Shown here piece after piece: positions 1 through 64,000 of a DNA stretch of 64,000 nucleotides. How positions within the stretch are numbered: the first letter of the stretch is position 1; every line of letters begins with the position of its first letter. The stretch is taken from the NCBI GenBank assembly GCA_046496425.1, contig JAWOGY010000063.1, positions 10,360 to 74,359 of the forward strand. The letters are read 5' to 3'. A model generated the notes under the pieces. The model saw only the letters and a program-made list of their open reading frames with translations, did not search any database and was not told where the DNA came from. This stretch comes from Vicinamibacterales bacterium (GTDB lineage: Bacteria; Acidobacteriota; Vicinamibacteria; Vicinamibacterales; JAKQTR01). Made by a program: the position numbers and the translations under genes.

Positions 1-777
1 CTTCCCTTCCCCGCTCACCTGGATGTTGAACTCCCGGGTATCGGACTCCTCGTCTTCGCCGCCCGCGCTGGCGTGCTTCACCACGAAACGCGTGACCGGG
101 CGCGCGGCGCCGAGGTCGACCTGCAGGAACCAGGGCCTGTCTTCAGCGCACCACCGGTCGGCCTCCCCTCCCGTCACGCTGCCGTTCACGGCCTTCTCGG
201 GGCCCTGGTCCTGGCTGCAGGGAATGCTCCCCGTGACGGGACGGCGGAGCGCGAGATTCTCCCGGCCGTCGGGCCCGTAGATCTCGAACTCGTAGATCCT
301 GGCGACGGGCTCCCCGGTGTAGGTGGGACGGATGATGTTCAGGCGGACGAAGCGCGTCTCGACCGCCGGCTCGATCACGTGTGTCGTCGTCCCGCCGCTC
401 CCGGCATCCGGCCGCACGCGCTTGCTCCGCACCGACCAGCGCTCCTCGGCCGGCGTCCCGAGCCGCTGCTTCACGTCCGCCGCCGCCTCGCCCTCGCGGA
501 CGCTGTCGAGCAGCGCCGGCTGCGTCAGGCCGCGGCGCGCGAGCCGTTCGCTCCTGAACTTCACCTCCAGGCCGTGCCCGAAGAAGATGACCGACGGGAG
601 GAGCGCGAGCCCGTACACCCACAGCGCGCGTTTGGCGAAGAACGCGCGGCGAAGCTCGACGGCCGCGATCGTCCACGCCTGCTTGGCCCGAGCACGGCCG
701 AGGGCCCTGGCCCGAGCGGACAGGGAGGGGGTGGCGCCGCCCTGAGCAGGATCGAAGGGAGCGGGTCGAAGGGGCAC
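1..777 (-). CDS. membrane-anchored protein with F5/8 type C (discoidin)-like domains; partial, the 3' part runs off the window
   Basis: Not in the ORF track because it is open to the window edge. Hand translation of the minus strand is stop-free from GTG at 777-775 to base 1: VPLRPAPFDPAQGG..AKRALWVYGLALLPSVIFFGHGLEV (one TM helix) ..ETRFVRLNIIRPTYTGEPVARIYEFEIYGPDG..RPVTRFVVKHASAGGEDEESDTREFNIQVSGEGK. The RFVRL...IYEFEIYG pattern is typical of discoidin domains. The start lies 1 nt after the stop of the upstream ABC ATPase gene. Confidence 0.6.
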   Translation of the reverse strand, partial: MPLRPAPFDPAQGGATPSLSARARALGRARAKQAWTIAAVELRRAFFAKRALWVYGLALLPSVIFFGHGLEVKFRSERLARRGLTQPALLDSVREGEAAADVKQRLGTPAEERWSVRSKRVRPDAGSGGTTTHVIEPAVETRFVRLNIIRPTYTGEPVARIYEFEIYGPDGRENLALRRPVTGSIPCSQDQGPEKAVNGSVTGGEADRWCAEDRPWFLQVDLGAARPVTRFVVKHASAGGEDEESDTREFNIQVSGEGK

Positions 778-778
778 G

Positions 779-1765
779 CTACTCGCCTCCTATCAGGTAC
801 TCGTACAGCGCGTCCACGTTCTCGTCGGCCGGCAGGACGCCGTCGATCCGGTGGCCGTCGAGCGCGATGCGCCCGAGCGCGCGCGCGAACCGCTCACGGT
901 GACGGGTCATCACCAGCATGCCCATCCGGTCCCCGTTCAGCCTGATCTCGGTGATGTGGTCCTCGCCGAACAGCAGCGCCGCCACCTCGGACGCGTCCTG
1001 GCAGTGCACGAAGTACTGGCTCGGGTGCTCCTCGATTTCGTCGCGCACGTCCCGGATCCGGCCCTCGGCCATGATCATGCCGTTGGCGATGAGCACGACC
1101 TGGTCGCTGATGAGGTCCACCTCCTGCAGGACGTGGCTCGAGAGGATGACGTGCCTCCCCTCGGCCGCCCACGCGCGGAACAGCTCAATTGTCTCCGCCC
1201 GCACGAGCGGGTCGAGGCCGTTCAGCGGCTCGTCCAGCACGAGCAGTTCGGGTTCGTGCGCAATGGCCTGGGCCAGCCGCACCCGCTGCCGCATGCCCTT
1301 CGAATAGGCCGCCACCTTGCGGTTCGCCGCCTCGGTCAGCCCCAGGCGCTCGAGCGCCTTCCACGCCTTTTCCTCCGCCTCCGCCCGCCCGTACCCGAAC
1401 AGCCGCAGCCCGGTCGTGATGAACGTGAACCCGGTGGCCCAGCGCGGCGCCGTGTCGTACTGCGTGGCGTAGCCGGTCACCCGCATCAGGGCTTCCGGGT
1501 CGCGCGGCGAAATGCCGCGCATGAGGATGCGGCCGTGGTCGGGATGGATGAGGCCGGTCATGAGGTTCATGAGCGTGGTCTTGCCCGAGCCGTTCGGCCC
1601 GACCAGGCTCGTGATCCCCGGCGGGATGTTCAGCGTGACGCGGTTCACGCCGAGCACGTCGCCGTAGAATTTCGACACTTCCTCGAACACCACCGCCGGC
1701 GGCCTCTGCGCGTCCGCGCTTCGGCCGGCCTCGCCGTAGCCGTTGGCGGGCGCGGGCGCCATCAT
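779..1765 (-). CDS. ABC transporter ATP-binding protein
   Basis: Walker A GPNGSGKTT, signature YSKGMRQR, Walker B LLVLDEP in ORF 779..2245. Start trimmed to the ATGATG at 1765. This overlaps the TGA of the upstream permease (ATGA coupling). Confidence 0.9.
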   Translation of the reverse strand: MMAPAPANGYGEAGRSADAQRPPAVVFEEVSKFYGDVLGVNRVTLNIPPGITSLVGPNGSGKTTLMNLMTGLIHPDHGRILMRGISPRDPEALMRVTGYATQYDTAPRWATGFTFITTGLRLFGYGRAEAEEKAWKALERLGLTEAANRKVAAYSKGMRQRVRLAQAIAHEPELLVLDEPLNGLDPLVRAETIELFRAWAAEGRHVILSSHVLQEVDLISDQVVLIANGMIMAEGRIRDVRDEIEEHPSQYFVHCQDASEVAALLFGEDHITEIRLNGDRMGMLVMTRHRERFARALGRIALDGHRIDGVLPADENVDALYEYLIGGE

Positions 1766-2622
1766 GTGACGACCTCCACCGGGCGAAGCCGACGTTCGAT
1801 GACCGCGGCAAGCAGCAGCATGAATACCCCGAGCGCCAGCACCGACGTCCATGCGCCGGGACCGTCGGGCGGCTCCACGCCCAGCAGCGCGCACCACACC
1901 TGGTTGACCGCCCACGCCGGATCGATCACGTGCCCCCAGGTCACCCGGAAGACGCCGTTGATCATCTCGGCCACGCCGCTCAGGATGAAGAAGAACGCCA
2001 GGCTGACCGCGCCCGCCACGACCCGCCACTTCACGTAGGCGGAACTGGCCATCGCCACCAGGCTCAGCAGGAGCAGCCACAGCAGAAACCCGGCAACCAT
2101 GCCGGCGCCCAGTGTCCAGTTCGACCAGAACCACCAGCCGCCGGCCAGGCCCACCTGCAGCGCGAACAGGATGAGGCCTGGGATCCACGTAATGACCGAC
2201 AGCATCCCGACCAGCACCATCAGCCTGGCGAGCGCGTAGCTCCATCGCGTGAGGGGCCGGCTGAAATAGAGCGGCAGCGCGTTGTTCGCGAGATCCGGCG
2301 CGATGAGGCCCGGCCCGGCCAGCGCCGCGAGGAACACCGCGAAGCCCGCCTGCACGTACATGAAGATCGAGAAGAACCGGCCGTCAACCTGGATGAACTG
2401 GCGGAACTCCTGCTCGAGCCCCTGCAGCAACTCTGCGTGGTTCGTCAGGTAGATGAACCCGGCGCACAGCACGGGCCACACGAAGGCCAGCATCGTGAGC
2501 AGGAGGACGAGGCGCTGCTGATACAGGCTGCCCCACGCGTGGCGCGGCAGCACCATGAACCGCGTCCAGCGCCCGGTGAGGGGCCCGCGATAGCGCCGGT
2601 ACCCGCGTTTGTAGACCGCCAT
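1762..2622 (-). CDS. ABC-2-type transporter permease (multi-pass membrane protein)
   Basis: 286-aa ORF with about 6 hydrophobic helices. GGAGG RBS upstream of the ATG at 2622. Sandwiched between two ABC ATPase genes. Confidence 0.75.
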   Translation of the reverse strand: MAVYKRGYRRYRGPLTGRWTRFMVLPRHAWGSLYQQRLVLLLTMLAFVWPVLCAGFIYLTNHAELLQGLEQEFRQFIQVDGRFFSIFMYVQAGFAVFLAALAGPGLIAPDLANNALPLYFSRPLTRWSYALARLMVLVGMLSVITWIPGLILFALQVGLAGGWWFWSNWTLGAGMVAGFLLWLLLLSLVAMASSAYVKWRVVAGAVSLAFFFILSGVAEMINGVFRVTWGHVIDPAWAVNQVWCALLGVEPPDGPGAWTSVLALGVFMLLLAAVIERRLRPVEVVT

Positions 2623-2664
2623 ACTGCTTCCGCCTCCGCCTTCGCGCGCGTCCTGTCAGGCGCG

Positions 2665-3660
2665 CTACGGCGAGACCTCGCCGAAGCCGCTACGCGGCGA
2701 AGGCGGGCCTTCTCCCGGCGTGTGCGCCAGGTGCCCCATCGCCTTCAGGAAAATCTCTTCCAGCGTGTCCCTGCGGTGCGCGAGCTTCCGCACCAGCAGA
2801 TTCTGCCGCGCCGCGAGCGCCCAGACGGCTTCGAACTCGACGCCCGCAGGCAGGACGATGCGCCAGCGCCCGCCGCCTTCGGAGACGCCCTCGGCGCCAA
2901 TTTCCGGCAGCGCCGCGCGCAGGTTCCGGTCGTCGCCGGCTACTTCGAGCTCGACGAAGCGCCGGTTCGACCGCCGCTCCTCCTCGAGATTGCACTGGTG
3001 GACAATCGCGCCGTCTTTCATGATCACGGCCTCGTCGCACACCTGCTCGATATCGCGCAGGAGGTGCGAGCAGATGAGCACGCTCATCCCCTGCTCGTGC
3101 TTCATCTCGCCGACGAGCTTGAGCATGCGCCGGCGAGCGGCCGGATCGAGGCCGTTGGTCGGCTCATCCAGCACGACCAGCTCCGGCCCGTGCACGATCG
3201 CCTGGGCCAGTTTGGCCATCTGCTTCATCCCGTACGAGTAGGTGCGCAGCTCCCGGTACCGGGCCTCGCCGAGCCCCACGTGGAACAGGACCTCGTGGGC
3301 CTTCTCGAGCGCGGCCTCCGGCGGAAGACCCGAGAGTTCCGCCATCTGGCGCAGGAACGCGACGGCCGTCATGTCGCCGATGAACGCGTCGTTCTCGGGC
3401 ATGTAGCCGATGCGCGAGCGGGCCTCGCCCCGGCTGTGCCGGCAGTCGAGGCCGAGAATGCGGGCCCGCCCCGCGCTGGGCCGCAGAAAGCCGAGCAGCG
3501 TGAGGATCAGCGTGGACTTGCCCGCCCCATTGGGCCCCAGCAGTCCCACCGCTTTCCCGGTGCCTGACGCGCCGAGGCGGCAGGAGATCCCGTGCAGGAT
3601 CTCCCGCCGCCCCAGCTTGACGGTCAGGTTCTCGAGTTCGACGACCGGGATCGTAGTCAA
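2665..3660 (-). CDS. ABC transporter ATP-binding protein
   Basis: Walker A GPNGAGKST, signature YSYGMKQM, Walker B LVVLDEP. TTG start at 3660 overlaps the TGA of the anti-sigma gene (TTGA). Confidence 0.9.
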   Translation of the reverse strand: MTTIPVVELENLTVKLGRREILHGISCRLGASGTGKAVGLLGPNGAGKSTLILTLLGFLRPSAGRARILGLDCRHSRGEARSRIGYMPENDAFIGDMTAVAFLRQMAELSGLPPEAALEKAHEVLFHVGLGEARYRELRTYSYGMKQMAKLAQAIVHGPELVVLDEPTNGLDPAARRRMLKLVGEMKHEQGMSVLICSHLLRDIEQVCDEAVIMKDGAIVHQCNLEEERRSNRRFVELEVAGDDRNLRAALPEIGAEGVSEGGGRWRIVLPAGVEFEAVWALAARQNLLVRKLAHRRDTLEEIFLKAMGHLAHTPGEGPPSPRSGFGEVSP

Positions 3661-6080
3661 CGCGTCCCGCTAAGACTCTCGATCAGCATCACGTCCATGA
3701 TCACTCCCATTAGACGAGTACGGCTGGCCGCGTGGATCTCGCCCGCCTGCCCGTTGACGACCACGAGCACCGCGTCGCGCTCGGCCAGCAGCTTCGTCAC
3801 GGCCGGGCTCGGCGCCAGCGCCGAGAAAATCCCGAGCGCCCCCCTCGTGTTCAGCCACGCGAACGCCGACGGGTGCATCCCGGCCGACGAGGGCAGCTGG
3901 GCCAGGAACGCCGGCGACCAGACCAGCGGCGAGCCGCCGTTCCGGGTCGCGATGGCCCGTTCCGCAGACCCCCGATCGGACGCCGCCACCAGGTAGCCTT
4001 GATCGTAGGTCCATGTCACGCCGAATGGAAAGCCTCCCGCCTTCATCGTCGTCCACGTGCGTCCGCCCGCAGTCTCCTGGCCGACGACGATCCGGTGCGC
4101 CTGTTCCTCGGGTGAAAGCTCCGCGTTGATGGCGTCTGCCAGCTTGCGGAGCGAGTTGTCGATGACCGACGAATCGTTGGCCAGCACGGCCATCACCCAG
4201 GTGGGGCCGTCGACCGAGAACCCGTTCAGCGCGAAGGCCGCCTCGGTCCCCATCGCCGCCGTCAGGTTGTCGAGGAAGCCCTCGCCGAGCGTCGCGTTCG
4301 CCTCGGCCAGGTCGGCGGTGAAGGATTCGTTTTCTTTCGTCATGAACGCGCTGAATTCCTGGAAGAGCTGCCAGGGCTCGCGCGTCGAGGCGTAACCGGC
4401 GAAGAGCGCGTCAACCGGCAGATACTCCGCCGCGCCGCCCGAACCCGAGTCGGCCAGCCAGGAGGCCATCCCCTGCCGCTCGCCGGGGAACACCAGCGTG
4501 ACCTCGTTCTCTTCCGCACCGGCCGGGGCACGCTGCTCCAGGAACAGGTACTTCAGCCCGACCATCGCCGCCAGCTCCACCGGCGGGGCATCGTCATCCC
4601 TGGCCATCACGATCACCGGAGCGGCGTCGATGCCCACCAGCCAGCCGACGCCGCGCTGGTACCGCTCCCCGATCGCGGCCGCGAACGGAGAGCCGGCGCC
4701 CTGGCCCAGGTGCTCGATGGCCCACGCCACCCTCGACGCCGAGTTCGACACGACCATCAGATCGTCGGACACCGAGTATGGCAAGGCCGGCTCGCCCGTT
4801 CCGGCAAACAGGCCGTCCAGTGCGCTTGCAAGCTCGGCCCGCTTCCCGGGTTGCACGCGGGCAAACACCACCGGCACTTCCTGGCCGGGCGCCTGCAGGC
4901 CGACACTGAAGGCGACTTCATCTCCGAGCAGCGAACTCACCGACTGGACACGGTCGACCATCTGTCTCAGCAGCCGCCCGGTTTCGGAGTTCCACCAGGC
5001 CCCGAACGCGGCGTTCTCGGACGACTGCTGGTCGGCGAGGACCAGGGCCTGGCCGATCTTCCCGCCGAGATTCGGAACGGCGCCGTACACGAAAGCCCCC
5101 GCCGGCAGGTACGACAGAAGGGCCGAGCTCGTGCGCAACTCGGCGGGATTCATCTCGGCCAGCTGACGTTCGATCGTCACGAACGACGCGAGCAGCTCCA
5201 GGTAGTCGGCCGCCTCGGGGCTCCACGCGACGGCTTCCTCGACCGACGAGGCCAGAACCGGGTTCGAGGCAGCTTGTTCGCCGGGGCTGAGGACGACCTC
5301 AATGCCGGGCTGGTTCACCGCGACCGAACCTTCCACGACCGAGACCACCGAACCGCCCATGCCGGCCGACACCGCGAAGACCGTGCCCTTCACGGCGGCG
5401 ATCGAATCGCGGGTCAGGACGCGCAAGTGCCCGCGGCGCTGCTTCGCGGCCGAGACGATGATGTCGCCGCGCTGGAGGTGGATGGCGCGGCCGCTCCAGG
5501 CGGCGGTGACGAATAGCTCCGTCCGCTCGTTGACGTCAATCGTCGAGCCGTCGGCGAGCCGCAGGACCGCGTGGGCCCCCGGACCCGTACGGACCAACTC
5601 TCTTTCGCCGATTGGGGCGCCCGCTTCGAGCATGCCCCCGGGCAGGCGGTAGAGACCGCCGTCAGCCGAGACGACCGTGGCTCGCGCGCCGCCGGGAGCC
5701 ATCATTGCGTCGATGGCGTCGCGGCTGAGATAGAGGACCGAGAGGACCAGGACCGCCGCCGCCGCCAGAGATCCCCATCGCATCCAGCGGGAGGAGGAGC
5801 GCTGCGGCATGGCGATCACGCGCCGTTCGCCCTTCAGCTCGGCCATCGCGGCGCGGCAGGCTGGGCATCGGCCGAGGTGGTCTTCCAGCAGCACGGGACG
5901 GCTGCCCGCGAGCTCACCGCTCAGGTAGGCGCGGAAGTCCGGCCGGAACTCCGCGCAGCCGGCGCCCGCGGCGCTCGCCACTGCGTCCCACACGCGCGCC
6001 CGCGCGGCGTCGAGCGTCCCCGCGTCGACGTCTTCCTGTTTCATCTCCTGCAGCGCCTTTTCGAGCCGGTCTTCGGACAT
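3657..6080 (-). CDS. anti-sigma factor, zf-HC2 N-terminus plus TM plus FecR-like domain plus large C-terminal extracytoplasmic region
   Basis: N-terminal HLGRCPACRAAMAEL (zf-HC2 motif), a hydrophobic segment WGSLAAAAVLVLSVLYL, then a FecR-like block (GAHAVLRLADGSTIDVNERTEL). Sits directly downstream of an ECF sigma gene. Confidence 0.75.
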   Translation of the reverse strand: MSEDRLEKALQEMKQEDVDAGTLDAARARVWDAVASAAGAGCAEFRPDFRAYLSGELAGSRPVLLEDHLGRCPACRAAMAELKGERRVIAMPQRSSSRWMRWGSLAAAAVLVLSVLYLSRDAIDAMMAPGGARATVVSADGGLYRLPGGMLEAGAPIGERELVRTGPGAHAVLRLADGSTIDVNERTELFVTAAWSGRAIHLQRGDIIVSAAKQRRGHLRVLTRDSIAAVKGTVFAVSAGMGGSVVSVVEGSVAVNQPGIEVVLSPGEQAASNPVLASSVEEAVAWSPEAADYLELLASFVTIERQLAEMNPAELRTSSALLSYLPAGAFVYGAVPNLGGKIGQALVLADQQSSENAAFGAWWNSETGRLLRQMVDRVQSVSSLLGDEVAFSVGLQAPGQEVPVVFARVQPGKRAELASALDGLFAGTGEPALPYSVSDDLMVVSNSASRVAWAIEHLGQGAGSPFAAAIGERYQRGVGWLVGIDAAPVIVMARDDDAPPVELAAMVGLKYLFLEQRAPAGAEENEVTLVFPGERQGMASWLADSGSGGAAEYLPVDALFAGYASTREPWQLFQEFSAFMTKENESFTADLAEANATLGEGFLDNLTAAMGTEAAFALNGFSVDGPTWVMAVLANDSSVIDNSLRKLADAINAELSPEEQAHRIVVGQETAGGRTWTTMKAGGFPFGVTWTYDQGYLVAASDRGSAERAIATRNGGSPLVWSPAFLAQLPSSAGMHPSAFAWLNTRGALGIFSALAPSPAVTKLLAERDAVLVVVNGQAGEIHAASRTRLMGVIMDVMLIESLSGTR

Positions 6081-6153
6081 CGCCCGCCTCCTAACGTTCC
6101 AATCTCTGTCTACCCGCCTTCGCTCCTACGGCAACCCGAGAGCTACGGCGTGG

Positions 6154-6684
6154 CTATCGCGCCAGTTCTTCTTGCAGCCGGTGCCGGATCCGGTGGAGCC
6201 GGACGGCTACGTTGTTCTTTTCGAGCTGGAACATTCCCGCCAGCTCTTCGTTCGACAACCCCTCCACGTGACGCAGCAGGAACAACGTGGCGTCGTCGCT
6301 GTCGAGGGTGGCGATGGCGCGCCGGAGCTGCTCTTTCAGCAGCGACGGGGGCGCGACGGCGGCATGCGGCGCCCCGTCGTCGTATGCCGACTCGGCATGA
6401 ACGGCCCGGCGGCGCAGCAGATCGACGGCGGCGTTGACCGCCGCACGCCGGAAGTACGCCGCCGGCAGCGCAGCGGACCCGGCGTCCCGGCCCTGGGCCA
6501 GGACGCGCAGGAAGACCGTCTGCAGGACGTCCTCCGCGTCGGCCGCGTTTCCGGTGACGCGCAGGGCGGCGCGGAACACCGCGTCGTTGTAGCGCTCGTA
6601 TAGTTCGGCGAATCCGGCCGGCACAGTCGTGGGAGTCATGGCGATCGGTTGATCGTAGACGATTGTCAGGCTGGCTGTGGACAC
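6154..6684 (-). CDS. ECF-type RNA polymerase sigma-70 family factor
   Basis: Region 2-like DAEDVLQTVFLRV and region 4 HTH LSNEELAGMFQLEKNNVAVRLHRIRHRLQ. 176 aa. Confidence 0.9.
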   Translation of the reverse strand: MSTASLTIVYDQPIAMTPTTVPAGFAELYERYNDAVFRAALRVTGNAADAEDVLQTVFLRVLAQGRDAGSAALPAAYFRRAAVNAAVDLLRRRAVHAESAYDDGAPHAAVAPPSLLKEQLRRAIATLDSDDATLFLLRHVEGLSNEELAGMFQLEKNNVAVRLHRIRHRLQEELAR

Positions 6685-6760
6685 GTCTTGCGCCTCACCA
6701 GCCTAGACGCACCAGGAGGCCGACTATTACATGGCGGGCTTCAACTGCTTTGGCGGGCCA

Positions 6761-6805
6761 CTGTGCAGTTGGGGACACTCGAGGGAAGGGTGCCCGACCT
6801 ACAGT
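6761..6805 (+). promoter_or_regulatory. copy C of a three-copy ECF-type promoter-like motif (CTGTGCA..GGGAC-N16-CCCGAC-CTACAGT)
   Basis: Aligns position for position with the elements at 12328-12405 and 23496-23573. Same 16-nt spacing between the GG(A/G)AC and (T/C)CC(A/G)AC blocks, followed by the invariant CTACAGT. Points toward the CDS starting at 6832. Confidence 0.4.
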
Positions 6806-6831
6806 AGGTAGGGGATGTGAGGGCCCGTCCG

Positions 6832-7911
6832 ATGAGGGAGCGTGTTCGCGTGGCGCTGGGGTTCGTCCCGAGGGCATCGGCCGCCGCGGTGGTGGTCGCC
6901 GCCGCCATCCTGGCGCTGGGCGTCTCCGTCGCGGCGCAATCTCAGGCGCCGGCCGCGCGGGTGCTTGGCCAGCGCTTTGGTTTCACCACGAACCAGCTGG
7001 CGGCGGTGGACGCCGGCACGCCCGTCGCCGTGGTCCTGCCGTCCAGCGTGGACCGCGAAATCGCCGTCGCCGGAGCCGTCCTTGTCCGTGCGACCCCCGC
7101 CCGCCTTGCGTCGCTGCTTCAGGACGTCGAGCGGCTCGAGACGGGAAAAGGGTTCATTCGCACCAGGAAGCTGCGCAATCCGCCGCGGCTGGGCGATTTC
7201 GCCGGGTTCCAGTTGCCGGCCGACGATGTCGAGGCGTTGCGCGACTGCCGGCCCGGGCGATGCGATGTCAAACTCGGCCAGGACGGGTTCGACCTGTTCG
7301 CGAAGACCGACTGGTCGGCGCCCGACGCCGCGGCTGGGGTCAACGCTCGCGCGCGCCAATGGTCGCTCGACTACGTGCTGGCCTACCGGAAAAGCGGAGA
7401 CCAGAAACTGGCCGTCTATCTGGACTCAAAGAAGCCGCAGTCGATCGCGCGCGAATTCGAGGAGATGACCGGCAGCCCCGATATCTGGCCGGATGCGCTG
7501 ACGCCGCTCGCGACGTACTTTCGCGGCTACCCGGCGGCGGCGCGGCCGCGCCGCACGAGCGACTTCTTCTACTGGTCGCTGGCGGAGTTCGGCCTCAAGC
7601 CGGTCTTCCGCATCAATCACGTCGTCGTCCATGGGACCGGGCGCGCGAGCGGGCTGCTGCACGTCGTGGCGGTGAAGCAGCTCTACGCCAGCCACTATTT
7701 CCACACCGCACTCGAAGTCCGCGCCGTGTTGAGCGACGAACGGCCATCCAGCAAAGGCGTCTACCTCGTCATGTTGAACATGGCCCGGTCCGACGGCCTC
7801 ACCGGTGTGCTCGGCGGTCTCATCATCAAGCCGAGGGCCATTAGTGGTTCGCGCAGCGGTCTCGAGCGTGCGCTGGCCGCCATCAAGCGGATGGCTGAAG
7901 CGAAACGGTGA
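6832..7911 (+). CDS. secreted hypothetical protein
   Basis: ORF 6817..7911. N-terminal signal-like AAAVVVAAAILALGVSVAAQSQA. High GC3 throughout. No motif recognised. Start is ATG 6832 or GTG 6817. Confidence 0.6.
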   Translation: MRERVRVALGFVPRASAAAVVVAAAILALGVSVAAQSQAPAARVLGQRFGFTTNQLAAVDAGTPVAVVLPSSVDREIAVAGAVLVRATPARLASLLQDVERLETGKGFIRTRKLRNPPRLGDFAGFQLPADDVEALRDCRPGRCDVKLGQDGFDLFAKTDWSAPDAAAGVNARARQWSLDYVLAYRKSGDQKLAVYLDSKKPQSIAREFEEMTGSPDIWPDALTPLATYFRGYPAAARPRRTSDFFYWSLAEFGLKPVFRINHVVVHGTGRASGLLHVVAVKQLYASHYFHTALEVRAVLSDERPSSKGVYLVMLNMARSDGLTGVLGGLIIKPRAISGSRSGLERALAAIKRMAEAKR

Positions 7912-8040
7912 ACAATCACCACAAGTGCTTGTTTTGCAATAACTTACCTGAATCCATTCGCCTGCCTCAGAAATAAACCCTTGCGGTATATACCCAAGGC
8001 GATATACTACCCGTCCGCTCTGGAAGGAGGAGGTAGTATC

Positions 8041-8268
8041 GTGACCGATCTGTCCACGCTCCCGTTCGGTCTCATGCTCAAGCCTGACCGTCGTCAGACC
8101 CGCGATCGCCGTCAGGCGAGGCGCGGGGGCCGTCGTGCTTCCGATCACGCCGGATTCGCGGTATCGTTCGCGATCTCGGCCGACGAGGAACTCGCCCAGG
8201 TGCTCGAGACGTGGGGCCCGCTGCTTCGGCCGGGCAGGACATGCGCTGACGCGCTCTCCGCCCGGTGA
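8041..8268 (+). CDS. small Arg-rich hypothetical protein
   Basis: GTG at 8041 sits 7 nt after a strong GGAGGAGG RBS within ORF 7981..8268. Contains DRRQTRDRRQARRGGRR. Lies just upstream of the histidine kinase. Confidence 0.35.
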   Translation: MTDLSTLPFGLMLKPDRRQTRDRRQARRGGRRASDHAGFAVSFAISADEELAQVLETWGPLLRPGRTCADALSAR

Positions 8269-8320
8269 GGCGCCCGGCGCGGCACGCCAGTTGAGCGCCG
8301 GGGCCGCAGGGCCCGGTTCG

Positions 8321-10078
8321 ATGGGACTGGCGACGCTGAAGGTGTATCCCGACTATCCGCCACGCGTTCGTATCGAATGGCTGATCGCGAACAGCCGCGT
8401 CGTGATCGCCGGCGGCGCGCTGCTGGCGGTGGCGATCAGTCCGTTCGCTCCCGGCGATGACTGGCGCCTCGCCTTCACGAGCAGCCTGTACTTCGTCTAC
8501 AGCCTCTGCGTGCTCGCGCTTGTCTGGGCGCCGGTGCGCATCGCGCCCGCCTGGGGCCTGTCGAACCACCTGTTCGACCTCGCGGCGTTCTCGCTCTTCA
8601 CCATCTTCACCGACGCGGCATCCAGCCCGTTCTTCATCTACTTCACGTTTCTCGTCATCTGCGGGACGTTGCGGTGGGGCGTCCGTGGCGCCGCGTGGAC
8701 CGCAGCGGCGAGTTTTGCCGTGTCCGCCGGCACGGGTCTGTACACGTCGCAGGTCCTCCACCTGCGTCCGTTCGCCGCCAACGCCTTTGTCGTCCGCAGC
8801 GTGTATCTCGTGGTCACAGCGGCACTCATCGCCTACCTCGGGGCTCACCATCACCGCTATCAGCGCGAGATTGGCCGGATCATCGGCTGGCCCCGCCGTG
8901 TTTCGCGCGAACCGCGGGAACTGGTCGGCGAGATCATCGCCGAGTGTTCGGAGGTGCTCGAGGCGCCGAAGGTGCTCCTCGTCTGGGAAGAGCCAGACGA
9001 GGGAGTGGTCAACCTGGCATGGGGATCGGGCAGCGACGTGACGTGGGCCTCGGAGCCCGAGGCCACGTACGGGTCGTTCGTCCTGCCCGGGCTGGAGCGG
9101 AAAACGTTTCAGGCTGCCGACGCCGGCAGCGAGCGGGGCGTGGTGGTGCACCGGTCGGACGGGGCGTTCGGGCAGCGCGTCTGCCGGCCGATCAATCCTG
9201 CGCTCCAGGCGCGATTCGGCATGCGCCGGGTGCAGTCATGGAGTCTCGACGGGGAGCTCGTCCGCGGCCGCCTCTTCGCGCTCGACAAGCGGTCGATGCG
9301 GCTCGACGAGCTGATTCTCGGCGACGTGGTCGCCAGGCTCACCGTCTCCCGGCTCGACAACCTGTATCTGCTGCGCCGGCTGCGGAACGCCGCCGCGCTC
9401 GATGAGCGCCTTCGCGTGGCGCGCGACATCCACGACAGCCTGCTCCAGTCCACCGCCGGCAGCGCGCTGCAGCTGCTCGCCGCGCGGCGGTTGCTCGATC
9501 GCAATCCCGACGAAGCGCGCCGCCGGCTCGAGGACGTGCAGAATCAGCTGGAGAACGGGGAGCTCGAGATGCGCTCCTTCATCCAGCGGCTGCGCCCGGC
9601 CTCGAGTGAGACCGAGTACTCGCCGTCGGCAGGCCTCGCCGAACGCCTCGAGGAGCTCCGGCGCCGCGTCGAGCGCCAGTGGGAGGTCAAGGTAAGGATG
9701 ACGCCGCCCGCGGCGGCGGACACGTGGCGCCCGGCGCTTCAGGAGGACCTGTACCGTATCGTGCAGGAGGGCGTGCTCAACGCCGCGCGCCACGCCGATT
9801 CCTCCCTGATCTCGGTGGACTTCGAGGTCGACCCGGACGAGGTGCGGCTGCAGGTCAGCGATGACGGCCGCGGGTTTCCGTTCCAGGGCACATTCGACCT
9901 TCAGACGCTGGCCGCCATGAATCAGGGTCCGCTCACCCTCAGGGAGCGTGTCGCCGAGCTTCAGGGGCTGCTGCGGCTGCAAACCGGCGAGACGGGCACG
10001 GTGTTGTCGATCGCGCTGCCGCTCGCGCCCGCCCCGACAGACGATGTCGCGCCGGCGCCCCCGAAGCCGGTAAGCTAG
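8321..10078 (+). CDS. membrane sensor histidine kinase (HisKA_3 / NarL-partner type)
   Basis: H-box RVARDIHDSLLQ (HisKA_3-like). HATPase block VLNAARHADSS..LQVSDDGRGF. N-terminal hydrophobic helices. Start trimmed to the ATG at 8321 (MGLATLKVYPDYPP). Confidence 0.85.
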   Translation: MGLATLKVYPDYPPRVRIEWLIANSRVVIAGGALLAVAISPFAPGDDWRLAFTSSLYFVYSLCVLALVWAPVRIAPAWGLSNHLFDLAAFSLFTIFTDAASSPFFIYFTFLVICGTLRWGVRGAAWTAAASFAVSAGTGLYTSQVLHLRPFAANAFVVRSVYLVVTAALIAYLGAHHHRYQREIGRIIGWPRRVSREPRELVGEIIAECSEVLEAPKVLLVWEEPDEGVVNLAWGSGSDVTWASEPEATYGSFVLPGLERKTFQAADAGSERGVVVHRSDGAFGQRVCRPINPALQARFGMRRVQSWSLDGELVRGRLFALDKRSMRLDELILGDVVARLTVSRLDNLYLLRRLRNAAALDERLRVARDIHDSLLQSTAGSALQLLAARRLLDRNPDEARRRLEDVQNQLENGELEMRSFIQRLRPASSETEYSPSAGLAERLEELRRRVERQWEVKVRMTPPAAADTWRPALQEDLYRIVQEGVLNAARHADSSLISVDFEVDPDEVRLQVSDDGRGFPFQGTFDLQTLAAMNQGPLTLRERVAELQGLLRLQTGETGTVLSIALPLAPAPTDDVAPAPPKPVS

Positions 10079-10123
10079 TCGAACGCGCGCCTCGTCTCGG
10101 CACGGCGCCGGTGAGCGTTACTC

Positions 10124-10753
10124 ATGACCATCCGCATCGTACTCATCGACGACCATCCGATGGTGCTCAAGGGCCTCGAGCAGTTGCTGCAGCTGAACGC
10201 GGACTTCGAGGTCGTCGCCACCTGCGGCACGGCGGTCGAGGGGCTGCAGGCCGCCGAAACGCTCCGTCCCGACGTGCTCCTGCTCGATCTCAAGCTGCCG
10301 GGGGAGGACGGGCTGAGCGTGCTGCGCAAGCTCGACTCGACGAAGCCGCCGGCGGTGGTCGTGTTGACGGCGAGCCAGGACGAAGACGACCTGATCGCCG
10401 CCGCACGCCTCGGCGCGCGCGGCATCGTGCTCAAAGCCATGGCGCCGCGCGTCCTGGAAGACTGCATCCGGACCGTGCACGCCGGCGGGCTGAGCCTCAG
10501 CGTCGGCGGGGTGGATCTGTCGGATCGCCTCGCGCACCGGCAGCAGGTCGAGATCGAGCTTCAGAACATCCTGACGCCGCGCGAGTTCGAGATCCTGCGA
10601 CTGGTCGCCGCCCGCCTGGACAACCAGGAAATTGCCGCGCGCTTGTCGATCAGCGTCGGCACCGTGAAGATCCACCTGCACCACGTCTTCGAGAAGCTGC
10701 AGCTGCGGGGGCGCCACGATCTCCAGGTGTACCTGCGCGAGAAGAAATACTGA
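10124..10753 (+). CDS. response regulator, NarL/FixJ (LuxR HTH) family
   Basis: Receiver IRIVLIDDHPMV..DVLLLDLKLPG. C-terminal LTPREFEILRLVAARLDNQEIAARLSISVGTVKIHL. Confidence 0.95.
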   Translation: MTIRIVLIDDHPMVLKGLEQLLQLNADFEVVATCGTAVEGLQAAETLRPDVLLLDLKLPGEDGLSVLRKLDSTKPPAVVVLTASQDEDDLIAAARLGARGIVLKAMAPRVLEDCIRTVHAGGLSLSVGGVDLSDRLAHRQQVEIELQNILTPREFEILRLVAARLDNQEIAARLSISVGTVKIHLHHVFEKLQLRGRHDLQVYLREKKY

Positions 10754-10787
10754 TTCTTCCGGACGCCTTCCGGCCGGGCACGAGTGG

Positions 10788-11357
10788 CTACTCGCGAGGC
10801 CAGAGTGCGGCGAGCTGGAGATCCAGCGCCTCGAACGGCTCGGCGCGCACGGCCTGGTCGCCGATGCAGGTGGCCAGGACCGCCCACCGGCCGTCCTCCA
10901 GGCGGCGCACGTCGAGCGTGCGGGCGACCGGATCAATCAACCACACATGCGAGACGCCCTCGCGGGCGTAGATAGCCAGCTTCCTCGCGCGGAGCGACGC
11001 CGGCGACGAGGAGAGGATCTCGCACACCCACTCCGGCGGGACGGAGAAGTAGGCCGTGGCGGGCAACTCGGGGAGGCGAGACAGCCGCCAGCCCGCCAGG
11101 CCGGGAACCAGGATGTCCGCGCCCAGGTGCAACTCGGGCCCGGGCAGGATTTGCCAGCTCTCCTGACCGCGCTGCTCGAATGCGCGGCGGAGCGTCCCTC
11201 CAAGCGCCATGGCACTGCTGGCAACGGGAGCCGCCGGGCCGGGGTTCGCGTGCAGCTCTCCGTCGACGATCTCGGCGACCAGGTCTGCGGGCAGCCGGGC
11301 GAGATCCTCGCCCGTGGCACAGCGATCGAAGGGCGGGACCCGCGGCACGACGGGCAT
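10788..11357 (-). CDS. Uma2 family (DUF820) endonuclease-like protein
   Basis: Typical Uma2 layout: AEIVDGELH..PELHLGADILVPGLAGW..PPEWVCEILSSS..KLAIYAREGVSHVWLIDP. Start trimmed to the ATG at 11357. Confidence 0.8.
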   Translation of the reverse strand: MPVVPRVPPFDRCATGEDLARLPADLVAEIVDGELHANPGPAAPVASSAMALGGTLRRAFEQRGQESWQILPGPELHLGADILVPGLAGWRLSRLPELPATAYFSVPPEWVCEILSSSPASLRARKLAIYAREGVSHVWLIDPVARTLDVRRLEDGRWAVLATCIGDQAVRAEPFEALDLQLAALWPRE

Positions 11358-11475
11358 TGTACATCGTCGATCTGCATCGCCCGCGCCGTGGCAGGCGCGC
11401 GGCGGCGGCGGGTCGGACGCCGAGGACGAGGCCCGCGTGGCATGCTGGCTTCCACGATGCACCACAATTTATGGT

Positions 11476-11748
11476 ATGTTTCATACCATGATTACAACCA
11501 TTGATGCCGCCGGGCGCCTAGTCATCCCCGGTCCGGTCCGCCGGGAAGCGGCGATCGAACCCGGTGTCCCGCTGGAGGTGCGCTGGCGCGACGGGATCAT
11601 CGAAATCGAGCCGCAACCCATTCCTGTCGCGCTCGAGAGACGCGGCCGCCTGCTCGTCGCCAACCCGAAGTTCAAGGTCCGGCCGCTCGGCACCGCCGCG
11701 GTGGAGCGGACGCGGCGCGAGATTTCGACAGGGCGAGGCCGGCGTTGA
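11476..11748 (+). CDS. vapB: AbrB/MazE/SpoVT-type antitoxin (VapB-like)
   Basis: IDAAGRLVIPGPVRREAAIEPGVPLEV swapped-hairpin motif. Its stop overlaps the start of the PIN gene (TTGA). Start is ATG 11476 or 11488. Confidence 0.8.
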   Translation: MFHTMITTIDAAGRLVIPGPVRREAAIEPGVPLEVRWRDGIIEIEPQPIPVALERRGRLLVANPKFKVRPLGTAAVERTRREISTGRGRR

Positions 11749-12194
11749 GCCCGCGCCTCTTCGCGCTGGACACCAGTTGCATGGTCGCGGCGGTCTGCGG
11801 CTGGCATGTCCGACACGCCGCCGCGGCCGCCGAGATTGAAGGTCGGCTCGACCGCGGCGAGCGGATGGCGATCGCCGCCCATGCCATTGCCGAGACCTAC
11901 GCGGTGCTCACGCGGCTGCCGGCCCCGCACAGGCTCGCCCCATCTGACGCGTGGACGCTCGTGCGGGCGAACTTCGTCGACCACGCGTCGCTGGTGACAC
12001 TCGACGGGGCGGCGCACGTGGCCGTGCTGGAGAATCTTGCCGGTGAAGGCGTCGGCGGCGGTCGCACGTACGATGCGCTCATCGCCGCCTGCGCGATCGC
12101 GTCTCGCGCGAAGGCGCTCCTGACCTTCAACCGCCGGCACTTCGACCCACCGCCATCCGGCGTCACGATCGTGGAGCCGCTCGATCCAGCCTGA
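11745..12194 (+). CDS. vapC: PIN-domain toxin (VapC-like ribonuclease)
   Basis: LFALDTSCMVA (first acidic residue), ..YDALIAACAIASRAKALLTFNRRHF (typical PIN C-terminal block). Coupled to the AbrB-type gene. Confidence 0.85.
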   Translation: MSPRLFALDTSCMVAAVCGWHVRHAAAAAEIEGRLDRGERMAIAAHAIAETYAVLTRLPAPHRLAPSDAWTLVRANFVDHASLVTLDGAAHVAVLENLAGEGVGGGRTYDALIAACAIASRAKALLTFNRRHFDPPPSGVTIVEPLDPA

Positions 12195-12327
12195 CCCGGC
12201 TTCCCTGCACGTACTCGTCCTCCTCTCGGACGGTTCGGGGGTGGCGCTCGGAGAGAACCGCTCCGGACAACTGGGCCGGCCCAAGGCCATCCGCAGCTTT
12301 CTCCCGGCCGAGCGCGTGCCGCCGCCC

Positions 12328-12405
12328 CAGAACGTGCGGCTGTGCAATCGGGAACACGTGAAGCGAGGTTGTCCAACCTACAGTGGAGAAGCGATGACAC
12401 GGCCA
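12328..12405 (+). promoter_or_regulatory. copy A of the conserved approx 78-nt element containing an ECF-type promoter-like motif (GGAAC 12351-12355, N16, TCCAAC 12372-12377, CTACAGT)
   Basis: About 78 nt nearly identical to 23496-23573 (about 5 mismatches). The core is also shared with 6761-6805. Located 60-140 nt upstream of the rhomboid start. Confidence 0.45.
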
Positions 12406-12465
12406 CGCCCGCCGTGCTCTTAGGAGGCTCTCGGACTCAACCGCGGCAAGAAGGAGAACCCTCCC

Positions 12466-13119
12466 GTGATCCCCATTGGTGATGACGACACCTCTCGCAG
12501 GACCGCTCCGGTGGTCACGTATGCGTTGATCGCGCTGAACGTCCTCTTCTTCTTCGTGGAGCTAAGCGGCGGCGACGCGTTCGTCCTGGAGTGGTCCCTG
12601 GTTCCGAGCCGCTTCCTTGCCAATCCCCTCGGTGGCGTGCTGACGCTCTTCACGTCGATGTTCATGCACGCCGGGTGGGTTCACCTGGGCGGCAACATGC
12701 TCTACCTGTGGATCTTCGGCGACAACGTGGAAGACCGCTTCGGGCACCTCACGTTCACCATCTTCTACCTGCTCTGTGGGCTGGCGGCGACGTTTGCGCA
12801 GTTGGCGTTCAGCGTCGGATCGAACGTGCCGAACCTGGGAGCTTCGGGGGCGATTGCGGGGGTACTCGGCGCGTATATCCTGCTGTTCCCGCGGGGAAGG
12901 GTCAGAGTGTTGCAGGGCCAACGAGTGATTCACGTGCCTGCGTTGATCGTCATCGGGATGTGGATCGCGTTGCAGTTCTTCAGCGGCATCGGTTCCCTCG
13001 CCGACACCGCGCAGACGGGTGGCGTCGCGTACATGGCGCACATCGGCGGATTCCTGGCGGGACTTGTTCTGACGTTCTTGCTTCGCGGGAGCGGAAGGGC
13101 GCAGTCGACTGCTTCCTAG
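12466..13119 (+). CDS. rhomboid family intramembrane serine protease
   Basis: GASGAIAGVLGAY (catalytic Ser motif) and HIGGFLAGL (catalytic His motif), with 6 TM-like segments. GTG start preceded by AAGGAG. Confidence 0.9.
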   Translation: MIPIGDDDTSRRTAPVVTYALIALNVLFFFVELSGGDAFVLEWSLVPSRFLANPLGGVLTLFTSMFMHAGWVHLGGNMLYLWIFGDNVEDRFGHLTFTIFYLLCGLAATFAQLAFSVGSNVPNLGASGAIAGVLGAYILLFPRGRVRVLQGQRVIHVPALIVIGMWIALQFFSGIGSLADTAQTGGVAYMAHIGGFLAGLVLTFLLRGSGRAQSTAS

Positions 13120-13697
13120 CCGGCAGCGGTCCCGTTCCCAGGCGTTTGCTCGGCGACCAGGTCCTCGAACAGGCTCCGGTAGTGGATCATGGCCTGGCGC
13201 AAGTCTTCGGTGCTCGCCTCTCCCTTCGTCTGGCGGATGGCGATGTCGTGGGCTGTTCGGTAGTGCTCCATGACCAGCGGGTGGTCCACGGAGATATCCG
13301 CCGCACGCTGGGCGAACTCACTGACCGGATACCCACGCGCGGACATCACGTCGCCGAGCAGTTGGTCAGCTTCCGCGACCGCGCTGGCGGGGCCGTCCAC
13401 GAACCGCGCCTGGATTCTGCTCCAGGAGTCGACGAAGCGCCCACGATCTCCGGCCGCGATCGGCCGGAGGTGAAAGCTCTCGACGCGCTCGGTGCGCTTG
13501 TCGAGTCCGGCTTCCCCATGCCGCCGATTCCCGCCTTCTTTCACGGCGCGGGCGTACTCATCGCCCCCGAACTTGCTGCGCAGCCCGTCGGTCCGGCGCT
13601 TTCGGAGGACGAGCATTGTCGCTATGCCCGCAGCCAGGATCACCACTACTGCGATGATCATGACCATCTCTGTCGTCGTCAACGCTTCGAAGTTCAT
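13116..13697 (-). CDS. membrane-anchored hypothetical protein
   Basis: ORF 13116..13955 trimmed to the ATG at 13697 (GGAGG RBS). N-terminal TM VMIIAVVVILAAGIATMLVL, then a hydrophilic helical domain. Its stop shares a CTAG with the rhomboid stop. Confidence 0.65.
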   Translation of the reverse strand: MNFEALTTTEMVMIIAVVVILAAGIATMLVLRKRRTDGLRSKFGGDEYARAVKEGGNRRHGEAGLDKRTERVESFHLRPIAAGDRGRFVDSWSRIQARFVDGPASAVAEADQLLGDVMSARGYPVSEFAQRAADISVDHPLVMEHYRTAHDIAIRQTKGEASTEDLRQAMIHYRSLFEDLVAEQTPGNGTAAG

Positions 13698-14067
13698 ACC
13701 CGCCTCCAGTCCCGGTGCGATTTGGACAGCCCGACCCGTGGTGCCGTCCAGCAACCTGCGTTGACCTCCACGGGAGGCACGGGCGTACAACCCGGTCCCC
13801 ATGATAGGGGCGTCCATGCAAGGTGTCTGTGCGCTCTTGAACACACGCATGTCGGCGCGGGCTCTCGTGTGGGTGACGCCACGTCTCCCCCGCGTGTCTC
13901 CTTTGGAACAGCAAGACTCCACGTGGTGGCAGATAGTGGTGCCTGGGTCGTCCACTCGTGGTCCGGCGCGGCGGAAGCGATTGCGCTTGCCTGAGCTGCG
14001 GGCGGAGAAGGCAGTCGCTGCGTCATGACCGCGTGAGAGTTCATCTCGGGTTCAATGGAGGAGTCAC

Positions 14068-14616
14068 ATGACTGCGTTCCGATCATTTGTCGCCGTGCTC
14101 GCGTTGATAGCCGTCGGGACCATGGTGGGCTGCGCCGCCGGGACCCAGAAATCACCAGACGTGTCAGACAGCATCCGCTCGGCCCTCGATTCAGCAGGCC
14201 TCGAGAGCGTCTCCGTCAGTCAGGATCGTGACAAGGGCATTGTGACGCTGGATGGACAGGTGGCCAGCGACGGCGCCAAGGCACAGGCCGAGTCCCTTGC
14301 CAGGTCTTTTGCGGGCGCCCAGGTCGTCGCGAATCAGATTGACGTGATTCCCGTCGGCGGAGAAGCGGACGCAAGGGCCGTGAACGCCGCCCTGGACAAA
14401 GGCATCGAGATGAACCTGGACGCGGCGCTGATTCAGAACAAGATGCAAGACATCGTGAAGTACGCCGTCAAGAGCGGCGTCGTCACGCTCACCGGAGAGG
14501 TGAACTCGCAGGAGCAGCGCGACGGCGCCGAGAGAGTGGCCAAGGGTGTGCCCAACGTGCAGCAGGTCGTGAACGATATGCAGGTCAAAGACCAGAAAGC
14601 CCGGTCTTCAAAATAG
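14068..14616 (+). CDS. BON-domain lipoprotein (two BON repeats)
   Basis: Lipobox VGTMVGC. Repeats ..GIVTLDGQVASDGAKAQAESLARSFAGAQVVANQIDV and SGVVTLTGEVNSQEQRDGAERVAKGVPNVQQVVNDMQV. GGAGGAG RBS. Confidence 0.85.
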   Translation: MTAFRSFVAVLALIAVGTMVGCAAGTQKSPDVSDSIRSALDSAGLESVSVSQDRDKGIVTLDGQVASDGAKAQAESLARSFAGAQVVANQIDVIPVGGEADARAVNAALDKGIEMNLDAALIQNKMQDIVKYAVKSGVVTLTGEVNSQEQRDGAERVAKGVPNVQQVVNDMQVKDQKARSSK

Positions 14617-14949
14617 GAGAGGCCAGGTCAGAGAATCCGCTCAAACCGTCGGAGCGGCCGCGATTGACCGTCACCAGCCAGAATCCCGGTCGCGCGCCGG
14701 ATCGGGCAAAGGACCTGCTTTTCGCAGCCGTGCATCGCGATCCGCAAACCGTCACCGAGGCGGTGTGGGACCTCTGTACAAAGCCGCCCACCACTGAGCG
14801 CCAACGGGGGGGCGCTGACCATGGCGGGGCTCCAGCTCGCCCGTAGTTGCCCGTGAGCGCTCTCCCCGGCGTAAACGACGCCCGGACGCCACCTGCAGCC
14901 GCGGGCCGCGTCACAACTGGACGCCCGGAGCGCGGACACCAGCGAATGC

Positions 14950-16743
14950 TCAGCATCCAGACCGGGGCTTGCACATCCTGCGCGGGCGTCTGGTGCCGCG
15001 GCGGTCTGGCGTGATGTGAAGCGGAGCGACGCCCACGCGATGGACGAGATCGGCGAAGCGTGCGTCGGCATGAAGAGGATCGAGCCCGGGCGTCCCGGCG
15101 AGCCAGAACAGGGAGCCGTCCCGGATCCGGTAAGCCGTTTCGAGCCAATCGAACGCCGCGTCGATCTCGCCAAGCCCCGCGTGGATGACCGCGAACGCGG
15201 TCGGCGGAGCCTGCCCCTGCACACGGAGTTGCTCGAGTTCTCCGAGAAGCTGCCTGGCCTGGTCTGTCCGGGCGAGCCGGCCATAGACATGTCCCAGGTA
15301 GGAGACTGACAGAGCTTCGCGCGAATGGCTGAGGGCCTTCTCCAGGGCGGCAACCGCGTCCTCGGCACGGCCCAGATACCAGGCGGACCACCCGAGCACA
15401 AAATAGGCCTGAAGGGAATCCGGAAACAGCCCGATCGTCCGCCTGGCTTGCGCCTCCGCCCGCGCGTGCTGGCCGACATGGAGGAACATCCAGGCGGCAT
15501 ACTGATTCGGCATGAGCGGCGCAGGATTCAGTTTCATCATGTACTGAACCTCTTTCACCGCCTCGGACTTCCGGCCGACAAACGACAGCAGCGTCGAATA
15601 GAACGCGTGCGCATCCGCCTCGCTCGGGCTCAATTCGATGGCGCGCCGAACCTCCTGCACGGCCGCGTCCAGGTCCCAGTCGAGGAGCAGGTTCATCCAG
15701 GCAAGGACCAGGTGAGCCCGGGCCAGGCTGTCGTCGATGGCAAGAGCCCGCAACGCCAGGTGTTTCGCGCTGGGATATACCTCGCCGGCTGGAGCATGGC
15801 CCCAATAGCCCAGCATGAACAGACAGGCGGAATACCAGGCGAGGCCCGGCGCGAAATCGGGCGCCTTGAGGGTGATGTCCCGGAAGCCCTGAAGCGCGTT
15901 CCCGATCCCTTCCGCGCTCATTTTCTCGAACTCGGTGCGGGCGGTCAGGTAAGCCTCGGCTATCTCCGGCGCCACCGGCCGCGCCGCACCCTGGGGCAGA
16001 ATCACCGCATTGGCGTGTCTCAACGCCGTGGCGACACATCCGGCAATAGCCCGGGCGACCTCGCGCTGCGTCGCCAGCACGGCGGACATGTCGCAGTCGT
16101 AGCTCTGCGCCCATGCGTGGCGCTCGGGCTCCGCCAGGATCAGTTGCGCCGTCAGGCGAGCGGATTGACCCTCGTGAAGGACGGTTCCTTCCACCACGCC
16201 GTCCACGTTGAGGCCGCGGACGATCTCCCCCAGCGTCCGGCTGCTGTCTTTCAGATGGAGCACGGACTGGCGCGAGATCACCCGCACCGCCGGGATGCGC
16301 GCGAGTTCGGTGATGAGCGCATCGGTGATGCCGTCGGCGAAATAGTCTCTGGCGGGATCGCGGTTCAGGTTCGCAAAAGGCAGCACCGCGATCGTGGGCT
16401 CTGCGAACGACCGCTCCCGCGTGACCGGCGCGATGAAGCGGTACCCCCGGCCAGGAAGCGTCTCGACGTAACGGGGAGCCTGCGCGTTGTCGCCAAGTAC
16501 GGAGCGGATGCGGTACACGCAGTAGTCCACCCCGACGTCATAGTCCACGAACGTCGAGTCGCCCCACAAGAGACTCCGGATCTCCTCGCGATCGACCAGT
16601 TTGGCTGCCTGACTCACCAGGAGGCAGAGCACGCGCGCGGGCTGCGGCCGGAGTTTCAGGACTCTCCCGGACTTGCGCAGCCTGCCGCTCTCCAAATCAA
16701 GCTCGAACGCCTCGAACGTCACCCGACCAGACATCGCCGTCAT
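14950..16743 (-). CDS. transcriptional regulator: OmpR/CadC-type winged helix plus TolB-like module plus TPR repeats
   Basis: N-terminal FELDLESGRLRKSGRVLKLRPQPARVLCLLV..ETLPGRGYRF (trans_reg_C), then IAVLPFANLNRDPARDYFADGITDALITELAR (TolB-like N-terminal pattern), then TPR-like helices. Confidence 0.85.
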   Translation of the reverse strand: MTAMSGRVTFEAFELDLESGRLRKSGRVLKLRPQPARVLCLLVSQAAKLVDREEIRSLLWGDSTFVDYDVGVDYCVYRIRSVLGDNAQAPRYVETLPGRGYRFIAPVTRERSFAEPTIAVLPFANLNRDPARDYFADGITDALITELARIPAVRVISRQSVLHLKDSSRTLGEIVRGLNVDGVVEGTVLHEGQSARLTAQLILAEPERHAWAQSYDCDMSAVLATQREVARAIAGCVATALRHANAVILPQGAARPVAPEIAEAYLTARTEFEKMSAEGIGNALQGFRDITLKAPDFAPGLAWYSACLFMLGYWGHAPAGEVYPSAKHLALRALAIDDSLARAHLVLAWMNLLLDWDLDAAVQEVRRAIELSPSEADAHAFYSTLLSFVGRKSEAVKEVQYMMKLNPAPLMPNQYAAWMFLHVGQHARAEAQARRTIGLFPDSLQAYFVLGWSAWYLGRAEDAVAALEKALSHSREALSVSYLGHVYGRLARTDQARQLLGELEQLRVQGQAPPTAFAVIHAGLGEIDAAFDWLETAYRIRDGSLFWLAGTPGLDPLHADARFADLVHRVGVAPLHITPDRRGTRRPRRMCKPRSGC

Positions 16744-16912
16744 GTTCGCCGGATCCTCGCAAGTTCAATCCTGTGACGACGTTGGGCGCAGAGGTCGAAT
16801 CCAGCCGATTTCCAGCCGCTGTCGATGGCAAGGACAACGGTTACCGCCTACCTTACACCCTGTTTCCGCTGACGCCCGCACGAATGACGTCACGAGTTGA
16901 GAGGAGGCACTT

Positions 16913-17413
16913 ATGAGAAGACCCGCGTTACTGATCGTCCTGCTCCTTGTACTGTCGCTGCCGACCACGGCCGTTGCGCAAGAGAAGACCACGCACGCCC
17001 TGAAGGCCGTGCTCGAGGGATCGTACACGTTCGTCCCCATGGAACACCCCCTCTCCGAGTTCGATTCCTACGGCCTTGGTGTCGCGCGCGGCACCGCGCA
17101 AGGGCTGGGGCAGACGGAACTGTTCTGCTTCCAGCAGTCCCAACCGAGTATGGTTCCCATACTCACTCACTTCTTCCTTATCGCGGCCAACGGCGAGAGG
17201 ATCATCGGCACCTACGAGGGAGGCCATATCGCGATAACTGGACCCGCATCGGCGTTGTTCAAGGCTACGTTTCAGATCACCGGCGGCACCGGCCGTTTCG
17301 CGCAGGCCACTGGCGAACTCCAAGGCAAGGTCCATCTGACGGTCCCGGGCGGCAACTGGATGGCGCCGGAGTACGGGGCCGTCTGGACGTTCGAGGGTTG
17401 GATCAAGTATTGA
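16913..17413 (+). CDS. secreted hypothetical protein (beta-rich, GGTGRFA motif)
   Basis: Signal peptide MRRPALLIVLLLVLSLPTTAVAQE. GAGGAGG RBS. FQITGGTGRFAQATG motif. No confident family call. Confidence 0.65.
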   Translation: MRRPALLIVLLLVLSLPTTAVAQEKTTHALKAVLEGSYTFVPMEHPLSEFDSYGLGVARGTAQGLGQTELFCFQQSQPSMVPILTHFFLIAANGERIIGTYEGGHIAITGPASALFKATFQITGGTGRFAQATGELQGKVHLTVPGGNWMAPEYGAVWTFEGWIKY

Positions 17414-17545
17414 CGGAACGCCCGAGGGGACGGAACCCACGCGCACGGGCCGTTCAGTCAGACGAGGGCCACCTTCGCGGTGGCCTTCTTCGTGTACGCT
17501 ACAGTGGCTGAATCCAGCCGCGAGAACGGGCCGTTGAATCACATT

Positions 17546-17636
17546 TATATCGTTTCAATTATCGTTTCGTTGATAAATAATACCAACATATTAAGGCTTT
17601 ATTAAGTCATTGTTGATGTGATAATATCGTTTCGTT
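17546..17636 (+). promoter_or_regulatory. AT-rich leader with three direct copies of ATCGTTTC(A/G)(A/T)T (candidate operator set)
   Basis: tatATCGTTTCAAtt (17546-17560), ATCGTTTCGTT (17561-17571), ATCGTTTCGTT (17626-17636, abutting the ATG at 17637). This is the only strongly AT-rich stretch in this part of the window. Confidence 0.4.
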
Positions 17637-18905
17637 ATGCATACGGTTATTGGCGCGCTGGACAGCGGGGTTCTTGACGCCGCCGACCTTCGGCGCCGGC
17701 TGGGGGTATCGCCACCGACGATGATGCGAGCCGTTCGGCAGGCCGGGCCACGCGTCGTTCGCATTGGCCGGGCACGAGCCACCCGGTACGGCTTGCGCGC
17801 GTTGTGGCCAGGCTTGGACGTGTCGCGTTTCCCTGCGTTTCGAGTGTCTGACAGCGGCGGCGTTCAATCATCCGGCGAGTTGTTCACGTTGGCAGCGCGC
17901 CAGACAGTCTGGATGCCAGATGGCGCGGTGTCCGACGGACTGCCAATTGAACTCGCAGATGCCCGGCCGTCGGGCTTCCTGGGACGGCATTTCGCTGCCA
18001 CGCACGCTGACCTTCGATTGCCGGCGCGCCTGGAGGATTGGTCGGATCATCACATTCTCATCGCCCTGTCGAGGCGCGGCGAGGATGTTCCCGGCAATCT
18101 CGTCCTCGGCGACGAGTCGTTCACCCGATGGCAGGCGCTTGACACCGTGGCGCACACACGGGACGACTATCCCGGACTGGCAGAGGCGACGATCGCCGGA
18201 CATCCGCCTGGCTCATCGGCCGGCGGCGAGCGGCCGAAATTCGGCGTGTTCGTCGATGGACGGCATAGGCTCGTGAAGTTCGCCGCCCGCTCGACCGACG
18301 CCGTGGCCAGGCGATGGTGTGACTTGCTCGTCCTCGAGGCATTGGCGCTCGACGTGGTTTCCTCGCGCGGCATCCCGGCGGCCCGCACGCACGTCGTCGA
18401 GCGGCCTTCTCACTGGTTCCTCGAAAGCGAACGCTTTGATCGGGTAGGGGCGCGCGGACGTCTTGCTGTGCTGAGCTTGGCTGCCGTTCACGACGATCCC
18501 GCGCATTCCTGGGCCCAGGCGGCGGTCGAACTGAGAAGCGCGGGCCGGCTTTCTGACGAAGACGCGCGTCGACTTCGATGGCTTGATGCCTTCGGCGCCC
18601 TTATCGGGAATACCGACAGACACCAGTTCAATATTCTCGTGTTCCCCGCCGGCGCGAGTCTCCGGCTCGCGCCGGCGTTCGATCAGGTCTCGATGCTGTA
18701 CGCACCGTCGGGAGATGGCCGCGTGCCAGCCAGGGCGCTTGCCCTGCCGAGGGCGAGTTCGGACACGCTGGACGTCTGGGACGACGCTCGCGCTGCGGCA
18801 CGGGACTTCTGGGAGCGCGCCAGTGACGACGGGCGTGTGTCGGACGATCTTCGCAACGTCTGCTCGGCCAACGTTCACGCGCTTCTCACCGGCCAGGGTC
18901 GGTAG
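17637..18905 (+). CDS. HipA-family Ser/Thr kinase with fused N-terminal HTH (YjjJ/HipH-like architecture)
   Basis: N-terminus LDAADLRRRLGVSPPTMMRAVRQAG (HTH-like). Kinase core GSSAGGERPKF and DAFGALIGNTDRHQFN (HipA_C catalytic loop). No separate hipB-like gene nearby. Confidence 0.8.
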   Translation: MHTVIGALDSGVLDAADLRRRLGVSPPTMMRAVRQAGPRVVRIGRARATRYGLRALWPGLDVSRFPAFRVSDSGGVQSSGELFTLAARQTVWMPDGAVSDGLPIELADARPSGFLGRHFAATHADLRLPARLEDWSDHHILIALSRRGEDVPGNLVLGDESFTRWQALDTVAHTRDDYPGLAEATIAGHPPGSSAGGERPKFGVFVDGRHRLVKFAARSTDAVARRWCDLLVLEALALDVVSSRGIPAARTHVVERPSHWFLESERFDRVGARGRLAVLSLAAVHDDPAHSWAQAAVELRSAGRLSDEDARRLRWLDAFGALIGNTDRHQFNILVFPAGASLRLAPAFDQVSMLYAPSGDGRVPARALALPRASSDTLDVWDDARAAARDFWERASDDGRVSDDLRNVCSANVHALLTGQGR

Positions 18906-19510
18906 TGTCCCGTCACCCCGTCTTGCTCTTCGAGCAGCTTGCCAACGAACGCGGTCAGATCCATCCTAGGCTTGGCCATCGGCATCTCCCTCCGTGTGTG
19001 TCCTTCCGCCAGAAAGAACTCACGGAACGATGCCCGATGGCCGCTTGGCTGTCCAGCCGCTCAGCGGCTCACCGAATTTCCACCACGTCCTGGGACTGAC
19101 CCTCAAGGCGACGCGAGACGCGCAGGTCGCACGCGCCAAGGTCGACCTGGATGCGGCGATTGTGGCCTTCCAGGCGTCGCTCGAGGACTTCAGGCGCACC
19201 TTCACGACGCCGCGCTTCCTCAGCGGTCTGACCCGCCGCCGCGCCTCCAGTTCAGCGCCGTAATGCGCAAGCGCCGTTCCACTGGGCCTGCGGGACAGAG
19301 ACCCGCAATCTTGTTGTGGCGCACGGGCTTGCGTGATTGCCGCGAGGGCGACGCAGCCCGCGTCGTGACGAAATCAAGGCACGAGACTTCCAGCAGTCAC
19401 TCCATCGCGTCGGGCTCGCACTCCCCGTGGGAATGAGAGGACGCAAGGCGCAGAACGCAAATAAGCGTCAGGCTGGAACACCAACGCGACAACCCGAGGC
19501 GAGGCGCCAC

Positions 19511-20308
19511 CTATGCAGGCGCCGCCATCTGCTTCAACATCTGCTCGAAGGCGGCTTGATTCGGCCCGACGAACGGGTGCGCTCCGGGAGCTGTCGTCAG
19601 CGAACCCAGAAACCGCTCCATCAGATGGCCAGGGGCGGGCGGCAGGTGGTTGCTGAGGATCAGCCTGGGCGCGATCTTGCGGATGCCGTCCAGTTCGCGG
19701 GCGAACGCGTTCTGGTCCACCTTGTGGAGCCACGGCGAGTCGATCGTCGCCCAGACGATCTGCCCGTCCCGCAGATCGCTCTCGGAGAGATCGGCGGCAT
19801 TCTGCGGCACCGCCTGGAGCAGGGCCCCGAAGCAGTCCGAGCTGAAGAGCACTCCGGCCTTGCTGTCGTAGAAGCCGGTCGTGCACGGATTGTCGAAGAC
19901 CGGTGGCTTGACGGCAGTCAGTGTGCGGTTGCCCAGCGTGATCGTCTCGCCGGGGTTGACGAAGTGGACCCGGTCCATCGGCAGCGGGGCCGTCAGCCCC
20001 ATGATGCCCATGCCGAGGAACGTCGTGATCACCCGCAGGCGTGGGTTCTCCGCGAGCAGCGCATGCAAGCTGCCGATGTGGTCGAAGTCCGTGTGGCTGA
20101 GCCAGATCCATCTGAGGTCGGCTGGATCGATGACGGATCGAAGCGCCTGCATGAAGTCCGCGCTCTCGATGGTGGCGCCTGTTTCGACCAGGATGGGCTC
20201 CGAGCCCTTGATCACGAACGCGTTGATGGGCACGAATCCGTAGCCGGGGATGGGGAAGTTCGAGGTGAGGACTTCGATATCAGGTGCAGCGGTGTACGAA
20301 GCGAGCAT
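19511..20308 (-). CDS. MBL-fold metallo-hydrolase
   Basis: SHTDFDHIGS (HxHxDH-type metal motif). ORF 19511..20896 trimmed to the ATG at 20308 with a GGAGG RBS. Confidence 0.85.
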   Translation of the reverse strand: MLASYTAAPDIEVLTSNFPIPGYGFVPINAFVIKGSEPILVETGATIESADFMQALRSVIDPADLRWIWLSHTDFDHIGSLHALLAENPRLRVITTFLGMGIMGLTAPLPMDRVHFVNPGETITLGNRTLTAVKPPVFDNPCTTGFYDSKAGVLFSSDCFGALLQAVPQNAADLSESDLRDGQIVWATIDSPWLHKVDQNAFARELDGIRKIAPRLILSNHLPPAPGHLMERFLGSLTTAPGAHPFVGPNQAAFEQMLKQMAAPA

Positions 20309-20334
20309 GACGTCTACCTCCGGTCGTTTGTTCG

Positions 20335-20835
20335 CTAGGATTGTGTGTCGGCAGTCGGTCCGTAGATCCCGGGCACCGTGCCGCCCATCGCGCGCAGGTA
20401 GGTGCTCAGCTGCCCTCGGTGGTGGACGGAGTGCTTCAGGGCCATCGCCAGGAGGTTCACGCCGGACGTCGTCATCATGTCGAGCAGGTTCAAGGAGCTG
20501 GCGAGCTGGTCGCCCGACATGGCGCGGACGCGGTCGAGCGCCGGCGGGACGCTGCTCCGGTAGCGGGCGACGGCATCGGCCGGGTTCATGATGCCGCAGG
20601 CGTCGGAATCGTCGGGCGGAGGCGTGAAGGTCCCGTCCGCGATGCCGTTCAGCAGCCAGCTGTCTTCGAGCGCAATGTGCCGGACGAGTCCGAGGCCGGT
20701 CTTGGCCTTTGCGTCCGGCTGGTAGTCGAGGCGCCCGTGGGGTACGGCATCGAGGACGCGCAGGGTTGTCTGCATCTCGCGTTCGAAGTCCGCGACGAGG
20801 AAGTCTGCCACCGTCTTGGCTTCTGTGGAACCCAT
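20335..20835 (-). CDS. DinB/DinB_2 family metal-dependent four-helix protein
   Basis: LVRHIALEDSW.. and KHSVHHRGQLSTYLR (typical DinB C-terminal His motif). 166 aa. Confidence 0.85.
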   Translation of the reverse strand: MGSTEAKTVADFLVADFEREMQTTLRVLDAVPHGRLDYQPDAKAKTGLGLVRHIALEDSWLLNGIADGTFTPPPDDSDACGIMNPADAVARYRSSVPPALDRVRAMSGDQLASSLNLLDMMTTSGVNLLAMALKHSVHHRGQLSTYLRAMGGTVPGIYGPTADTQS

Positions 20836-21015
20836 CGGATACCCCTCTCTGGCGTCTGCCGGCCCAACCGGGATGATCGCGCCCAGCGCCGTTCACTTGT
20901 CACCAGGATGTGTCACAAGCGCGGCTTCCGTTACAGAGCACCGGTGGGCCCCGGTGCGGGAGGATCGCGGGATGTGTAACGAGCCACCGCGGCGTTGCAC
21001 ATATAATGCGGGGCG

Positions 21016-21561
21016 GTGACTGTCATCCTGAGCGATGCGGATGTGGTGCGCCGGATCGGCACCGGACACGATCGGGAGGCCGAGGGCGAACTCTTTCGCC
21101 GGATGGCGCCGCGCGTGCGGCTGTACGGTTTGCGTCACCTGCGGGACGGACATGCCGCGGATGACCTGACGCAACAGGTGCTGATTACGACGATCGAAGC
21201 GCTGCGGGCCGGCCGGCTGCGCGAACCGGAGAAGCTCGCCTCATTCGTGCTGGGGACGTGCCGGATGACGGTGCTCGATCTTCGCCGGGGCGCTCAACGC
21301 CGGGCGCGCCTGCTCGAGCAGTTTGGCGTGGATCTGCTCGCGCCGGCCGCGCCGGCCCTGCCCGAGCTCGACCACGAGCAGCTCACTCGCTGCCTGCAGG
21401 CACTCAAGGAGCGGGAACGATCGGTTGTCGTCATGACGTTCTACGACGAGCGGACCGGCGCGGACATCGCCGGGTTTCTCGGAGTATCTGATGCGAACGT
21501 GCGGGTGATTCGCCACCGGGCGATCCATCAGCTGCGCGCGTGCATGGAGTCTGGCACATGA
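21016..21561 (+). CDS. ECF-type sigma-70 family factor
   Basis: Region 2-like DDLTQQVLITTIEAL. Region 4 HTH TGADIAGFLGVSDANVRVIRHRAIHQLR. GTG start. Confidence 0.85.
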   Translation: MTVILSDADVVRRIGTGHDREAEGELFRRMAPRVRLYGLRHLRDGHAADDLTQQVLITTIEALRAGRLREPEKLASFVLGTCRMTVLDLRRGAQRRARLLEQFGVDLLAPAAPALPELDHEQLTRCLQALKERERSVVVMTFYDERTGADIAGFLGVSDANVRVIRHRAIHQLRACMESGT

Positions 21562-22139
21562 ACCTTTCGCATCCGATCGACACGGCCGTCCTCGCCGACT
21601 ACTGGCTGGGGGCGTTGTCAGGCCCTGACGAGGAGTCCGTCGAGGAGCATCTCCTGGCGTGCGACCAGTGCGGGGCGCGGCTCCGCGAGGTGATGGCGCT
21701 GGCCGAAGGGGTTCACCGTCTGGCGCGCGAGGGAGACCTGCGGATGGTGGTCAGCGACGCGTTCCTCCAGCGTGCGGCGGAGGACGGCTTGCGTGTTCGC
21801 GAATACGCCCCTCCACCAGGCGGCAGTGTCCACTGTACAGTGACCGAGGACGATGACCTGATAATCGGACGACTGGCTGCGAACCTGAGCGGGGCCAGCC
21901 GCGTCGATCTCTGCTGGTGCGACGAGCATGGCGTCGAACGGCTGCGACTGCCGGACATCCCGTTCCGCGCCGACGCGGCCAGCATTGTCCTGCAGGAACC
22001 GATCACGTTGATGAAGGCGTCGCCGACCGCGACGCAGATCGCGCGCGTGCTCGCGGTGGACGACGCCGGCACCGAGTGCCTGCTCGGGGAGTTCACCTTC
22101 CACCACACTCGCACGTTGCCTGGCCCGGGTGCGTGGTGA
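21558..22139 (+). CDS. anti-sigma factor (zf-HC2), apparently soluble
   Basis: ATG at 21558 overlaps the sigma stop (ATGA). EEHLLACDQCGARLREV is the zf-HC2 motif. No obvious TM segment. Confidence 0.7.
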   Translation: MNLSHPIDTAVLADYWLGALSGPDEESVEEHLLACDQCGARLREVMALAEGVHRLAREGDLRMVVSDAFLQRAAEDGLRVREYAPPPGGSVHCTVTEDDDLIIGRLAANLSGASRVDLCWCDEHGVERLRLPDIPFRADAASIVLQEPITLMKASPTATQIARVLAVDDAGTECLLGEFTFHHTRTLPGPGAW

Positions 22140-22149
22140 ACGGTGGACC

Positions 22150-22330
22150 TGGAAGACGAGCGGCCCGGCCGCCGGGAGAGAGCCGGGCGTCCCGGTTGAG
22201 CCTGTCGCTTTCCCATCAGTGTCGCGTGCGACGAAGGCAACCTGTCTGCCGTCGGGAGACCAGCACGGGAATCGGGTGTCGGTATCGCTGAAACGGGTGA
22301 GCTGCTTCGGATCCCGGCTGAACCGGTCAC
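22150..22330 (-). pseudogene. relic of a PD40/TolB-type beta-propeller repeat protein
   Basis: Minus-strand hand translation gives SRDPKQLTRFSDTDTRFPCWSPDGRQVAFVARDTDGK (classic WSPDG PD40 repeat). It has no proper start and is out of frame with the upstream MEERREAAAERV.. ORF. Confidence 0.3.
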
Positions 22331-22510
22331 GACCACGAGCAGGTCGTCGCTGGCGGCCAAGTCAGGGACATTGAGGTTCGCGAGCCGGTGCTCTTCTGCC
22401 AGCAGCGCCTGTTCCAGTGCCGTAACGACCCGCTCTGCGGCCGCCTCTCGCCGCTCTTCCAATCCCTGCGCCTCTGGAGCGCGCTGGTTTACTTCTGTTC
22501 GGCGAACACG

Positions 22511-22756
22511 TCAGCCACTTTCAGCGCGAGAGCGGCCGGGACGTAGAACGTCGCGCGATTGCCCGGCCCAGACCGGCAGCCGGTTTCGTACGATCCTCAC
22601 GCCGAACAGGACCGCGGCAAGCATCATCAGGAATCCGATGACCGCCGCGCCGGGCGCATCGTCGGCATTGGCGACGTAAATGCCCATCGCGGCAGTGGCT
22701 AGGCCGAGGGCGAGGAGGGCGAATGCCTTCACGCTTTTCGTCACAGAGGATGTCAT
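22511..22756 (-). CDS. small two-TM membrane protein
   Basis: 81-aa ORF with two hydrophobic helices (AFALLALGLATAAMGIYV; AVIGFLMMLAAVLFGV). Confidence 0.45.
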   Translation of the reverse strand: MTSSVTKSVKAFALLALGLATAAMGIYVANADDAPGAAVIGFLMMLAAVLFGVRIVRNRLPVWAGQSRDVLRPGRSRAESG

Positions 22757-23039
22757 GTGCTGACACTCCCAGATTCGTTTCCCGCGGCTGCCTGGACGAT
22801 GACGTCGGCGCCCGCTTTCAGCGAGGCGACGTGGGTCGCCTCGTAACCTTCAGGGCGATGAACTGGTTCTTGAAGGATGCGCGGCCCGAATGGCCAGAAC
22901 GGAAAGCGCCGACGGACTTCGCCGATCTCATGATGCACAAGGAATTCTTCGACAGCCTGCACACAGCATGGCAGTCGCGGGACGATGCGCCCACCCGCAG
23001 CGACCTCGACAAAGCCCTGATGGTCTTCGGGCAGCGGCT

Positions 23040-23335
23040 CCTGTTGTGACCTCTCCTCACCGGATCGAATGGGCAGGAAGATCCGGTGAAGCGCCCCACC
23101 GGCACGAAGAACCGACGGGCGTTGGTCATCGTGGGCAACGACACCGCGGCCAAGGCCGCGGTCGCATCGACGGGAGCGACATCCGGGAGTTCACGATTCG
23201 GTCGCTGCGCCGGCAAGACGACGTTCGTGATTGCCCATCAGTTCACGGCGATCGAGCATGCCGACCTCATCCTCGTCCTGGATCAGGGCCGCATGGTCGA
23301 GCGCGGCGGCTGGTTCGGCGACGGTCCTGCGGTCG
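23040..23335 (+). pseudogene. decayed ABC-exporter nucleotide-binding domain
   Basis: Fragments lie in different frames. RALVIVGNDTAAKAAV looks like a ruined Walker A. RIDGSDIREFTIRSLRRQ is the typical post-Walker A block. GKTTFVIAHQFTAIEHADLILVLDQGRMVERG is the typical H-loop/C-terminal block. The Q-loop, signature and Walker B are missing. Confidence 0.5.
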
Positions 23336-23433
23336 CGGAAACTGCCAAGTCTGGGCTTCGCGCGCACTGATGAACGCTGTCGGGTAGGGTTCGAATCCGG
23401 TGCGGGTGGTCTGCCTTCGCCTTGCCTTCGCAG
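23335..23433. repeat. dispersed repeat R, copy 1 (approx 99 nt)
   Basis: gcggaaactgccaagtc..gccttcgcag matches 35865-35963 with about 9 mismatches. Confidence 0.7.
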
Positions 23434-23495
23434 TGGCGAGCCCATGGTCGGTGCAAACGCGGCGCGCGCGCTGTCCCGTAGTACGCACCCACCGC

Positions 23496-23573
23496 CAGAA
23501 CCTGCGGCTGTGCAATCGGGAACACGCGAAGCGAGGCTGTCCAACCTACAGTGGAAGAGCGATGACACGGCCA
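23496..23573 (+). promoter_or_regulatory. copy B of the conserved element with an ECF-type promoter-like motif (GGAAC 23519-23523, N16, TCCAAC 23540-23545)
   Basis: Near-identical to 12328-12405. Lies 67-145 nt upstream of the BON gene start at 23640. Confidence 0.45.
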
Positions 23574-23639
23574 GTGGCCGTGTCGGCCATCCGTCTCGAC
23601 ACCGGCCGAACATCACGTCGCACCTCCAGAAAGATACAC

Positions 23640-24230
23640 ATGTCCAGTTCAATCGGTCTCTCCCGGACACTCGGACTCGCCCTCGTCGTCGCCGTAGGGT
23701 CGACAGCATTCGCGTTTGCCTCCTCGCAGGCGCCGAAGCCCCAGGCGCCGCCGGACAGCACAGTGAAGGATCGCATCGAGTACCGCCTCGAAACGAGCCC
23801 TGTCGTCGATCCGTACGACCTCAAGGTCAAAGTCGACGCCTCCTCCGTCTGGCTGACGGGCACCGTTGCGACCGCCGCCCAGAAGACGGAAGCCGGGCGG
23901 CTCGCGAAGGTCGACGGTGTCAGCAAGGTGGAGAACAACATCGATGTCGACAAAGATGTCGATCGGTCCCTGGCAGAACGGACCAAAGCCGGCATGACGA
24001 AGACCGGTGAGGTGATTACCGACGGGTGGATCACCACGAAGGTTCATTGGTTTTTCGTCGGCGAAGATCTGCTCAAGGGCAGCGACATCAACGTCAACAC
24101 GGACAATAACGTGGTGACGCTCAAGGGCACCGTCACGTCGGGTGCCGGCCGCGATCGGGCCGAGGCTATCGCCAAGCGGACCGCCGGCGTCCAGCGCGTC
24201 GTAAACCAGTTGACCATCATCGCGAACTAG
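23640..24230 (+). CDS. BON-domain protein (two BON repeats), secreted
   Basis: ORF 23400..24230 trimmed to the ATG at 23640. Signal-like LGLALVVAVGSTAFAFA. Repeats SSVWLTGTVATAAQKTEAGRLAKVDGVSKVENNIDV and NNVVTLKGTVTSGAGRDRAEAIAKRTAGVQRVVNQLTI. Confidence 0.85.
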   Translation: MSSSIGLSRTLGLALVVAVGSTAFAFASSQAPKPQAPPDSTVKDRIEYRLETSPVVDPYDLKVKVDASSVWLTGTVATAAQKTEAGRLAKVDGVSKVENNIDVDKDVDRSLAERTKAGMTKTGEVITDGWITTKVHWFFVGEDLLKGSDINVNTDNNVVTLKGTVTSGAGRDRAEAIAKRTAGVQRVVNQLTIIAN

Positions 24231-24242
24231 CAGCGCACGCAC

Positions 24243-24267
24243 GTGGCGGGCGTTACACGCCCGCCAC
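24243..24267 (+). terminator. GC-rich hairpin after the BON gene
   Basis: GTGGCGGGCG-TTACA-CGCCCGCCAC, a perfect 10-bp stem. No clear T-tract follows. Confidence 0.4.
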
Positions 24268-24332
24268 GCTCTCAGGAGGATCTCGAACTCAACCGCGGCA
24301 AGAATGCTTCGCGGGAGCGGAAGGGCGCAGTC
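24258..24332 (+). pseudogene. ghost of a rhomboid gene: leader fused directly to the last approx 28 nt of the coding sequence
   Basis: 24258-24304 matches the rhomboid leader 12405-12451 (cgcccgcc..ctcaaccgcggcaagaa). 24305-24332 matches the rhomboid 3' end 13079-13106 (tgcttcgcgggagcggaagggcgcagtcg). The intervening approx 630 nt of CDS are absent. Confidence 0.7.
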
Positions 24333-24429
24333 GGCGGCCGACTAAGGCGCCAGGCCGGCAGCAGTGTGAGGGGACCCACGGGAGATCGACGGACTTCACA
24401 GCCGTCTGGTGCCACGAACGTGGCGCACG

Positions 24430-25671
24430 CTAGTCGTGCACGACGATGGTCAGGAGAGAATGCTTAATCTTGAGGACGCCGTTGTATTCGATGAACCCGA
24501 GCTTCTTGAACTTGTTCATGAAGAAGTTCACGCGCGAGCGCGTCGTGCCGATCATCTCCGCGAGTGTCTCCTGGGAGATTTTGGGAACGATCGTCTCGGG
24601 CGTGCTTTCTGCTCCAAAGTGCGCAAGCAAGAGCAGCGTCCGCGCCAGTCGCTTCTCGCTGGAGCTAAACAGCTGGTCGACGAGTTCCGCTTCATATCGA
24701 ATGTTCCGCCCCAACAAATATGCCGTAAACAGGTCCGACAGGCGCTGTTCGTCGTGGAGCGTGACCAGCATCGCCTTTTTCTCGATCCGCATGAGCTCGC
24801 AATCAGTCATGGCGATTGCACTCCCTAAGCGTCGCGCCTGTCCCGTCAGGCACCCTTCTCCGCAGAACGTACCCGGCCCCAAGACTCCGAGCGTCGCACT
24901 CTTGCCGCCCTTCGAGACGACGGTGAGCCTGACATTGCCCTTCTGGACATAAAACACCGCGTCTGCCGCCTCGCCCTGCGCGTAAATGTACTGTTTCTGT
25001 GAAATCCGTACAATTGTTCGGCCCTCACCGATGACGGCAAGGAACTTCTTCGGGTCGAACTCCTGTTGCTTGCCGGCTGCACGGCGTACCACGCTTCGTA
25101 GCGCGTCCGGCATGGCTCCAGGCGGCAGCACGAAATCAATACCTCCGGACGCCTGAGCACTGAGCGGCATGCCGTCGACTTCGGCCGAGAAGTCCTGAGC
25201 AAAGGTCGCTCCTCCGTTTGCCTGGATATGCTGGCAGCCCTTCGTACCATCGTCGCCGTACCCAGAGAAGATGATGCCGATCGCGCGCGCCCCCCAAGCT
25301 TCTGCCAGAGACATGAACAAGAGATCGACCGGATGGTTCGCATTCGTGCGCCGGGAGGCGGCTGTGAAGGCATAGCCCTTAACTTGAAGGGCCGCGTTTG
25401 GAGGCATCACATAAACGTGATTCGCCTGGATCGGCATCCCCTTGGCCGCCTGCCTGACCGGCATTTTCGTGCGACGCGAGAGGACCTCCGCGAGCAGGCT
25501 GTCCGCGACAGGCTGAATCTGAGACGCGATGATAAACGCCATTCCCGTGTCAGACGGAAGGGCATCCACGAGCGCTTTATAGGCGCTGAGAGCTCCCGCT
25601 GATCCACCCACGCCGACGATGAACTGAGGATGCGGTTGACTCATGAGACGATCTGAAACTCTCCAAGCCAC
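24430..25671 (-). CDS. fusion protein: CheB-like methylesterase-fold domain (no receiver domain) plus cNMP-binding domain plus Crp-type HTH
   Basis: N-terminus FIVGVGGSAGALSAY..AFIIASQIQPVADSLL..IIFSGYGDDGTKG aligns with the CheB catalytic domain blocks. C-terminus FCGEGCL (cNMP pocket) and ETLAEMIGTTRSRVNFFMNKFKKLGFI (Crp HTH). The start is uncertain (GTG 25671 or ATG 25644). Lies 20 nt downstream of the kaiC-like stop. Confidence 0.85.
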   Translation of the reverse strand: MAWRVSDRLMSQPHPQFIVGVGGSAGALSAYKALVDALPSDTGMAFIIASQIQPVADSLLAEVLSRRTKMPVRQAAKGMPIQANHVYVMPPNAALQVKGYAFTAASRRTNANHPVDLLFMSLAEAWGARAIGIIFSGYGDDGTKGCQHIQANGGATFAQDFSAEVDGMPLSAQASGGIDFVLPPGAMPDALRSVVRRAAGKQQEFDPKKFLAVIGEGRTIVRISQKQYIYAQGEAADAVFYVQKGNVRLTVVSKGGKSATLGVLGPGTFCGEGCLTGQARRLGSAIAMTDCELMRIEKKAMLVTLHDEQRLSDLFTAYLLGRNIRYEAELVDQLFSSSEKRLARTLLLLAHFGAESTPETIVPKISQETLAEMIGTTRSRVNFFMNKFKKLGFIEYNGVLKIKHSLLTIVVHD

Positions 25672-25690
25672 ATCAAGTCAGCGAACCTGT

Positions 25691-27205
25691 TTATCCCTGA
25701 CTCACGGTAGCGGCTTTACCCACTTTCATTTTCTGCTTGGCACTCGCTGTCGCGTCCGTGTCCATGGGCACCAAGTGAATGCCGTCATCATTCAGGATCA
25801 ATTTGTGGACGTCGCTCGAGTGCCCCATGCCGCGAGACTTGACAATGTACAGGCCCCGAACGCGCCGCTTGCCCTCGTTTTCTTCCAGTTCTCGCACGAC
25901 GATCCACGTGTCGATGAGGGACGAGACGCCGATTTCGCCGCTCGTATCATTTTGAGCGGTTGAAGACACCAGACTCGTGAAGAAGCCGGTGATGCCCTTG
26001 GATTTCAGGAGATCAATCATGCGGGTCAGCATGGATTGCAACTCCAGCTGGTTCCCTTGTCCGATGAGACTGGTCAGCGGATCGATGACCACCGCATGGG
26101 GTTTGAATTCGGCGATGGTCTTGTAGACCTCGAGCAAATGCATCTCTAAACCGAAAAAGGACGGTCTCGTCGACACGATCTTCAAGAGTCGCTTCTTGAT
26201 CAGGGGCTCAAAGTGTATGCCGATGGAACTCATGTTTTGCACGAGTTGCCCTGACGATTCTTCGTACGACAAGAACAGGCACCGCTCTCCACGTTTACAG
26301 CGTTCGATCGCGAAGGCAGCCGCGAGGCTTGTTTTTCCCGTGCCCGCCGTCCCTGAGACCAGTACCGTACTGCCTCGTGTGTAGCCGGCCCCCTTGAACA
26401 TCGTATCGAGCGACGGAATTCCTGTCGACACTCGCTTGGCGGTGCCTGGCTGGTCGAGTCCTGCAGAGGTGATCGGAATGACCGAGAGCCCCTCCTTGTC
26501 GATGACGAAGGGATATTCGTTGGTGCCGTGCTTTGAACCACGATACTTAATTACCCGAATGCGGCGCGTGGCGATCTGTTCTCTGACGCGGTTGTCCAGG
26601 AGGATGATGCAATCGGAAATGTACTCCTCCAGGCCATGACGAGTATACGAGCCATCGCCCAGCTCGCCGGTGATGATGGCGGTGACGTGTTTGTCCTTCA
26701 GCCATCGGAAGAGTCGCTTGATCTCTAAACGAAGAATGCCGGCATCCGTAATACCCGCAAAGAGCGATTCAATCGAGTCGAGAACCACGCGCTTGGCGCC
26801 AATCGAATCGATCGCATGTTCCAAGCGAATGAAGAGCCCTTCCAGGTTGAAATCGCCTTTCTCTTGAATATCTTTGCGTTCCAGACGCACATGCTCAAGG
26901 GCAATCTGCTTGCGCGACACCAGCCCTTGTAAGTCCAGATTGAGAGACGCGACGTCTTTATACAGCTCATCTTCTGTCTCTTCGAAAGACATGAAGATGC
27001 CTCGCTCGTTGTAATGGATCGCGCCGTTGATCAGGAAATCAAGGCCCAGCAGGGTTTTGCCGGTGCCGGTGCTGCCGCTAAACAGACTGATTCTATTCTT
27101 CGGAAGGCCGCCTTCGGTGATTTCGTCAAAGCCTTTGATGCCGGTGGGGCACTTCTCTAATGGCCGGCGATTAGGACTCTTTCGTCTCTTCAGAGTATTG
27201 GGCAT
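25691..27205 (-). CDS. kaiC: KaiC-like double RecA-fold ATPase
   Basis: Two Walker A motifs GSTGTGKT and GTAGTGKT. TGIKGFDEITEGGLP and TGIPSLDTMFKGAGY loops. Walker B blocks VVLDSIESL and VVIDPLTSL. IGVSSLIDTWIVV aligns with the KaiC phosphosite segment. Start trimmed to the ATG at 27205. Confidence 0.9.
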   Translation of the reverse strand: MPNTLKRRKSPNRRPLEKCPTGIKGFDEITEGGLPKNRISLFSGSTGTGKTLLGLDFLINGAIHYNERGIFMSFEETEDELYKDVASLNLDLQGLVSRKQIALEHVRLERKDIQEKGDFNLEGLFIRLEHAIDSIGAKRVVLDSIESLFAGITDAGILRLEIKRLFRWLKDKHVTAIITGELGDGSYTRHGLEEYISDCIILLDNRVREQIATRRIRVIKYRGSKHGTNEYPFVIDKEGLSVIPITSAGLDQPGTAKRVSTGIPSLDTMFKGAGYTRGSTVLVSGTAGTGKTSLAAAFAIERCKRGERCLFLSYEESSGQLVQNMSSIGIHFEPLIKKRLLKIVSTRPSFFGLEMHLLEVYKTIAEFKPHAVVIDPLTSLIGQGNQLELQSMLTRMIDLLKSKGITGFFTSLVSSTAQNDTSGEIGVSSLIDTWIVVRELEENEGKRRVRGLYIVKSRGMGHSSDVHKLILNDDGIHLVPMDTDATASAKQKMKVGKAATVSQG

Positions 27206-27529
27206 ACAAGATCCTTCGCTCGGTGTGGTGCGCGAGCCTCCGAATCGGATTTCGCGCACTGCGACACGTGAACGATAGACGTGTGAGACAGAACGACCCA
27301 AGAACGGCAGACGGAAGGCTCAGCTCCGTCCATCGGCGTGCCAACTTGACAGCGCGAGGATACTCGCACCCATACAGGGTCGACTGTCTCATAATGCACA
27401 CTTCGGATTGAGGGCGCCGGAGCGACCAGCGGCCGCCGGCCTAAGCGGCTCGTTAGGCTGGCATTGCTTACTTGGGCCGGCTCTAAAGAAGCTTCGCTTA
27501 CCTACGTGGTGACCTGATGCGTTCTTCGG

Positions 27530-27700
27530 GCTCATGCGTCCCGACGCCTGGACGGCATCGCGACGCTCCTTCCGAATCCCGACCTGTTCCTGTATAGCTA
27601 CGTCCGGAAAGAGGCCGTGGTGTCGGTCGCGCACGGGAGCGGCGAGTTCGACGGGCTGGAGCTGAGGGCGGTCATCCGATCGATGCCGACGACGCGGCTT
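27530..27700 (+). pseudogene. relic of a Fic-family protein N-terminal (Fic_N) region
   Basis: Hand translation gives RRLDGIATLLPNPDLFLYSYVRKEAVVSVAHGSGE. This resembles the Fic_N consensus (L.G....LPNP.L.....RKEA..SS.IEG) but is degenerate and truncated. Confidence 0.3.
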
Positions 27701-27716
27701 GACTCGCTCCCGTTCG

Positions 27717-28298
27717 TCATGGCGCCGGGTCCCGCTCCCCGAGCGCGCGCTCGAGCAGGTCGGACACGCCAAGGACCCGGGCGTTCTCGCGGAGGTACCC
27801 GACGTCGAGTCTCCCGGCCTGGACCCTGACGATGCCGGCAATGTCGCGCCACTGGCGGTCCGAGACAGCGCCGCCCTGGTGGTACCAGCGCAGCTTCTGC
27901 AGCAGGATGTCCTCGGGCGGGTGCACGTACAGGTGGCGTCCGCCCCCGAGATCGACGCGCAGCCGGCGGGCGAGTTGACTGGCATCCAGGGGCGTCCCGC
28001 CCGCAACGAACAGATCCACCTTCAGTTGCGTACGCTGGTGGATGAGATTCGTGCTGGCGTGCGTCCGGATGGCACGACGCAGCGCGGCGGCATCGACGTA
28101 GAAGTCGGGCGAAAAGGCCGCCACCAGCGATTCCACATCCCGCTCGTCGACCGCCGCGATGACGTCGATGTCGAGGGTTGAGCGCGGCTCGCCGGCGAAC
28201 GAACTGGCAACGGACCCGCCGATCGTGTGCTGGATGTTCAGCTCGTCGAGCAGGCGCGACACCTGGAGGGCCGTTTCGATCGGATCGATGGTGTTCAT
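27717..28298 (-). CDS. minimal nucleotidyltransferase-fold protein (module 1)
   Basis: IGGSVASSFAGEPRSTLDIDVIA (GS..DxD NTase signature). Paralogous to the 36422..36967 product (shared DFY.D..A.RRA......NL.H....KVDL.V and EDILLQKL/EDLLLSKL blocks). ATGA overlap with the upstream small gene. Confidence 0.7.
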   Translation of the reverse strand: MNTIDPIETALQVSRLLDELNIQHTIGGSVASSFAGEPRSTLDIDVIAAVDERDVESLVAAFSPDFYVDAAALRRAIRTHASTNLIHQRTQLKVDLFVAGGTPLDASQLARRLRVDLGGGRHLYVHPPEDILLQKLRWYHQGGAVSDRQWRDIAGIVRVQAGRLDVGYLRENARVLGVSDLLERALGERDPAP

Positions 28299-28564
28299 CG
28301 CCCGGACATCACCTGCCCGGCATCGGAGTAGGCTCGGCGTGCCAGTTCCGGTCCCAGGATGATTACGGCGAGCCGCAGGAACAGCTCACGCGGCGTCGCC
28401 TGCGGGTGCCTCTGACGCACTCCGGCAGCGGTCATGGCGCAAGCCGCGCGGGTCAGCCCCGTCACCGTGGCGGCCTTGTCTCCCGCGGACATCTGGCGCC
28501 ACGACTCGACCAGTTTGCGCTCGACATCGATCGGCGTATCGAGGCTGAGCGGCGTGTGCGTCAC
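28295..28564 (-). CDS. small helical partner protein of NTase module 1
   Basis: 89 aa, GTG start. ERKLVESWRQMSAGDKAATV resembles the partners at 36964..37290 (EQRRLLMARTPDERIVMM) and 58094..58258 (EYWRGRPPEERLAAV). Confidence 0.55.
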   Translation of the reverse strand: MTHTPLSLDTPIDVERKLVESWRQMSAGDKAATVTGLTRAACAMTAAGVRQRHPQATPRELFLRLAVIILGPELARRAYSDAGQVMSGR

Positions 28565-28600
28565 GCGGTCGATTATAGCAGTGGGGGGAGTCTTGGAGTC

Positions 28601-28644
28601 TGGCTGGGAGGCAGGGATTCGAACCCCGATAACGTGGTTCAGAG
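28601..28644 (-). repeat. att-like direct repeat: exact 44-nt copy of the 3' half of tRNA-Gln (outermost copy)
   Basis: tggctgggaggcagggattcgaaccccgataacgtggttcagag is identical to 36191-36234 and 31202-31245. Confidence 0.85.
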
Positions 28645-29028
28645 AGCGGTAAAGGTGTTCCGGTGTGTGTCCTTCCGCTCTCGTTTGCTCCGGTTTTCAC
28701 GGGGACTGCTTCGGTTTGCTCATCTTCGCTCTCGTCTGTTCTCGCGCAAGCTGTCTCATTGTGTCTCAGGGGGCGGTCACCTGAGGAGGTCCGGGCCGCG
28801 GCGAGGAGGGCGACGAGCAGTACGGTCATGCCGGCCGCGAACGGTGCCAGCCTGCCGGCCCAGATCTGCAACGGCGTCAGCACCCTCCGAGTTTTCGGTA
28901 GGGAGGCGGACAGACCGCAAGAACCGCTCGCGTCGTCGTTCTCAGGGGTGGAGGAGGCGTGCCCGGCCGTTCAGTGCCGGCTCCAGCCCTCCCGGTGCGT
29001 CACCGATGACCCGAGTCAGGGAGGGAAC

Positions 29029-30054
29029 ATGATTGCTGCCGCCACGTTCGTGTCCGTCGCGAGAATCGGCGCCGTTGCTTCCGGCCTGATCGCACTGCAG
29101 GCGATCGGTGCCGCGCAGACCGGCGTCAGACAGGTCGCATCGGGACAGGAGACCTACGCGTTGTACCCGGCGACCCTGAAGACGCAGCCCCGCCTCCCAT
29201 CGCCCTACCGCAGCGACGGCCTCGAGGTGGTGACCGCGCGTCTCGACCGGGAGACCTACGCGCTGGTTCCGGTCACCATCACGCCGGGAATCGCGAAACG
29301 CCCCTGGGAAGCTCCGCTGGCGATCGACGGCGAGGACTTCCCGACGCTGGCCAGGACCGGCCGGCACTCCGACGCCGAACTGGATCGGACGCGGTCCATC
29401 ACGGGCCGGTCGCTGGCCGAGATTCACGAACTTGCCCTTCCCGGCCGCCTGTCCGACAGCGGCTTCATCGCGGAAGACGAGGACGTCCTCTCCGTGCTGA
29501 AGGGCGACAACAAGCTGGTCGCCTCGCTCGGTCTGACACACGCCGAGCTGGCCAGGCCGCTGCTGCACGTCTGCACGCTGGTCGGCGAACTCTATCCGGA
29601 CAGCGGGGCGCAGCACAACCTCGTCGTGTTCTACGGAGGCCAGCAAGTGTCACTGGAGGTGTCGTTCAGCCGCGGAGGGCAGAAGTCCATCTTCCAGGAC
29701 GGGCTCGAGGGAGCGTGGACCATCAAGATCCGCCGGGATCTGAGCGAGAAGGAGCGGGCGTTCCTGGACGCAGCCTACGGCAGACTCGGCGCGGCCCGGC
29801 GAGCCAGCATGACGGAACGTCTCACGGAGATGCTCACAGGCGAGATGCAGCCCTTCTACATCTATCGCTACGGCTTCTACGAGGGACACACGGCGTGGAG
29901 GACGGACCCCGTTGCCATCTCGTTCATGTTCGGGCTCAGGTCGATCGAGCAGATCGAGGCCGCGTTCGGCGGGCAACTGGACCACGTGCTGACGCGGCAC
30001 TTCATTCGCCCCCCGATTCGTCCGAGACCGTCGGCAGCATCACCGGCCACGTGA
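29029..30054 (+). CDS. secreted hypothetical protein
   Basis: ORF 28663..30054 trimmed to the ATG at 29029 (AGGGAGGG RBS). Signal-like IGAVASGLIALQAIGAAQ. No motif recognised. Confidence 0.6.
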   Translation: MIAAATFVSVARIGAVASGLIALQAIGAAQTGVRQVASGQETYALYPATLKTQPRLPSPYRSDGLEVVTARLDRETYALVPVTITPGIAKRPWEAPLAIDGEDFPTLARTGRHSDAELDRTRSITGRSLAEIHELALPGRLSDSGFIAEDEDVLSVLKGDNKLVASLGLTHAELARPLLHVCTLVGELYPDSGAQHNLVVFYGGQQVSLEVSFSRGGQKSIFQDGLEGAWTIKIRRDLSEKERAFLDAAYGRLGAARRASMTERLTEMLTGEMQPFYIYRYGFYEGHTAWRTDPVAISFMFGLRSIEQIEAAFGGQLDHVLTRHFIRPPIRPRPSAASPAT

Positions 30055-30093
30055 CGGTGGCCATCCCCAACCGCGAGCACCCCGTCCGCGCGC

Positions 30094-30336
30094 ATGGAGG
30101 CAGAGGCGCGCCGGCTGTCGGACGAACTGCACCTGTCGCAACTCCGAAAGGCGCGTGGCCTGACGCAAGAAGCAATGGCGGACCTGGTGGGCGTGAGCCA
30201 GGCCGGGGTTTCCAGGATGGAACGCCGCAGCGAACTCTTCATCGGCACCCGTAAGCCGCTACCTCCTATCCCTCGCACGCCGCCGCTCACCGTGACGTCG
30301 AACACTCGCACGGCATTGGCGCTGGACCAAGACTAG
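30094..30336 (+). CDS. XRE-family HTH protein (antitoxin-like); the C-terminus is possibly decayed
   Basis: LRKARGLTQEAMADLVGVSQAGVSRMERR is a canonical XRE HTH. The tail after residue approx 50 is Pro/Thr-rich. An alternative frame reads VSRYLLSLARR, which suggests a frameshift. Confidence 0.5.
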   Translation: MEAEARRLSDELHLSQLRKARGLTQEAMADLVGVSQAGVSRMERRSELFIGTRKPLPPIPRTPPLTVTSNTRTALALDQD

Positions 30337-30459
30337 GCCCTGCGGCGAAACGATCGTCCAACCGATTAGCGCCCGAAGCCGGCGGGTTGACCGCCTCCGA
30401 CCCGCGCGGCCCTGATCCGCCGCGAACCAGGTCTCACGGTCCGGACTTGCAGGTTGCGA

Positions 30460-30945
30460 TCAACGGCTGTCTGTCGCTCGCTCGGCCCGTCTCTGCAGGC
30501 GAACCGGGATGTGAAGGCGGACGGGCTGCTGGGGCGTACTCTCGGGATACTCCTCTAAGGGCGCCCGCCCAGCGTCGAACTGAACCGCAGCAGTCGGCAG
30601 CCAGGCGGCGAAGACGTGCTGGTAGGTGGCGCCGATCGCCTGCGCCACGCACTCGAAGACCGCGTAGTCGCCGCCGGGCACGTCACGCATGTCGAGGCCC
30701 TCTGGCGCCGCCGTACCGGACGGCACCATCATGCCTGCCAGGTACTCCGTGACCTGTTCGTCGCCGGTCGGCAGGTTCACCCCGAAATAGACCTTGTCCG
30801 CGGCGATCGAGTCGATCTCCCGGCGGCGAGATTCGAACGCCTGCCAGATGCGGCCAAACAGTTCGGCGCTTTCCGAACCGCGCGTGATTCGGGTGGCCAC
30901 GCCCAGGACGGTGAAAGTTCCGCGGGTCGTGATCTGCGGTGTCAT
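30460..30945 (-). CDS. GyrI-like small-molecule (effector) binding domain protein
   Basis: Trimmed to the ATG at 30945. FTVLGVATRITRGSE..IWQAF..YFGVNLP..EYLAGMMVP..VPGGDYAVFE..FDAGRAPLEEYPE is the typical GyrI-like/AraC-effector domain pattern. Confidence 0.8.
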   Translation of the reverse strand: MTPQITTRGTFTVLGVATRITRGSESAELFGRIWQAFESRRREIDSIAADKVYFGVNLPTGDEQVTEYLAGMMVPSGTAAPEGLDMRDVPGGDYAVFECVAQAIGATYQHVFAAWLPTAAVQFDAGRAPLEEYPESTPQQPVRLHIPVRLQRRAERATDSR

Positions 30946-31201
30946 CGAGACTCCTCTCGAAGAGACCGTGGACGATGCGCGCGGACGACTCGTGGATTGT
31001 ACGCGCTCCACGCCACCAGCCATCCAACGTGTCTCATTCGTGTCTCACGTCTCTCGGCATTCAGCCGGACGCGGCAGCGAACCCGTTGGCCAGCAGCGGT
31101 TTGTGGCTGGCCGAGCCGTGGCCGACAACGTGGTTCCGCGACGAACCCACGCCACGGAATCGCGAGGCGTCGTAAGCTCTTGTTTGTAGAAGGGATTGAA
31201 T

Positions 31202-31245
31202 TGGCTGGGAGGCAGGGATTCGAACCCCGATAACGTGGTTCAGAG
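31202..31245 (-). repeat. att-like direct repeat: exact 44-nt copy of the tRNA-Gln 3' half (second copy)
   Basis: Identical string to 28601-28644 and 36191-36234. Confidence 0.85.
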
Positions 31246-31423
31246 GCGGAAGCCCCGACGGCGACGGTGACGGATCACGTCGGTGTTGTTAGGGTTTTCG
31301 GCGAGGACCTTTGGGCGGTGTGGGGTCAAGACCGATGGTTTCGTGCGCAGTCTATCGAGATTTTATCAAGATCGGGCGACGCGTGGCGCTGTCGGTATCA
31401 GGCCATCCCGATCGGCCCAGCCT

Positions 31424-32084
31424 TCAATTGCCGCTCTTCGAGAGGCCCGAGTCGGCCAGCGCCAACAGTCTCCGCAGGAGCGCCGGACGTCGGGATTGGC
31501 TGGCCGAATCTGGCAGCAGGAAGCCGGAGAGGGCATCGACGAATGCCCGAACGCCGAGCAGGTGGCGCAGTTCAGAAGCAACATACTCCCTGACGTCGGC
31601 CGACGACGCGGCTAGTTCGCGAGCGATCTCCTCACGTCCATCGATCACGGTGACGATATCTTCGAGGTCGTGGCTGTCAGTGATGTCGTTCTGGCCGCGG
31701 CCACGGAAGGCCTCAAGCTTCGTCGCGAGGAAATAGACCGGCGTGATGACACGCAGGCGAAGATCGGCGAGATCCACGTGTTGGGCCGATGAGATGGCGG
31801 GCCGATACCAGCGGTTGCTGAAGCCGAGGACCCGATCGTCGGTGGGCATCACATCGATGATTAGATGCTGGTGGCGCCACCGGCACATTGGCGCGCCCTG
31901 GCTCGCGTCTTCTCTCAGCCCCAATCCGCGCAGTCGCGACGTCCTTCGTGGGGCGGACACCGGCGGCGGCCGGATCCGAAATCATCAGCCCCGTCGTGCA
32001 CCCACCCAAGAACACGAGTTCACCGAGGAGTGGCCGCAACACACGTGCCGCAGCGGCGAGCATCTCCAGATTGGGGTCATCCAT
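31424..32084 (-). pseudogene. frameshifted nucleotidyltransferase-fold gene
   Basis: The N-terminal 48 aa (ORF 31713..32084: LVFLGGCTTGLMISDPAAAGVRPTKDV) continue in another frame (ORF 31424..31960: ..IIDVMPTDDRVLGFSNRWY..PVYFLATKLEAFRGRGQNDITDSHDLEDIVTVIDGR). One frameshift lies near 31940. Confidence 0.6.
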
Positions 32085-32613
32085 GGAGTTGCTGGCGCAG
32101 TCGCGCGGTCAATTCCTGACCGGCGAGGCGTCGCTCCCGGGCGCGACCGTCCCGAAGAGCGTCGATCAATGCCAGCAGTTCGTACAACAGCGGATCTCGC
32201 AGTGCGGCGATCGGGACGGTCCTGTACAACGGCTCAAGTCCGATGCCGCGCTGTTTGCCCTCGGCGTACGGCCAAACCGGCGGCAATTCGGTGCCGGAGG
32301 CGATCTTCCCGGCCAGAGGCGGCGCCGCGTAGGAAGTGGCCAAGCCACGGGTCGGCTGACCGCGCTTCGCCGGAAAGGCGTACTTCACGCCGTGGAGCAG
32401 GAATTCTTCGACTGCTTGGAGTAGAGGACGACCATCGTCTGCCTCGTCGGACACCAAGCGCGAGATCGCCAGGCGCTTCAGGGCGCCATGGACCTCGGAC
32501 GTGCTGAGGGACAAGTCCAGACCCATTCGAGCCATGGGTGGGCGCGGCCCACGGTAGCTGATGAGCTTGGCCAGTACGAACACGTCTTGGGGCCGAAGGC
32601 TGGGCTGAGTCAT
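32077..32613 (-). CDS. winged-helix DNA-binding protein, partner of the frameshifted NTase gene
   Basis: 178 aa. LSLSTSEVHGALKRLAISRLV is wHTH-like. Its stop overlaps the NTase start by 8 nt. Confidence 0.5.
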   Translation of the reverse strand: MTQPSLRPQDVFVLAKLISYRGPRPPMARMGLDLSLSTSEVHGALKRLAISRLVSDEADDGRPLLQAVEEFLLHGVKYAFPAKRGQPTRGLATSYAAPPLAGKIASGTELPPVWPYAEGKQRGIGLEPLYRTVPIAALRDPLLYELLALIDALRDGRARERRLAGQELTARLRQQLHG

Positions 32614-32687
32614 TCAATATTCGCGAATCGCGAACACAGGATAGCACAGAACCGTTCAATGTCCGCATTCCAGAACGTAAGTAAGCG

Positions 32688-32921
32688 TTGGGGCCTTATC
32701 GCTTACTCGAGAGTACCGTAAAGAAGCGTCTGTTACTTGCTGGCGGATGGACGTTGTCCACGAACCAAGAGTTGGTGATCGTTCCAGAGGTCAGAGACAA
32801 GCTGCTGGATGCCTGGGGCATCGACGCCGGCGGGCGCGTCGGCGAGTTCTCAAGAGAACAGAGCGCCTACTTGGACTACCACCGCGCGAACGTGTTCAAG
32901 CATCAACTCCTCGGAAGATGA
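32688..32921 (+). CDS. small hypothetical protein
   Basis: 77-aa ORF in a locally lower-GC stretch. No motif recognised. Confidence 0.3.
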   Translation: MGPYRLLESTVKKRLLLAGGWTLSTNQELVIVPEVRDKLLDAWGIDAGGRVGEFSREQSAYLDYHRANVFKHQLLGR

Positions 32922-33096
32922 GCGTCCACGACTCGATCGACCGAGATGACTGTTCGGTGCACGCGCCGCGTGCCTTCGGGCTTGTCTGGAATCTGCTCTG
33001 TCTCGGTCCTCGCGAACTGAGCCGAGGTCGAGAGCGTGTCTTGAGGGAGGGGTCGACGGCCTGCGATCGCGCGGTGCGGTACGTGCCTGTCGTTCG

Positions 33097-34032
33097 TCAT
33101 CTCGCGTAAGCACCGCCGGAAAGCTCGTACCCGAACTGCAAAACCGACGGTTCCAAGACGACGCCACCTGCGAGCGGATGAATGCCTCGAAGCTGCCACG
33201 ACGAGCCGTCGCCGCATTCCCGCTCGCGATGCCCGACGAAAGCGATGCGCACGATGTCACGCATCCCAGAGGATAGCGGGGGAAACAGCACCTGCGCGCC
33301 GGCGGACCCGGCTCCATCCGTGACCGCTCCGCTCGGCACGCAGCGGGCCGTCACCGCGAGACCGCCGGTGTCGATCGATCCCCGCCAGGTGCCGGCCACG
33401 TCGTCTTCGAGCGTGACGTTGCCGTAGGTGGCGTAGTGGCCCCGGCCGCGTACGTAGGTGACGTACGCCCGGTCGGGCACCCAGAATCCGAGGACGAGGA
33501 GCGGGCGCCCAGGGCCGACGTCTGCCGTCGGGTCTGAAGGAGCGACGCGGGCGCACCACAGGGCGGCGGCTCCGTGCGTTCGCCAGTCGGGCGTGCGGCC
33601 GTCGATCGTGAACGTCCCCGCGCGGATGATCTCCAGGAACGATATGCCCCAGTTGCGGTGTGCCGGATGCCTCGCCAGGTAATCGGCCGCCCAGCGCACC
33701 TCGCCCGCTGCCAGTTCGTCTATCGTGATGAACCGCAGCGTGCGCGGGCGCTCGCGTTCGACCCGCGCCGGATCGAAAGTGACATACACGACGATCTCGT
33801 GGGGATCGGCGACGATCCAGCGCGTGCGGGCGCCCGCCGGAAGCGCGGGACCTTGCGACGGAGTCCCGGAAGAGGCCAGCGCCAGCAGCACGGGGCACAG
33901 TAGTGGCGCTGCGGTCAGCCACGTCAGCGATTTACACCCGAAACGCGATCGGCATGTTGACGTCACTTGGCCCCCGATTCGATCCTGTGTACCGAGGCAA
34001 GGGTAGCATCTCACGATCCGGAGCGCGGTCAC
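33097..34032 (-). CDS. secreted hypothetical protein
   Basis: 311-aa ORF. Signal-like LTWLTAAPLLCPVLLALASSG about 35 residues in, so the true start is probably internal. High GC3. No motif recognised. Confidence 0.5.
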   Translation of the reverse strand: MTALRIVRCYPCLGTQDRIGGQVTSTCRSRFGCKSLTWLTAAPLLCPVLLALASSGTPSQGPALPAGARTRWIVADPHEIVVYVTFDPARVERERPRTLRFITIDELAAGEVRWAADYLARHPAHRNWGISFLEIIRAGTFTIDGRTPDWRTHGAAALWCARVAPSDPTADVGPGRPLLVLGFWVPDRAYVTYVRGRGHYATYGNVTLEDDVAGTWRGSIDTGGLAVTARCVPSGAVTDGAGSAGAQVLFPPLSSGMRDIVRIAFVGHRERECGDGSSWQLRGIHPLAGGVVLEPSVLQFGYELSGGAYAR

Positions 34033-34330
34033 AGGATCGACGCCGAGTCCGGTCAGAAGCTCTCAGCGGCCGAATGACCGAGTCAGGCGCGTTCTTCTCG
34101 ATTGAACGCTCTGAGTCGTCAGTCGATCTCCTGGTCGCATCGCGCCGTTCGGTCAACGTGTCTCATTCGTGTCTCATCGAGACTCCGCGAGTCTGCCGAC
34201 GCGTCGACTCATGCCCGGAATATCAAGCGGTTGCAGATATCCAAGCCGCGCCCGATAACGTGGCCCGCGGGCGGATCGACGGCCTGCGATCGCGAGGTGC
34301 TGTAAGTGCTTACTGTGAATGGGATTGGAT

Positions 34331-34374
34331 TGGCTGGGAGGCGGGGACGATTTCCGCAACTGGGTCATCGCGGC
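34331..34374 (-). repeat. degenerate copy of the tRNA-Gln 3' half
   Basis: tggctgggaggc is exact (34331-34342). The remainder (ggggacgatttccgcaactgggtca) is only loosely alignable to the att string. Confidence 0.45.
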
Positions 34375-34450
34375 GTGACGTGGCGAGCCCAGTCGCACAA
34401 AGGGCCGGGCGATTCAAGCCGACGCCTGCGCGCAGTATTGCGGTGATGAC

Positions 34451-34831
34451 TTGCCTCAAAAGGCTTTCTTCGACGTGACCTTGACGTGCGAGGACTGCCA
34501 ATCCGATTTCAGGTTCACGGCCAGTGAACAGAAATTCTGGTATGAGGATCTGAAGTTCTTCGAGGAGTCGCGCCCCAAGCAGTGTCGCCGATGTCGCCCC
34601 ATCCGGCGCCGAACCGGCGCTCTCACCGCCGAACTTGGGCAGGCGCTCAAGGCCCTCGCTTCAAAGGACCCCGCGCTGCTGACCCGGATTGCTGACATCT
34701 ACATCGAGCTTGGCGACATCGAAAAGGCTTCACTGTATTTGCGACGAGCGAAGAACCAGACGGCGGACCCGGGCGGCAAGGCCGCTCTCATCGAGCGACT
34801 GGCAGAGCTGTCACGCGAACCTGACGCGTGA
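34451..34831 (+). CDS. zinc-ribbon protein (CxxC..FxFTxxEQxF..CxxC type) with a helical C-terminus
   Basis: LTCEDCQSDFRFTASEQKFWYEDLKFFEESRPKQCRRCR. Start uncertain (TTG 34451 or GTG 34475). Confidence 0.6.
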   Translation: MPQKAFFDVTLTCEDCQSDFRFTASEQKFWYEDLKFFEESRPKQCRRCRPIRRRTGALTAELGQALKALASKDPALLTRIADIYIELGDIEKASLYLRRAKNQTADPGGKAALIERLAELSREPDA

Positions 34832-34900
34832 TTCCCACCTCAGTTCATCGTCGGGCGGCGCGTCCGCCCGGAAGAAGCAGCGCCGATCCGGCTTGCGGCG

Positions 34901-35395
34901 TCATGAAGGACAGACTGGGGGTTGGAACAACATGGCCACCGCCTCCGTCGGGCACGAAGCAGGACACTCGCCATACGGATACTCGTTGAGCATGTCTTGA
35001 ACCGACGCTTCGTCCTGTCCGCCTTCAACGTGCGCCTGGCCTTCGATCTTTGCGAAACCCAGTGCTTCGGCCAGCGCTGGATTGCGACCCCTCACGAATA
35101 GCGCCTGGCGAAGGCCCCTGCATTCGGGGTCGATGAACTCTGGATACACGCGGCAGGTGACGAGCGAATGTCGAAGAGCCGCAGCAAGCCGGTCTCGCAG
35201 CCCGGCAACCGGGCGGATCCGGGTGACCAGCGTCAGGCAGGTCTTCACCTCGATCGCAACAAGCAGGTCTCCGCCTGCAGGGATGGCCGCCCAGTGTGCC
35301 AGCCGGACGGTCGGGCCGGGAGCAGCTTCACCTTCCAGTACCCCGCCCTCGCTGAGCGCCGCGTGCAGCTTCGATGAACATGTGATCGTGACCAT
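34901..35395 (-). CDS. hypothetical protein
   Basis: ORF 34901..35464 trimmed to the ATG at 35395. High GC3. No motif recognised. Confidence 0.45.
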   Translation of the reverse strand: MVTITCSSKLHAALSEGGVLEGEAAPGPTVRLAHWAAIPAGGDLLVAIEVKTCLTLVTRIRPVAGLRDRLAAALRHSLVTCRVYPEFIDPECRGLRQALFVRGRNPALAEALGFAKIEGQAHVEGGQDEASVQDMLNEYPYGECPASCPTEAVAMLFQPPVCPS

Positions 35396-35477
35396 GGCCT
35401 CCTCCTTTTGAATGGCCGGAGAGGACGTCCGGCGGAAACTTCTGCGCGTCGCGCTCGCCTGCACGGAAGACGTAGGT

Positions 35478-35738
35478 TCAGCTACCGAAGTGTCGCGTCG
35501 CGAAGGCCCGGCCCGAGCCGGACTTCAGGTAGCGTTCGAAGCGCACGGCTTGTTGCTCGGTCGGGAACTCGATGACGACCACCAAGGACCAGGGGCGGTG
35601 CTCGAAGGTATGTCCGCACGGACCGTGGTTGTGCCACTCCAGCCGATTGCCGACGTCGCTCGTCACGCCGACGTAGTGACGGCTCGGGTCGACATCGCTC
35701 CGAACGATGTACACGAAGCGCTTGCCGATGCCGAGCAT
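35478..35738 (-). CDS. GIY-YIG nuclease superfamily protein (short form)
   Basis: FVYIVRSDVDPSRHYVGVTSDVGNRLEWHNHG matches the GIY..YIG..R..H/N pattern. Trimmed to the ATG at 35738. Confidence 0.75.
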   Translation of the reverse strand: MLGIGKRFVYIVRSDVDPSRHYVGVTSDVGNRLEWHNHGPCGHTFEHRPWSLVVVIEFPTEQQAVRFERYLKSGSGRAFATRHFGS

Positions 35739-35864
35739 GCCGAGGCGAAAGCAATCCTCGGGCCGATCCTCTGCGGCACGATTCCTCCGGTAAACGTGGG
35801 GCTGCGCCGCACTTTGTCTTCTTGGGCTGCGCAGATTCTGCAACGCTCCGGCGGGCGCGATGTT

Positions 35865-35963
35865 GCGGAAACTGCCAAGTCAGGGCTTCGCGCGCGTTGA
35901 TGAACGCCGTCGGGAAGGGTTTGAGTCCGGTGCGGGTGGTCCGCCTTCGCCTCGCCTTCGCAG
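35865..35963. repeat. dispersed repeat R, copy 2
   Basis: Matches 23335-23433. Lies about 230 nt from the tRNA-Gln 3' end. Confidence 0.7.
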
Positions 35964-36190
35964 ACTTCGCTCACTCCGGCGAGGCTTCGGCGAGGTCGGT
36001 CTTCACCTTAAGGTGTCCGAATCCCTGCAGGGAGTCCGCCTTCGCCCGGCCTCAGTTCACTGCGCCCTCTTCGGCTCGGGCTACGTCGAGACAGCCTTCG
36101 CCTGTCGGGAAGCTCACGTGCGGCTAGGGCAACGGGAACTGACGCTGACTTGCCTGCCTAGCCGTAGCTCGCGCGAAGCCGAGCGAAGGC

Positions 36191-36264
36191 TGGCTGGGAG
36201 GCAGGGATTCGAACCCCGATAACGTGGTTCAGAGCCACGTGTCCTACCGTTGAACGACCTCCCA
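36191..36264 (-). tRNA. tRNA-Gln (anticodon CTG), CCA encoded
   Basis: The reverse complement folds by hand. Acceptor UGGGAGG/CCUCCCA, D stem GUUC/GGAC, anticodon stem CGUGG/CCACG with loop CUCUGAA, T arm CGGGG-UUCGAAU-CCCUG, discriminator G, CCA. Confidence 0.9.
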
Positions 36265-36421
36265 GCATGGAGAATCGCGGCGGGAACAACCGATTAATTC
36301 TATCGCAAACAGGCCTCTTTCGGCCAGCGTGCGGCCGGAGCGCGTTCGGCGCGCCCCGCGGCAGCCGCGGCCCCGGACGCGTTGCTGCCCTCGTGGTACA
36401 CTCCGGTCCGGACCGAACGCT

Positions 36422-36967
36422 ATGGCTGATCTCCTCGATGTCCTCCGCATCGTGACGTCACGTCTCGAGCTGGCGGGCGTCCCGTACATGGTGAGCGGGT
36501 CGCTGGCGCTCGGCTACTACGCGCAGCCTCGGATGACGCGGGACATCGATGTGGTCGTGGAGCTCGACGACGAGGGCGTCCATCGTGTCGTTGCGGCCTT
36601 CGCCTCGGATTTCTACTGCGACGAGGATGCCATCAGGCGGGCGGTCGCAACTCGCCGGCTCGTCAATCTGGTTCATCTCGAATCGGCGTACAAGGTCGAT
36701 CTCATCGTCCGGAAAGACTCGGAATACCGCCAGGTCGAGTTCCAGCGAAGGCGCCGGCTCTCGCTCGGCGGCGTCGACATCTGGCTTGTCGCACCGGAGG
36801 ATTTGCTGCTGTCGAAACTGCTATGGGCCCGCGAGAGCGGGTCCGAGTTGCAGTTGCGCGACGCCGCCAATCTGGTCGCATCGGTACCGGACCTCGATTG
36901 GCCGTACAGCTCCCGCTGGGCATCCGCGCTGGGCGTGGCGCGTGAACTGGAGGCGCTGAAGCCGTGA
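36422..36967 (+). CDS. minimal nucleotidyltransferase-fold protein (module 2)
   Basis: VSGSLALGYYAQPRMTRDIDVVV signature. Paralog of 27717..28298. Trimmed to the ATG at 36422. Confidence 0.7.
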   Translation: MADLLDVLRIVTSRLELAGVPYMVSGSLALGYYAQPRMTRDIDVVVELDDEGVHRVVAAFASDFYCDEDAIRRAVATRRLVNLVHLESAYKVDLIVRKDSEYRQVEFQRRRRLSLGGVDIWLVAPEDLLLSKLLWARESGSELQLRDAANLVASVPDLDWPYSSRWASALGVARELEALKP

Positions 36968-37290
36968 TCCCGCGGGCCGCAGACACGGCGCCGGACGCGG
37001 CCGCCGAACAGCGACGCCTCCTGATGGCGCGGACGCCGGACGAGCGGATTGTCATGATGGTCGCGATGTGGCGCGATGCCGTGTCGATCGTGGAGTCCCG
37101 GCTCATCGCGGATGGCGTGGTCGACCCCCCCGCCCTCCGCGCCGGGCGGTTCCGGCAGATCTACGCGTCGGACTTCGATGCGCCGACGCTCGATCGCATC
37201 GCGAGCCGGATTGCCGCCGCCGCCATCAGTCGCCCGCCCCGAACGCAATCGGCCGCACCGCCTACCGGGATTCATCAGTCAGACAGGTGA
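36964..37290 (+). CDS. small helical partner protein of NTase module 2
   Basis: GTG start overlaps the NTase stop (GTGA). Its N-terminal block is similar to the 28295..28564 product. Here the partner is downstream of the NTase, the opposite order to module 1. Confidence 0.5.
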   Translation: MIPRAADTAPDAAAEQRRLLMARTPDERIVMMVAMWRDAVSIVESRLIADGVVDPPALRAGRFRQIYASDFDAPTLDRIASRIAAAAISRPPRTQSAAPPTGIHQSDR

Positions 37291-37375
37291 TGGCGTCGTC
37301 CAATTGCAGCGTTGGTGTCGGCCAATTGAGACGTTTTGAGCGGCCAATTGAAAGGGCGGCCTCGCAGACGGCCGG

Positions 37376-38950
37376 TCAGCCCTGCGGCCGGAAGGCTTGC
37401 AGCGCGTGCGCCATCCGCGCGAGCGCCCGCTCCCGGCCCAGCAACTCCAGCACCTCGAAGATCCCGGGGCTTTCCGCGCGGCCGACAACCGCGACGCGCG
37501 TCGGATGGATGAGCACGCCGGCCTTCACGCCGCGCGCCTCGGCCAGGGCGCGGATGGCCGGCTCGAGAGCCACAGCGGTAAACGCCTGAGCCGCCGCGCA
37601 TGCGTCACGCACCGCGGCCAGATGCGCCAGCGCGTCGGCCGACGAGAGGTGCTTCTTCACGGCGTCCGCGTCGTACTCGAGTTCGTCCGCGAGGAAAGGC
37701 CTCCCCTTCTCGACGAAGTCCGTCAGCCGCTTCGCCCGCGGGCGCAGCAGTTCGACGAGCCGCGTAAGCCATGCCCCCGGGTCTGACGTGTCCTGAGCGA
37801 GCGCTGCGTCCGAAGGCGAGTCGAAGGAAGACCCAAGGCTCCATGCAGCGGGCCACAGGCCGGCCTCGCGAAGCCGCGGCTCGATGCGGCGTACAAGCTC
37901 CGCCGCCGGCATCCGCGCAATGTGCTGCGCGCTGAACCACTCGAGCTTTTCGGGGTTGAAGACGGCGTTGCTGTTGCTGATGCCCTCGAGCGAGAACGCC
38001 GCGATGAGGTCGTCGCGCGTGAAGAATTCCTGGTCATTGCCCGGCGACCAGCCGAGCAGCGCGAGGAAGTTCATCATCGCCTCGGGCAGGTAGCCCTGTT
38101 TCGAGTACTCGGTCACCGACGTGGCGCCGTGACGCTTGCTCAGCCGGCGCTTGTCGGGACCGAGGATGAGCGGCACGTGCGCGAAGGCGGGCAACGGCTT
38201 GCCGAACGCGCGGTAAAGCAGCACCTGCTTCGGCGTGTTCGAGATGTGATCGTCACCGCGCACGACATGGGTGATCGCCATGTCAATGTCGTCGGCCACC
38301 ACCGACAGGTGATACGTCGGATGGCCGTCCGAGCGCAGCGCGACGAAGTCCTCGATGTGCGCGTTGTCGAAGGTGATGTCCCCATGCACGAGATCGTGGA
38401 AGGTCGTCTCGCCCGGCGGTACCTTGAAGCGGATGGCGCGCGGCATCTTCGCCGCCTCGCGCGCCGCCACCTCGTCGGGCGTCAGCCGCGAGCAGCGGCG
38501 ATCGTAGGTCCACGAGTCAGGGCCTCCCTCTTCTCTGGGCCCTGCCTCGCCGAAGCCGGCAGCGGTTTCATCGCCGGCGGAGGCGGGCGCCGCCGGGGCT
38601 TCAGTCCCGCCGGCCTCGGATCCGCAATAACAGTAGTACGCATGTCCCTCGCGGACAAGCTGCTCGGCAAGCTCCCGGTACCGCGCGAGGCGCTGCGACT
38701 GGAAGTAGGGGCCGTGCGCGCCGCCCACCTCGGGGCCCTCGTCCCAGTCGAGCCCGACCCACCGCATCCCGTCCAGAATGCCGGTGACCATGTCGGCCGA
38801 CGAGCGCTCGACGTCCGTGTCCTCGATGCGCAGCACAAGGACGCCTCCCGTCCGCCGCGCGTAGAGCCAGTTGAACAGGGCGGTCCTCGCCCCGCCAACG
38901 TGCAGGTATCCAGTCGGCGACGGGGCGAAGCGGAGGCGGGGAGTGGGCAT
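37376..38950 (-). CDS. gltX: glutamate--tRNA ligase
   Basis: RFAPSPTGYLHVGGARTALFNWL (HIGH region), RIEDTD, and LSKRHG (KMSKS-type). 524 aa, with a Gly/Ala/Glu-rich insertion after CYC. Confidence 0.95.
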   Translation of the reverse strand: MPTPRLRFAPSPTGYLHVGGARTALFNWLYARRTGGVLVLRIEDTDVERSSADMVTGILDGMRWVGLDWDEGPEVGGAHGPYFQSQRLARYRELAEQLVREGHAYYCYCGSEAGGTEAPAAPASAGDETAAGFGEAGPREEGGPDSWTYDRRCSRLTPDEVAAREAAKMPRAIRFKVPPGETTFHDLVHGDITFDNAHIEDFVALRSDGHPTYHLSVVADDIDMAITHVVRGDDHISNTPKQVLLYRAFGKPLPAFAHVPLILGPDKRRLSKRHGATSVTEYSKQGYLPEAMMNFLALLGWSPGNDQEFFTRDDLIAAFSLEGISNSNAVFNPEKLEWFSAQHIARMPAAELVRRIEPRLREAGLWPAAWSLGSSFDSPSDAALAQDTSDPGAWLTRLVELLRPRAKRLTDFVEKGRPFLADELEYDADAVKKHLSSADALAHLAAVRDACAAAQAFTAVALEPAIRALAEARGVKAGVLIHPTRVAVVGRAESPGIFEVLELLGRERALARMAHALQAFRPQG

Positions 38951-38957
38951 GAACTAA

Positions 38958-39051
38958 TGGCGGTGAGGCAGGGATTCGAACCCTGGATACAGGTTTTAGC
39001 CCGTATAACGGTTTAGCAAACCGCCGCCTTCAGCCTCTCGGCCACCTCACC
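38958..39051 (-). tRNA. tRNA-Ser (anticodon GCT), long variable arm, CCA encoded
   Basis: Hand fold: acceptor GGUGAGG/CCUCACC, anticodon stem GCGGU/ACCGU with loop UUGCUAA, variable arm about 20 nt, T arm CAGGG-UUCGAAU-CCCUG, discriminator G. Confidence 0.85.
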
Positions 39052-39200
39052 GCGCGTGGATTTCCGAAGGACTGGTGCCCCTCAGGTCTCCGTCGCTGAC
39101 GACATTATAGCGATCGAAGACGCTGCGTGTCTTGTGGCCGCTCAGTTTAATTGCCAGGCGCCCGGCCGTGGCCGTCCGGCTCGGGTAGGAGCGGACACGA
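39047..39200 (-). pseudogene. C-terminal relic of a tyrosine recombinase (phage-type integrase)
   Basis: ..RLAIKLSGHKTRSVFDRYNVVSDGDLR matches the conserved integrase C-terminal block (GHKT...F.RYNIVS..DL, which holds the catalytic Tyr). Everything upstream is missing or degenerate. It abuts the 5' end of tRNA-Ser. Confidence 0.5.
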
Positions 39201-39371
39201 CACGGGACTGAAGCGCCTGGTGTGCTCAATGGCACAGACTCGAGGGGAAGGACCTCCTACACTCGTACCAACAAGGCCTCAGCCGTCGCGGCGGCTCCGA
39301 CGGCGTCATCACCGCGGCAGCGTCACTGACGCGCGCCGCACGGGCCGTGGTCGTCACAGAGGAGGGGTGTC

Positions 39372-39461
39372 ATGGCGAAGTATGGACTTGCATGGATGCT
39401 GGGCGTTCCGGTGTCACTGCTGATTGTGATCTACCTGGTCAGCCAGGTGGCGTGCAGGTAG
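39372..39461 (+). CDS. 29-aa single-TM peptide
   Basis: GAGGAGGGG RBS 6 nt before the ATG. MAKYGLAWMLGVPVSLLIVIYLVSQVACR. Below the ORF-track length cutoff. Confidence 0.35.
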   Translation: MAKYGLAWMLGVPVSLLIVIYLVSQVACR

Positions 39462-39498
39462 TAGGCCGGTCGGCCGGACAAGCGGCCAAGGAGACCAC

Positions 39499-39720
39499 AT
39501 GAAATACGAGGATCCTGGCGAAAGAAAGGACCTGCCCGTTGAACAGCGCCTTCCCGGCGCCAATCGAGCGGGGAAGGGGTCTCGCCCGCGTAAGGAAGAC
39601 GACCGAGAGAAGAACCCTCGTGGTGGGGGGGCGACGCATCAGGAACAGCTCGAGGAGCACAGCCTTCCCGGCACCAATCAAGCGGGGAAAGGGCCTGGCT
39701 CGCGCGACAAGAGCGACTGA
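39499..39720 (+). CDS. small hydrophilic protein with an internal repeat (LPG(A/T)N.AGKG)
   Basis: AAGGAG RBS, 73 aa. The approx 45-nt direct DNA repeat at about 39547 and 39663 is in frame and encodes the repeated peptide. Confidence 0.5.
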   Translation: MKYEDPGERKDLPVEQRLPGANRAGKGSRPRKEDDREKNPRGGGATHQEQLEEHSLPGTNQAGKGPGSRDKSD

Positions 39721-39778
39721 GCAGCATCCTGACTCCGATACGCGCGACGCTCAAACGAATGGTCACAAGGGAGTTGAA

Positions 39779-40201
39779 ATGAGACGCATGAAATTGGTGA
39801 GTGTTTGGACAGGTGCCATTGCCATCGCGGCAGTGGCCGCCGGATGCAGCGGGCAGGCTGGGCGGACGGACTCCGAGGCGGCGCGCGACGCCACCAGCGT
39901 GGCTGGTCAGGCCAGTGACGCGGTCAAGGACACGGGAAGCGCCATCGGCGAGGCGGTCATGGAAGGCGGCCGCGCCGCCGATGCGGCAGTCGAGACGATG
40001 GATGTCAAGACCGCGCTCATCGCCGACTCCCGTATCGAGACGGGCGGCATCAACGTGGACACCGATCACGTAACCAAGACGGTCACGTTGAAGGGTCACG
40101 TGCCCACCGCGGCGCAACGGACGTTCGCGGAGGAGATTGCGGTGAAGAAAGCGGTCGGTTACCGCGTCGAGAACAAGCTGACGATCGGCATCGGCAGCTG
40201 A
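39779..40201 (+). CDS. BON-domain lipoprotein
   Basis: Trimmed to the ATG at 39779 (AAGGGAG RBS). Lipobox AAVAAGC. ..TVTLKGHVPTAAQRTFAEEIAVKKAVGYRVENKLTI is a BON repeat. Confidence 0.85.
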   Translation: MRRMKLVSVWTGAIAIAAVAAGCSGQAGRTDSEAARDATSVAGQASDAVKDTGSAIGEAVMEGGRAADAAVETMDVKTALIADSRIETGGINVDTDHVTKTVTLKGHVPTAAQRTFAEEIAVKKAVGYRVENKLTIGIGS

Positions 40202-40252
40202 CTCGTACCACTCGAGCGCATTCCTCGCAACATCGAATCAGGAGACATCGAC

Positions 40253-40717
40253 ATGGCAACCAACGAAAACAAAGGGCATCCGGTCGGCGAAAGCGTGGGC
40301 GCGGCTGGCGGCGCGGTGACAGGTCTGGCGGTTGGCGCAGCGGTAGGCGGCCCAATCGGGGCGGTGGCCGGTGCGGCGATTGGCGCGGTGGCCGGCGGTG
40401 TGGGCGGCCATGCCGTTGCGGCCGCGGTGAATCCGACAGTCGAGAATCAGTACTGGAGCACCCACTATCAGTCGCGCCCCTACGTGAAGACCGGGGCGAA
40501 GTACGACGAGTATCAGGACGCCTACCGCTACGGCTGGGAGTCTCGCGCCAAGTCGACGTCGACGTGGGACGGGGCCTCTAACGATATCGAACAGGGATGG
40601 GACAAGGCTAAAGACAAATCCAACCTGACGTGGAATGACGCCAAAGAGGCGGTGCGCGACGGCTGGAATCGAGTGGAGAAGGCCATTCCCGGCGACTCAG
40701 ACGGCGACGGCCGGTAG
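40253..40717 (+). CDS. Gly/Ala-rich stress-type protein (hydrophobic glycine-zipper N-terminus, W/Y/D/K-rich C-terminus)
   Basis: GAAGGAVTGLAVGAAVGGPIGAVAGAAIGAVAGGVGG, then ..YDEYQDAYRYGWESR..WNDAKEAVRDGWNRV. AGGAGA RBS. Confidence 0.7.
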   Translation: MATNENKGHPVGESVGAAGGAVTGLAVGAAVGGPIGAVAGAAIGAVAGGVGGHAVAAAVNPTVENQYWSTHYQSRPYVKTGAKYDEYQDAYRYGWESRAKSTSTWDGASNDIEQGWDKAKDKSNLTWNDAKEAVRDGWNRVEKAIPGDSDGDGR

Positions 40718-40763
40718 AACGGAAGCTTGTATCGTGCGGAGCGTGCCGCCGGGGGTACGCAGG

Positions 40764-40798
40764 GAACGGGCCTGAGATCGATGATCTCAGGCCCGTTC
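40764..40798 (+). terminator. hairpin terminator after the stress islet
   Basis: GAACGGGCCTGAGATC-GAT-GATCTCAGGCCCGTTC, a perfect 16-bp stem followed by TCTGAATT. Confidence 0.6.
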
Positions 40799-40876
40799 TC
40801 TGAATTCGGGCGACCTTAGCAAACGCGCCGTTTCGGGGTAAGGTGGCACTTTCACCTTTTGCCTGGGGAGGCGCCC

Positions 40877-42430
40877 ATGCTCGCTCGACGACGGTTCATC
40901 GCCCTCTTCCTGTTCGCCGCGCTCCCGGCGTTCCTGCTCGCCGCCGGTGACGATCCCGATCTGGCCATTGTCGCGAAAATCCGCCACGAGGGCATCAAGC
41001 GCTCCCAGGTGATGCGGTTGGCCGGCTACCTCTCCGACGTCATCGGCCCGCGGCCAGCCGGCTCCCCCGCCAACGACCGCGCCAACAGGTGGGCCGCCGA
41101 CACGATGAAGGGCTGGGGCCTCGAGAACGTCGCCCTCGAGCCGTACGGCACGTTCGGCGTCGGCTGGGCCCCGCGCTACGTTTCGGCGCACCTGCTCTCG
41201 CCCCACTACGCGCCGCTGCAGGCCATCTCGGTCGAGTGGGGCTCGTCTACGAAAGGCAGGCTGACCGGCGAGCCGCTCTACGTTTCCATCGCAACGCCGG
41301 CCGACTTCGCCAGGTACCGCGGCACGCTCAAGGGCCGCATCGTCCTCTACCAGCCTCCGCGCAGAACGGCGCCGCACTTCACGGCCGACGCGCGCCGTCA
41401 CGACGCCAACAGTCTCGAAGTGCTCGCCTCCTATCCCATCCCGGACGAGGACCCGCCGAGCGCCGACTACGTGCGCGGCTTCCTGGACGAACTCGAGGAG
41501 TTCTTCCGCGCCGAGGACGTGGGCGTGCTCGTATCACCCAGCAGCGGCGGCCGCGGCGACTACGGCACGACGGTCGCGGCCGGAATCCGCTCGGCCCGCC
41601 ACCCGGACCGCCCGCGACCGCTGCCGGAGATCATCCTCGCCGTCGAGCACTACAACCGCATCGTCCGCATCATCGACGAGCACCGCGAGCCGGCGACCAT
41701 GGAAGTCGAAGTCCGGTGCGAGTTCTACGACAAGGACCTTCGCGGCTACAACGTCGTCGCCGAGATTCCCGGCACCGACAAGAGTGACGAGATCGTGATG
41801 CTCGGCGGCCACATCGACTCGTGGAGCCCCGGCACCGGGGCCGCCGACAACGCGGCCGGCGTGGCGGTGTCGATGGAGGCGGTGCGCATCCTGAAAGCCA
41901 TCGGCGCCCGGCCGCGGCGCACAATCCGCGTCGTGCTCTGGGGCGCCGAGGAAAAAGGCTGGGTCGGATCGAAGGCGTACGTCGCCAACCATTTCGCCGA
42001 CGTCGAGACGATGGCGCTCAAGCCGGAGCACGCGAAGGTGTCGGCCTACTTCAACTACGACAACGGCACCGGGCGCATCCGCGGCGTCTATCTCCAGCAG
42101 AACGTGCAGGCGGCGCCGATTTTCGAGGCGTGGATGAAGCCGTTCGCGGACCTCGGCATGACCGAGCTCTCGCCTCGCTCGACGATGGGATCGGATCACG
42201 GGGCGCTGGATCTGGTGGGCATCCCGGCGTTCCAGTGGATCCAGGACCCCATCGACTACTCCACGCGCGTGCACCACTCGAACCTGGACGTCTTCGACCA
42301 CCTCGTGCCGGAAGACCTGGTCCAGTCGGCCGTCATCACGGCAAGCTTCGTCTACCACGCGGCCATGCGCGACGCGATGCTGCCGCGCAAGCCGCTGCCG
42401 CCGCCGTACAAATATCCCGTGAGGAGATAG
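40877..42430 (+). CDS. M28-family metallopeptidase (aminopeptidase-like), secreted
   Basis: Signal FIALFLFAALPAFLLAAG. YNVVAEIPGTDKSDEIVMLGGHIDSW..GAADNAAGVA..WGAEEKGWVGS..SDHGAL are the M28 zinc-ligand blocks. Confidence 0.85.
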   Translation: MLARRRFIALFLFAALPAFLLAAGDDPDLAIVAKIRHEGIKRSQVMRLAGYLSDVIGPRPAGSPANDRANRWAADTMKGWGLENVALEPYGTFGVGWAPRYVSAHLLSPHYAPLQAISVEWGSSTKGRLTGEPLYVSIATPADFARYRGTLKGRIVLYQPPRRTAPHFTADARRHDANSLEVLASYPIPDEDPPSADYVRGFLDELEEFFRAEDVGVLVSPSSGGRGDYGTTVAAGIRSARHPDRPRPLPEIILAVEHYNRIVRIIDEHREPATMEVEVRCEFYDKDLRGYNVVAEIPGTDKSDEIVMLGGHIDSWSPGTGAADNAAGVAVSMEAVRILKAIGARPRRTIRVVLWGAEEKGWVGSKAYVANHFADVETMALKPEHAKVSAYFNYDNGTGRIRGVYLQQNVQAAPIFEAWMKPFADLGMTELSPRSTMGSDHGALDLVGIPAFQWIQDPIDYSTRVHHSNLDVFDHLVPEDLVQSAVITASFVYHAAMRDAMLPRKPLPPPYKYPVRR

Positions 42431-42449
42431 AGAAGGAACCGGGCGCGCC

Positions 42450-42974
42450 CTACTTCCTGCCCCTCTTCACCGCCTTCTTGACGGCCTTCCGGGCCTTCGG
42501 CGCGGCCTTCTTCACGGCCCTGGCCGCCTTCTTCGCAGGCTTCACGGCCTTCTTGACGGCCTTCCGGGCCTTCGGCGCGGCCTTCTTCACGGGCCTGGCG
42601 GCCTTCTTCGCAGGCTTCGCAGGCTTCACGGCCTTCTTGACGGCCTTCCGGGCCTTCGGCGCGGCCTTCTTCACGGCCTTGACGGCCTTCTTCGTAACCG
42701 CCTTGGCGGCCTTCCTGGCCTTCGTCGCCGCCTTCCTGGCGGCCTGTTCGGCCTTCGGCGCGGCCTCCTTCACGGTTTTGACGGCCTTTGCCGCCGCAGC
42801 CCTGACCGCCTCCTGCGCCTTCGGCGTCATCTCATCCACGGCGTTCATCACCTTGGCCGCGGCGGTGCCGGCGGCCTCGAAGACGGCTGCCGCCGCGGAT
42901 TCCGGCGTCGCTGGCAGAGTTTCGGCCTCGACATCAATAGCGGGCGGCACTTCAGGGACCAGTTCTTCGGCCAT
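42450..42974 (-). CDS. histone H1-like Lys/Ala-rich DNA-binding-type protein
   Basis: Acidic N-terminus, then about 120 aa of KKAxKAxKKAAPKARKAVKKAVKPAKKAAR repeats. GGAGGA RBS before the ATG at 42974. Confidence 0.75.
   Translation of the reverse strand: MAEELVPEVPPAIDVEAETLPATPESAAAAVFEAAGTAAAKVMNAVDEMTPKAQEAVRAAAAKAVKTVKEAAPKAEQAARKAATKARKAAKAVTKKAVKAVKKAAPKARKAVKKAVKPAKPAKKAARPVKKAAPKARKAVKKAVKPAKKAARAVKKAAPKARKAVKKAVKRGRK
42466..42690 (-). repeat. in-frame tandem repeat (approx 69-75 nt unit, about 3 copies) inside the H1-like gene
   Basis: cttcttgacggccttccgggccttcggcgcggccttcttcacgg recurs three times on the plus strand. Confidence 0.8.
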
Positions 42975-43168
42975 GACGTTCCTCCACGAAACACAACCCA
43001 TCCGCGGAGCGGATGTTCGATCACGGGCAGTATAGGAGCCGGGGTTGTTAATGTCCAGGCGGCCTCGAGCGTTCTACCGGCAGAAGGACCGGTTTCACAA
43101 CCTGCGCGCTGCGGCTGGTTCCCGCCGCGAGAACGGGTTGTGAAACCGCTTCCAGGCACAGGAGTCCC

Positions 43169-43645
43169 GTGATGGCAGAACAAGTGTTCGAATCGTTCAT
43201 TCCGATGGTGGTCAGCGTCGGCCTCTTCGCGCTCATCGCCTGGATCGTCTTCGTGGTCGCGGACGGCAGGCGGCGGCGCGAACAGCTCAAGGTCACCTCC
43301 GAGTTCAACGCGAAGATCCTCGAGAAGATGGGGTCCACCGCTGAGTTCGGCGCCTTTCTCGACACCGAGGGCGGCAGGCGTTTCATGAAGACGCTCACCG
43401 TCGAGGGCCCGAGCGCCAAGACCCGCTTGCTCGCCGCCACGCAGACAGGCATTGTCTGTACGTCGATCGGAATCGCCATGCTGGTTCTCGGCGGGATCTT
43501 CTACTATCTGCGTGACGGCCTGTGGGTGATGGGCGGCATCATCACCGCGTGCGGGATCGGGTTCCTCGTGTCGACGCTGGCGTCCTACCGGCTGTCGAAG
43601 ACGCTGGGCCTGATCGGCGGCGACGACGACGAGGCGCGCCGGTAG
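43169..43645 (+). CDS. membrane protein (3 TM)
   Basis: 158-aa ORF with hydrophobic helices at the N- and C-termini. Directly precedes the ECF sigma gene. Confidence 0.6.
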   Translation: MMAEQVFESFIPMVVSVGLFALIAWIVFVVADGRRRREQLKVTSEFNAKILEKMGSTAEFGAFLDTEGGRRFMKTLTVEGPSAKTRLLAATQTGIVCTSIGIAMLVLGGIFYYLRDGLWVMGGIITACGIGFLVSTLASYRLSKTLGLIGGDDDEARR

Positions 43646-43653
43646 GATCGGCC

Positions 43654-44268
43654 GTGGCAGTACACGCCGCGACACTGGACGTGGAGGACGTGGGCGCACA
43701 ACAGTCGGACGCCGGCGCGCGCGCGACGCTCCTGAACGAATCGGAGTTCCAGGACCTCTATCGCCTCCACGCCAGGCCTCTGTGGGCCTACATCTACCGG
43801 CTGACCGGCAGTACCGCCGACGCCGACGATCTGCTGCAGGAGGCGTTCTGCCGCATGCTCGCCGCAAAGCTTGCGACGCGCGACGAATGCGAGCTCCGCG
43901 CATACCTCTTCCGCGTGGCCACCAACGCCGCCACCGACCTCTGGCGGCGCGGCGGCCGCAGCCGGAGACGGGCGGAGGCGCACGCGGGAGACGTGAGGCC
44001 GCACGGCGACGCGGCCGAACCGCCCGTCGCCGCGGATCATGGCGACCACGCCGCCCTCAAGCAGGACATGGCGCGGACGTTTCGGGACCTGAAGCCCCAG
44101 GAGCGCATGCTGCTGTGGCTCGCACACGTCGAAGGCTCCGAGCATCGCGACATTGCCGCGGCGCTCGGGTTGAAGCCCGCCAGCGTGCCGGTGCTGCTCT
44201 TCCGGGCGCGCCGGAAACTGGCCGGCCTGCTCCGCAAGAAAGGCTACGGCCCGGGAGAACGGCGATGA
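43654..44268 (+). CDS. ECF-type sigma-70 family factor
   Basis: ADDLLQEAFCRML (region 2). EHRDIAAALGLKPASVPVLLFRARRKL (region 4). GTG at 43654 chosen just after the upstream stop. Confidence 0.85.
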   Translation: MAVHAATLDVEDVGAQQSDAGARATLLNESEFQDLYRLHARPLWAYIYRLTGSTADADDLLQEAFCRMLAAKLATRDECELRAYLFRVATNAATDLWRRGGRSRRRAEAHAGDVRPHGDAAEPPVAADHGDHAALKQDMARTFRDLKPQERMLLWLAHVEGSEHRDIAAALGLKPASVPVLLFRARRKLAGLLRKKGYGPGERR

Positions 44269-44762
44269 CGAACCAGGCCTGCTCACACGAACCGGACATC
44301 CTCGTCTCTGCGGCCGCCGGACAGGAGCTGTCCGCCGCCCTCGAGGCCCACCTGGCATCGTGCCCGTCGTGCCGCGAGCAGGTCGACGCCGTGGCCTTCG
44401 TGCGCGGGCTGGCCGCGACGCCCGACGCGCCGCACCAGCTCCCCGACCCGGCCGTGATCTGGTGGAAGGCGCAGCTCCTGCGGCGATGGCAGGCCGAGCG
44501 CACCGCGGCGGCGCCCATCGAACGCATGCGCTGGGTCGAGCTGGCCGCCGGCCTCGCCAGCCTGACCGTCTTCCTGGTCTGGCAGTGGCAGGGGCTGGTG
44601 AACCTTGCCGCGCGCGCCATCCAGGACGGCCTCGGGGCGGCCTCGACGGCTCCCCCTTCCATCAGCCCGATGGCGCTCGTGCTCATCGCGGGCGCCGCCG
44701 CGTCCATTGGCGCCGTGCTGCTCGCGGCGCTGCATCGACGCCTTCGCGGCGCGTCGTACTAG
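44265..44762 (+). CDS. membrane anti-sigma factor (zf-HC2)
   Basis: ATGA overlap with the sigma gene. EAHLASCPSCREQV motif. TM segments LAAGLASLTVFLVW and LVLIAGAAASIGAVLLAAL. Confidence 0.7.
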   Translation: MTNQACSHEPDILVSAAAGQELSAALEAHLASCPSCREQVDAVAFVRGLAATPDAPHQLPDPAVIWWKAQLLRRWQAERTAAAPIERMRWVELAAGLASLTVFLVWQWQGLVNLAARAIQDGLGAASTAPPSISPMALVLIAGAAASIGAVLLAALHRRLRGASY

Positions 44763-44892
44763 GGGCTAGGGACTAGGCGCTGGGCGCTGGTGGGACACGG
44801 CTCTCGCCGCGTGGCTGGCAGTTCAACAGCCAGACTGACTAGCCCCTGGCGCCTGATCTGACTAGCGCCCAGCGCCTAGCCCCTAGCCCCTG
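44760..44892. repeat. MITE-like CTAG-rich element E1 with approx 28-bp terminal inverted repeats
   Basis: The left arm aggggctagggactaggcgctgggcgct pairs with the right arm agcgcccagcgcctagcccctagcccct (1 mismatch). The core is homologous to E2 in the opposite orientation. Its first TAG is the stop codon of the anti-sigma gene. Confidence 0.75.
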
Positions 44893-44910
44893 GAGTAAGA
44901 TCTCCTCGTC

Positions 44911-46263
44911 ATGCGTCCTCTCAAGATCGGCATCAGCGGCGTCCGCGGCATCGTCGGCGAATCCCTCACACCCGAGCTCATCGTTTCCTTCGCGCAGGCC
45001 TTCGGCACGTATCTCGACTCGGGCCGCATTCTCGTGTGCCGCGACACGCGATCGTCGGGACCGATGGTGCAGGCGGCCGTCATTTCCGGGCTGCTCTCGG
45101 CCGGCTGCGAGGTGATCGATCTCGGCGTCTCGCCGACGCCCACGCTCCAGCTCGCCGTCAACTGGCTCGGCGCGCAGGGCGGCGTGTCCATCACCGGCGG
45201 CCACAATCCGGCCGCGTGGAACGCGCTCAAGTTCGTTCGCGGCGACGGCCTCTACCTCAACACCACCCAGGCGGAAGAGTTGCTCGACATCGTCCACCAG
45301 GGCGAGTTCGAGAAGGCGTCGTGGGATCGCATCCGCACCGGGGTGGCCGCCGAAGACGCCATCGGCCATCATCTCGACGTGCTGGCGGCCGCTTTCGACG
45401 TGCGTGCCGCGCGCCGCCGCGGCCTCCGCGTGGCGGTCGACTGCTGCAACGGCGCCTCGACCTTGCTGTCCCCGCGGTGGCTCGAGATGCTGGGGTGCAC
45501 GGTGCTGGCCGTCAACGACGACCCGTCGGCGCCGTTCCCGCACCGCCCCGAGCCGAAGCCGGAGACCATGGCGCAGCTGAAGGCCGTCGTGCGCGCGGGC
45601 GGCGCCGATCTCGGGTTCGCCCACGACGCCGACGGCGAGCGCATCGGCCTGGTGACCGCCGAGGGCGAGGCGCTCTCCGAAGAGCGCACGATCACGCTGG
45701 CCGCGGCCATCGCCCTCTCGCAGCAGCCGGGCACCGTCGTGACGAACGTGTCCACGACCCGGGCCGTCGACGAGGTCGCGAAGCGGCATGGCGGGACTGT
45801 GGTGCGCACCCCCGTGGGACAGTCGTTCATCTCCGAGGCCATGATCGAGCACCGCGCGGTCATCGGCGGCGAGGGCAACGGCGGCGTGGCCGTGCCCCGC
45901 GTGCTGATGTCGCACGATGCGGCCGCGGCGCAGGGGCTGATCATCGAGCACATGGCCTGCACGGGCGCGTCGCTCGGCCAGTTGGTGGGCAGCCTGCCGT
46001 CGTTCGCCATGGTGAAGCACGATTTTGCCGAGAAGCCGAGCGCGCTGTACTCGATTCTCCAGGATTTCCGCGACACAATCGAGCGAGAGGGCCTCAGCGC
46101 CGACGCGACCGACGGCATCGTCGTGCCGTTCGACGACGGCTGGGTGCACGTGCGCGCGTCGCAGACCGAGTCGATGATCAGGGTGATCGCCGAGGCCGGC
46201 ACCGCCTCGAGGGCGCGCGACCTGGCGGACTGGGCGAGGGACAGGCTGGGGGCGAGGGGCTAG
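44911..46263 (+). CDS. alpha-D-phosphohexomutase superfamily paralog with a non-canonical active site
   Basis: GISGVRGIVGE.., SITGGHNPAAWNALKF (expected T-A-S-H-N), GFAHDADGERIGL (expected DxDxDR), GGEGNGG. 450 aa. Confidence 0.85.
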   Translation: MRPLKIGISGVRGIVGESLTPELIVSFAQAFGTYLDSGRILVCRDTRSSGPMVQAAVISGLLSAGCEVIDLGVSPTPTLQLAVNWLGAQGGVSITGGHNPAAWNALKFVRGDGLYLNTTQAEELLDIVHQGEFEKASWDRIRTGVAAEDAIGHHLDVLAAAFDVRAARRRGLRVAVDCCNGASTLLSPRWLEMLGCTVLAVNDDPSAPFPHRPEPKPETMAQLKAVVRAGGADLGFAHDADGERIGLVTAEGEALSEERTITLAAAIALSQQPGTVVTNVSTTRAVDEVAKRHGGTVVRTPVGQSFISEAMIEHRAVIGGEGNGGVAVPRVLMSHDAAAAQGLIIEHMACTGASLGQLVGSLPSFAMVKHDFAEKPSALYSILQDFRDTIEREGLSADATDGIVVPFDDGWVHVRASQTESMIRVIAEAGTASRARDLADWARDRLGARG

Positions 46264-46383
46264 GGGCTGGGGACTAGGCGCTAGGGACTAGGCGCTGGGC
46301 GCTAGTCAGTCTGGCTGTTGAGCTGTCGGCCACGCGGCGAAAGCCGCGTCGTACTAGCCCCTAGCGCCTAGTCCCTAGTCCCT
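46261..46383. repeat. MITE-like CTAG-rich element E2 (inverted relative to E1)
   Basis: Built from agggactaggcgct sub-repeats and their complement agcgcctagtccct. The core tagtcagtctggctgttgagctg is the reverse complement of the E1 core cagttcaacagccagactgacta. Its first TAG is the stop codon of the preceding mutase paralog. Confidence 0.75.
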
Positions 46384-46417
46384 GATCACTGACCGAGAGC
46401 GAGCAACGGTGTAACCC

Positions 46418-47779
46418 ATGCGAGCGATTCCCACTCTCAAAATCAGCATCTCCGGCGTCCGCGGCGTCATCGGCGACTCGCTGACGCCGACGCTGCTGAC
46501 GCGCTTCGCCCAGGCCTTCGGCACCTACGCGGGGGCGGGCACGGTCGTGGTCGGCCGCGACACGCGCACGTCGGGCGAAATGGTGCGGCAGGCCGTCGTG
46601 GCGGGCCTGCTCTCGAGCGGGTGCCGGGTGGTCGACGCGGGCGTGTGCCCGGTGCCCACCGTGCAGCTTGCCGTCCGCCACCGGCGCGCCCAGGGCGGCA
46701 TCGCGATCACGGCCAGCCACAACCCGGCCGAGTGGAACGCGCTGAAGTTCATCGGCCCCGACGGCCTGTTCCTGAGCGCCGGCCCGGCGCGCGAGTTGCT
46801 CGACATCTATCACCAGGGCGACTACGTGAAAGTGGCGGGCTCCGAGATGCGCTCCGTCGAGCGGATGACAGACGCGCTCGACCTGCACTTCAAGGCCATT
46901 CTCGACGCGGTCGGGCCGCTGCCGTCAGGCCCGCGGCGGCTGCGCGTGGCGCTCGACGCGTGCAACGGCGCCGGCGTCTTCATCGCGCCCCGCCTGCTCG
47001 ACGCGCTCGGCGTGGACGTCATCCCGATCAACGTCACGCCGAACGGCCTCTTTCCGCGCCCGGCCGAGCCTCTGCCCGAGAACCTCGGCGCCCTGTGCGA
47101 GCTGGTCCGCGCGAACGGGTGCGACATCGGGTTCGCGCAGGACATGGATGCCGACCGCCTCGCCGTCGTCTCCGAGCGCGGCATCCCCATCGGCGAGGAC
47201 TTCACGCTGGTGCTGGCCGCCTGGTACGTGCTCGGCAGGCAGCCGGGGCCGGTGGTGGCCAACCTGTCGACCACGGCCGCCCTCGACGCGGTGGCGCAGC
47301 GGTTCGGCTGCCCGGTCCTGCGCACGAAAATCGGCGAGGCGAACGTCACCGAGCGCATGAAGAGCGAGCGCGCGGTCATCGGCGGCGAAGGCAACGGCGG
47401 CGTGATCTACCCCTCGATCAACTTCGCGCGCGACAGCCAGGTGGGCATGGCCCTCATCCTTCACCTGCTCGCCTCGTCGGGCAAGACGGTGTCGGAACTT
47501 GTCGCCGAGTTGCCGCCATTCGTGATGGTGAAAGAGAAGCTCGCCTGCCCGTCGAACAGGATCCCCGACGTGCTCCGGATGGTGAAGCGCGAGTTCGCAG
47601 ACCTGCCGATGGACACGCGCGACGGCGTCAAGGTGATGCTCCCGTCGGGCTGGTTCCACGTCCGCGGCTCCAATACCGAGCCTATCGTGCGCGTCGTCGC
47701 CGAAGGGCCGTCGGAAGCCGAAGCCCGCGCCGTCGTGAAGGACGTGTTCGGCCGGGTGGCGACGATCGTCAACGGCTGA
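46418..47779 (+). CDS. alpha-D-phosphohexomutase (phosphoglucosamine/phosphomannomutase type), canonical motifs
   Basis: IAITASHNPAEWNALKF (phosphoserine loop), GFAQDMDADRLAV (metal loop), GGEGNGG. 453 aa. Confidence 0.9.
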   Translation: MRAIPTLKISISGVRGVIGDSLTPTLLTRFAQAFGTYAGAGTVVVGRDTRTSGEMVRQAVVAGLLSSGCRVVDAGVCPVPTVQLAVRHRRAQGGIAITASHNPAEWNALKFIGPDGLFLSAGPARELLDIYHQGDYVKVAGSEMRSVERMTDALDLHFKAILDAVGPLPSGPRRLRVALDACNGAGVFIAPRLLDALGVDVIPINVTPNGLFPRPAEPLPENLGALCELVRANGCDIGFAQDMDADRLAVVSERGIPIGEDFTLVLAAWYVLGRQPGPVVANLSTTAALDAVAQRFGCPVLRTKIGEANVTERMKSERAVIGGEGNGGVIYPSINFARDSQVGMALILHLLASSGKTVSELVAELPPFVMVKEKLACPSNRIPDVLRMVKREFADLPMDTRDGVKVMLPSGWFHVRGSNTEPIVRVVAEGPSEAEARAVVKDVFGRVATIVNG

Positions 47780-47805
47780 AAGGAGCCCTTCTGCCGCGCT
47801 CCCGC

Positions 47806-48486
47806 GTGCTTCAGCCCGAGATGATGGACCAGCCGGATCTCGACGTCCGGCGGCACATTCACGCCCTCGACGCGCTTGGCCGCGCGAATGCGGTCAGCCG
47901 CACGGCAGCGGCCATCTGGCCGGCGATTCGGGCGGCCGCGCATGAGACAACGGAGCGCCCGTTGCGGGTGCTCGACATCGCGTGCGGCGGCGGCCACGTC
48001 CTGCTGTCGCTCGCGCGCCGGGCGCTGCGGGAACGGATCGAGGTCGCGTGGGTGGGCTGGGACATGAGCCCGGTGGCCATCGACTACGCTCGTACGCTCG
48101 CCACCCGCCGCGGCGTCGAAGGCGTGCGGTTCGTGCCGGTAGACGCGCTTCGGGCTCCCATCCCCGCCGGAATCGACGTGGTGGTTTGCACCCTCTTCCT
48201 GCACCACCTGCCGGACGCGGACGCCGTCGCGCTGCTCGGCCGGCTGGCACGGGCCGCGCGACGCGCGGTGGTCGTCTCCGATCTTCGGCGAACGCTGCTG
48301 GGAACGGCATTCACCTGGATCGGAGGCCGACTCCTGTCGCGCTCCGAGGTGTTCCGCGTGGACGGCATGCGATCGGTCGCGGCGGCGTTTACCCTTCAGG
48401 AAGCGCGCGAGCTTGCCGGGCGCGCCGGACTGTCCGGAGCCCGGATCACCCGGGTCTGGCCGCAACGGTGGCTGCTTACTTTATGA
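47806..48486 (+). CDS. class I SAM-dependent methyltransferase
   Basis: VLDIACGGGHV (motif I). ..VVVCTLFLHHLPD. The start is uncertain (CTG 47791, GTG 47806 or ATG 47821, all in frame; AAGGAG at 47780). Confidence 0.8.
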   Translation: MLQPEMMDQPDLDVRRHIHALDALGRANAVSRTAAAIWPAIRAAAHETTERPLRVLDIACGGGHVLLSLARRALRERIEVAWVGWDMSPVAIDYARTLATRRGVEGVRFVPVDALRAPIPAGIDVVVCTLFLHHLPDADAVALLGRLARAARRAVVVSDLRRTLLGTAFTWIGGRLLSRSEVFRVDGMRSVAAAFTLQEARELAGRAGLSGARITRVWPQRWLLTL

Positions 48487-49643
48487 ACACCTGGGACGCG
48501 ATCGTCATCGGCGCGGGACCGGCGGGATCGCTCGCCGCGACGCTGCTCGCCCGCGAGGGGCTCGGCGTGCTGCTGGTCGAGCGGCGCGCATTCCCGCGCC
48601 GCAAGGTCTGCGGCGGATGCCTGAACGCCAGCGCCCTCGCGTCGCTCGACCGGTCCGGGCTCGGCGGCAGGGTGCGGGGCCTCGGCGCTTTGCCGCTCGA
48701 TACGCTGCGTCTGCATCATCGCGGACGCCAGGCCCGGGTCCCCTTGCCAGCGGGACTGGCGGTGTCTCGTGCGGCACTCGATCTCGCCCTCGCGGACGCG
48801 GCCGCCGAGGCGGGCTGCGAACGGCGCTTCCAGACAACGGCGACCATCGAGCCGCGATCGGATGACGAAGCCGGCCGCGGATACCGGCGCGTCTTGCTGC
48901 GCGGCGCAGGCGGGCGCGATGAAGCAGCGCGGGCGCGGGCGGTTGTCGTCGCCGACGGACTCGGCCATGTCTCGTTGCGCGACTGCGCGGGTTTCACGAG
49001 CGTCGTGCAAGCCTCGGCGCGCGTCGGCATCGGCGGCGACGTCGATGCCGGCACGATCGACACGGCACCCGGCGCGATCACGATGGCCGTGTCGCGCGGC
49101 GGCTATGTCGGCGCGGTCGACGTGGAAGGCGGCCGGGTGAACGTTGGCGCCGCGGTGGACCCGGCGTTCCTCAAAGCCTCCGGCGGACCCGCCGGAGCCC
49201 TCCGCGCCATGTTCGCGGACGCCGGCGTCCGAATAGACGCCCCGCTGGAGTCCATCGACTGGATGGGCACGCTGCCCCTCACCCGCCGGCTGGCTCGCCC
49301 GGCCGCGCGCGGGATCTTCGTCATCGGCGACGCCGCCGGCTACGTGGAGCCGTTCACGGGCGAAGGCATGGCCTGGGCCCTTGCCGGCGCGGAAGCGGTG
49401 GTCCCGTTCGTGAAACGCGCGGCGGCCGCGCATGATCCACGGCTCGAGGACGAATGGGTCCGTGCGCTCGCGAGATCCATCGGCCGCGATCAGCGCCGGT
49501 GCCGCATTCTGGCCTGGAACCTCAGGCAACCGGCGCTGGTGGCGATGTTCATGTCGTTGCTCCGGCGGCACCCGCGGCTTGCCGCATCCGTGCTGGCGCG
49601 TTTCTCGCCTCCCACCCACCCAACCCCTGAAAGGACTGCGTGA
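48483..49643 (+). CDS. FAD-dependent oxidoreductase (geranylgeranyl-reductase / aromatic hydroxylase-like)
   Basis: DAIVIGAGPAGSLAATLLAREG (GxGxxG dinucleotide fold). ..FVIGDAAGYVEPFTGEGM (GD motif). ATGA overlap with the methyltransferase gene. Confidence 0.85.
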   Translation: MNTWDAIVIGAGPAGSLAATLLAREGLGVLLVERRAFPRRKVCGGCLNASALASLDRSGLGGRVRGLGALPLDTLRLHHRGRQARVPLPAGLAVSRAALDLALADAAAEAGCERRFQTTATIEPRSDDEAGRGYRRVLLRGAGGRDEAARARAVVVADGLGHVSLRDCAGFTSVVQASARVGIGGDVDAGTIDTAPGAITMAVSRGGYVGAVDVEGGRVNVGAAVDPAFLKASGGPAGALRAMFADAGVRIDAPLESIDWMGTLPLTRRLARPAARGIFVIGDAAGYVEPFTGEGMAWALAGAEAVVPFVKRAAAAHDPRLEDEWVRALARSIGRDQRRCRILAWNLRQPALVAMFMSLLRRHPRLAASVLARFSPPTHPTPERTA

Positions 49644-50737
49644 TGCCGCTTCATATCCAAGGCATCGGGACCGCCGTGCCGCCCAACGCCATCTCCCAGG
49701 ACGAGGCCGCCGCGACAGCCGCGCAATACGGATGCGTCTCGCCTGAACAGCAGCGGCAGTTGAAGGCCCTGTACCGGCTGTCGCGGGTGAAGCGGCGGTA
49801 CAGCGTGGTGCTCGAGTCGGACAGCCGCTCTGGTGCGGCGCGCCAGACCTTCTTTCCGCCCATGCGCGGCAGCGATGACCGCGGGCCGTCCACCGCCGCG
49901 CGAATGGCGAAGTACGAGCGTGAAGCCCCCGCCCTCGGTGCCCGGGCGGCGACGATCGCGCTTCGGAACGCCGGGCGCGAGGCCGGCGACGTGACGCATC
50001 TTGTCACCGTGTCCTGCACCGGTTTCTCGGCCCCGAACTTCGACCTCGGTCTTCTGCGCGAGCTCGGCCTGCCCCGGACCGTCGCCCGCACCCACGTCGG
50101 GTTCATGGGGTGCCACGGCGCGCTGAACGGGCTGCGAGTCGCCGGCGGCTATGCCGACAACGACCCGGATGCCTGCGTGCTTGTCTGCGCGGTTGAGCTG
50201 TGCAGCCTGCATTACCAGTACGGCTGGAACAGCGATTCGGTCGTGTCAAACGGGATCTTCGCCGACGGCGCGGCCGCCGTGGTCGGTGCCGCCGCGCCGG
50301 GTTCGTCAGGCGACGACTGGGTGCTGGCGCGCAGCGGTGCCTCGCTGCTCGAAGACTCGTCGGAACTCATGGCCTGGCGCATCGGCGATCACGGATTCGA
50401 GATCACGCTGTCGGCGCGCGTGCCCGGCGTCATCGAGCACGAGTTGAGGCCGTGGCTCGACGGCTGGCTCGCCGCCCAACAACTCACGAGGGATCAGATC
50501 GCCACATGGGCAGTGCATCCCGGCGGCCCGCGCATTCTCGAGTCGGTCGCCGCGGCCACCGGCATCGGACGCGAGGATTACGCCATCTCGCAGGAGGTGC
50601 TCAGCGAGTTCGGCAACATGTCCTCGCCGACCATCCTCTTCATTCTCGATCGCCTCCGCCAGCGGGGCGCACCCAGGCCCTGCCTGGCTCTCGGCTTCGG
50701 CCCCGGCCTCGCCGTGGAAGCCGCACTGTTCCGCTGA
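49640..50737 (+). CDS. type III polyketide synthase (chalcone/stilbene synthase family)
   Basis: VSCTGFSAPNFD (catalytic Cys), WAVHPGGPRIL (His), FGNMSSPTILFIL (Asn), GFGPGLAVE. Its start overlaps the flavoprotein stop (GTGATG). Confidence 0.9.
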   Translation: MMPLHIQGIGTAVPPNAISQDEAAATAAQYGCVSPEQQRQLKALYRLSRVKRRYSVVLESDSRSGAARQTFFPPMRGSDDRGPSTAARMAKYEREAPALGARAATIALRNAGREAGDVTHLVTVSCTGFSAPNFDLGLLRELGLPRTVARTHVGFMGCHGALNGLRVAGGYADNDPDACVLVCAVELCSLHYQYGWNSDSVVSNGIFADGAAAVVGAAAPGSSGDDWVLARSGASLLEDSSELMAWRIGDHGFEITLSARVPGVIEHELRPWLDGWLAAQQLTRDQIATWAVHPGGPRILESVAAATGIGREDYAISQEVLSEFGNMSSPTILFILDRLRQRGAPRPCLALGFGPGLAVEAALFR

Positions 50738-50762
50738 CCGGCGCATCCCATGCCCCCTGTCC

Positions 50763-52220
50763 CTACCGTGCCCGCAGCTCGTAGATCGAGATGCTCAGGG
50801 GCGGCAGCGTGAGGCTGTCGCCGACGGGCACGTTCGCGGTCTCCTCGATTCTCACCGCCGGCGGCTTGCCGGGCTCGTTGTACGCCAGCGGGCCGGTCCC
50901 CACAATCCTCCTCAACGTTGCCGATGGCGCAAACCTCGCCCCCCTCAGCTGCAACGCCATCGTCTGCGCCTCGGCCGTCGGGTTGACGATGGCGAGGGTG
51001 AGCGCGGAGCGATCCTCGCGCCAGGCCGCCGCGACATCGAGCGGCCCGGGCGCGCCCGTGATGGTCACCGGCACCTGGCCGAAGTGCGCGCGGTAGAGTT
51101 TCAGCACGAGGCCTGTCGTTTCGAAGGCGGCGGCCGTCTTCGTGGTCCTGATCGCGCCAATCACGTTCGCCGTCTGCGCGTGGTTGGCCATGAAGTCGCT
51201 GTCGGCCTGTCGCGAGTGCTCGTGGAAGCTTGTCGCGACGCCGAGGGCATCCTCGAGGAAGTACCGCGTGCCGGGTTCGCTGAAGAGGTGCGGCCGGTAC
51301 CGGTAGTTCCACTCGCTGTTCACCTCGTTGCCCTGGCCGCTGTTCACACTGACGTCCGGCTCCGCGCCGGTGAGCCGGCAGAGCGCCATGAATTCGTGGA
51401 TGCCAACGTCGTTGTGCTCGACCCCCTTCCACGCGGGGTTCTTCCGCGGAGGCTGGCGGTCGCGTTCGCCGTTGCCGTCGCGCCAGCCGTAGCCGCTCAC
51501 GAAGTTGCTGCCGGGCCACCGGTAGACCGGCGCGTCGAGTTCCCGAAGCAGCGCCAGGACGTCGGCGCGGAACCCTTCGATGTTGTTCGCCGGCATGAGC
51601 GACGCGGTCCCGATGCGGAACCGGCCCTTTCCGCGTCCGGCAATCTCCAGCCTGGCGTCATCGGATGTCGCCCGGGCGGTGAAAGCGATGGGGTACGGCC
51701 GGTACCGCTCGTCGAAGGTGCGGATGGTGACCGTCTGCCGGCCCGAAGGCCCGGCGCCCCACACGAGGCTGACCTCGATCGGCCCGGCCTCCGAGTTGCC
51801 CGCGAGAACCACCCGGCCCGTGTAGCGGGCACCGGCGACAACACCGAGCCCCGCCTGGCTGAGGCCCGAAGGCCCGCTCGCGCCGTCGAGTTCGAATTCC
51901 GGCGAGTGCGCCCCGACGAACGCCCGCGACGTGGTCATCGCCGTGCTGCGCGGCTCGCCGAGGATCGACCACGGCGACTCCCCTTCCGCCACCGGATGGA
52001 AGAATTTGCGGTCGTCCAGCATCTCCGCCCAGACGCCGCCGTCGATCGAGCGGCCCAGGTGCTCGATGAACTGGCCGTAGAGGGACTGCGACATCGGCGC
52101 GAGCGGCGCCCCGGCATCGATGGTCACCGCCGGCGCCTGGGCGAGGCCAGGCGCAAGGCTTGCCGCCATCAGCAGGCCGATGCCGGCGGCACAGACCCGG
52201 ATACGGGCGGGCCCCATCAT
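50763..52220 (-). CDS. GH51-like glycoside hydrolase (alpha-L-arabinofuranosidase family), secreted
   Basis: Trimmed to the ATGATG at 52220 (GGAGGG RBS). YGQFIEHLGRSIDGGVW and YRWPGSNFVSGYGWRDG resemble the GH51 N-terminal blocks. C-terminal beta-sandwich-like tail. Confidence 0.7.
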   Translation of the reverse strand: MMGPARIRVCAAGIGLLMAASLAPGLAQAPAVTIDAGAPLAPMSQSLYGQFIEHLGRSIDGGVWAEMLDDRKFFHPVAEGESPWSILGEPRSTAMTTSRAFVGAHSPEFELDGASGPSGLSQAGLGVVAGARYTGRVVLAGNSEAGPIEVSLVWGAGPSGRQTVTIRTFDERYRPYPIAFTARATSDDARLEIAGRGKGRFRIGTASLMPANNIEGFRADVLALLRELDAPVYRWPGSNFVSGYGWRDGNGERDRQPPRKNPAWKGVEHNDVGIHEFMALCRLTGAEPDVSVNSGQGNEVNSEWNYRYRPHLFSEPGTRYFLEDALGVATSFHEHSRQADSDFMANHAQTANVIGAIRTTKTAAAFETTGLVLKLYRAHFGQVPVTITGAPGPLDVAAAWREDRSALTLAIVNPTAEAQTMALQLRGARFAPSATLRRIVGTGPLAYNEPGKPPAVRIEETANVPVGDSLTLPPLSISIYELRAR

Positions 52221-53041
52221 CGCCCCCTCCGCGGCGTCCTGGGTTCGCCGACGACCCGGAACCCGAGGCTGAAGCCCAAGTCCTGGGGCGCATGCGTATA
52301 CCGCAGGCCGCACCGTGCGCTGTCGGCGTCGAAGTGCCAGCTGCCGCCGCGGATGACGCGCGTTCCCCCGATGTCGGCGCCGCGCGGGTCGGTGGCCAGT
52401 CTCGGGATGTAGGGGCCGTACCGGTCGTTGGTCCATTCCCACACGTTGCCGTGCATGTCGTGCAGGCCCCACGCGTTCGGCGGAAACGTGCCGACCGGCA
52501 GCGCCTTCTCGTACGCCGCGCCGCTGTCGACATCGACGGCAAAGCGGCTGTCGATGTTCGCCTGGGCCGTGGTGATCCGGGCGCCGGTGCCGTAGGCGGT
52601 GGAGGTGCCGGCGCGGCACGCGTACTCCCACTCGGCCTCGGTCGGCAGCCGGAACTCCATCGCCGTCGTACCCGCGTTGAGGCGCGAGAGGAAGGCGTTG
52701 ACCTCGTAGAAATCGACGTTCTCGACGGGGCACCGCTCGCAGTTCCCGAAATGGCTCGGGTTCGCGCCCATCACCTTCGTCCACTCGGCCTGCGTCACTT
52801 CGTGCTTGCCGATGTAGAACAGCCGGGAGATCGTCACCCGGTGCGCCACCTCGTCGTCGTTGCGCCCGGGCTCGGATTCGGGGCTGCCCATCATGAACGA
52901 CCCCGGCCTGACGGCGATGAGCACCATGCCCGTCGTGGGCTCGATGTAGAAGTCGGCAGGGCCGGGTGCGACCAGCCTCGCCGCGAACAGCGCCACCGCG
53001 AGCGAGGCGGCGACAACCCCCGTGATCACCCGGATGCTCAC
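52217..53041 (-). CDS. formylglycine-generating enzyme (SUMF1/FGE-sulfatase) domain protein
   Basis: ..FYIGKHEVTQAEWTKVMG..RLPTEAEWEYACRAGT..NAWGLHDMHGNVWEWTND..RVIRGGSW. Its stop overlaps the GH51 start (ATGA). Confidence 0.85.
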   Translation of the reverse strand: MSIRVITGVVAASLAVALFAARLVAPGPADFYIEPTTGMVLIAVRPGSFMMGSPESEPGRNDDEVAHRVTISRLFYIGKHEVTQAEWTKVMGANPSHFGNCERCPVENVDFYEVNAFLSRLNAGTTAMEFRLPTEAEWEYACRAGTSTAYGTGARITTAQANIDSRFAVDVDSGAAYEKALPVGTFPPNAWGLHDMHGNVWEWTNDRYGPYIPRLATDPRGADIGGTRVIRGGSWHFDADSARCGLRYTHAPQDLGFSLGFRVVGEPRTPRRGR

Positions 53042-53124
53042 AGAAAGAGTGTAACGAGGTCGGACCCGGAAATCAGGCGTTTCTCGTCCGGGGTAGAATT
53101 GCCGGAATTCTGGACCCGAACCGG

Positions 53125-54780
53125 ATGAAAACCGCGGCCCTGTTTCTCGCGCTGACGCTGCTGCTGACCTGGCCGCTGGCCCTCCGGCCGGCGTCCACGA
53201 CGCTGCCGATGGGCCCGGACGGGGAGTTGTTCATCTGGACGCTGGCCTGGGACGCCCATGCCTTCGTCCACCAGCCGTTCTCGATCTTCGACGCGAACAT
53301 CTACCACCCGCTCAGCCGCACGCTCGCGTTCTCCGAGAACCTGATCGGCAGCGCCCTCATCGCCGCGCCGGTTCTCTGGGCCTCCGGCAATCCCGTCCTC
53401 GCGCTGAACATCGTCATGCTCGTCTCGTGCATGCTGTGCGGGCTGGGCGGCTACCTGCTGGCGCGGCGCATCGGCATCAGCCCGGCCGGCGCCGTCGTGG
53501 CCGGCGTGATTTTCGCGTTCTCGCCGCCGCGGTTCTTCCGCATCGGACAGCTGCATCTTGGCCCGGTGCAGTGGATCCCGTTCGCGTTCGCCTCGCTTCA
53601 CGCGTACCTGGACCATGGGCGCAGGCGCGACCTCTGGCTGGCCGCGGGGTTTTTCACCCTCCAGGCGCTCTCGAGCGGACACGGCGCCGTCTTCCTGACG
53701 CTCGCGATGGCGGGGCTTGTCGCGTGGCGGGCCGCCAGCGGGGCGCTCGTCGCGCCATTCCGCCGGTTGTCCGATCTCGGCATCACGGGAGTACTGCTGC
53801 TCGCACCGGCAGTACTTGTCTCCCTGCCCTATCGGGCCGTGCAGCAGGAGATGGGCCTCAAACGGTCGCTCGAGAACTGGGCCGTCACGCCAGGCAGTTT
53901 TTTGGCAGCACCGACCCACGTGCAGACCTTCCTGCTCTCGTGGCTTCCCGGGCCGCGCATCCTCGACACGGCCAGCGCGTACCTGTTCCCGGGGTTCCTG
54001 CCGCTTCTGCTGGCGGCCGCCGCCATCGTCGTCCGCCGGTCCGGCAAGTTCGCCGAGGCTGGCATCGGGCCGAAGCCGGGCGCGGTCGCCTTCTACGGAG
54101 TCCTCGCGCTTATCAGCCTCTGGCTGTCCATCGGGCCGCCGTTCGGGTTGTGGCCGCTCGTTTACTGGCTGCCCGGCATGAACTTCATCCGCGTGCCGTC
54201 GCGGTTCACGATGCTTGCCGTGCTCGGCCTCGCCATCGTCGCCGCGGCGGGTTTCGACTGGCTGGCTGCCCGGCTGTCCCGGGGCCGGCAGCGCCTCTTC
54301 GCCGCCTCCGTGACGCTGCTGCTCGTGGCCGAGTTCGCGGCCGTCCCGCTCGCCGTCATCCCGTACCGCGTGGACATCCCGCTCGCCGATCGCTGGCTCG
54401 CCACCCGGCCGGGCCCGTTCGCCGTCGCCGAGGTCCCGCTTCCCGACCCGCTGCAGGCCGGGCCCTTCGAGCGGCGCCAGACGATGTACATGCTGCACTC
54501 GATGGCGCATTGGCAGAAGACCGTGCACGGCTACAGCGGCATCCGCGCGCCGCTTCACGACCGCCTGTACGCGCTGCTCCGCACCTTCCCCGACGGCGCC
54601 AGCCTCGACGAACTGGCGCGTCTCGACGTGCGCTACATCGTCGTGCACACCGATCTCTATCCGCCCGGCGAGTGGGACGCGGTGTCGGCCCGCATCGACG
54701 AGCTTGGTAGCCGGCTCCAGCTGGAGCACGTGGCCGGCCCCGGCCGCATTTACTCGATGAGCCCTTCCGCGCGACAATAG
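53125..54780 (+). CDS. polytopic membrane protein, GT-C-like glycosyltransferase candidate
   Basis: 551 aa with more than 10 hydrophobic helices in the first approx 400 aa, then a soluble C-terminal domain. The N-terminal DANIYHP..FSENL loop pattern resembles GT-C/YfhO-type enzymes. Family call is tentative. Confidence 0.6.
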   Translation: MKTAALFLALTLLLTWPLALRPASTTLPMGPDGELFIWTLAWDAHAFVHQPFSIFDANIYHPLSRTLAFSENLIGSALIAAPVLWASGNPVLALNIVMLVSCMLCGLGGYLLARRIGISPAGAVVAGVIFAFSPPRFFRIGQLHLGPVQWIPFAFASLHAYLDHGRRRDLWLAAGFFTLQALSSGHGAVFLTLAMAGLVAWRAASGALVAPFRRLSDLGITGVLLLAPAVLVSLPYRAVQQEMGLKRSLENWAVTPGSFLAAPTHVQTFLLSWLPGPRILDTASAYLFPGFLPLLLAAAAIVVRRSGKFAEAGIGPKPGAVAFYGVLALISLWLSIGPPFGLWPLVYWLPGMNFIRVPSRFTMLAVLGLAIVAAAGFDWLAARLSRGRQRLFAASVTLLLVAEFAAVPLAVIPYRVDIPLADRWLATRPGPFAVAEVPLPDPLQAGPFERRQTMYMLHSMAHWQKTVHGYSGIRAPLHDRLYALLRTFPDGASLDELARLDVRYIVVHTDLYPPGEWDAVSARIDELGSRLQLEHVAGPGRIYSMSPSARQ

Positions 54781-54798
54781 CGGGAGTGGCCGCCTGGG

Positions 54799-54875
54799 CA
54801 GCTGGACAGCTGGACAGCTGGACACTTGGATAGCTGGACAGGCATTTCTACTGGCTACTGGCTACTGACTACTTG
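54799..54875. repeat. intergenic short tandem repeats (CAGCTGGA x3 plus variants; CTACTGG/CTACTGA x4)
   Basis: cagctggacagctggacagctggacacttggatagctggacagg ... tctactggctactggctactgactact. Confidence 0.8.
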
Positions 54876-54892
54876 TCTTCTGGAGGCCCCCC

Positions 54893-55705
54893 GTGACTGA
54901 TCTTCGAGCGACGGCACTCTGTGCGCTGCTTTCTCTTGGCATGATTGGCGGCTGCAGCAAGGGTGCTGAACCGCCTTCCTCGGAACAGGCGCCTGGCTCC
55001 GGCCAGCCCGCCCAGGCCTCTGCCCCGGCGCAGCCGGAGGCGGGCGCCGGTTCGGACGCGGCGGCCGGGCAGGCGCCGATGGTGACGGGCCCGGTGCTCG
55101 AAACCATGAACGCGTCGAGCTACACCTACGTGCGCGTGAAAACCGATGCGGGCGACGTGTGGGCCGCGAGCGGCGAGTTTCCGGTGGCCGTGGGCGACCG
55201 TGTCACCCTGGCGCTCGAAATGCCGATGGAGAACTTCCACAGCGATACGCTGAAGCGCGATTTCCCGCTCATCTACTTCACGACGCGCATCGGCCGCGAG
55301 GGCGAGGTGTTGGCGGCCGCGCCCGCGATGATGTCGGCCCATGGGATGGGTGGCGGCGCCCAGGCCGGGGCAGCGGCGGCGCAGGTGACCGAGCCAATCC
55401 CGCCCGCGCCCGGCGGGACCACCGTCGCCGATGTCTGGGCCAATCGGAAGTCCCTCGCCGGCAAGGCCGTCACCGTGCGCGGCAAGGTCATGAGATTCAA
55501 CGGCGGGATCCTGGGCCGCAACTGGATTCACATCCAGGACGGCACCGGCACGGCGGCCGACGGCACCAACGACCTGCTCATCACCTCTGACGCCGCCGCG
55601 AAAGTCGGCGACGTCATCACGGCCACCGGCACGGTCGCCATCGACAAGGACTTCACGGCCGGATACGCGTACGCCGTGCTGGTCGAAGGCGCAACGCTCA
55701 AATAG
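54893..55705 (+). CDS. lipoprotein with two beta-rich (OB-like) modules
   Basis: GTG start after GGAGG. Lipobox LGMIGGC. Low-complexity linker. The repeated modules YTYVRVKTDAGDVWAA and NWIHIQDGTG..DLLITS are read by eye as OB-like. Tentative. Confidence 0.6.
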   Translation: MTDLRATALCALLSLGMIGGCSKGAEPPSSEQAPGSGQPAQASAPAQPEAGAGSDAAAGQAPMVTGPVLETMNASSYTYVRVKTDAGDVWAASGEFPVAVGDRVTLALEMPMENFHSDTLKRDFPLIYFTTRIGREGEVLAAAPAMMSAHGMGGGAQAGAAAAQVTEPIPPAPGGTTVADVWANRKSLAGKAVTVRGKVMRFNGGILGRNWIHIQDGTGTAADGTNDLLITSDAAAKVGDVITATGTVAIDKDFTAGYAYAVLVEGATLK

Positions 55706-55759
55706 GGGTCAGGTCCAACAATCAAGCAAAATGCTTGATTGTTGGACCTGACCCCTTTT
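55705..55759. terminator. long perfect hairpin (23-bp stem) with a T-tract, between convergent genes
   Basis: GGGGTCAGGTCCAACAATCAAGC-AAAAT-GCTTGATTGTTGGACCTGACCCC followed by TTTTGG. An A-run precedes it on the other strand, so it may act bidirectionally. Confidence 0.8.
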
Positions 55760-55765
55760 GGACGG

Positions 55766-56599
55766 CTAGACGCCGGCGCGCGTCGCCTTCCATGGTGCGG
55801 TCTTGCCCGACGTGGTGACGGTCCCCTCGATCGTGTTCCCGTTGACGCGACCCACGTACTGGGCGCCGTCAATCGTCATCCTCAGCTCCGCGCCGCGGAG
55901 CCGGCCGTCGGTGATCGCCGCGCTCGTCCCGTTGTGCTGAAGCGTCCCGGACACCTGCTGGAACGACTGCACGAGCGTCAGTTCGTCGCCCACCGTCTCC
56001 CACCGGCCCTCGACCTTCGCCGGCACGATCCAGAAGAGCGCCGTGCACCAGGTCTGGCAGCCCTCGTTCACCGTCGCCGTCTCGTCCGCCACCCAGTCTT
56101 CCATCGTGAACGAGTTGGACACGATCCGCGTGCCGGGCTCGAGGTCGAGGATCTTTGGCCGCAGCTGCATGTTGATCTGCGGCAGCAGGAACATGGTGAT
56201 GACGGTCGCCTGGCTGAGGTCCGTCTCGAACAGATCCGCCTTCATGAACGTCGCCTTGTCGGCGACGCCCGCCTTGTCGGCGTTCGCCTTCGACAGTTCG
56301 ACCATGTCGGGGTTGTACTCGATGCCGATCGCCCGGGCGCCGCGCTTCGCCGCGGTGATGACGGTGATCCCGTCGCCCGAGCCGAGGTCCATCACGACGT
56401 CCCGCGCCGTCACGTTCGCCATGTCGAGCATCTTGTCGACCAGCGCCTGCGGCGTCGGCACCCACACGACGTCTTTTCCGCCCTGGCCGACTTCGGGTTT
56501 GAAGGGCGGGGCCTGCTGGGCGAAGGCGGCGGTGCCGGCCGCGAGCGTCAGCGCGAGCAGTAGAACGGACAGGCGGCGGACAGGGAGCGACGTGCGCAT
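55766..56599 (-). CDS. secreted class I SAM-dependent methyltransferase-fold protein
   Basis: Trimmed to the ATG at 56599 (AGGAGG RBS). Signal LSVLLLALTLAAGTAAFAQQ. VVMDLGSGDGITVITAAKRGARAIGIEYNPDMV (motif I and post-I). Confidence 0.8.
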   Translation of the reverse strand: MRTSLPVRRLSVLLLALTLAAGTAAFAQQAPPFKPEVGQGGKDVVWVPTPQALVDKMLDMANVTARDVVMDLGSGDGITVITAAKRGARAIGIEYNPDMVELSKANADKAGVADKATFMKADLFETDLSQATVITMFLLPQINMQLRPKILDLEPGTRIVSNSFTMEDWVADETATVNEGCQTWCTALFWIVPAKVEGRWETVGDELTLVQSFQQVSGTLQHNGTSAAITDGRLRGAELRMTIDGAQYVGRVNGNTIEGTVTTSGKTAPWKATRAGV

Positions 56600-56777
56600 C
56601 GTGGTTGGCCTCCTACATGGAGGTGGTTCGAGAGCCTGCGCCTCGCGGCCCCCCCGCGCCGCGAGCACGACCCTCAAGCCACCTTCCCCGACTGGCGATT
56701 GTAGATCGGGCGGCCGCCTCGCGTGACACAGGAGATCGCGCGAGGCGTCCGTGTGGCGGCGGGCGCAGGCGGTTTCG

Positions 56778-57353
56778 TCAGCGCCCGCCCATGAACTTCC
56801 CGATCATCCCGATGACATCGTCCATGGCCGAGCCGTCGCGGTTCGCATCGAGCATCGGCGTCAGCATGTCGAGGATGCCGCCGCCCCCGCCCTGGCCGGC
56901 CGCCGGCTGGCCGAACCCGGCCTGCCGCCCGGCGCCGCCGCTCTGCTGTTTGGCCATCGCCCCCATCACCATGGCCGCGACAACCGGCAGCATCTGTTTC
57001 AGGATGCCGGCGCCCACGCCCGACTGGGCCGAGGCGCGCCGCGCGACCTCGCGGCTCACGTCCTTGCTGCCGAAGATGTGCCCGAGGATGCCATTCCCAT
57101 CGTCGACCGTCCCGGGCATGCCGAGGCTGCCCAGGTCGTCGACGTAGCGCCCGTGCCGCCCGCTGCCGAGCGCGCCGAGCAGTGAGTCGAGCCCGTTCGG
57201 GCTGGACGCGTTTCGGTGGAATCCCGCGGCCAGGGCGGGCAACAGGGCACCGAGTGCCGACGAGGTCTGCGACTGGTCCAGCCCGAACTGCCGTCCCAGT
57301 TGGTCCACGGCGCCATCCGCCTGTCCTCCAAGCAGCGCTTCAATCATGTTCAC
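56778..57353 (-). CDS. DUF937 family protein
   Basis: ..LGALLPALAAGF..GILGHIFG..ILKQMLPVVAAMVMGAM..ILDMLTPMLDANRDGSAMDDVIGMIGKF is the typical DUF937 pattern. Confidence 0.8.
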   Translation of the reverse strand: MNMIEALLGGQADGAVDQLGRQFGLDQSQTSSALGALLPALAAGFHRNASSPNGLDSLLGALGSGRHGRYVDDLGSLGMPGTVDDGNGILGHIFGSKDVSREVARRASAQSGVGAGILKQMLPVVAAMVMGAMAKQQSGGAGRQAGFGQPAAGQGGGGGILDMLTPMLDANRDGSAMDDVIGMIGKFMGGR

Positions 57354-57375
57354 GGTAGCCCTCCTTGTGGACCCC

Positions 57376-57627
57376 CTATCTCCTGAAGAACCCGAGCGAC
57401 TTGAGGATGGCGATGAGAATTACCGCGCCGATGATGGAGATGAGATAGCCCACCAGCGCGCTGCTGGGTGGGACGCCGAGCACGCCGGCGAGCCAGGATC
57501 CGATGATCGAGCCTGCGATGCCGACCAGGATGTTGGCGATGATGCCCATCTGGGCATTCGTCTTCATGACGATGCTCGCGATCCAGCCGATGATGCCGCC
57601 GATGATGATCGTGACGAGCCAGCCCAT
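57376..57627 (-). CDS. GlsB/YeaQ/YmgE family (transglycosylase-associated) small membrane stress protein
   Basis: MGWLVTIIIGGIIGWIASIVM..GIIANILVGIAGSIIGSWL. 83 aa. Confidence 0.9.
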   Translation of the reverse strand: MGWLVTIIIGGIIGWIASIVMKTNAQMGIIANILVGIAGSIIGSWLAGVLGVPPSSALVGYLISIIGAVILIAILKSLGFFRR

Positions 57628-57675
57628 GGTTCCCCTCCCTGTGTGATCGGACGCTACCGCAGCGCCGCCGCCGCG

Positions 57676-58155
57676 TCAATGACACGCCGTGCCGGCCGGC
57701 GGTACGTCCGGTGCTCCAAGCGCTTCAATGTCGGCGAGGTCCTTGAGGCGTCCCGCGGCACGCTTGTTGCGGACAAACTCGGTCCGCCCGATGAACGGCA
57801 GACCGCGCGACCCGCAAGGGGCCGTTTCATGCCCGGCCCATGCTTCGTCCCATGTCACGCCGCTGATGTCGCTCATCACGTGAATCTGGACAGGTTCCAC
57901 GCCCATCTGGATGACGCGCGCGGGCTCGATCACCTGTTCCGGCCCGAGATTCGTAGGCGGAAATCCGAAGGAGGAGAGCGCCTGGAGCAGCCTGGCGGCG
58001 TTCTCGGTTGTGGGCCTCAGGAAGACATCGATGTCGCCGGTGTAGCGGGGCGCGCCGTGGAGCGCCAGGGCGTAGGCGCCGACCACGAGGAACTCAACTC
58101 CGTGAGCGATCAACGACCCGAAGAACTCGTCGAAGTCCGGCGCCAGTTCCACCAT
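57676..58155 (-). CDS. nucleotidyltransferase-fold protein (module 3)
   Basis: Trimmed to the ATG at 58155 (GGAGG RBS). VEFLVVGAYALALHGAPRYTGDIDVFL (G..DxD signature). Confidence 0.6.
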   Translation of the reverse strand: MVELAPDFDEFFGSLIAHGVEFLVVGAYALALHGAPRYTGDIDVFLRPTTENAARLLQALSSFGFPPTNLGPEQVIEPARVIQMGVEPVQIHVMSDISGVTWDEAWAGHETAPCGSRGLPFIGRTEFVRNKRAAGRLKDLADIEALGAPDVPPAGTACH

Positions 58156-58258
58156 GCTGCCTCCGCAGGAACTCGACCGCCGCGAGCCGCTCTTCCGGCG
58201 GCCGGCCCCGCCAGTATTCGCGCGACGCATCGCCTCTGGCGTGGTCGGCCGCAGTCAT
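58094..58258 (-). CDS. small partner ORF of NTase module 3
   Basis: MTAADHARGDASREYWRGRPPEERLAAVEFLRRQ resembles the N-terminal block of the other two partner proteins. Its last approx 20 codons overlap the NTase start in another frame, so the real C-terminus is uncertain. Confidence 0.35.
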   Translation of the reverse strand: MTAADHARGDASREYWRGRPPEERLAAVEFLRRQHGGTGAGLRRVLRVVDRSRS

Positions 58259-58260
58259 GA

Positions 58261-60654
<2,394 letters not shown>

Positions 60655-60672
60655 TCGAGGGCTTCCACGCGC

Positions 60673-60720
60673 AGCCGCGATCGGGCCTCGGGACGTCCCG
60701 GCCTGGTCGCGGCTTTTTCT
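60673..60720 (+). terminator. intrinsic terminator after katG
   Basis: GCCGCGA..TCGCGGC stem enclosing a GC-rich sub-hairpin, followed by TTTTTCTTT. Confidence 0.7.
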
Positions 60721-60800
60721 TTGCGCCAGCGGCGGGGAGTCCGCCTGCGCCCGAGGTGACTCGCCTGCCTAGCCGAAGCTCGGCGCAGCCGAGCGAAGGC

Positions 60801-60890
60801 TGGCGGAGGGAGAGGGATTCGAACCCCCGGTACGGTTTCCCGTACAGCGATTTTCAAGACCGCCGCCTTCAACCGCTCGGCCATCCCTCC
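60801..60890 (-). tRNA. tRNA-Ser (anticodon TGA), long variable arm, CCA encoded
   Basis: Hand fold: acceptor GGAGGGA/UCCCUCC, anticodon stem GCGGU/AUCGC with loop CUUGAAA, variable arm UGUACGG-GAAA-CCGUAC, T loop UUCGAAU, discriminator G. Confidence 0.85.
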
Positions 60891-60900
60891 GATGTTGGGA

Positions 60901-61902
60901 TTATAGCCGCTGCGTGCGGCTTGCAGCGGCCCCTCGCCTGTAACTCTCGAGCAGGCGGTCCATGACCCACGACGCGCGGGCTCCGCTCTCGCCGGTCGAG
61001 TCGCATCGGCCGCGGCCGCGCAGTTCGTCGACTATCGTCTGGATGAGCGGTTGGTGGACGTGGGGCGGGTTGCGCAGCGGCAGCACCTCCTGCTGCGCGC
61101 CCCGCGTGATGACGACGTCGCCGTCGGTGAAGACGGGCGTTCGCAACTCGCCAAGCGGCCCGGTGAGCACCATCCAGTCTTCGGATCGATCGGCGTTGAA
61201 GTTCCAGGTGCCCGTCCCCAGGGCCCCGCGCACGAAGCGGAACGCGCCGCACGTGACGTCCTCGGCGGCATACGCGCCGCCGGTGTTCACCGCCACACCG
61301 GCGGCCTCCTCGATGGGCCCGAGGAGGAAGTCGACCAGATCCAGGCAGTGCGACGCGAGATCGTAGAAGAGCCCTGCGCCTGCCACCGCCGGATCGAACC
61401 GCCAGCCGCTCGCGGCATCACCTGCCGCCAGCGGCTCGGCGATGCGGATGTGCACGTCGGTCGCCGGCCCGATGGCGCCCGCCTCGATCTGCCTCCGCAC
61501 TTCGAGGAAACGTGGAAGCGCGCGGCGGTAGTAGGCCACGAAAAGAGGCACGCCGGCCGCGCGGAACGCCTCGTTCATGCGCACGCACTCGCCGTGCGTC
61601 ATGGCCATCGGCTTCTCGACGAGGCACGGCTTCCCCGCCACCGCCACGCGGAGCGCCAGTCCCAGGTGGCTCGCTGGCGGCGTCGCGATGTAGACGGCGT
61701 CCACGTCCGGATCGCGAATCAGTTCGTCCGCATCGTCGTACGCCCGCGGCGCGCCGTGGCGCCTGGCGTAGTCTTCCGCCTTCGCGCGGTCCCGGCGCAT
61801 CACGGCCGCCAGGCTGGATCCCGCGGCCTTCTGGAAGCCCGGGCCGCTTTTGACCTCGGTGACGTTGCCGCAGCCGATGATGCCCCAACGCACAGATTCC
61901 AT
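60901..61902 (-). CDS. Gfo/Idh/MocA family NAD(P)-dependent oxidoreductase
   Basis: Trimmed to the ATG at 61902. VRWGIIGCGNV (Rossmann motif) and CLVEKPMA (EKP motif). Confidence 0.9.
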   Translation of the reverse strand: MESVRWGIIGCGNVTEVKSGPGFQKAAGSSLAAVMRRDRAKAEDYARRHGAPRAYDDADELIRDPDVDAVYIATPPASHLGLALRVAVAGKPCLVEKPMAMTHGECVRMNEAFRAAGVPLFVAYYRRALPRFLEVRRQIEAGAIGPATDVHIRIAEPLAAGDAASGWRFDPAVAGAGLFYDLASHCLDLVDFLLGPIEEAAGVAVNTGGAYAAEDVTCGAFRFVRGALGTGTWNFNADRSEDWMVLTGPLGELRTPVFTDGDVVITRGAQQEVLPLRNPPHVHQPLIQTIVDELRGRGRCDSTGESGARASWVMDRLLESYRRGAAASRTQRL

Positions 61903-62100
61903 GGGCACGCTCCTCCCGCCTACGCCAGCCCGCTGGCCCACACGGTTGCCGGAAACCGCCACCCGCCGACCGCGATTGTACCCCCCGTCGCGAGGTGCCA
62001 GGCGGGGCGGCAGGCTGAAGGAAAATCGGAGGAGTTCCGGAAGGACTTTCCGCCCGCCGAGAGAGCATGCTCGTACGGCACCTTGAACACGGGAGGGTCT

Positions 62101-63168
62101 ATGCACACTACGAACACGAGGAGATCGGCGGTGCGATGGACGGCACGGGTCATCGTGCTCGCGTCACTGGCCGGGGTACTGGCTGTCGGCGTGTGGGCGG
62201 AGGGCACCGGCATGTTTCCCGCCTTCACGCCCCTGCCTGGCTACGTGGCCGAAGGCGTGGCGGTCGACAAGGTCGGCCAGGTCTACGTGAGCCTGCGCGA
62301 TGGCGATCAGGGCCGGGTGTGGAGATTCTCGCCCTCCGGAGAACCGGCGTTCTTCGCAACGCTCGGGACAGGAGAAGCCGGCGGTCTGGCGGTCACAGCG
62401 AACGGGGATGTCTACGCGACGATGGCATCGGGGCCCGACCGCGGTGTGTATCGCATCGAAGCAAACGGATACGCGGAGCGCCTGCCGGGCACGGAGGAGA
62501 TCGCCTGGGCCAACGCCCTGGCCTTCGACCACAAGGGCACGCTCTACATCACCGAGTCGTACTCGAAGCCGTTGCCGACGACCTACGGGCCGGGCGGCAT
62601 CTGGCGGGTCCGGAGAGATGAGCCCGCTGAGTTGTGGCTTCGCCACGCCCTGCTGACGGGCATCGGCATCATCGGCTACCCGATTGGCGCCAACGGCATA
62701 GCGTACGACAAGAGCGCTCTCCTCGTGGTCAACACCGACAAGGGGCTGATTCTTCGGGTACCAATCCTCCAGGACGGCAGCGCCGGCCAACCCGAACTCT
62801 GGGCGGCGCTGCAGGAGGTGGATGGCGTGCCGCCCGGCAACCCGATGCCGGCGATGGGAGACGGCCTCGCGCTCGATGTCCACGGCAACGCGTACGTGGC
62901 CGTCGTCAGCCGAAACGCGGTGGTGCGCATCCGCGAATCGGACAGGCTCCAGGAGACGGTCGCCCTCCTGGCGCCAACGGGCGGCAGGTACCCCATGGCC
63001 AGTTTGGACACGCCGGCTAGCCTGGCGTTCGGCACCGGGAAGGGCGAGCGCACGAGTCTGTTCGTCACCAACCTCGGCTGGATGTCGCAGATGGCGCCAG
63101 GCCGCCCGTGGCCTGGGGCGGGGCTGGTGAAGATCGACGCCGGCGTGCCGGGCAGACCGCTTCCGTAG
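62101..63168 (+). CDS. secreted six-bladed beta-propeller protein (SMP-30/gluconolactonase/strictosidine-synthase-like)
   Basis: Signal VIVLASLAGVLAVGVWA. Repeated blade-like GLAVTANGDVY, ALAFDHKGTLYITES, ANGIAYDKSALLVVN, GLALDVHGNAYVA. Confidence 0.7.
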   Translation: MHTTNTRRSAVRWTARVIVLASLAGVLAVGVWAEGTGMFPAFTPLPGYVAEGVAVDKVGQVYVSLRDGDQGRVWRFSPSGEPAFFATLGTGEAGGLAVTANGDVYATMASGPDRGVYRIEANGYAERLPGTEEIAWANALAFDHKGTLYITESYSKPLPTTYGPGGIWRVRRDEPAELWLRHALLTGIGIIGYPIGANGIAYDKSALLVVNTDKGLILRVPILQDGSAGQPELWAALQEVDGVPPGNPMPAMGDGLALDVHGNAYVAVVSRNAVVRIRESDRLQETVALLAPTGGRYPMASLDTPASLAFGTGKGERTSLFVTNLGWMSQMAPGRPWPGAGLVKIDAGVPGRPLP

Positions 63169-63228
63169 CGGCGCGCGCGAGACGATTTACGGTCCCAGCC
63201 CGCCCGCGCGGGGCCGATAATCCGCCCT

Positions 63229-64000
63229 GTGGGCGGGCTGGGCTGCACCGCGACGTTCCGCGTGGCCGACTGGCAGGTCGAGCCGCGCCTGAACCGCGTG
63301 TCCCGGGGGAGCGAGGTCCATCACCTGCGGCCCAGGCTCATGGACCTTCTCGTCTTCCTCGCGGATCACCCGGGAGACGTGCTCAGCAGGGACCAGATCC
63401 TCTCGGCGGTCTGGCCTCAGCGGTTCGTCGCCGAGTCGGTGCTGAGCCGGTCGGTTGCGGATCTGCGGCGACTGCTCGACGACGACGCGTCGATGCCCCG
63501 TCTCATCGAGACGATTCCCAAGCGAGGCTACCGGTTGCTTGCCGCCGTGCGGCCGCCCGCGCCGCCCGCCGTCGCTGCGGCACCGGGGCCTTCGATCGCC
63601 GTGCTGCCGTTCGTGGACATGGCTGCGAAAGGCGACCAGGGGTATTTCTGCGACGGACTGGCCGAGGAGTTGACCAACGCGCTCGCCCACGTACCGGGCT
63701 TGCGCGTGGTCGCGCGTACGTCCGCGTTCGCCTTCAAGGGCCAGGCCGTTGACGTGCGCGAGATCGGGAGGAGGCTGGGCGTCGGCTTCGTTCTCGAGGG
63801 CGGCGTGCAGCGCGCCGGCCATCGCTTCCGGGTCACCATCCAGTTGGTCGATACCGCCGATGGCTGCCACCGGTGGTCGCAGCACTTCGACGGCGCGGCC
63901 GGGGAGATCTTCGCCATCGAGGACGCCATCGCGCGGGCGGTGGCCGCGGCGCTCCCTGCGGCGCTCCCCGCGCCGAAGGACCGGCGCATGCGCCGAGGCA
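63229..64000 (+). CDS. transcriptional regulator: OmpR/CadC-type winged helix plus TolB-like module; partial, runs off the window
   Basis: Not in the ORF track (open to the edge). Hand translation from GTG 63229: ..FRVADWQVEPRLNRVSRGSEVHHLRPRLMDLLVFLADHPGDVLSRDQILSAVW..ETIPKRGYRLLA..SIAVLPFVDMAAKGDQGYFCDGLAEELTNALA. Paralog of 14950..16743. Confidence 0.8.
   Translation, partial: MGGLGCTATFRVADWQVEPRLNRVSRGSEVHHLRPRLMDLLVFLADHPGDVLSRDQILSAVWPQRFVAESVLSRSVADLRRLLDDDASMPRLIETIPKRGYRLLAAVRPPAPPAVAAAPGPSIAVLPFVDMAAKGDQGYFCDGLAEELTNALAHVPGLRVVARTSAFAFKGQAVDVREIGRRLGVGFVLEGGVQRAGHRFRVTIQLVDTADGCHRWSQHFDGAAGEIFAIEDAIARAVAAALPAALPAPKDRRMRRG

Follow-up and report, generated by a model that had tools for sequence, protein, structure and literature searches.

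Two adjacent genes in the genome of a soil acidobacterium, kaiC and a gene which joins a CheB-like domain to a Crp-type regulator, are best explained as a KaiC-CheB-like-Crp signalling cassette without KaiA or KaiB, a reading to which we give a probability of roughly 55%. The genes lie in a stretch of 64,000 nucleotides from a Vicinamibacterales bacterium (contig JAWOGY010000063.1), analysed as a whole and referred to here as the window (Table 1). We take the pair to be a genuine variant of KaiC signalling that has not been described. The original prediction, made from the window alone, did not recognise the domain combination or its pairing with KaiC as a described system, and in the literature searched we found no account of a pairing of KaiC with a CheB/methylesterase partner.

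Table 1 Features of the kaiC/CheB-like-Crp cassette and its borders in the window.
Feature	Position	Strand	Remarks
Cassette (operator, leader, kaiC, fusion gene)	24434..27402	.	2.97 kb; GC dip, DNA homology to L081
Candidate operator GTGTGCATTATGAGACAG, TGT-N10-ACA palindrome	27384..27401	-	196 nt upstream of kaiC ATG; outer cassette edge
kaiC, double-domain KaiC ATPase/autokinase homologue	25691..27205	-	504 aa; Pfam and NCBIfam
Codons for S428/S429, putative autophosphorylation sites	25919..25924	-	Aligned to S413/S414 of R. sphaeroides KaiC
kaiC-fusion intergenic spacer	25645..25690	-	46 nt; GGAGAG upstream of ATG
CheB-like/cNMP-fold/Crp-HTH fusion gene	24430..25644	-	404 aa from conserved ATG; Pfam
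Receiver-less CheB-like domain	25099..25617	-	Aligned to CheB structures 6ymz and 1chd
cNMP-binding-fold beta-barrel	24766..25011	-	Atypical phosphate-binding cassette FCGEGC...RRLGSA; Pfam, GlxR alignment, Foldseek
Crp-type winged helix-turn-helix	24478..24654	-	Pfam HTH_Crp_2, E 5e-11
Perfect 12-bp-stem hairpin	24242..24268	.	Between convergent BON gene and fusion gene, outside cassette

The upstream gene, whose start is the one called in a public gene collection, encodes the predicted double-domain KaiC, with PF06745 matched twice (E 6e-109, Pfam scan) as two tandem RecA-like KaiC domains. The protein exceeds the curated threshold of NCBIfam NF006799 (634 bits, cut-off 408) and stays under that of TIGR02655, the cyanobacterial circadian equivalog of the KaiABC oscillator (306.7 bits, cut-off 546). 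Both Walker A motifs (GSTGTGKT, aa 44–51, and GTAGTGKT, aa 285–292), both Walker B motifs (VVLD143 and VVID375) and the catalytic EE pairs (75/76 and 315/316) are present, one set in CI and one in CII. The VSS segment noticed at first does fall at the S431/T432 phosphosite position of CII, since the two serines of GVSSLID (S428/S429) align with those of GLSSLMD (S413/S414) in the Rhodobacter sphaeroides protein (KaiC_RS) and with the EE of 8fwi, its S413E/S414E phosphomimetic (PMC10076222). This Ser-Ser pair is of the KaiC2 type, and GVSSLIDTW is invariant among 47 partner KaiCs. Overall identity to KaiC_RS is 58–60% (match to 8db3/8dba, E 1e-155). Because the catalytic and phosphosite motifs are all intact, we infer that this KaiC is probably an autophosphorylating, ATP-hydrolysing hexamer.

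For the product of the second gene, Pfam profiles matched the receiver-less CheB, cNMP and Crp-HTH domains that had been called from the sequence alone: CheB_methylest (E 4e-48, over the full-length profile), cNMP_binding (E 1e-18) and HTH_Crp_2 (Table 1), with no match to a receiver domain (Response_reg) in Pfam and NCBIfam scans. More than 120 full-length homologue clusters, 66–89% identical, were retrieved, and all homologues share the start M-x-x-x-HP-x-F, which corresponds to the ATG at 25644. The gap of 20 nt first given between the genes fits the alternative in-frame GTG at 25671, which leaves 19 nt, but not this conserved ATG, which leaves 46 nt; no terminator-like site was seen in the 46-nt spacer. 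Foldseek placed MtbCRP, GlxR and CAP as top matches for the Crp half (probability 1.00). The AF2 monomer model of the fusion protein is of moderate quality (pLDDT 73.9), confirms the folds and contains a helix at 300–325 and the HTH; it carries no information on coupling to KaiC.

A first scan of GTDB genomes with an alignment of the full-length fusion was swamped by stand-alone Crp paralogues of Terriglobia, and among the matches listed only locus L001 had the fusion gene. We therefore turned to metagenomes and took only the CheB-like domain as query, which yielded 79 loci. A linkage of fusion and kaiC across genomes, left by the original prediction to such a neighbourhood search, is evident there: 75 of the 79 loci have kaiC or the 3′ end of kaiC immediately upstream in the same orientation. 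Many of the loci are inter-related, so that the counts are not fully independent. The arrangement holds for all Crp fusions (32/32) and for 43 of 47 stand-alone CheB-like genes, the other four being without kaiC directly upstream. The pairing is far above chance. KaiC and CheB-domain distance matrices are also correlated (r = 0.70, Mantel p ~0.001), and the contigs with the pair, dozens of them unrelated metagenome contigs, were assigned to Acidobacteriota, Nitrospirota and other groups. Apart from kaiC, all neighbours vary between loci, and no third conserved gene was found in the stand-alone loci, where the remaining clusters turned out to be antisense ORFs or to come from near-duplicate contigs. 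That kaiC and the fusion gene constitute one functional unit is supported by these comparisons. Nevertheless the CheB-like partner can persist without kaiC, given the four kaiC-less stand-alone genes and four loci in which the fusion gene is retained and kaiC is reduced to a remnant of 45–50 codons.

The CheB-like subfamily exists in three forms: as a protein of its own (~190 aa), joined to a Crp regulator, which is the form in the window, and joined to a histidine kinase. In sampled loci of all three, kaiC is found just upstream. Two histidine-kinase fusions (P0275 and P0270) and a CheB-like protein with a pseudo-receiver-like part (P0128) are encoded 4–116 nt downstream of kaiC. Domain composition and gene order support the view that the CheB-fold domain behaves as a KaiC-linked module, and the pattern is the one expected of a KaiC partner or reader whose outputs can be exchanged, much like the KaiB-like domain of SasA.

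Alignment of the CheB-like domain to 6ymz and 1chd, with the codons checked, puts Ser15, Gln42 and Asp132 at the triad positions of the window fusion, so that Gln stands in the place of the catalytic His. The Ser-His-Asp triad is kept in 45 of 49 stand-alone proteins and 12 of 14 histidine-kinase fusions, and in 16 of 38 Crp fusions. Because the window protein and about one in two Crp fusions lack the His, which the stand-alone and histidine-kinase forms keep, the role of the domain in the window protein is likely to be non-catalytic, in binding; and since the triad has been lost repeatedly from Crp fusions which keep kaiC, catalysis seems dispensable for at least this variant, the window's own included. 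Strong retention in the other two forms is left unexplained by a pure adaptor model and suggests that catalysis matters there. The CheB-like protein could accordingly be conceived of as an enzyme that sets or resets KaiC activity through Gln deamidation or glutamyl methyl ester hydrolysis, with the His-to-Gln copy of the window as a degenerate or regulatory derivative. Besides the retained triads, this explanation can draw on a bona fide PF01339 domain (42–48% identity with its counterparts in large CheB-CheR-PAS proteins) and on the KaiC tail, short and basic in the window, which in partner KaiCs contains a partly conserved Q-K-x-K-[VI]-G-K motif; in two loci Glu takes the place of the Gln. 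However, that Gln is found in only ~70% of the KaiC sequences, the loci share no conserved CheR-like methyltransferase, and the triad-less Crp fusions have kept their kaiC; we regard a KaiC-modifying enzyme as quite unlikely.

In the Crp half, the cyclic-nucleotide gate of the original prediction finds little to rest on, as the R-[S/T] of cAMP binders corresponds to R-[L/M]-G in its phosphate-binding cassette. The equivalents of CRP E72 and R82 are kept (Glu and Arg), that of S83 is Leu (Leu or Met across the family) and those of T127/S128 are Tyr and Glu by manual alignment. DNA binding is a plausible output of the fusion protein, with a predicted operator upstream of kaiC. Of 19 dereplicated Crp-fusion loci, 7 contain the strict palindrome pattern, as does L001; the 25 stand-alone loci, with L129 and L130 still counted among them, do not contain it. 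A PWM trained on seven Crp-fusion sites found held-out sites in L082, L125, L087, L089 and L100, and also sites in L129 and L130, whose Crp gene stands upstream of kaiC; strong matches are confined to loci that encode a Crp domain, and no more than about half of the Crp-fusion loci have a good match. The best additional PWM hits in the window (12340, 23508 and 6761), considered as extra operator copies, were discarded as a repeated ECF-promoter-like element rather than Crp-type palindromes. The position of the palindrome at the upstream edge of the cassette suggests autoregulation.

Such a site also fits an explanation in which the fusion does no more than regulate transcription of the kaiC operon, its CheB-like domain responds to something other than KaiC, for instance a small molecule or a different protein, and KaiC is the output and not the input. 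Many stand-alone Terriglobia Crp paralogues are 60–76% identical to the C-terminal half and have similar upstream palindromes (the same class upstream of 34% of 91 paralogues, against 10% in controls), and in locus L030 one of them adjoins a 54%-identical kaiC. Stand-alone CheB-like proteins, which have no DNA-binding domain, and CheB-like-histidine kinase fusions are nevertheless linked to kaiC just as closely, and we consider a regulator of this kind unlikely, while the most credible of the alternatives.

The cassette stands out from the window by its GC content (56.5%, against ~66% in the flanks) and is 86.8% identical at the DNA level to locus L081, where the homology begins at the operator and stops at the stop codon of the fusion gene and the flanking genes are unrelated. 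It is therefore portable, or horizontally mobile, and present in unrelated contigs; no convincing flanking repeats, a sign of mobile elements, were seen at its borders. The hairpin beyond the fusion gene is likely to be a terminator shared with the BON gene. Scans for sigma-70 and terminator consensus did not rise over shuffle expectation, and with Rfam at gathering threshold the whole window gave three tRNAs only, the kaiC leader matching none of the known RNA elements.

The predicted lack of an adjoining kaiB, kaiA or histidine kinase was confirmed. A tblastn search of the whole window with a KaiB-like protein from L167 and S. elongatus KaiB gave no KaiB-like ORF (best E 0.33), there was no KaiA or KaiB Pfam match among the scanned neighbours, and within ~8 kb the scanned ORFs included neither a histidine kinase nor che genes (CheA/W/R, MCP). 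As to the accessory surroundings originally described, HipA_C, nucleotidyltransferase-like pairs, a PDC-M21 candidate defence pair, XRE and ECF sigma/anti-sigma genes are indeed there, but no Fic domain was found among the scanned ORFs. A mobile cassette in such a region could in principle be an anti-phage defence or toxin-antitoxin-like accessory system using a KaiC-family NTPase. The defence-linked role, which the original prediction thought conceivable, did not hold up: with the PADLOC 2.0 defence models the fusion matched no family and KaiC gave only short, P-loop-level matches (mad8, 39 bits over 60 aa), KaiC has all clock motifs and is close to a biochemically characterised timer KaiC, an effector-like domain is absent, and the genes around the pair in other contigs are unrelated or have housekeeping functions. 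We regard it as very improbable.

In the KaiC-CheB-like-Crp signalling cassette that we favour, the CheB-fold domain would be a dedicated partner of KaiC, in the window form without its catalytic His and joined to a dimeric regulator of the Crp type. It would dock on KaiC according to the nucleotide or phosphorylation state of the latter, and docking would alter the ability of the Crp half to bind the TGT-N10-ACA operator, which by its place upstream of kaiC would give autoregulation; other targets may exist elsewhere in the genome. The fusion would then correspond, in a single polypeptide, to the SasA-RpaA output arm, and the CheB-like-HisKA-HATPase sister architecture a direct SasA analogue. 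We infer the physical contact between KaiC and the CheB-like domain, its dependence on KaiC state and DNA binding at the palindrome. Of the input-to-transcription module first proposed, the two-gene unit and the plausible DNA-binding output are backed by comparative genomics, whereas the cyclic-nucleotide gate is not supported. By analogy with KaiBC systems, the physiological role is likely to be a metabolic or stress timer of the hourglass type. More tentatively, recruitment of the CheB fold may have given rise to a novel class of KaiC partner, in a KaiA- and KaiB-independent system in which KaiC state is read, and perhaps chemically reset by the catalytically intact forms, with outputs that can be exchanged (a Crp-type regulator, a histidine kinase or no output module at all), in the form of a small autoregulated cassette which travels between genomes.

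KaiC homologues are frequent outside cyanobacteria, and to our knowledge little is established about their signalling targets and partners apart from KaiB and histidine-kinase operons. With its three output architectures, the conserved and portable KaiC/CheB-like pair offers a concrete, testable output pathway for non-photosynthetic soil bacteria, and widespread receiver-less CheB-like domains gain a candidate role beyond chemotaxis. The system is also compact: with two genes ATPase state would become transcription, and reconstitution should be possible in vitro or in E. coli.

The closest solved KaiC to that of the window belongs to the KaiBC hourglass timer of R. sphaeroides (KaiC2 subgroup; 8DBA/8DB3/8FWI). 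The two have the Ser-Ser phosphosite pair, intact catalytic motifs in CI and CII and the lack of KaiA in common. KaiC_RS carries a C-terminal coiled-coil extension of ~50 aa or more that allows autophosphorylation without KaiA (PMC10076222). The window KaiC, with 504 aa against 568 and an alignment that stops at residue 482, is without this extension, and where KaiC_RS has a kaiB partner of thioredoxin-like fold, the window has a CheB fold and no kaiB. The partner shares the catalytic-domain fold of CheB methylesterase/deamidase (PF01339; 1CHD, 1A2O, 6YMZ), with the triad Ser and Asp in place, but it has no receiver, Gln at the His190 equivalent and, instead of a che operon, CheR or MCP, a link to kaiC. 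Its nearest relatives outside the subfamily, the large CheB-CheR-PAS(-HK) proteins of soil bacteria, are 1000–1900 aa long with CheR and PAS domains (P0124 being one that was domain-scanned), unlike the window fusion.

The beta-barrel, long C-helix and winged HTH of the Crp-Fnr regulators CRP, GlxR and NtcA are found in the window fusion as well, and the candidate palindrome has CRP-like TGT-N10-ACA spacing; what sets the fusion apart is the N-terminal CheB-like domain of 190 aa and the Leu/Met in place of the cAMP-contacting Ser/Thr after the Arg. In cyanobacteria, SasA, a KaiB-like domain joined to a histidine kinase, forms a KaiC output pathway with RpaA. The likeness lies in a KaiC-linked domain joined to an output module, and the CheB-like-HisKA-HATPase proteins encoded next to kaiC share the domain order of SasA itself, although the reader is a CheB alpha/beta fold here and a thioredoxin-like KaiB fold there. 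SasA-RpaA is a two-component phosphorelay, whereas the output of the window would be a one-component Crp-type regulator with putative KaiC binding.

Profile searches confirmed kaiC and the fusion gene that follows it in the window, with a corrected start codon for the latter. The first product gave two Pfam KaiC matches (E 6e-109) and 634 bits with NCBIfam NF006799 (cut-off 408), and the Walker A, Walker B and catalytic Glu pairs are all intact in both halves, as expected of the double-domain KaiC originally recognised; it did not reach the cut-off of TIGR02655, the cyanobacterial equivalog (306 vs 546). Among solved structures the closest is that of Rhodobacter sphaeroides KaiC, a protein independent of KaiA (8db3/8dba, E 1e-155), whose phosphosites S413/S414 (PMC10076222) align with the serines S428/S429 of a GVSSLID segment, which places the VSS motif in the phosphosite region as had been proposed. 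R. sphaeroides KaiC has 568 aa, whereas the protein studied here stops ~22 residues past the last conserved strand and therefore lacks the coiled-coil extension, a feature tied in the KaiC2 subgroup to autophosphorylation that needs no KaiA (PMC10076222). Just as no kaiB-like ORF had been seen beside the pair, no KaiB was found in the whole window.

In the second product, Pfam matched CheB_methylest (E 4e-48), cNMP_binding (E 1e-18) and HTH_Crp_2 (E 5e-11) and no receiver domain, in line with the receiver-less three-domain architecture of the original prediction. All homologues begin with M-x-x-x-HP-x-F and therefore the real start is ATG 25644; counted to this conserved codon, kaiC and the fusion gene are 46 nt apart rather than 19-20 nt, and the gap contains no terminator-like site.

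Features of the window mentioned in the text.
Feature	Position	Strand	Remarks
kaiC (double-domain KaiC)	25691-27205	minus	504 aa; first of two adjacent ORFs
CheB-like/cNMP/Crp-HTH fusion gene	24430-25644	minus	404 aa; start ATG 25644
kaiC leader	27206-27260		GAAGGATCTTGTATG; palindrome TCCGATTCGGA before it
Candidate operator	27384-27401		palindrome GTGTGCATTATGAGACAG; -196 relative to kaiC
Overlapping gene pair directly upstream of cassette	27717-28564	minus	193 aa and 89 aa
PDC-M21 pair, adjacent genes	31424-31960, 32077-32613	minus	B: E 3.5e-46; A: E 7e-45
HipA_C-domain protein	17637-18905	plus	E 4e-20
ECF sigma/anti-sigma pair	21016-22139		
BON-domain gene	23400-24230		
~75-nt repeated element	~12322-12400, ~23490-23570		near-exact; partial copy near 6761
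tRNA-Gln(ctg)	36191-36264	minus	
tRNA-Ser(gct)	38958-39051	minus	
tRNA-Ser(tga)	60801-60890	minus	

The fusion architecture is frequent in metagenomes (>120 clusters, 66-89% identity). Each of three distant members looked up on long contigs is preceded at 6-60 nt by a kaiC of 501-509 aa in the same orientation, and their other neighbours differ. Metagenome contigs were then scanned with the aligned CheB-like domain alone, and kaiC was mapped by tblastn. Of the 79 CheB-like loci whose upstream sequence reached 150 nt or more, 75 (32/32 fusions and 43/47 stand-alone genes) were directly preceded by kaiC or by its 3' end. Four fusion loci retain only the final 45-50 codons of kaiC. Pairwise distances of KaiC and the CheB domain are correlated (r = 0.70, Mantel p about 0.001), which indicates that the two genes move as a pair, and no third conserved gene was found in loci with stand-alone CheB-like genes. 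These comparisons extend the original idea: what is conserved is KaiC together with a partner of the CheB fold. The open literature searched gave no description of this pairing, which the first reading had not recognised as a described system either; a comparative survey of Kai components mentions neither CheB, Crp nor Acidobacteria (PMC5520375).

The C-terminal module of the partner varies. A stand-alone CheB-like protein of 186-221 aa replaces the fusion in about half of the retrieved loci, and a search of the CheB-like domain against 1.8 billion representative proteins added, within the same subfamily, CheB-like-HisKA-HATPase_c proteins (572-577 aa), a form of 465 aa whose C-terminus is pseudo-receiver-like and a distant Crp fusion of 436 aa. 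Two of the kinase fusions (P0275 and P0270) each have a 509-aa kaiC 18-116 nt upstream. In one contig locus (L167, 2042-6556) kaiC is followed after 4 nt by the 465-aa form and further on by a receiver-like gene and then a weak KaiB-like one, and therefore in some cassettes the CheB-like partner occurs together with components of the KaiB type. A domain that keeps its place beside kaiC while its C-terminal module changes between nothing, a transcription factor and a kinase shows the pattern expected of a partner or reader coupled to KaiC. The stand-alone form looks ancestral because in the deepest clades of the KaiC tree all partners are stand-alone, whereas nearer the tips fusions and stand-alone types alternate. 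In a Nitrospirales MAG (L001, 6001-10204) a single kaiC lies among three CheB-like genes: a Crp fusion precedes it, a stand-alone copy of 199 aa follows within 24 nt, and the third, a divergent copy of 233 aa, is encoded on the other strand.

Aligned to CheB structures, the catalytic positions S164/H190/D286 correspond to Ser15/Gln42/Asp132. The Ser-His-Asp triad is intact in 45/49 stand-alone partners and 12/14 kinase fusions and in 16/38 Crp fusions, where Gln stands in place of His in 17 proteins and Pro, Asn, Asp or Arg in the others; in one distant Crp fusion the three positions are A-Q-D. Because of this alignment and the status of the triad across the family, the protein studied here is very probably not a hydrolase, and the CheB-like domain of the Crp-fusion lineage seems to serve for binding. 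Since the triad is strongly retained outside the Crp fusions, chemical modification of KaiC by the ancestral partner stays a viable rival explanation. The window carries the variant in which a catalytically degenerate CheB-fold partner is joined to a Crp-type regulator with a probable autoregulatory operator.

The C-terminal half of the fusion is a standard Crp/Fnr module (AF2 model, mean pLDDT 73.9; Foldseek top matches MtbCRP, GlxR, CAP and NtcA). Its ligand pocket departs from the usual pattern: the phosphate-binding cassette retains its Glu and Arg, but Leu/Met takes the place of the Ser/Thr that follows this Arg, and Tyr/Glu stand where CRP has T127/S128. Judged by these residues, a cyclic-nucleotide effector cannot be assumed, and the gating step originally proposed finds no support.

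The candidate operator has the TGT-N10-ACA spacing of a CRP site. Strict matches to this pattern, at -163 to -202, are present in 7/19 dereplicated fusion loci and in L001, where the fusion gene is upstream of kaiC, and in 0/25 other stand-alone-type loci, with a chance expectation of ~0.03 matches per locus by our own arithmetic. A PWM built from the strict sites, and hence partly circular, recovered held-out sites in L082, L125, L087, L089 and L100; among stand-alone loci it scored well only in L129 and L130, in both of which kaiC is preceded by a Crp-type gene. In roughly half of the fusion loci there is no good match. The same palindrome class is enriched in the upstream regions of 91 stand-alone Terriglobia Crp paralogues (at least 12 bits in 34% vs 10% of controls). 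These data support, rather than prove, autoregulation of the cassette. Terriglobia genomes carry many such paralogues, 60-76% identical to the C-terminal half of the fusion and often several per locus; in the locus L030 (6022-8303) one lies directly upstream of a kaiC homologue (54% identity).

Composition and comparison mark the cassette (24434-27402) as portable. It has a GC content of 56.5%, against 65.5% and 66.1% in its flanks, and a GC3 of 0.68-0.72 vs >0.75-0.9 in neighbouring genes. By blastn it is 86.8% identical to another contig locus (L081) over exactly this interval, from the outer palindrome edge to the fusion-gene stop codon; the flanking genes are unrelated and no terminal repeats were found at the borders. 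The host is a Vicinamibacterales acidobacterium (its GluRS shares 85% identity with one from a Vicinamibacterales MAG); further carriers include the Nitrospirales MAG and Candidatus Angelobacter, and the kinase form was seen in contigs labelled Nitrospiraceae and Fuerstia. The final ~15 nt before the kaiC ATG (AAGGATTATTGTATG), often preceded by a GC hairpin (GGGCCCGGGCCGGGCC), are conserved at the nucleotide level in the leaders of L081-L170, in high-GC and low-GC cassettes alike; this element, which has no Rfam match, may be a translational control element.

The cassette neighbours are accessory genes: an MBL-fold protein, DinB, ECF sigma and anti-sigma factors, a BON protein, nucleotidyltransferase-like pairs, an XRE regulator, a GyrI-like protein, a HipA_C protein (putative HipA-like toxin kinase) and the PADLOC candidate defence pair PDC-M21, whose proteins match nothing in Pfam/NCBIfam. 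Neither cassette protein matches a defence family, and the defence-linked role once considered is not supported. The 193-aa/89-aa pair has a toxin-antitoxin layout with a nucleotidyltransferase-like toxin and no match in Pfam, NCBIfam or PADLOC. The tRNA-Gln(ctg) at the border of the accessory region in which the cassette lies might mark a genomic-island boundary. The ~75-nt element (...GGCTGTGCAATCGGGAACACG.GAAGCGAGG.TGTCCAACCTACAGTGGA...), one copy of which precedes the BON-domain gene, looks like an ECF-type promoter (GGAAC-N17-TCCAA).

Conserved kaiC linkage, the Crp module and the candidate operator support, at the level of comparative genomics, the original idea of a module leading from KaiC to transcription, apart from the cyclic nucleotide; in it the fusion protein would contact KaiC in a state-dependent way and would bind DNA. 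In SasA a KaiB-like domain is followed by a histidine kinase, and the kinase form of the CheB-like partner has this same domain order.

Follow-up and report, generated by a model that had tools for sequence, protein, structure and literature searches.

A tRNA-Gln(CTG) gene in the window (the whole 64-kb stretch of Vicinamibacterales DNA that was analysed) heads a tandem array of small, integrase-less islets bounded by pieces of its own 3' part. We favor, at a probability of roughly 65%, tandem accretion of CIME-like, integrase-less cassettes that are mobilised in trans. An integrase encoded elsewhere probably still moves the islets of this soil acidobacterium, because the widespread family to which they belong keeps complete, conserved attachment-site arms.

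Direct repeats of the tRNA-Gln 3' half

Both ARAGORN and Rfam (RF00005, 60 bits) called an intact tRNA-Gln(CTG) at 36191..36264 on the minus strand, in agreement with the identity proposed in an earlier, sequence-only reading of this DNA. The three exact copies of a 44-mer that it had reported were found on the plus strand, against 0 expected by chance. One lies inside the tRNA-Gln gene and forms its 3' 44 nt (36191-36234), one is a displaced tRNA 3' half at the junction between islets B1 and A (31202..31245), and one is the outermost intact tRNA 3' half (28601..28644). One end of the 44-mer is the encoded CCA end, and the other is position 32, in the anticodon loop. Repeat spacings were 2601, 3129 and 1860 nt, matching the segments of about 2.6, 3.1 and 1.8 kb described before. 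The locus has what marks a tRNA island, an intact tRNA gene with a direct repeat of its 3' part around foreign DNA.

Repeated site-specific integration into the tRNA-Gln 3' half, as had been suggested, was supported by comparison with relatives (related loci carry L numbers below). Vicinamibacterales-like relatives have the same tRNA-Gln beside the same GluRS gene and then unrelated DNA. Extra tRNA-3' copies were present in the relatives' loci L003, L010, L012 and L025, and a tyrosine integrase abutted the tRNA in L017, L028 and L155.

Units of the array

The array as such stood, but not its count of three islets: the 3.1-kb segment consists of two islets joined at 33004/33005, where comparison with related contigs showed that the junction has been lost, so that the array holds at least four units. 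They fall into two families. In family 1 (islets A, B1 and B2) the 44-nt block is used and the boundary lies in the anticodon loop; family 2 (islet C) makes use of no more than the final 17 nt of the tRNA, and its conserved arm is a different one.

Islet A measures 2.6 kb and has both cores and both conserved arms. Its left (distal) arm (28645..28769, +) is 72-85% conserved in about 17-20 metagenome loci and ends in CTGTCTCAttGTGTCTCA (28751-28768), which begins 150 nt from the core start. The cargo region (28770..31024; Pfam, PADLOC/NCBIfam) encodes a 341-aa unknown protein with a signal-peptide-like N-terminus (29029-30054, +), a truncated XRE HTH (30094-30336, +; 88% identical to the XRE of an A-like islet in L117) and a Cass2/GyrI-like protein (30460-30945, -). 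The right arm (31025..31201, +) contains GTGTCTCAttcGTGTCTCA at 31029-31047, 154 nt from the core, and a decayed tRNA-3'-half-like stretch at 31093-31135. It shares 71% identity with the islet B right arm, yet a 20-mer is exact between the two.

Islet B1 (31246..33004) has lost its own right arm and core and is fused to B2. Its type-2 left arm (31246-31380) is conserved in L117, L105, L113, L139 and L134. PADLOC matched its two minus-strand genes to PDC-M21A (32077-32613) and a frameshifted PDC-M21B (31424-32084), with E-values for the pair of 7e-45 and 3.5e-46; they are a candidate defence pair, and intact homologs are present in L156 and L012. The body of islet B2 (33005..34153, -) is a block conserved in other contigs, being 95-98% identical in six of them with differing neighbors (L089, L094, L100, L101, L129 and L130). 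Its sole gene (33097-34032) encodes a 311-aa protein with a signal-peptide-like N-terminus and no match in Pfam, NCBIfam or PADLOC, and an older arm remnant lies at 33020-33086. The right (tRNA-proximal) arm (34154..34330, +) contains GTGTCTCAttcGTGTCTCA at 34158-34176, 154 nt from the core, and a decayed tRNA-3'-half-like stretch at about 34230-34275.

The islet C/islet B2 junction is a 17-nt core, TGGCTGGGAGGCgGGGA, at 34331..34347 (+). This site had been taken for a degenerate copy of the 44-mer, a reading that we do not uphold: it has just 17 nt (TGGCTGGGAGGCgGGGA) in common with it, or 72% identity over 51 nt. The site is instead a second, conserved junction type, in which a 17-nt core is joined to a conserved non-tRNA arm, and not a decayed 44-mer. 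The copy in the window carries one mismatch.

Islet C (34348..36190; 1.8 kb; genes by Pfam) is the unit gained last in the array. From its conserved distal arm, "degP" (34348-34400), it runs through a 5'-truncated zf_Tbcl+TPR ORF (34451-34831, +), a 164-aa unknown (34901-35395, -) and a GIY-YIG gene (35478-35738/35843, -) to a hairpin/REP-like flank adjoining the tRNA (about 36100-36190). The flank and GIY-YIG gene are kept after tRNA-Gln in L002, L010 and L029, and in L117 they lie distal to an A-like islet. The degP arm is kept in L025, L004, L014 (three copies), L029, L094, L136 and L156. Compared with L094, the window has a 610-nt deletion in islet C.

Decayed island DNA extends left of 28601, outside the last repeat (27384..28600), and matches DNA within the tRNA-Gln island of L002 itself (94% nt, 96% aa). 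It comprises a lone CTGTCTCA unit at 27384, a Fic-gene remnant (27545-27625), an NTase with an AbiEii-like weak Pfam match (27717-28298, -) and its 89-aa partner (28295-28564, -). This NTase and partner (27717-28564) are a paralog of a pair at 36329-37290.

The cargo assignments made earlier from the translations were borne out, by Pfam for the truncated XRE, Cass2/GyrI-like, zf_Tbcl+TPR and GIY-YIG proteins and by PADLOC for the NTase and its partner, which match PDC-M21B/A. The islets carry genes of toxin-antitoxin or defence type.

Conserved arms at the islet junctions

Family-1 arms end in a pair of GTGTCTCA units phased by 10-11 bp; the pairs flank the tRNA fragment on either side and share one strand. 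They lie about 150 nt from the core start on one side and 73 or 153 nt from the core on the other. An exact 20-mer is common to the arms of A, B and L019, the remaining arm identity being 65-70%. The arm probe motif was present in 71 metagenome contigs and two viral contigs, and in 14 loci an intact tRNA-Gln(CTG) lay 74-178 nt from it in the same geometry. Across 46 loci the distance from motif to core was quantized, at 72-76 nt (17 loci), 152-155 nt (20 loci) and 176 nt (4 loci). The left-arm motif, which was not among the search probes, was at least 90% conserved in 18 unique arms, with similarity ending directly after it, and more than 40 right arms began within about 5-30 nt of the motif. 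The resulting motif-core-motif junction module recurs at islet boundaries, and in the integrase-bearing locus L157 both arms carry a comparable repeat, also phased by 11 bp and at matching distances. With its core and phased arm pairs at set distances, the islet junction therefore resembles a lambda-type attP of 260-340 bp.

Search for a recombinase

That the segments encode no recombinase, as the sequence-only reading had it, was confirmed by Pfam, by tblastn with integrases from related loci as queries and with a tyrosine-recombinase HMM. The HMM detected no tyrosine recombinase in any of the six frames of the whole 64-kb window, and no trace of an integrase pseudogene was found in the window. 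A tyrosine-integrase island in the full sense, with the integrase inside the island, was rejected on these searches (Pfam, tblastn, six-frame HMM).

Eight further complete islets (1.2-10.8 kb) were all free of recombinases and transposases. Their cargo included HicB-like, Schlafen-type helicase, MNT/HepT, AbiEii, Gp49/HigB-like, AAA_14-DUF4143 and Hsp70/DnaJ/GrpE+ERCC4 genes, and is mostly toxin-antitoxin or defence-like. ICE/IME genes were absent from the 11 islets searched, and loci with the arm motif had no common protein family and no recombinase cluster. No cognate integrase was linked to the GTGTCTCA arms or found in phage or plasmid collections, most comparison contigs being so short that an integrase several kb away would escape detection.

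Origin and movement of the islets

The array would have grown as one element after another inserted site-specifically into the 3' part of tRNA-Gln(CTG); every insertion would restore the tRNA and push the earlier tRNA 3' half and the older islets inward. The order away from the tRNA would be C (newest), B2, B1 and A, then the decayed DNA. Its units would represent two families of small (1-11 kb), recombinase-free cassettes with complete attachment-site arms. The phased GTGTCTCA repeats are putative arm-type binding sites for a heterobivalent tyrosine integrase encoded elsewhere, on a helper element or by a chromosomal gene. Such an integrase would excise a cassette as an arm-core-arm circle and return it to tRNA-Gln or to any of the cores of an array.

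Two origins had been offered earlier for the islets, and the evidence speaks more for small elements that are mobilised in trans than for remnants of independent deletions: the arms are uniform, 8/8 further islets are recombinase-free, and between contigs that are 98-99.8% identical an integrase-less islet is present in one and absent from the other, the breakpoint falling exactly in the core. L096 and L136, 99.8% identical over 4.27 kb, split inside the 17-nt core, with the tRNA in one and a family-2 islet in the other, and the window and L101 likewise split at the 17-nt core, one of them with a family-2 islet. These presence/absence differences could reflect site-specific loss instead of gain.

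We consider it unlikely that the islets are remnants of integrase-bearing islands or prophages at tRNA-Gln that each lost the integrase and most other genes, leaving an immobile graveyard. Remnants of this kind in tRNA islands are described in the tycheposon preprint (bioRxiv 10.1101/2020.12.28.424599), and decaying integrases do occur at related loci: L003 has a truncated one within a 2-kb islet between 44-mers, that of L031 is frameshifted, and that of L136/L096 is cut by an IS3 orfA. The pseudogenes and lost junction among the window's own islets fit the same history. Independent deletions, however, should leave random breakpoints, whereas the arms end uniformly at the motif on both sides, which argues against independent decay from an ICE or IME; the motif is exact in arms that otherwise differ by about 30%. 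The complete islets without a recombinase, the lack of any integrase pseudogene trace in the window and the recent gain or loss of an integrase-less islet between 99.8%-identical contigs also speak against it.

Still less probable is movement in cis only, as for a classical CIME, where an islet would travel solely with an integrase-bearing element that lands next to it, the composite being excised via the outer att sites. Family-1 islets could have been brought in passively in this way by an integrase-bearing neighbor; CIMEs are an established concept, as is accretion at tRNA genes (PMC5704250), and in L136/L096 a series of armed islets has the integrase fragment at its distal end. Selection would then be expected on the outer sites alone, but every islet keeps both arms with their phased repeats, and single islets (B2 and one with a 674-aa helicase) occur in differing array contexts. 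Very improbable, in our judgment, is an array made without integration, its tRNA fragments and arms being a dispersed repeat or the product of local duplications or unequal crossing-over. Hairpins of a REP-like family are scattered through this genome and occur beside two tRNAs. Against such an origin, the units have no related DNA between their repeats, the same site holds different content in relatives, and the repeated sequence matches the tRNA 3' half exactly; in the window and 80 related loci it is on the strand of the tRNA in every case and occurs nowhere but downstream of tRNA-Gln.

Under accretion of cassettes mobilised in trans, the preferred reading, movement need not continue throughout the window. 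PDC-M21B is frameshifted, the XRE and zf genes are truncated, the B1/B2 junction is lost and a core is mismatched; part of the array at least may therefore be immobile at present.

More tentatively, and with the odds somewhat against it, the locus might belong to a tRNA-Gln-anchored, integron-like cassette system built from lambda-type parts in Vicinamibacterales-like Acidobacteriota. Self-standing recombinase-free cassettes with complete 260-340-bp attP-like modules and phased GTGTCTCA arm sites would be captured, stacked and shuffled by an outside integrase, the array would act as a reserve of defence and toxin-antitoxin genes open to exchange, and the 17-nt-core family would compete for the same tRNA.

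Comparison with known mobile elements

For most genomic islands, no way of moving is known. The islets described here are very small islands that have shed all mobility genes, keep elaborate conserved recombination sites and show recent gain or loss between near-identical genomes. Were a trans-acting integrase to be involved, they would form a minimal class of hitchhiker for integration itself, not for transfer alone, and would offer a route for exchange of defence and toxin-antitoxin genes among abundant, poorly studied soil Acidobacteriota. With the conserved arm motif, such cassettes and their helper can be sought in metagenomes by a simple sequence search.

In lambda attP, the core is flanked by P and P' arms that carry arm-type Int sites. 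At the sequence level the islet junction shares a length of about 260-340 bp, a central core, and direct short repeats on both arms with a phasing of about one helical turn; it differs in that the element bearing it has no int or xis and its GTGTCTCA arm sites are putative. Integrons resemble the array in being ordered, small, recombinase-free cassettes with diverse accessory cargo, a recombination site at each boundary and the recombinase outside. In contrast to integrons, a tRNA gene stands at the head of the array, with no intI/attI platform adjoining it and no integrase in the 64-kb window; the junctions are tRNA-derived cores with same-strand direct-repeat arms instead of attC imperfect palindromes, and the cassettes hold 1-10 genes on either strand.

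CIMEs, such as the ICESt1/ICESt3-related elements of Streptococcus thermophilus, were defined by Guedon et al. (2017; PMC5704250). Like the islets, they lack integration and transfer genes, retain attL and attR, and stack in tandem at a target gene's 3' end, where newcomers enter an att site of the resident. However, CIMEs are presented as what remains of identifiable ICEs or IMEs after decay (PMC5704250), whereas the islets have no ICE/IME genes and have uniform ends across dozens of loci, very diverse cargo, sizes of 1-11 kb and a host phylum of Acidobacteriota. The absence of ICE/IME genes, the uniform ends, the diverse cargo and the small size suggest a self-standing recombinase-free cassette lineage. 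Tycheposon arrays of Prochlorococcus (bioRxiv 10.1101/2020.12.28.424599) likewise consist of cargo elements at tRNA genes with a partial tRNA between neighbors, older elements being pushed inward by newcomers and remnants with partial tRNAs lying scattered in the island; tycheposons nevertheless bring a recombinase of their own, of tyrosine (or serine) type, and in many cases a replication module, and the islets encode neither.

An IS- or MITE-type transposable element was rejected, the repeats being direct and the site always tRNA-Gln. In Dehalococcoides, as far as is known, each of the tandem ssrA-specific islands has its own integrase. The islets are like those islands (PMC3146451) in repeated integration at one small-RNA gene and in direct repeats of its 3' end.

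The tRNA-Gln site and its clade

The tRNA-Gln(CTG) gene at 36191–36264 (minus strand) was called by both ARAGORN and Rfam. The 44-mer that forms its 3' half, reaching from the encoded CCA end to anticodon-loop position 32, was found exactly at 28601, 31202 and 36191, each time on the plus strand and against a chance expectation of none, as the sequence-only reading had stated; the spacings between these copies and the core (tRNA-derived junction sequence) at 34331 were 2601, 3129 and 1860 nt, in line with the segment lengths it had given. The 34331 copy, described there as a degenerate 44-mer, is indeed tRNA-derived but not a decayed 44-mer, holding just 17 nt from the tRNA end, one of them mismatched. 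This 17-nt core and the next ~30–50 nt (CGATTTCCGCAACTGG...) are conserved in other loci (L025, L004 twice, L014 three times, L029, L094, L136 and L156; L handles denote comparison loci from relatives and metagenomes) and represent a second arm type. Reading away from the tRNA, the array comprises islets C (family 2, with the 17-nt core), B2, B1 and A (family 1, with the 44-mer).

To compare the site between genomes, the neighboring GluRS-type gene (37376–38950) was used as a query, giving 80 Acidobacteriota loci, mostly from Vicinamibacterales-like MAGs. The nearest GluRS matches were L005 (88%), L001 (79%), L003 (74%) and L002 (71%), with no exact match to the window gene on record in the contig collection. 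The order tRNA-Ser(GCT), GluRS, tRNA-Gln was widely kept, and the DNA downstream of tRNA-Gln differed and was unrelated between genomes. Extra tRNA 3'-end copies lay downstream in L010 (at 4.7 kb), L003 (2 kb), L012 (two) and L025 (two). A tyrosine integrase adjoins tRNA-Gln in L017 and L028, is truncated within a 2-kb islet flanked by 44-mers in L003 and is frameshifted in L031; in a second integrase lineage (L155 and L157) the gene ends 11–19 nt from the tRNA-Gln end. The variable downstream DNA, extra tRNA copies and abutting integrases indicate that tRNA-Gln is an integration hotspot across the whole clade.

The integrase ORFs of L028 (13651–15192), L003 (1404–2036) and L017 (13912–14907) have no stop before the att site and continue through the tRNA 3' half, with …WLGGRDSNPD… being translated tRNA, so that the C-terminal tail differs between integrated and excised states.

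Conserved arms and a phased motif

Left of the copies at 31202 and 34331, stretches of ~175 nt, the right (tRNA-proximal) arms, were homologous (71% identity) and both contained the exact 20-mer CGTGTCTCATTCGTGTCTCA; the same right arm directly follows an intact tRNA-Gln in L019. On the distal side, the 125 nt to the right of the 28601 copy terminate in CTGTCTCAttGTGTCTCA (28751–28768), so that islet A (28601–31245) has a conserved arm at each end. Each of its arms is closed by a pair of 8-mers at 10–11 bp spacing, all on one strand. Motif units were enriched and strand-biased in the window (nine plus against one minus, ~1.25 expected), and the repeat-unit sequence GTGTCTCAttcGTGTCTCA is a candidate arm-type site.

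A metagenome scan with a 19-mer of the right-arm motif as probe matched 71 metagenome contigs and two viral contigs. An intact tRNA-Gln(CTG) lay 74–178 nt from the motif, in the geometry of the window, in 14 loci, and 46 loci had a same-strand tRNA core downstream of the motif, its distance being quantized: 72–76 nt (17 loci), 152–155 nt (20 loci, the class of the window), 176 nt (four) and 231 nt (two). The left arm was never a probe and therefore served as an independent test; it was found again in ~20 places. Among 18 unique left arms the motif pair was the best-conserved block outside the tRNA (at least 90% per column), with similarity ending right after it, and right arms start 5–30 nt ahead of their motif. 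In order, the recurring unit thus comprises the motif, 73 or 153 nt, the 44-mer, ~105 nt and the motif again, with a size of 260–340 bp and unrelated DNA outside. A lambda-type attP has a similar size and layout; the likeness lies in these two features, the sites being candidates at the level of sequence only.

Both 153-nt right arms contain a decayed stretch resembling the tRNA 3' half (TGGCTGG…CCGAyAACGTGG; 31093–31135 and 34230–34275), and L112 and L138 have two cores ~100 nt apart; an older junction may thus be the origin of the long arm class. In L122, L148, L153 and also L152 the 11-bp unit GTGTCTCATTC forms longer tandem runs of up to ~5 units, on contigs that have no tRNA-Gln core and are in some cases low in GC (0.46–0.52). 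The repeat may serve an unrelated purpose there, or the runs may belong to a different element.

An integrase-bearing element lies between two tRNA-Gln cores in L157, with the 11-bp-phased repeat GTGGAGAaatcGTGGAGA on both arms; measured from the core start, its distal copy begins at 154 nt (150 nt in the window). This analogous layout supports reading the window repeats as integrase arm sites of subfamily-specific sequence. This repeat lies at L157 10444–10479 and 5493–5528 and at the integrase 3' ends of L154 and L155. In this integrase lineage GTGGAGAaatcGTGGAGA encodes the conserved C-terminal peptide G-E/D-I-V/L-E-T, and the same DNA is non-coding on the other L157 arm, so the coding sequence may double as an arm-type site.

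Islets and their cargo

The 3.1-kb segment is bounded by repeats as proposed, but consists of two fused islets, B1 and B2, rather than one. The B2 block (33005–34347) recurs at 95–98% identity in L089, L094, L100, L101, L129 and L130. Ahead of it, L130 and L089 have ~110 nt, a complete left arm and a 44-mer; the window and L100 have B1-type DNA in place of this left-arm junction. On its other side B2 adjoins the intact tRNA (L101), the 44-mer and left arm of another islet (L129 and L150) or a 17-nt junction (the window and L094).

Ten complete two-armed islets were found, of 1.2, 1.6, 2.2, 2.5, 2.6 (islet A), 3.05, 3.5, 4.0, 4.85 and 10.8 kb, and Pfam detected no recombinase or transposase in the eight examined. 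Pfam assigned their cargo to a HicB-like antitoxin, a Schlafen-type helicase, an MNT/HepT pair, DUF5677 with AbiEii, a Gp49/HigB-like toxin, an AAA_14-DUF4143 ATPase, PRiA4_ORF3 and a module of Hsp70/DnaJ/GrpE, ERCC4 and AlbA_2. In the window, islet A encodes an unknown protein that looks exported, along with a GyrI-like one and a truncated XRE; B2 encodes just one protein, also unknown and exported-looking, and B1 the PADLOC candidate defence pair PDC-M21A/B, whose B member is frameshifted. The largest armed islet (L116 1061–11882, 10.8 kb) combines Hsp70/GrpE/DnaJ with an ERCC4 nuclease-HhH protein and a Schlafen AlbA_2 protein, an unusual combination that looks defence-like.

At its tRNA-proximal end islet C has a flank with a hairpin, and next to it a GIY-YIG gene. 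L002, L010 and L029 keep both directly after tRNA-Gln, and L005 also keeps the flank, its hairpin stem showing compensatory changes. Since flank and GIY-YIG gene stand next to the tRNA in four relatives, we considered whether segment C is native flank. In L117 the flank/GIY-YIG block and a displaced 44-mer sit distal to an A-like islet. Over 4,270 nt L096 and L136 agree at 99.77%, and they split inside the 17-nt core, past which L096 runs into the intact tRNA and L136 into a second (family-2) arm; the window, with C, and L101, without it, split in the same way beside a 98%-identical B2. Recombination at the core has thus recently added or removed an integrase-less unit in two lineages. Segment C is probably mobile, as the distal 17-nt core, the conserved arm and these two polymorphisms suit a mobile unit better than a native flank. 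A later deletion removed 610 nt of the zf_Tbcl/TPR gene of islet C, as judged against L094.

Downstream of tRNA-Gln, L014 has three family-2 junctions (13695–13745, 17091–17129 and 19611–19641) with segments of 1.5–3.4 kb. These three small segments are integrase-less, making an array of the second family only in another MAG.

A dispersed REP-like family rich in GCCTTCGC occurs at 36100–36190, 60720–60800, 35849–36103, 23319–23433, 37792–37833 (inverted) and 475–501, and the 45 nt directly after tRNA-Gln are 91% identical to those directly after tRNA-Ser(TGA). Compensatory changes are seen in the hairpin GCTCNNNC-ttc-GNNNGAGC across the window, L002, L005, L010 and L029. This hairpin may act in termination or processing, or may be a mobile REP.

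Search for a recombinase

That the segments encode no recombinase held up, as Pfam found none in the segments and their flanks. When integrases of related loci were compared with the window segments by tblastn the sole match was a translated part of the tRNA, and a tyrosine-recombinase HMM (120 homologs) found nothing in any frame of the 64-kb window. On the motif loci this HMM matched one fragment, common to L096 and L136, and weakly L102. No family shared across the motif loci emerged from clustering all their ORFs, 150 further ORFs showed no recurrent integrase when scanned, and the junction module had no match in phage and plasmid collections. No helper integrase of the cassettes was found in the window or the motif-linked loci.

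Several candidates were rejected. The arms could be a leftover integrase 3' end, as the L003 tail matched arm A by tblastn, but the peptide resemblance is mainly translated tRNA; DNA alignment of integrase tails with the arms was unconvincing past ~15 nt beside the core, and we do not claim a gene-remnant origin. Neither the L028/L017-type nor the L155/L157-type integrase elements, considered as arm source, have GTGTCTCA pairs. The best 120 homologs of the L136 fragment were all short (165–177 aa), and such miniature tyrosine recombinases were judged an artefact because their contexts show long-read frameshifts/indels or contig ends. Plus-strand ORFs of 440–510 aa through the motif (L091, L123 and L138) were Arg-rich antisense shadows of AbiEi/AbiEii-like genes.

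Mobilization in trans or independent decay

The repeated integration at one tRNA that had been proposed is borne out by displaced 3' halves and unrelated downstream DNA. There are two junction families, the arms are conserved and motif-delimited, recombinases are absent, and recent presence/absence polymorphism lies at the core. The main rival explanation, that ordinary islands decayed independently, accounts for the pseudogenes but leaves unexplained the uniform arm ends, the exact conservation of the motif against ~30% arm divergence and the recombinase-free state of every complete member. We therefore favor mobilization in trans, in which the GTGTCTCA pairs would be putative arm-type sites and a tyrosine integrase supplied in trans would excise a cassette as a circle carrying arm-core-arm. 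The circle would then insert either at the tRNA or into an array at one of its cores, and cell-to-cell transfer would require another vehicle. Judged by sequence, the islets form a lineage of integrative cassettes that is widespread in Acidobacteriota; the cassettes are minimal, encode no recombinase and have lambda-like sites.

It is already established that elements accrete in tandem at tRNA genes and that some, the CIMEs, keep att sites after losing their integration genes (PMC5704250). Tycheposon islands (bioRxiv 10.1101/2020.12.28.424599) share the pushing-inward pattern, but encode their recombinase, whereas the islets encode none. The array logic is like that of integrons, but the defining integron parts are all absent here.

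DNA beyond the array

No further cores were found left of 28601, and the empty-site allele suggested as a check, with tRNA-Gln directly joined to the sequence left of 28601, was not found in 157 loci. At 27451–27630 a remnant of a Fic N-terminus is encoded in DNA 94% identical to part of the L002 tRNA-Gln island, and a single motif unit sits at 27384. The NTase pairs at 27717–28564 and 36329–37290 are paralogous (DUF6036/AbiEii-like, 38% identical), each with a small partner. They lie on opposite strands at the two sides of the array, the first beyond the last 44-mer and the second between tRNA-Gln and GluRS.

A 150-nt block at 18946–19097, spanning the 5' leader of an ORF on the minus strand and its initial 12 codons (MAKPRMDLTAF...), is 93% identical to DNA after tRNA-Gln (after 44 nt) in L001 (13983–14137). 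A 16-mer, CCGTGTGTGTCCTTCC, is common to this block and the left arm (at 28663), so that the variable region may extend back to ~19.1 kb. The low-GC stretch 24430–27301 (0.52–0.58 against 0.67) encodes a KaiC-family ATPase, whose gene adjoins that of an unusual CheB-methylesterase/cNMP-binding/Crp-HTH fusion protein. On the other side, ~3.9 kb 5' of tRNA-Ser(GCT) (39052–42960), with an 81-nt imperfect direct repeat at 39527–39721, are missing from L005, the closest relative, in which the genes on either side adjoin each other. TA/defence-type genes left of the array encode Uma2 (10788–11465), PIN (11745–12194) and a HipA_C kinase (17637–18905).
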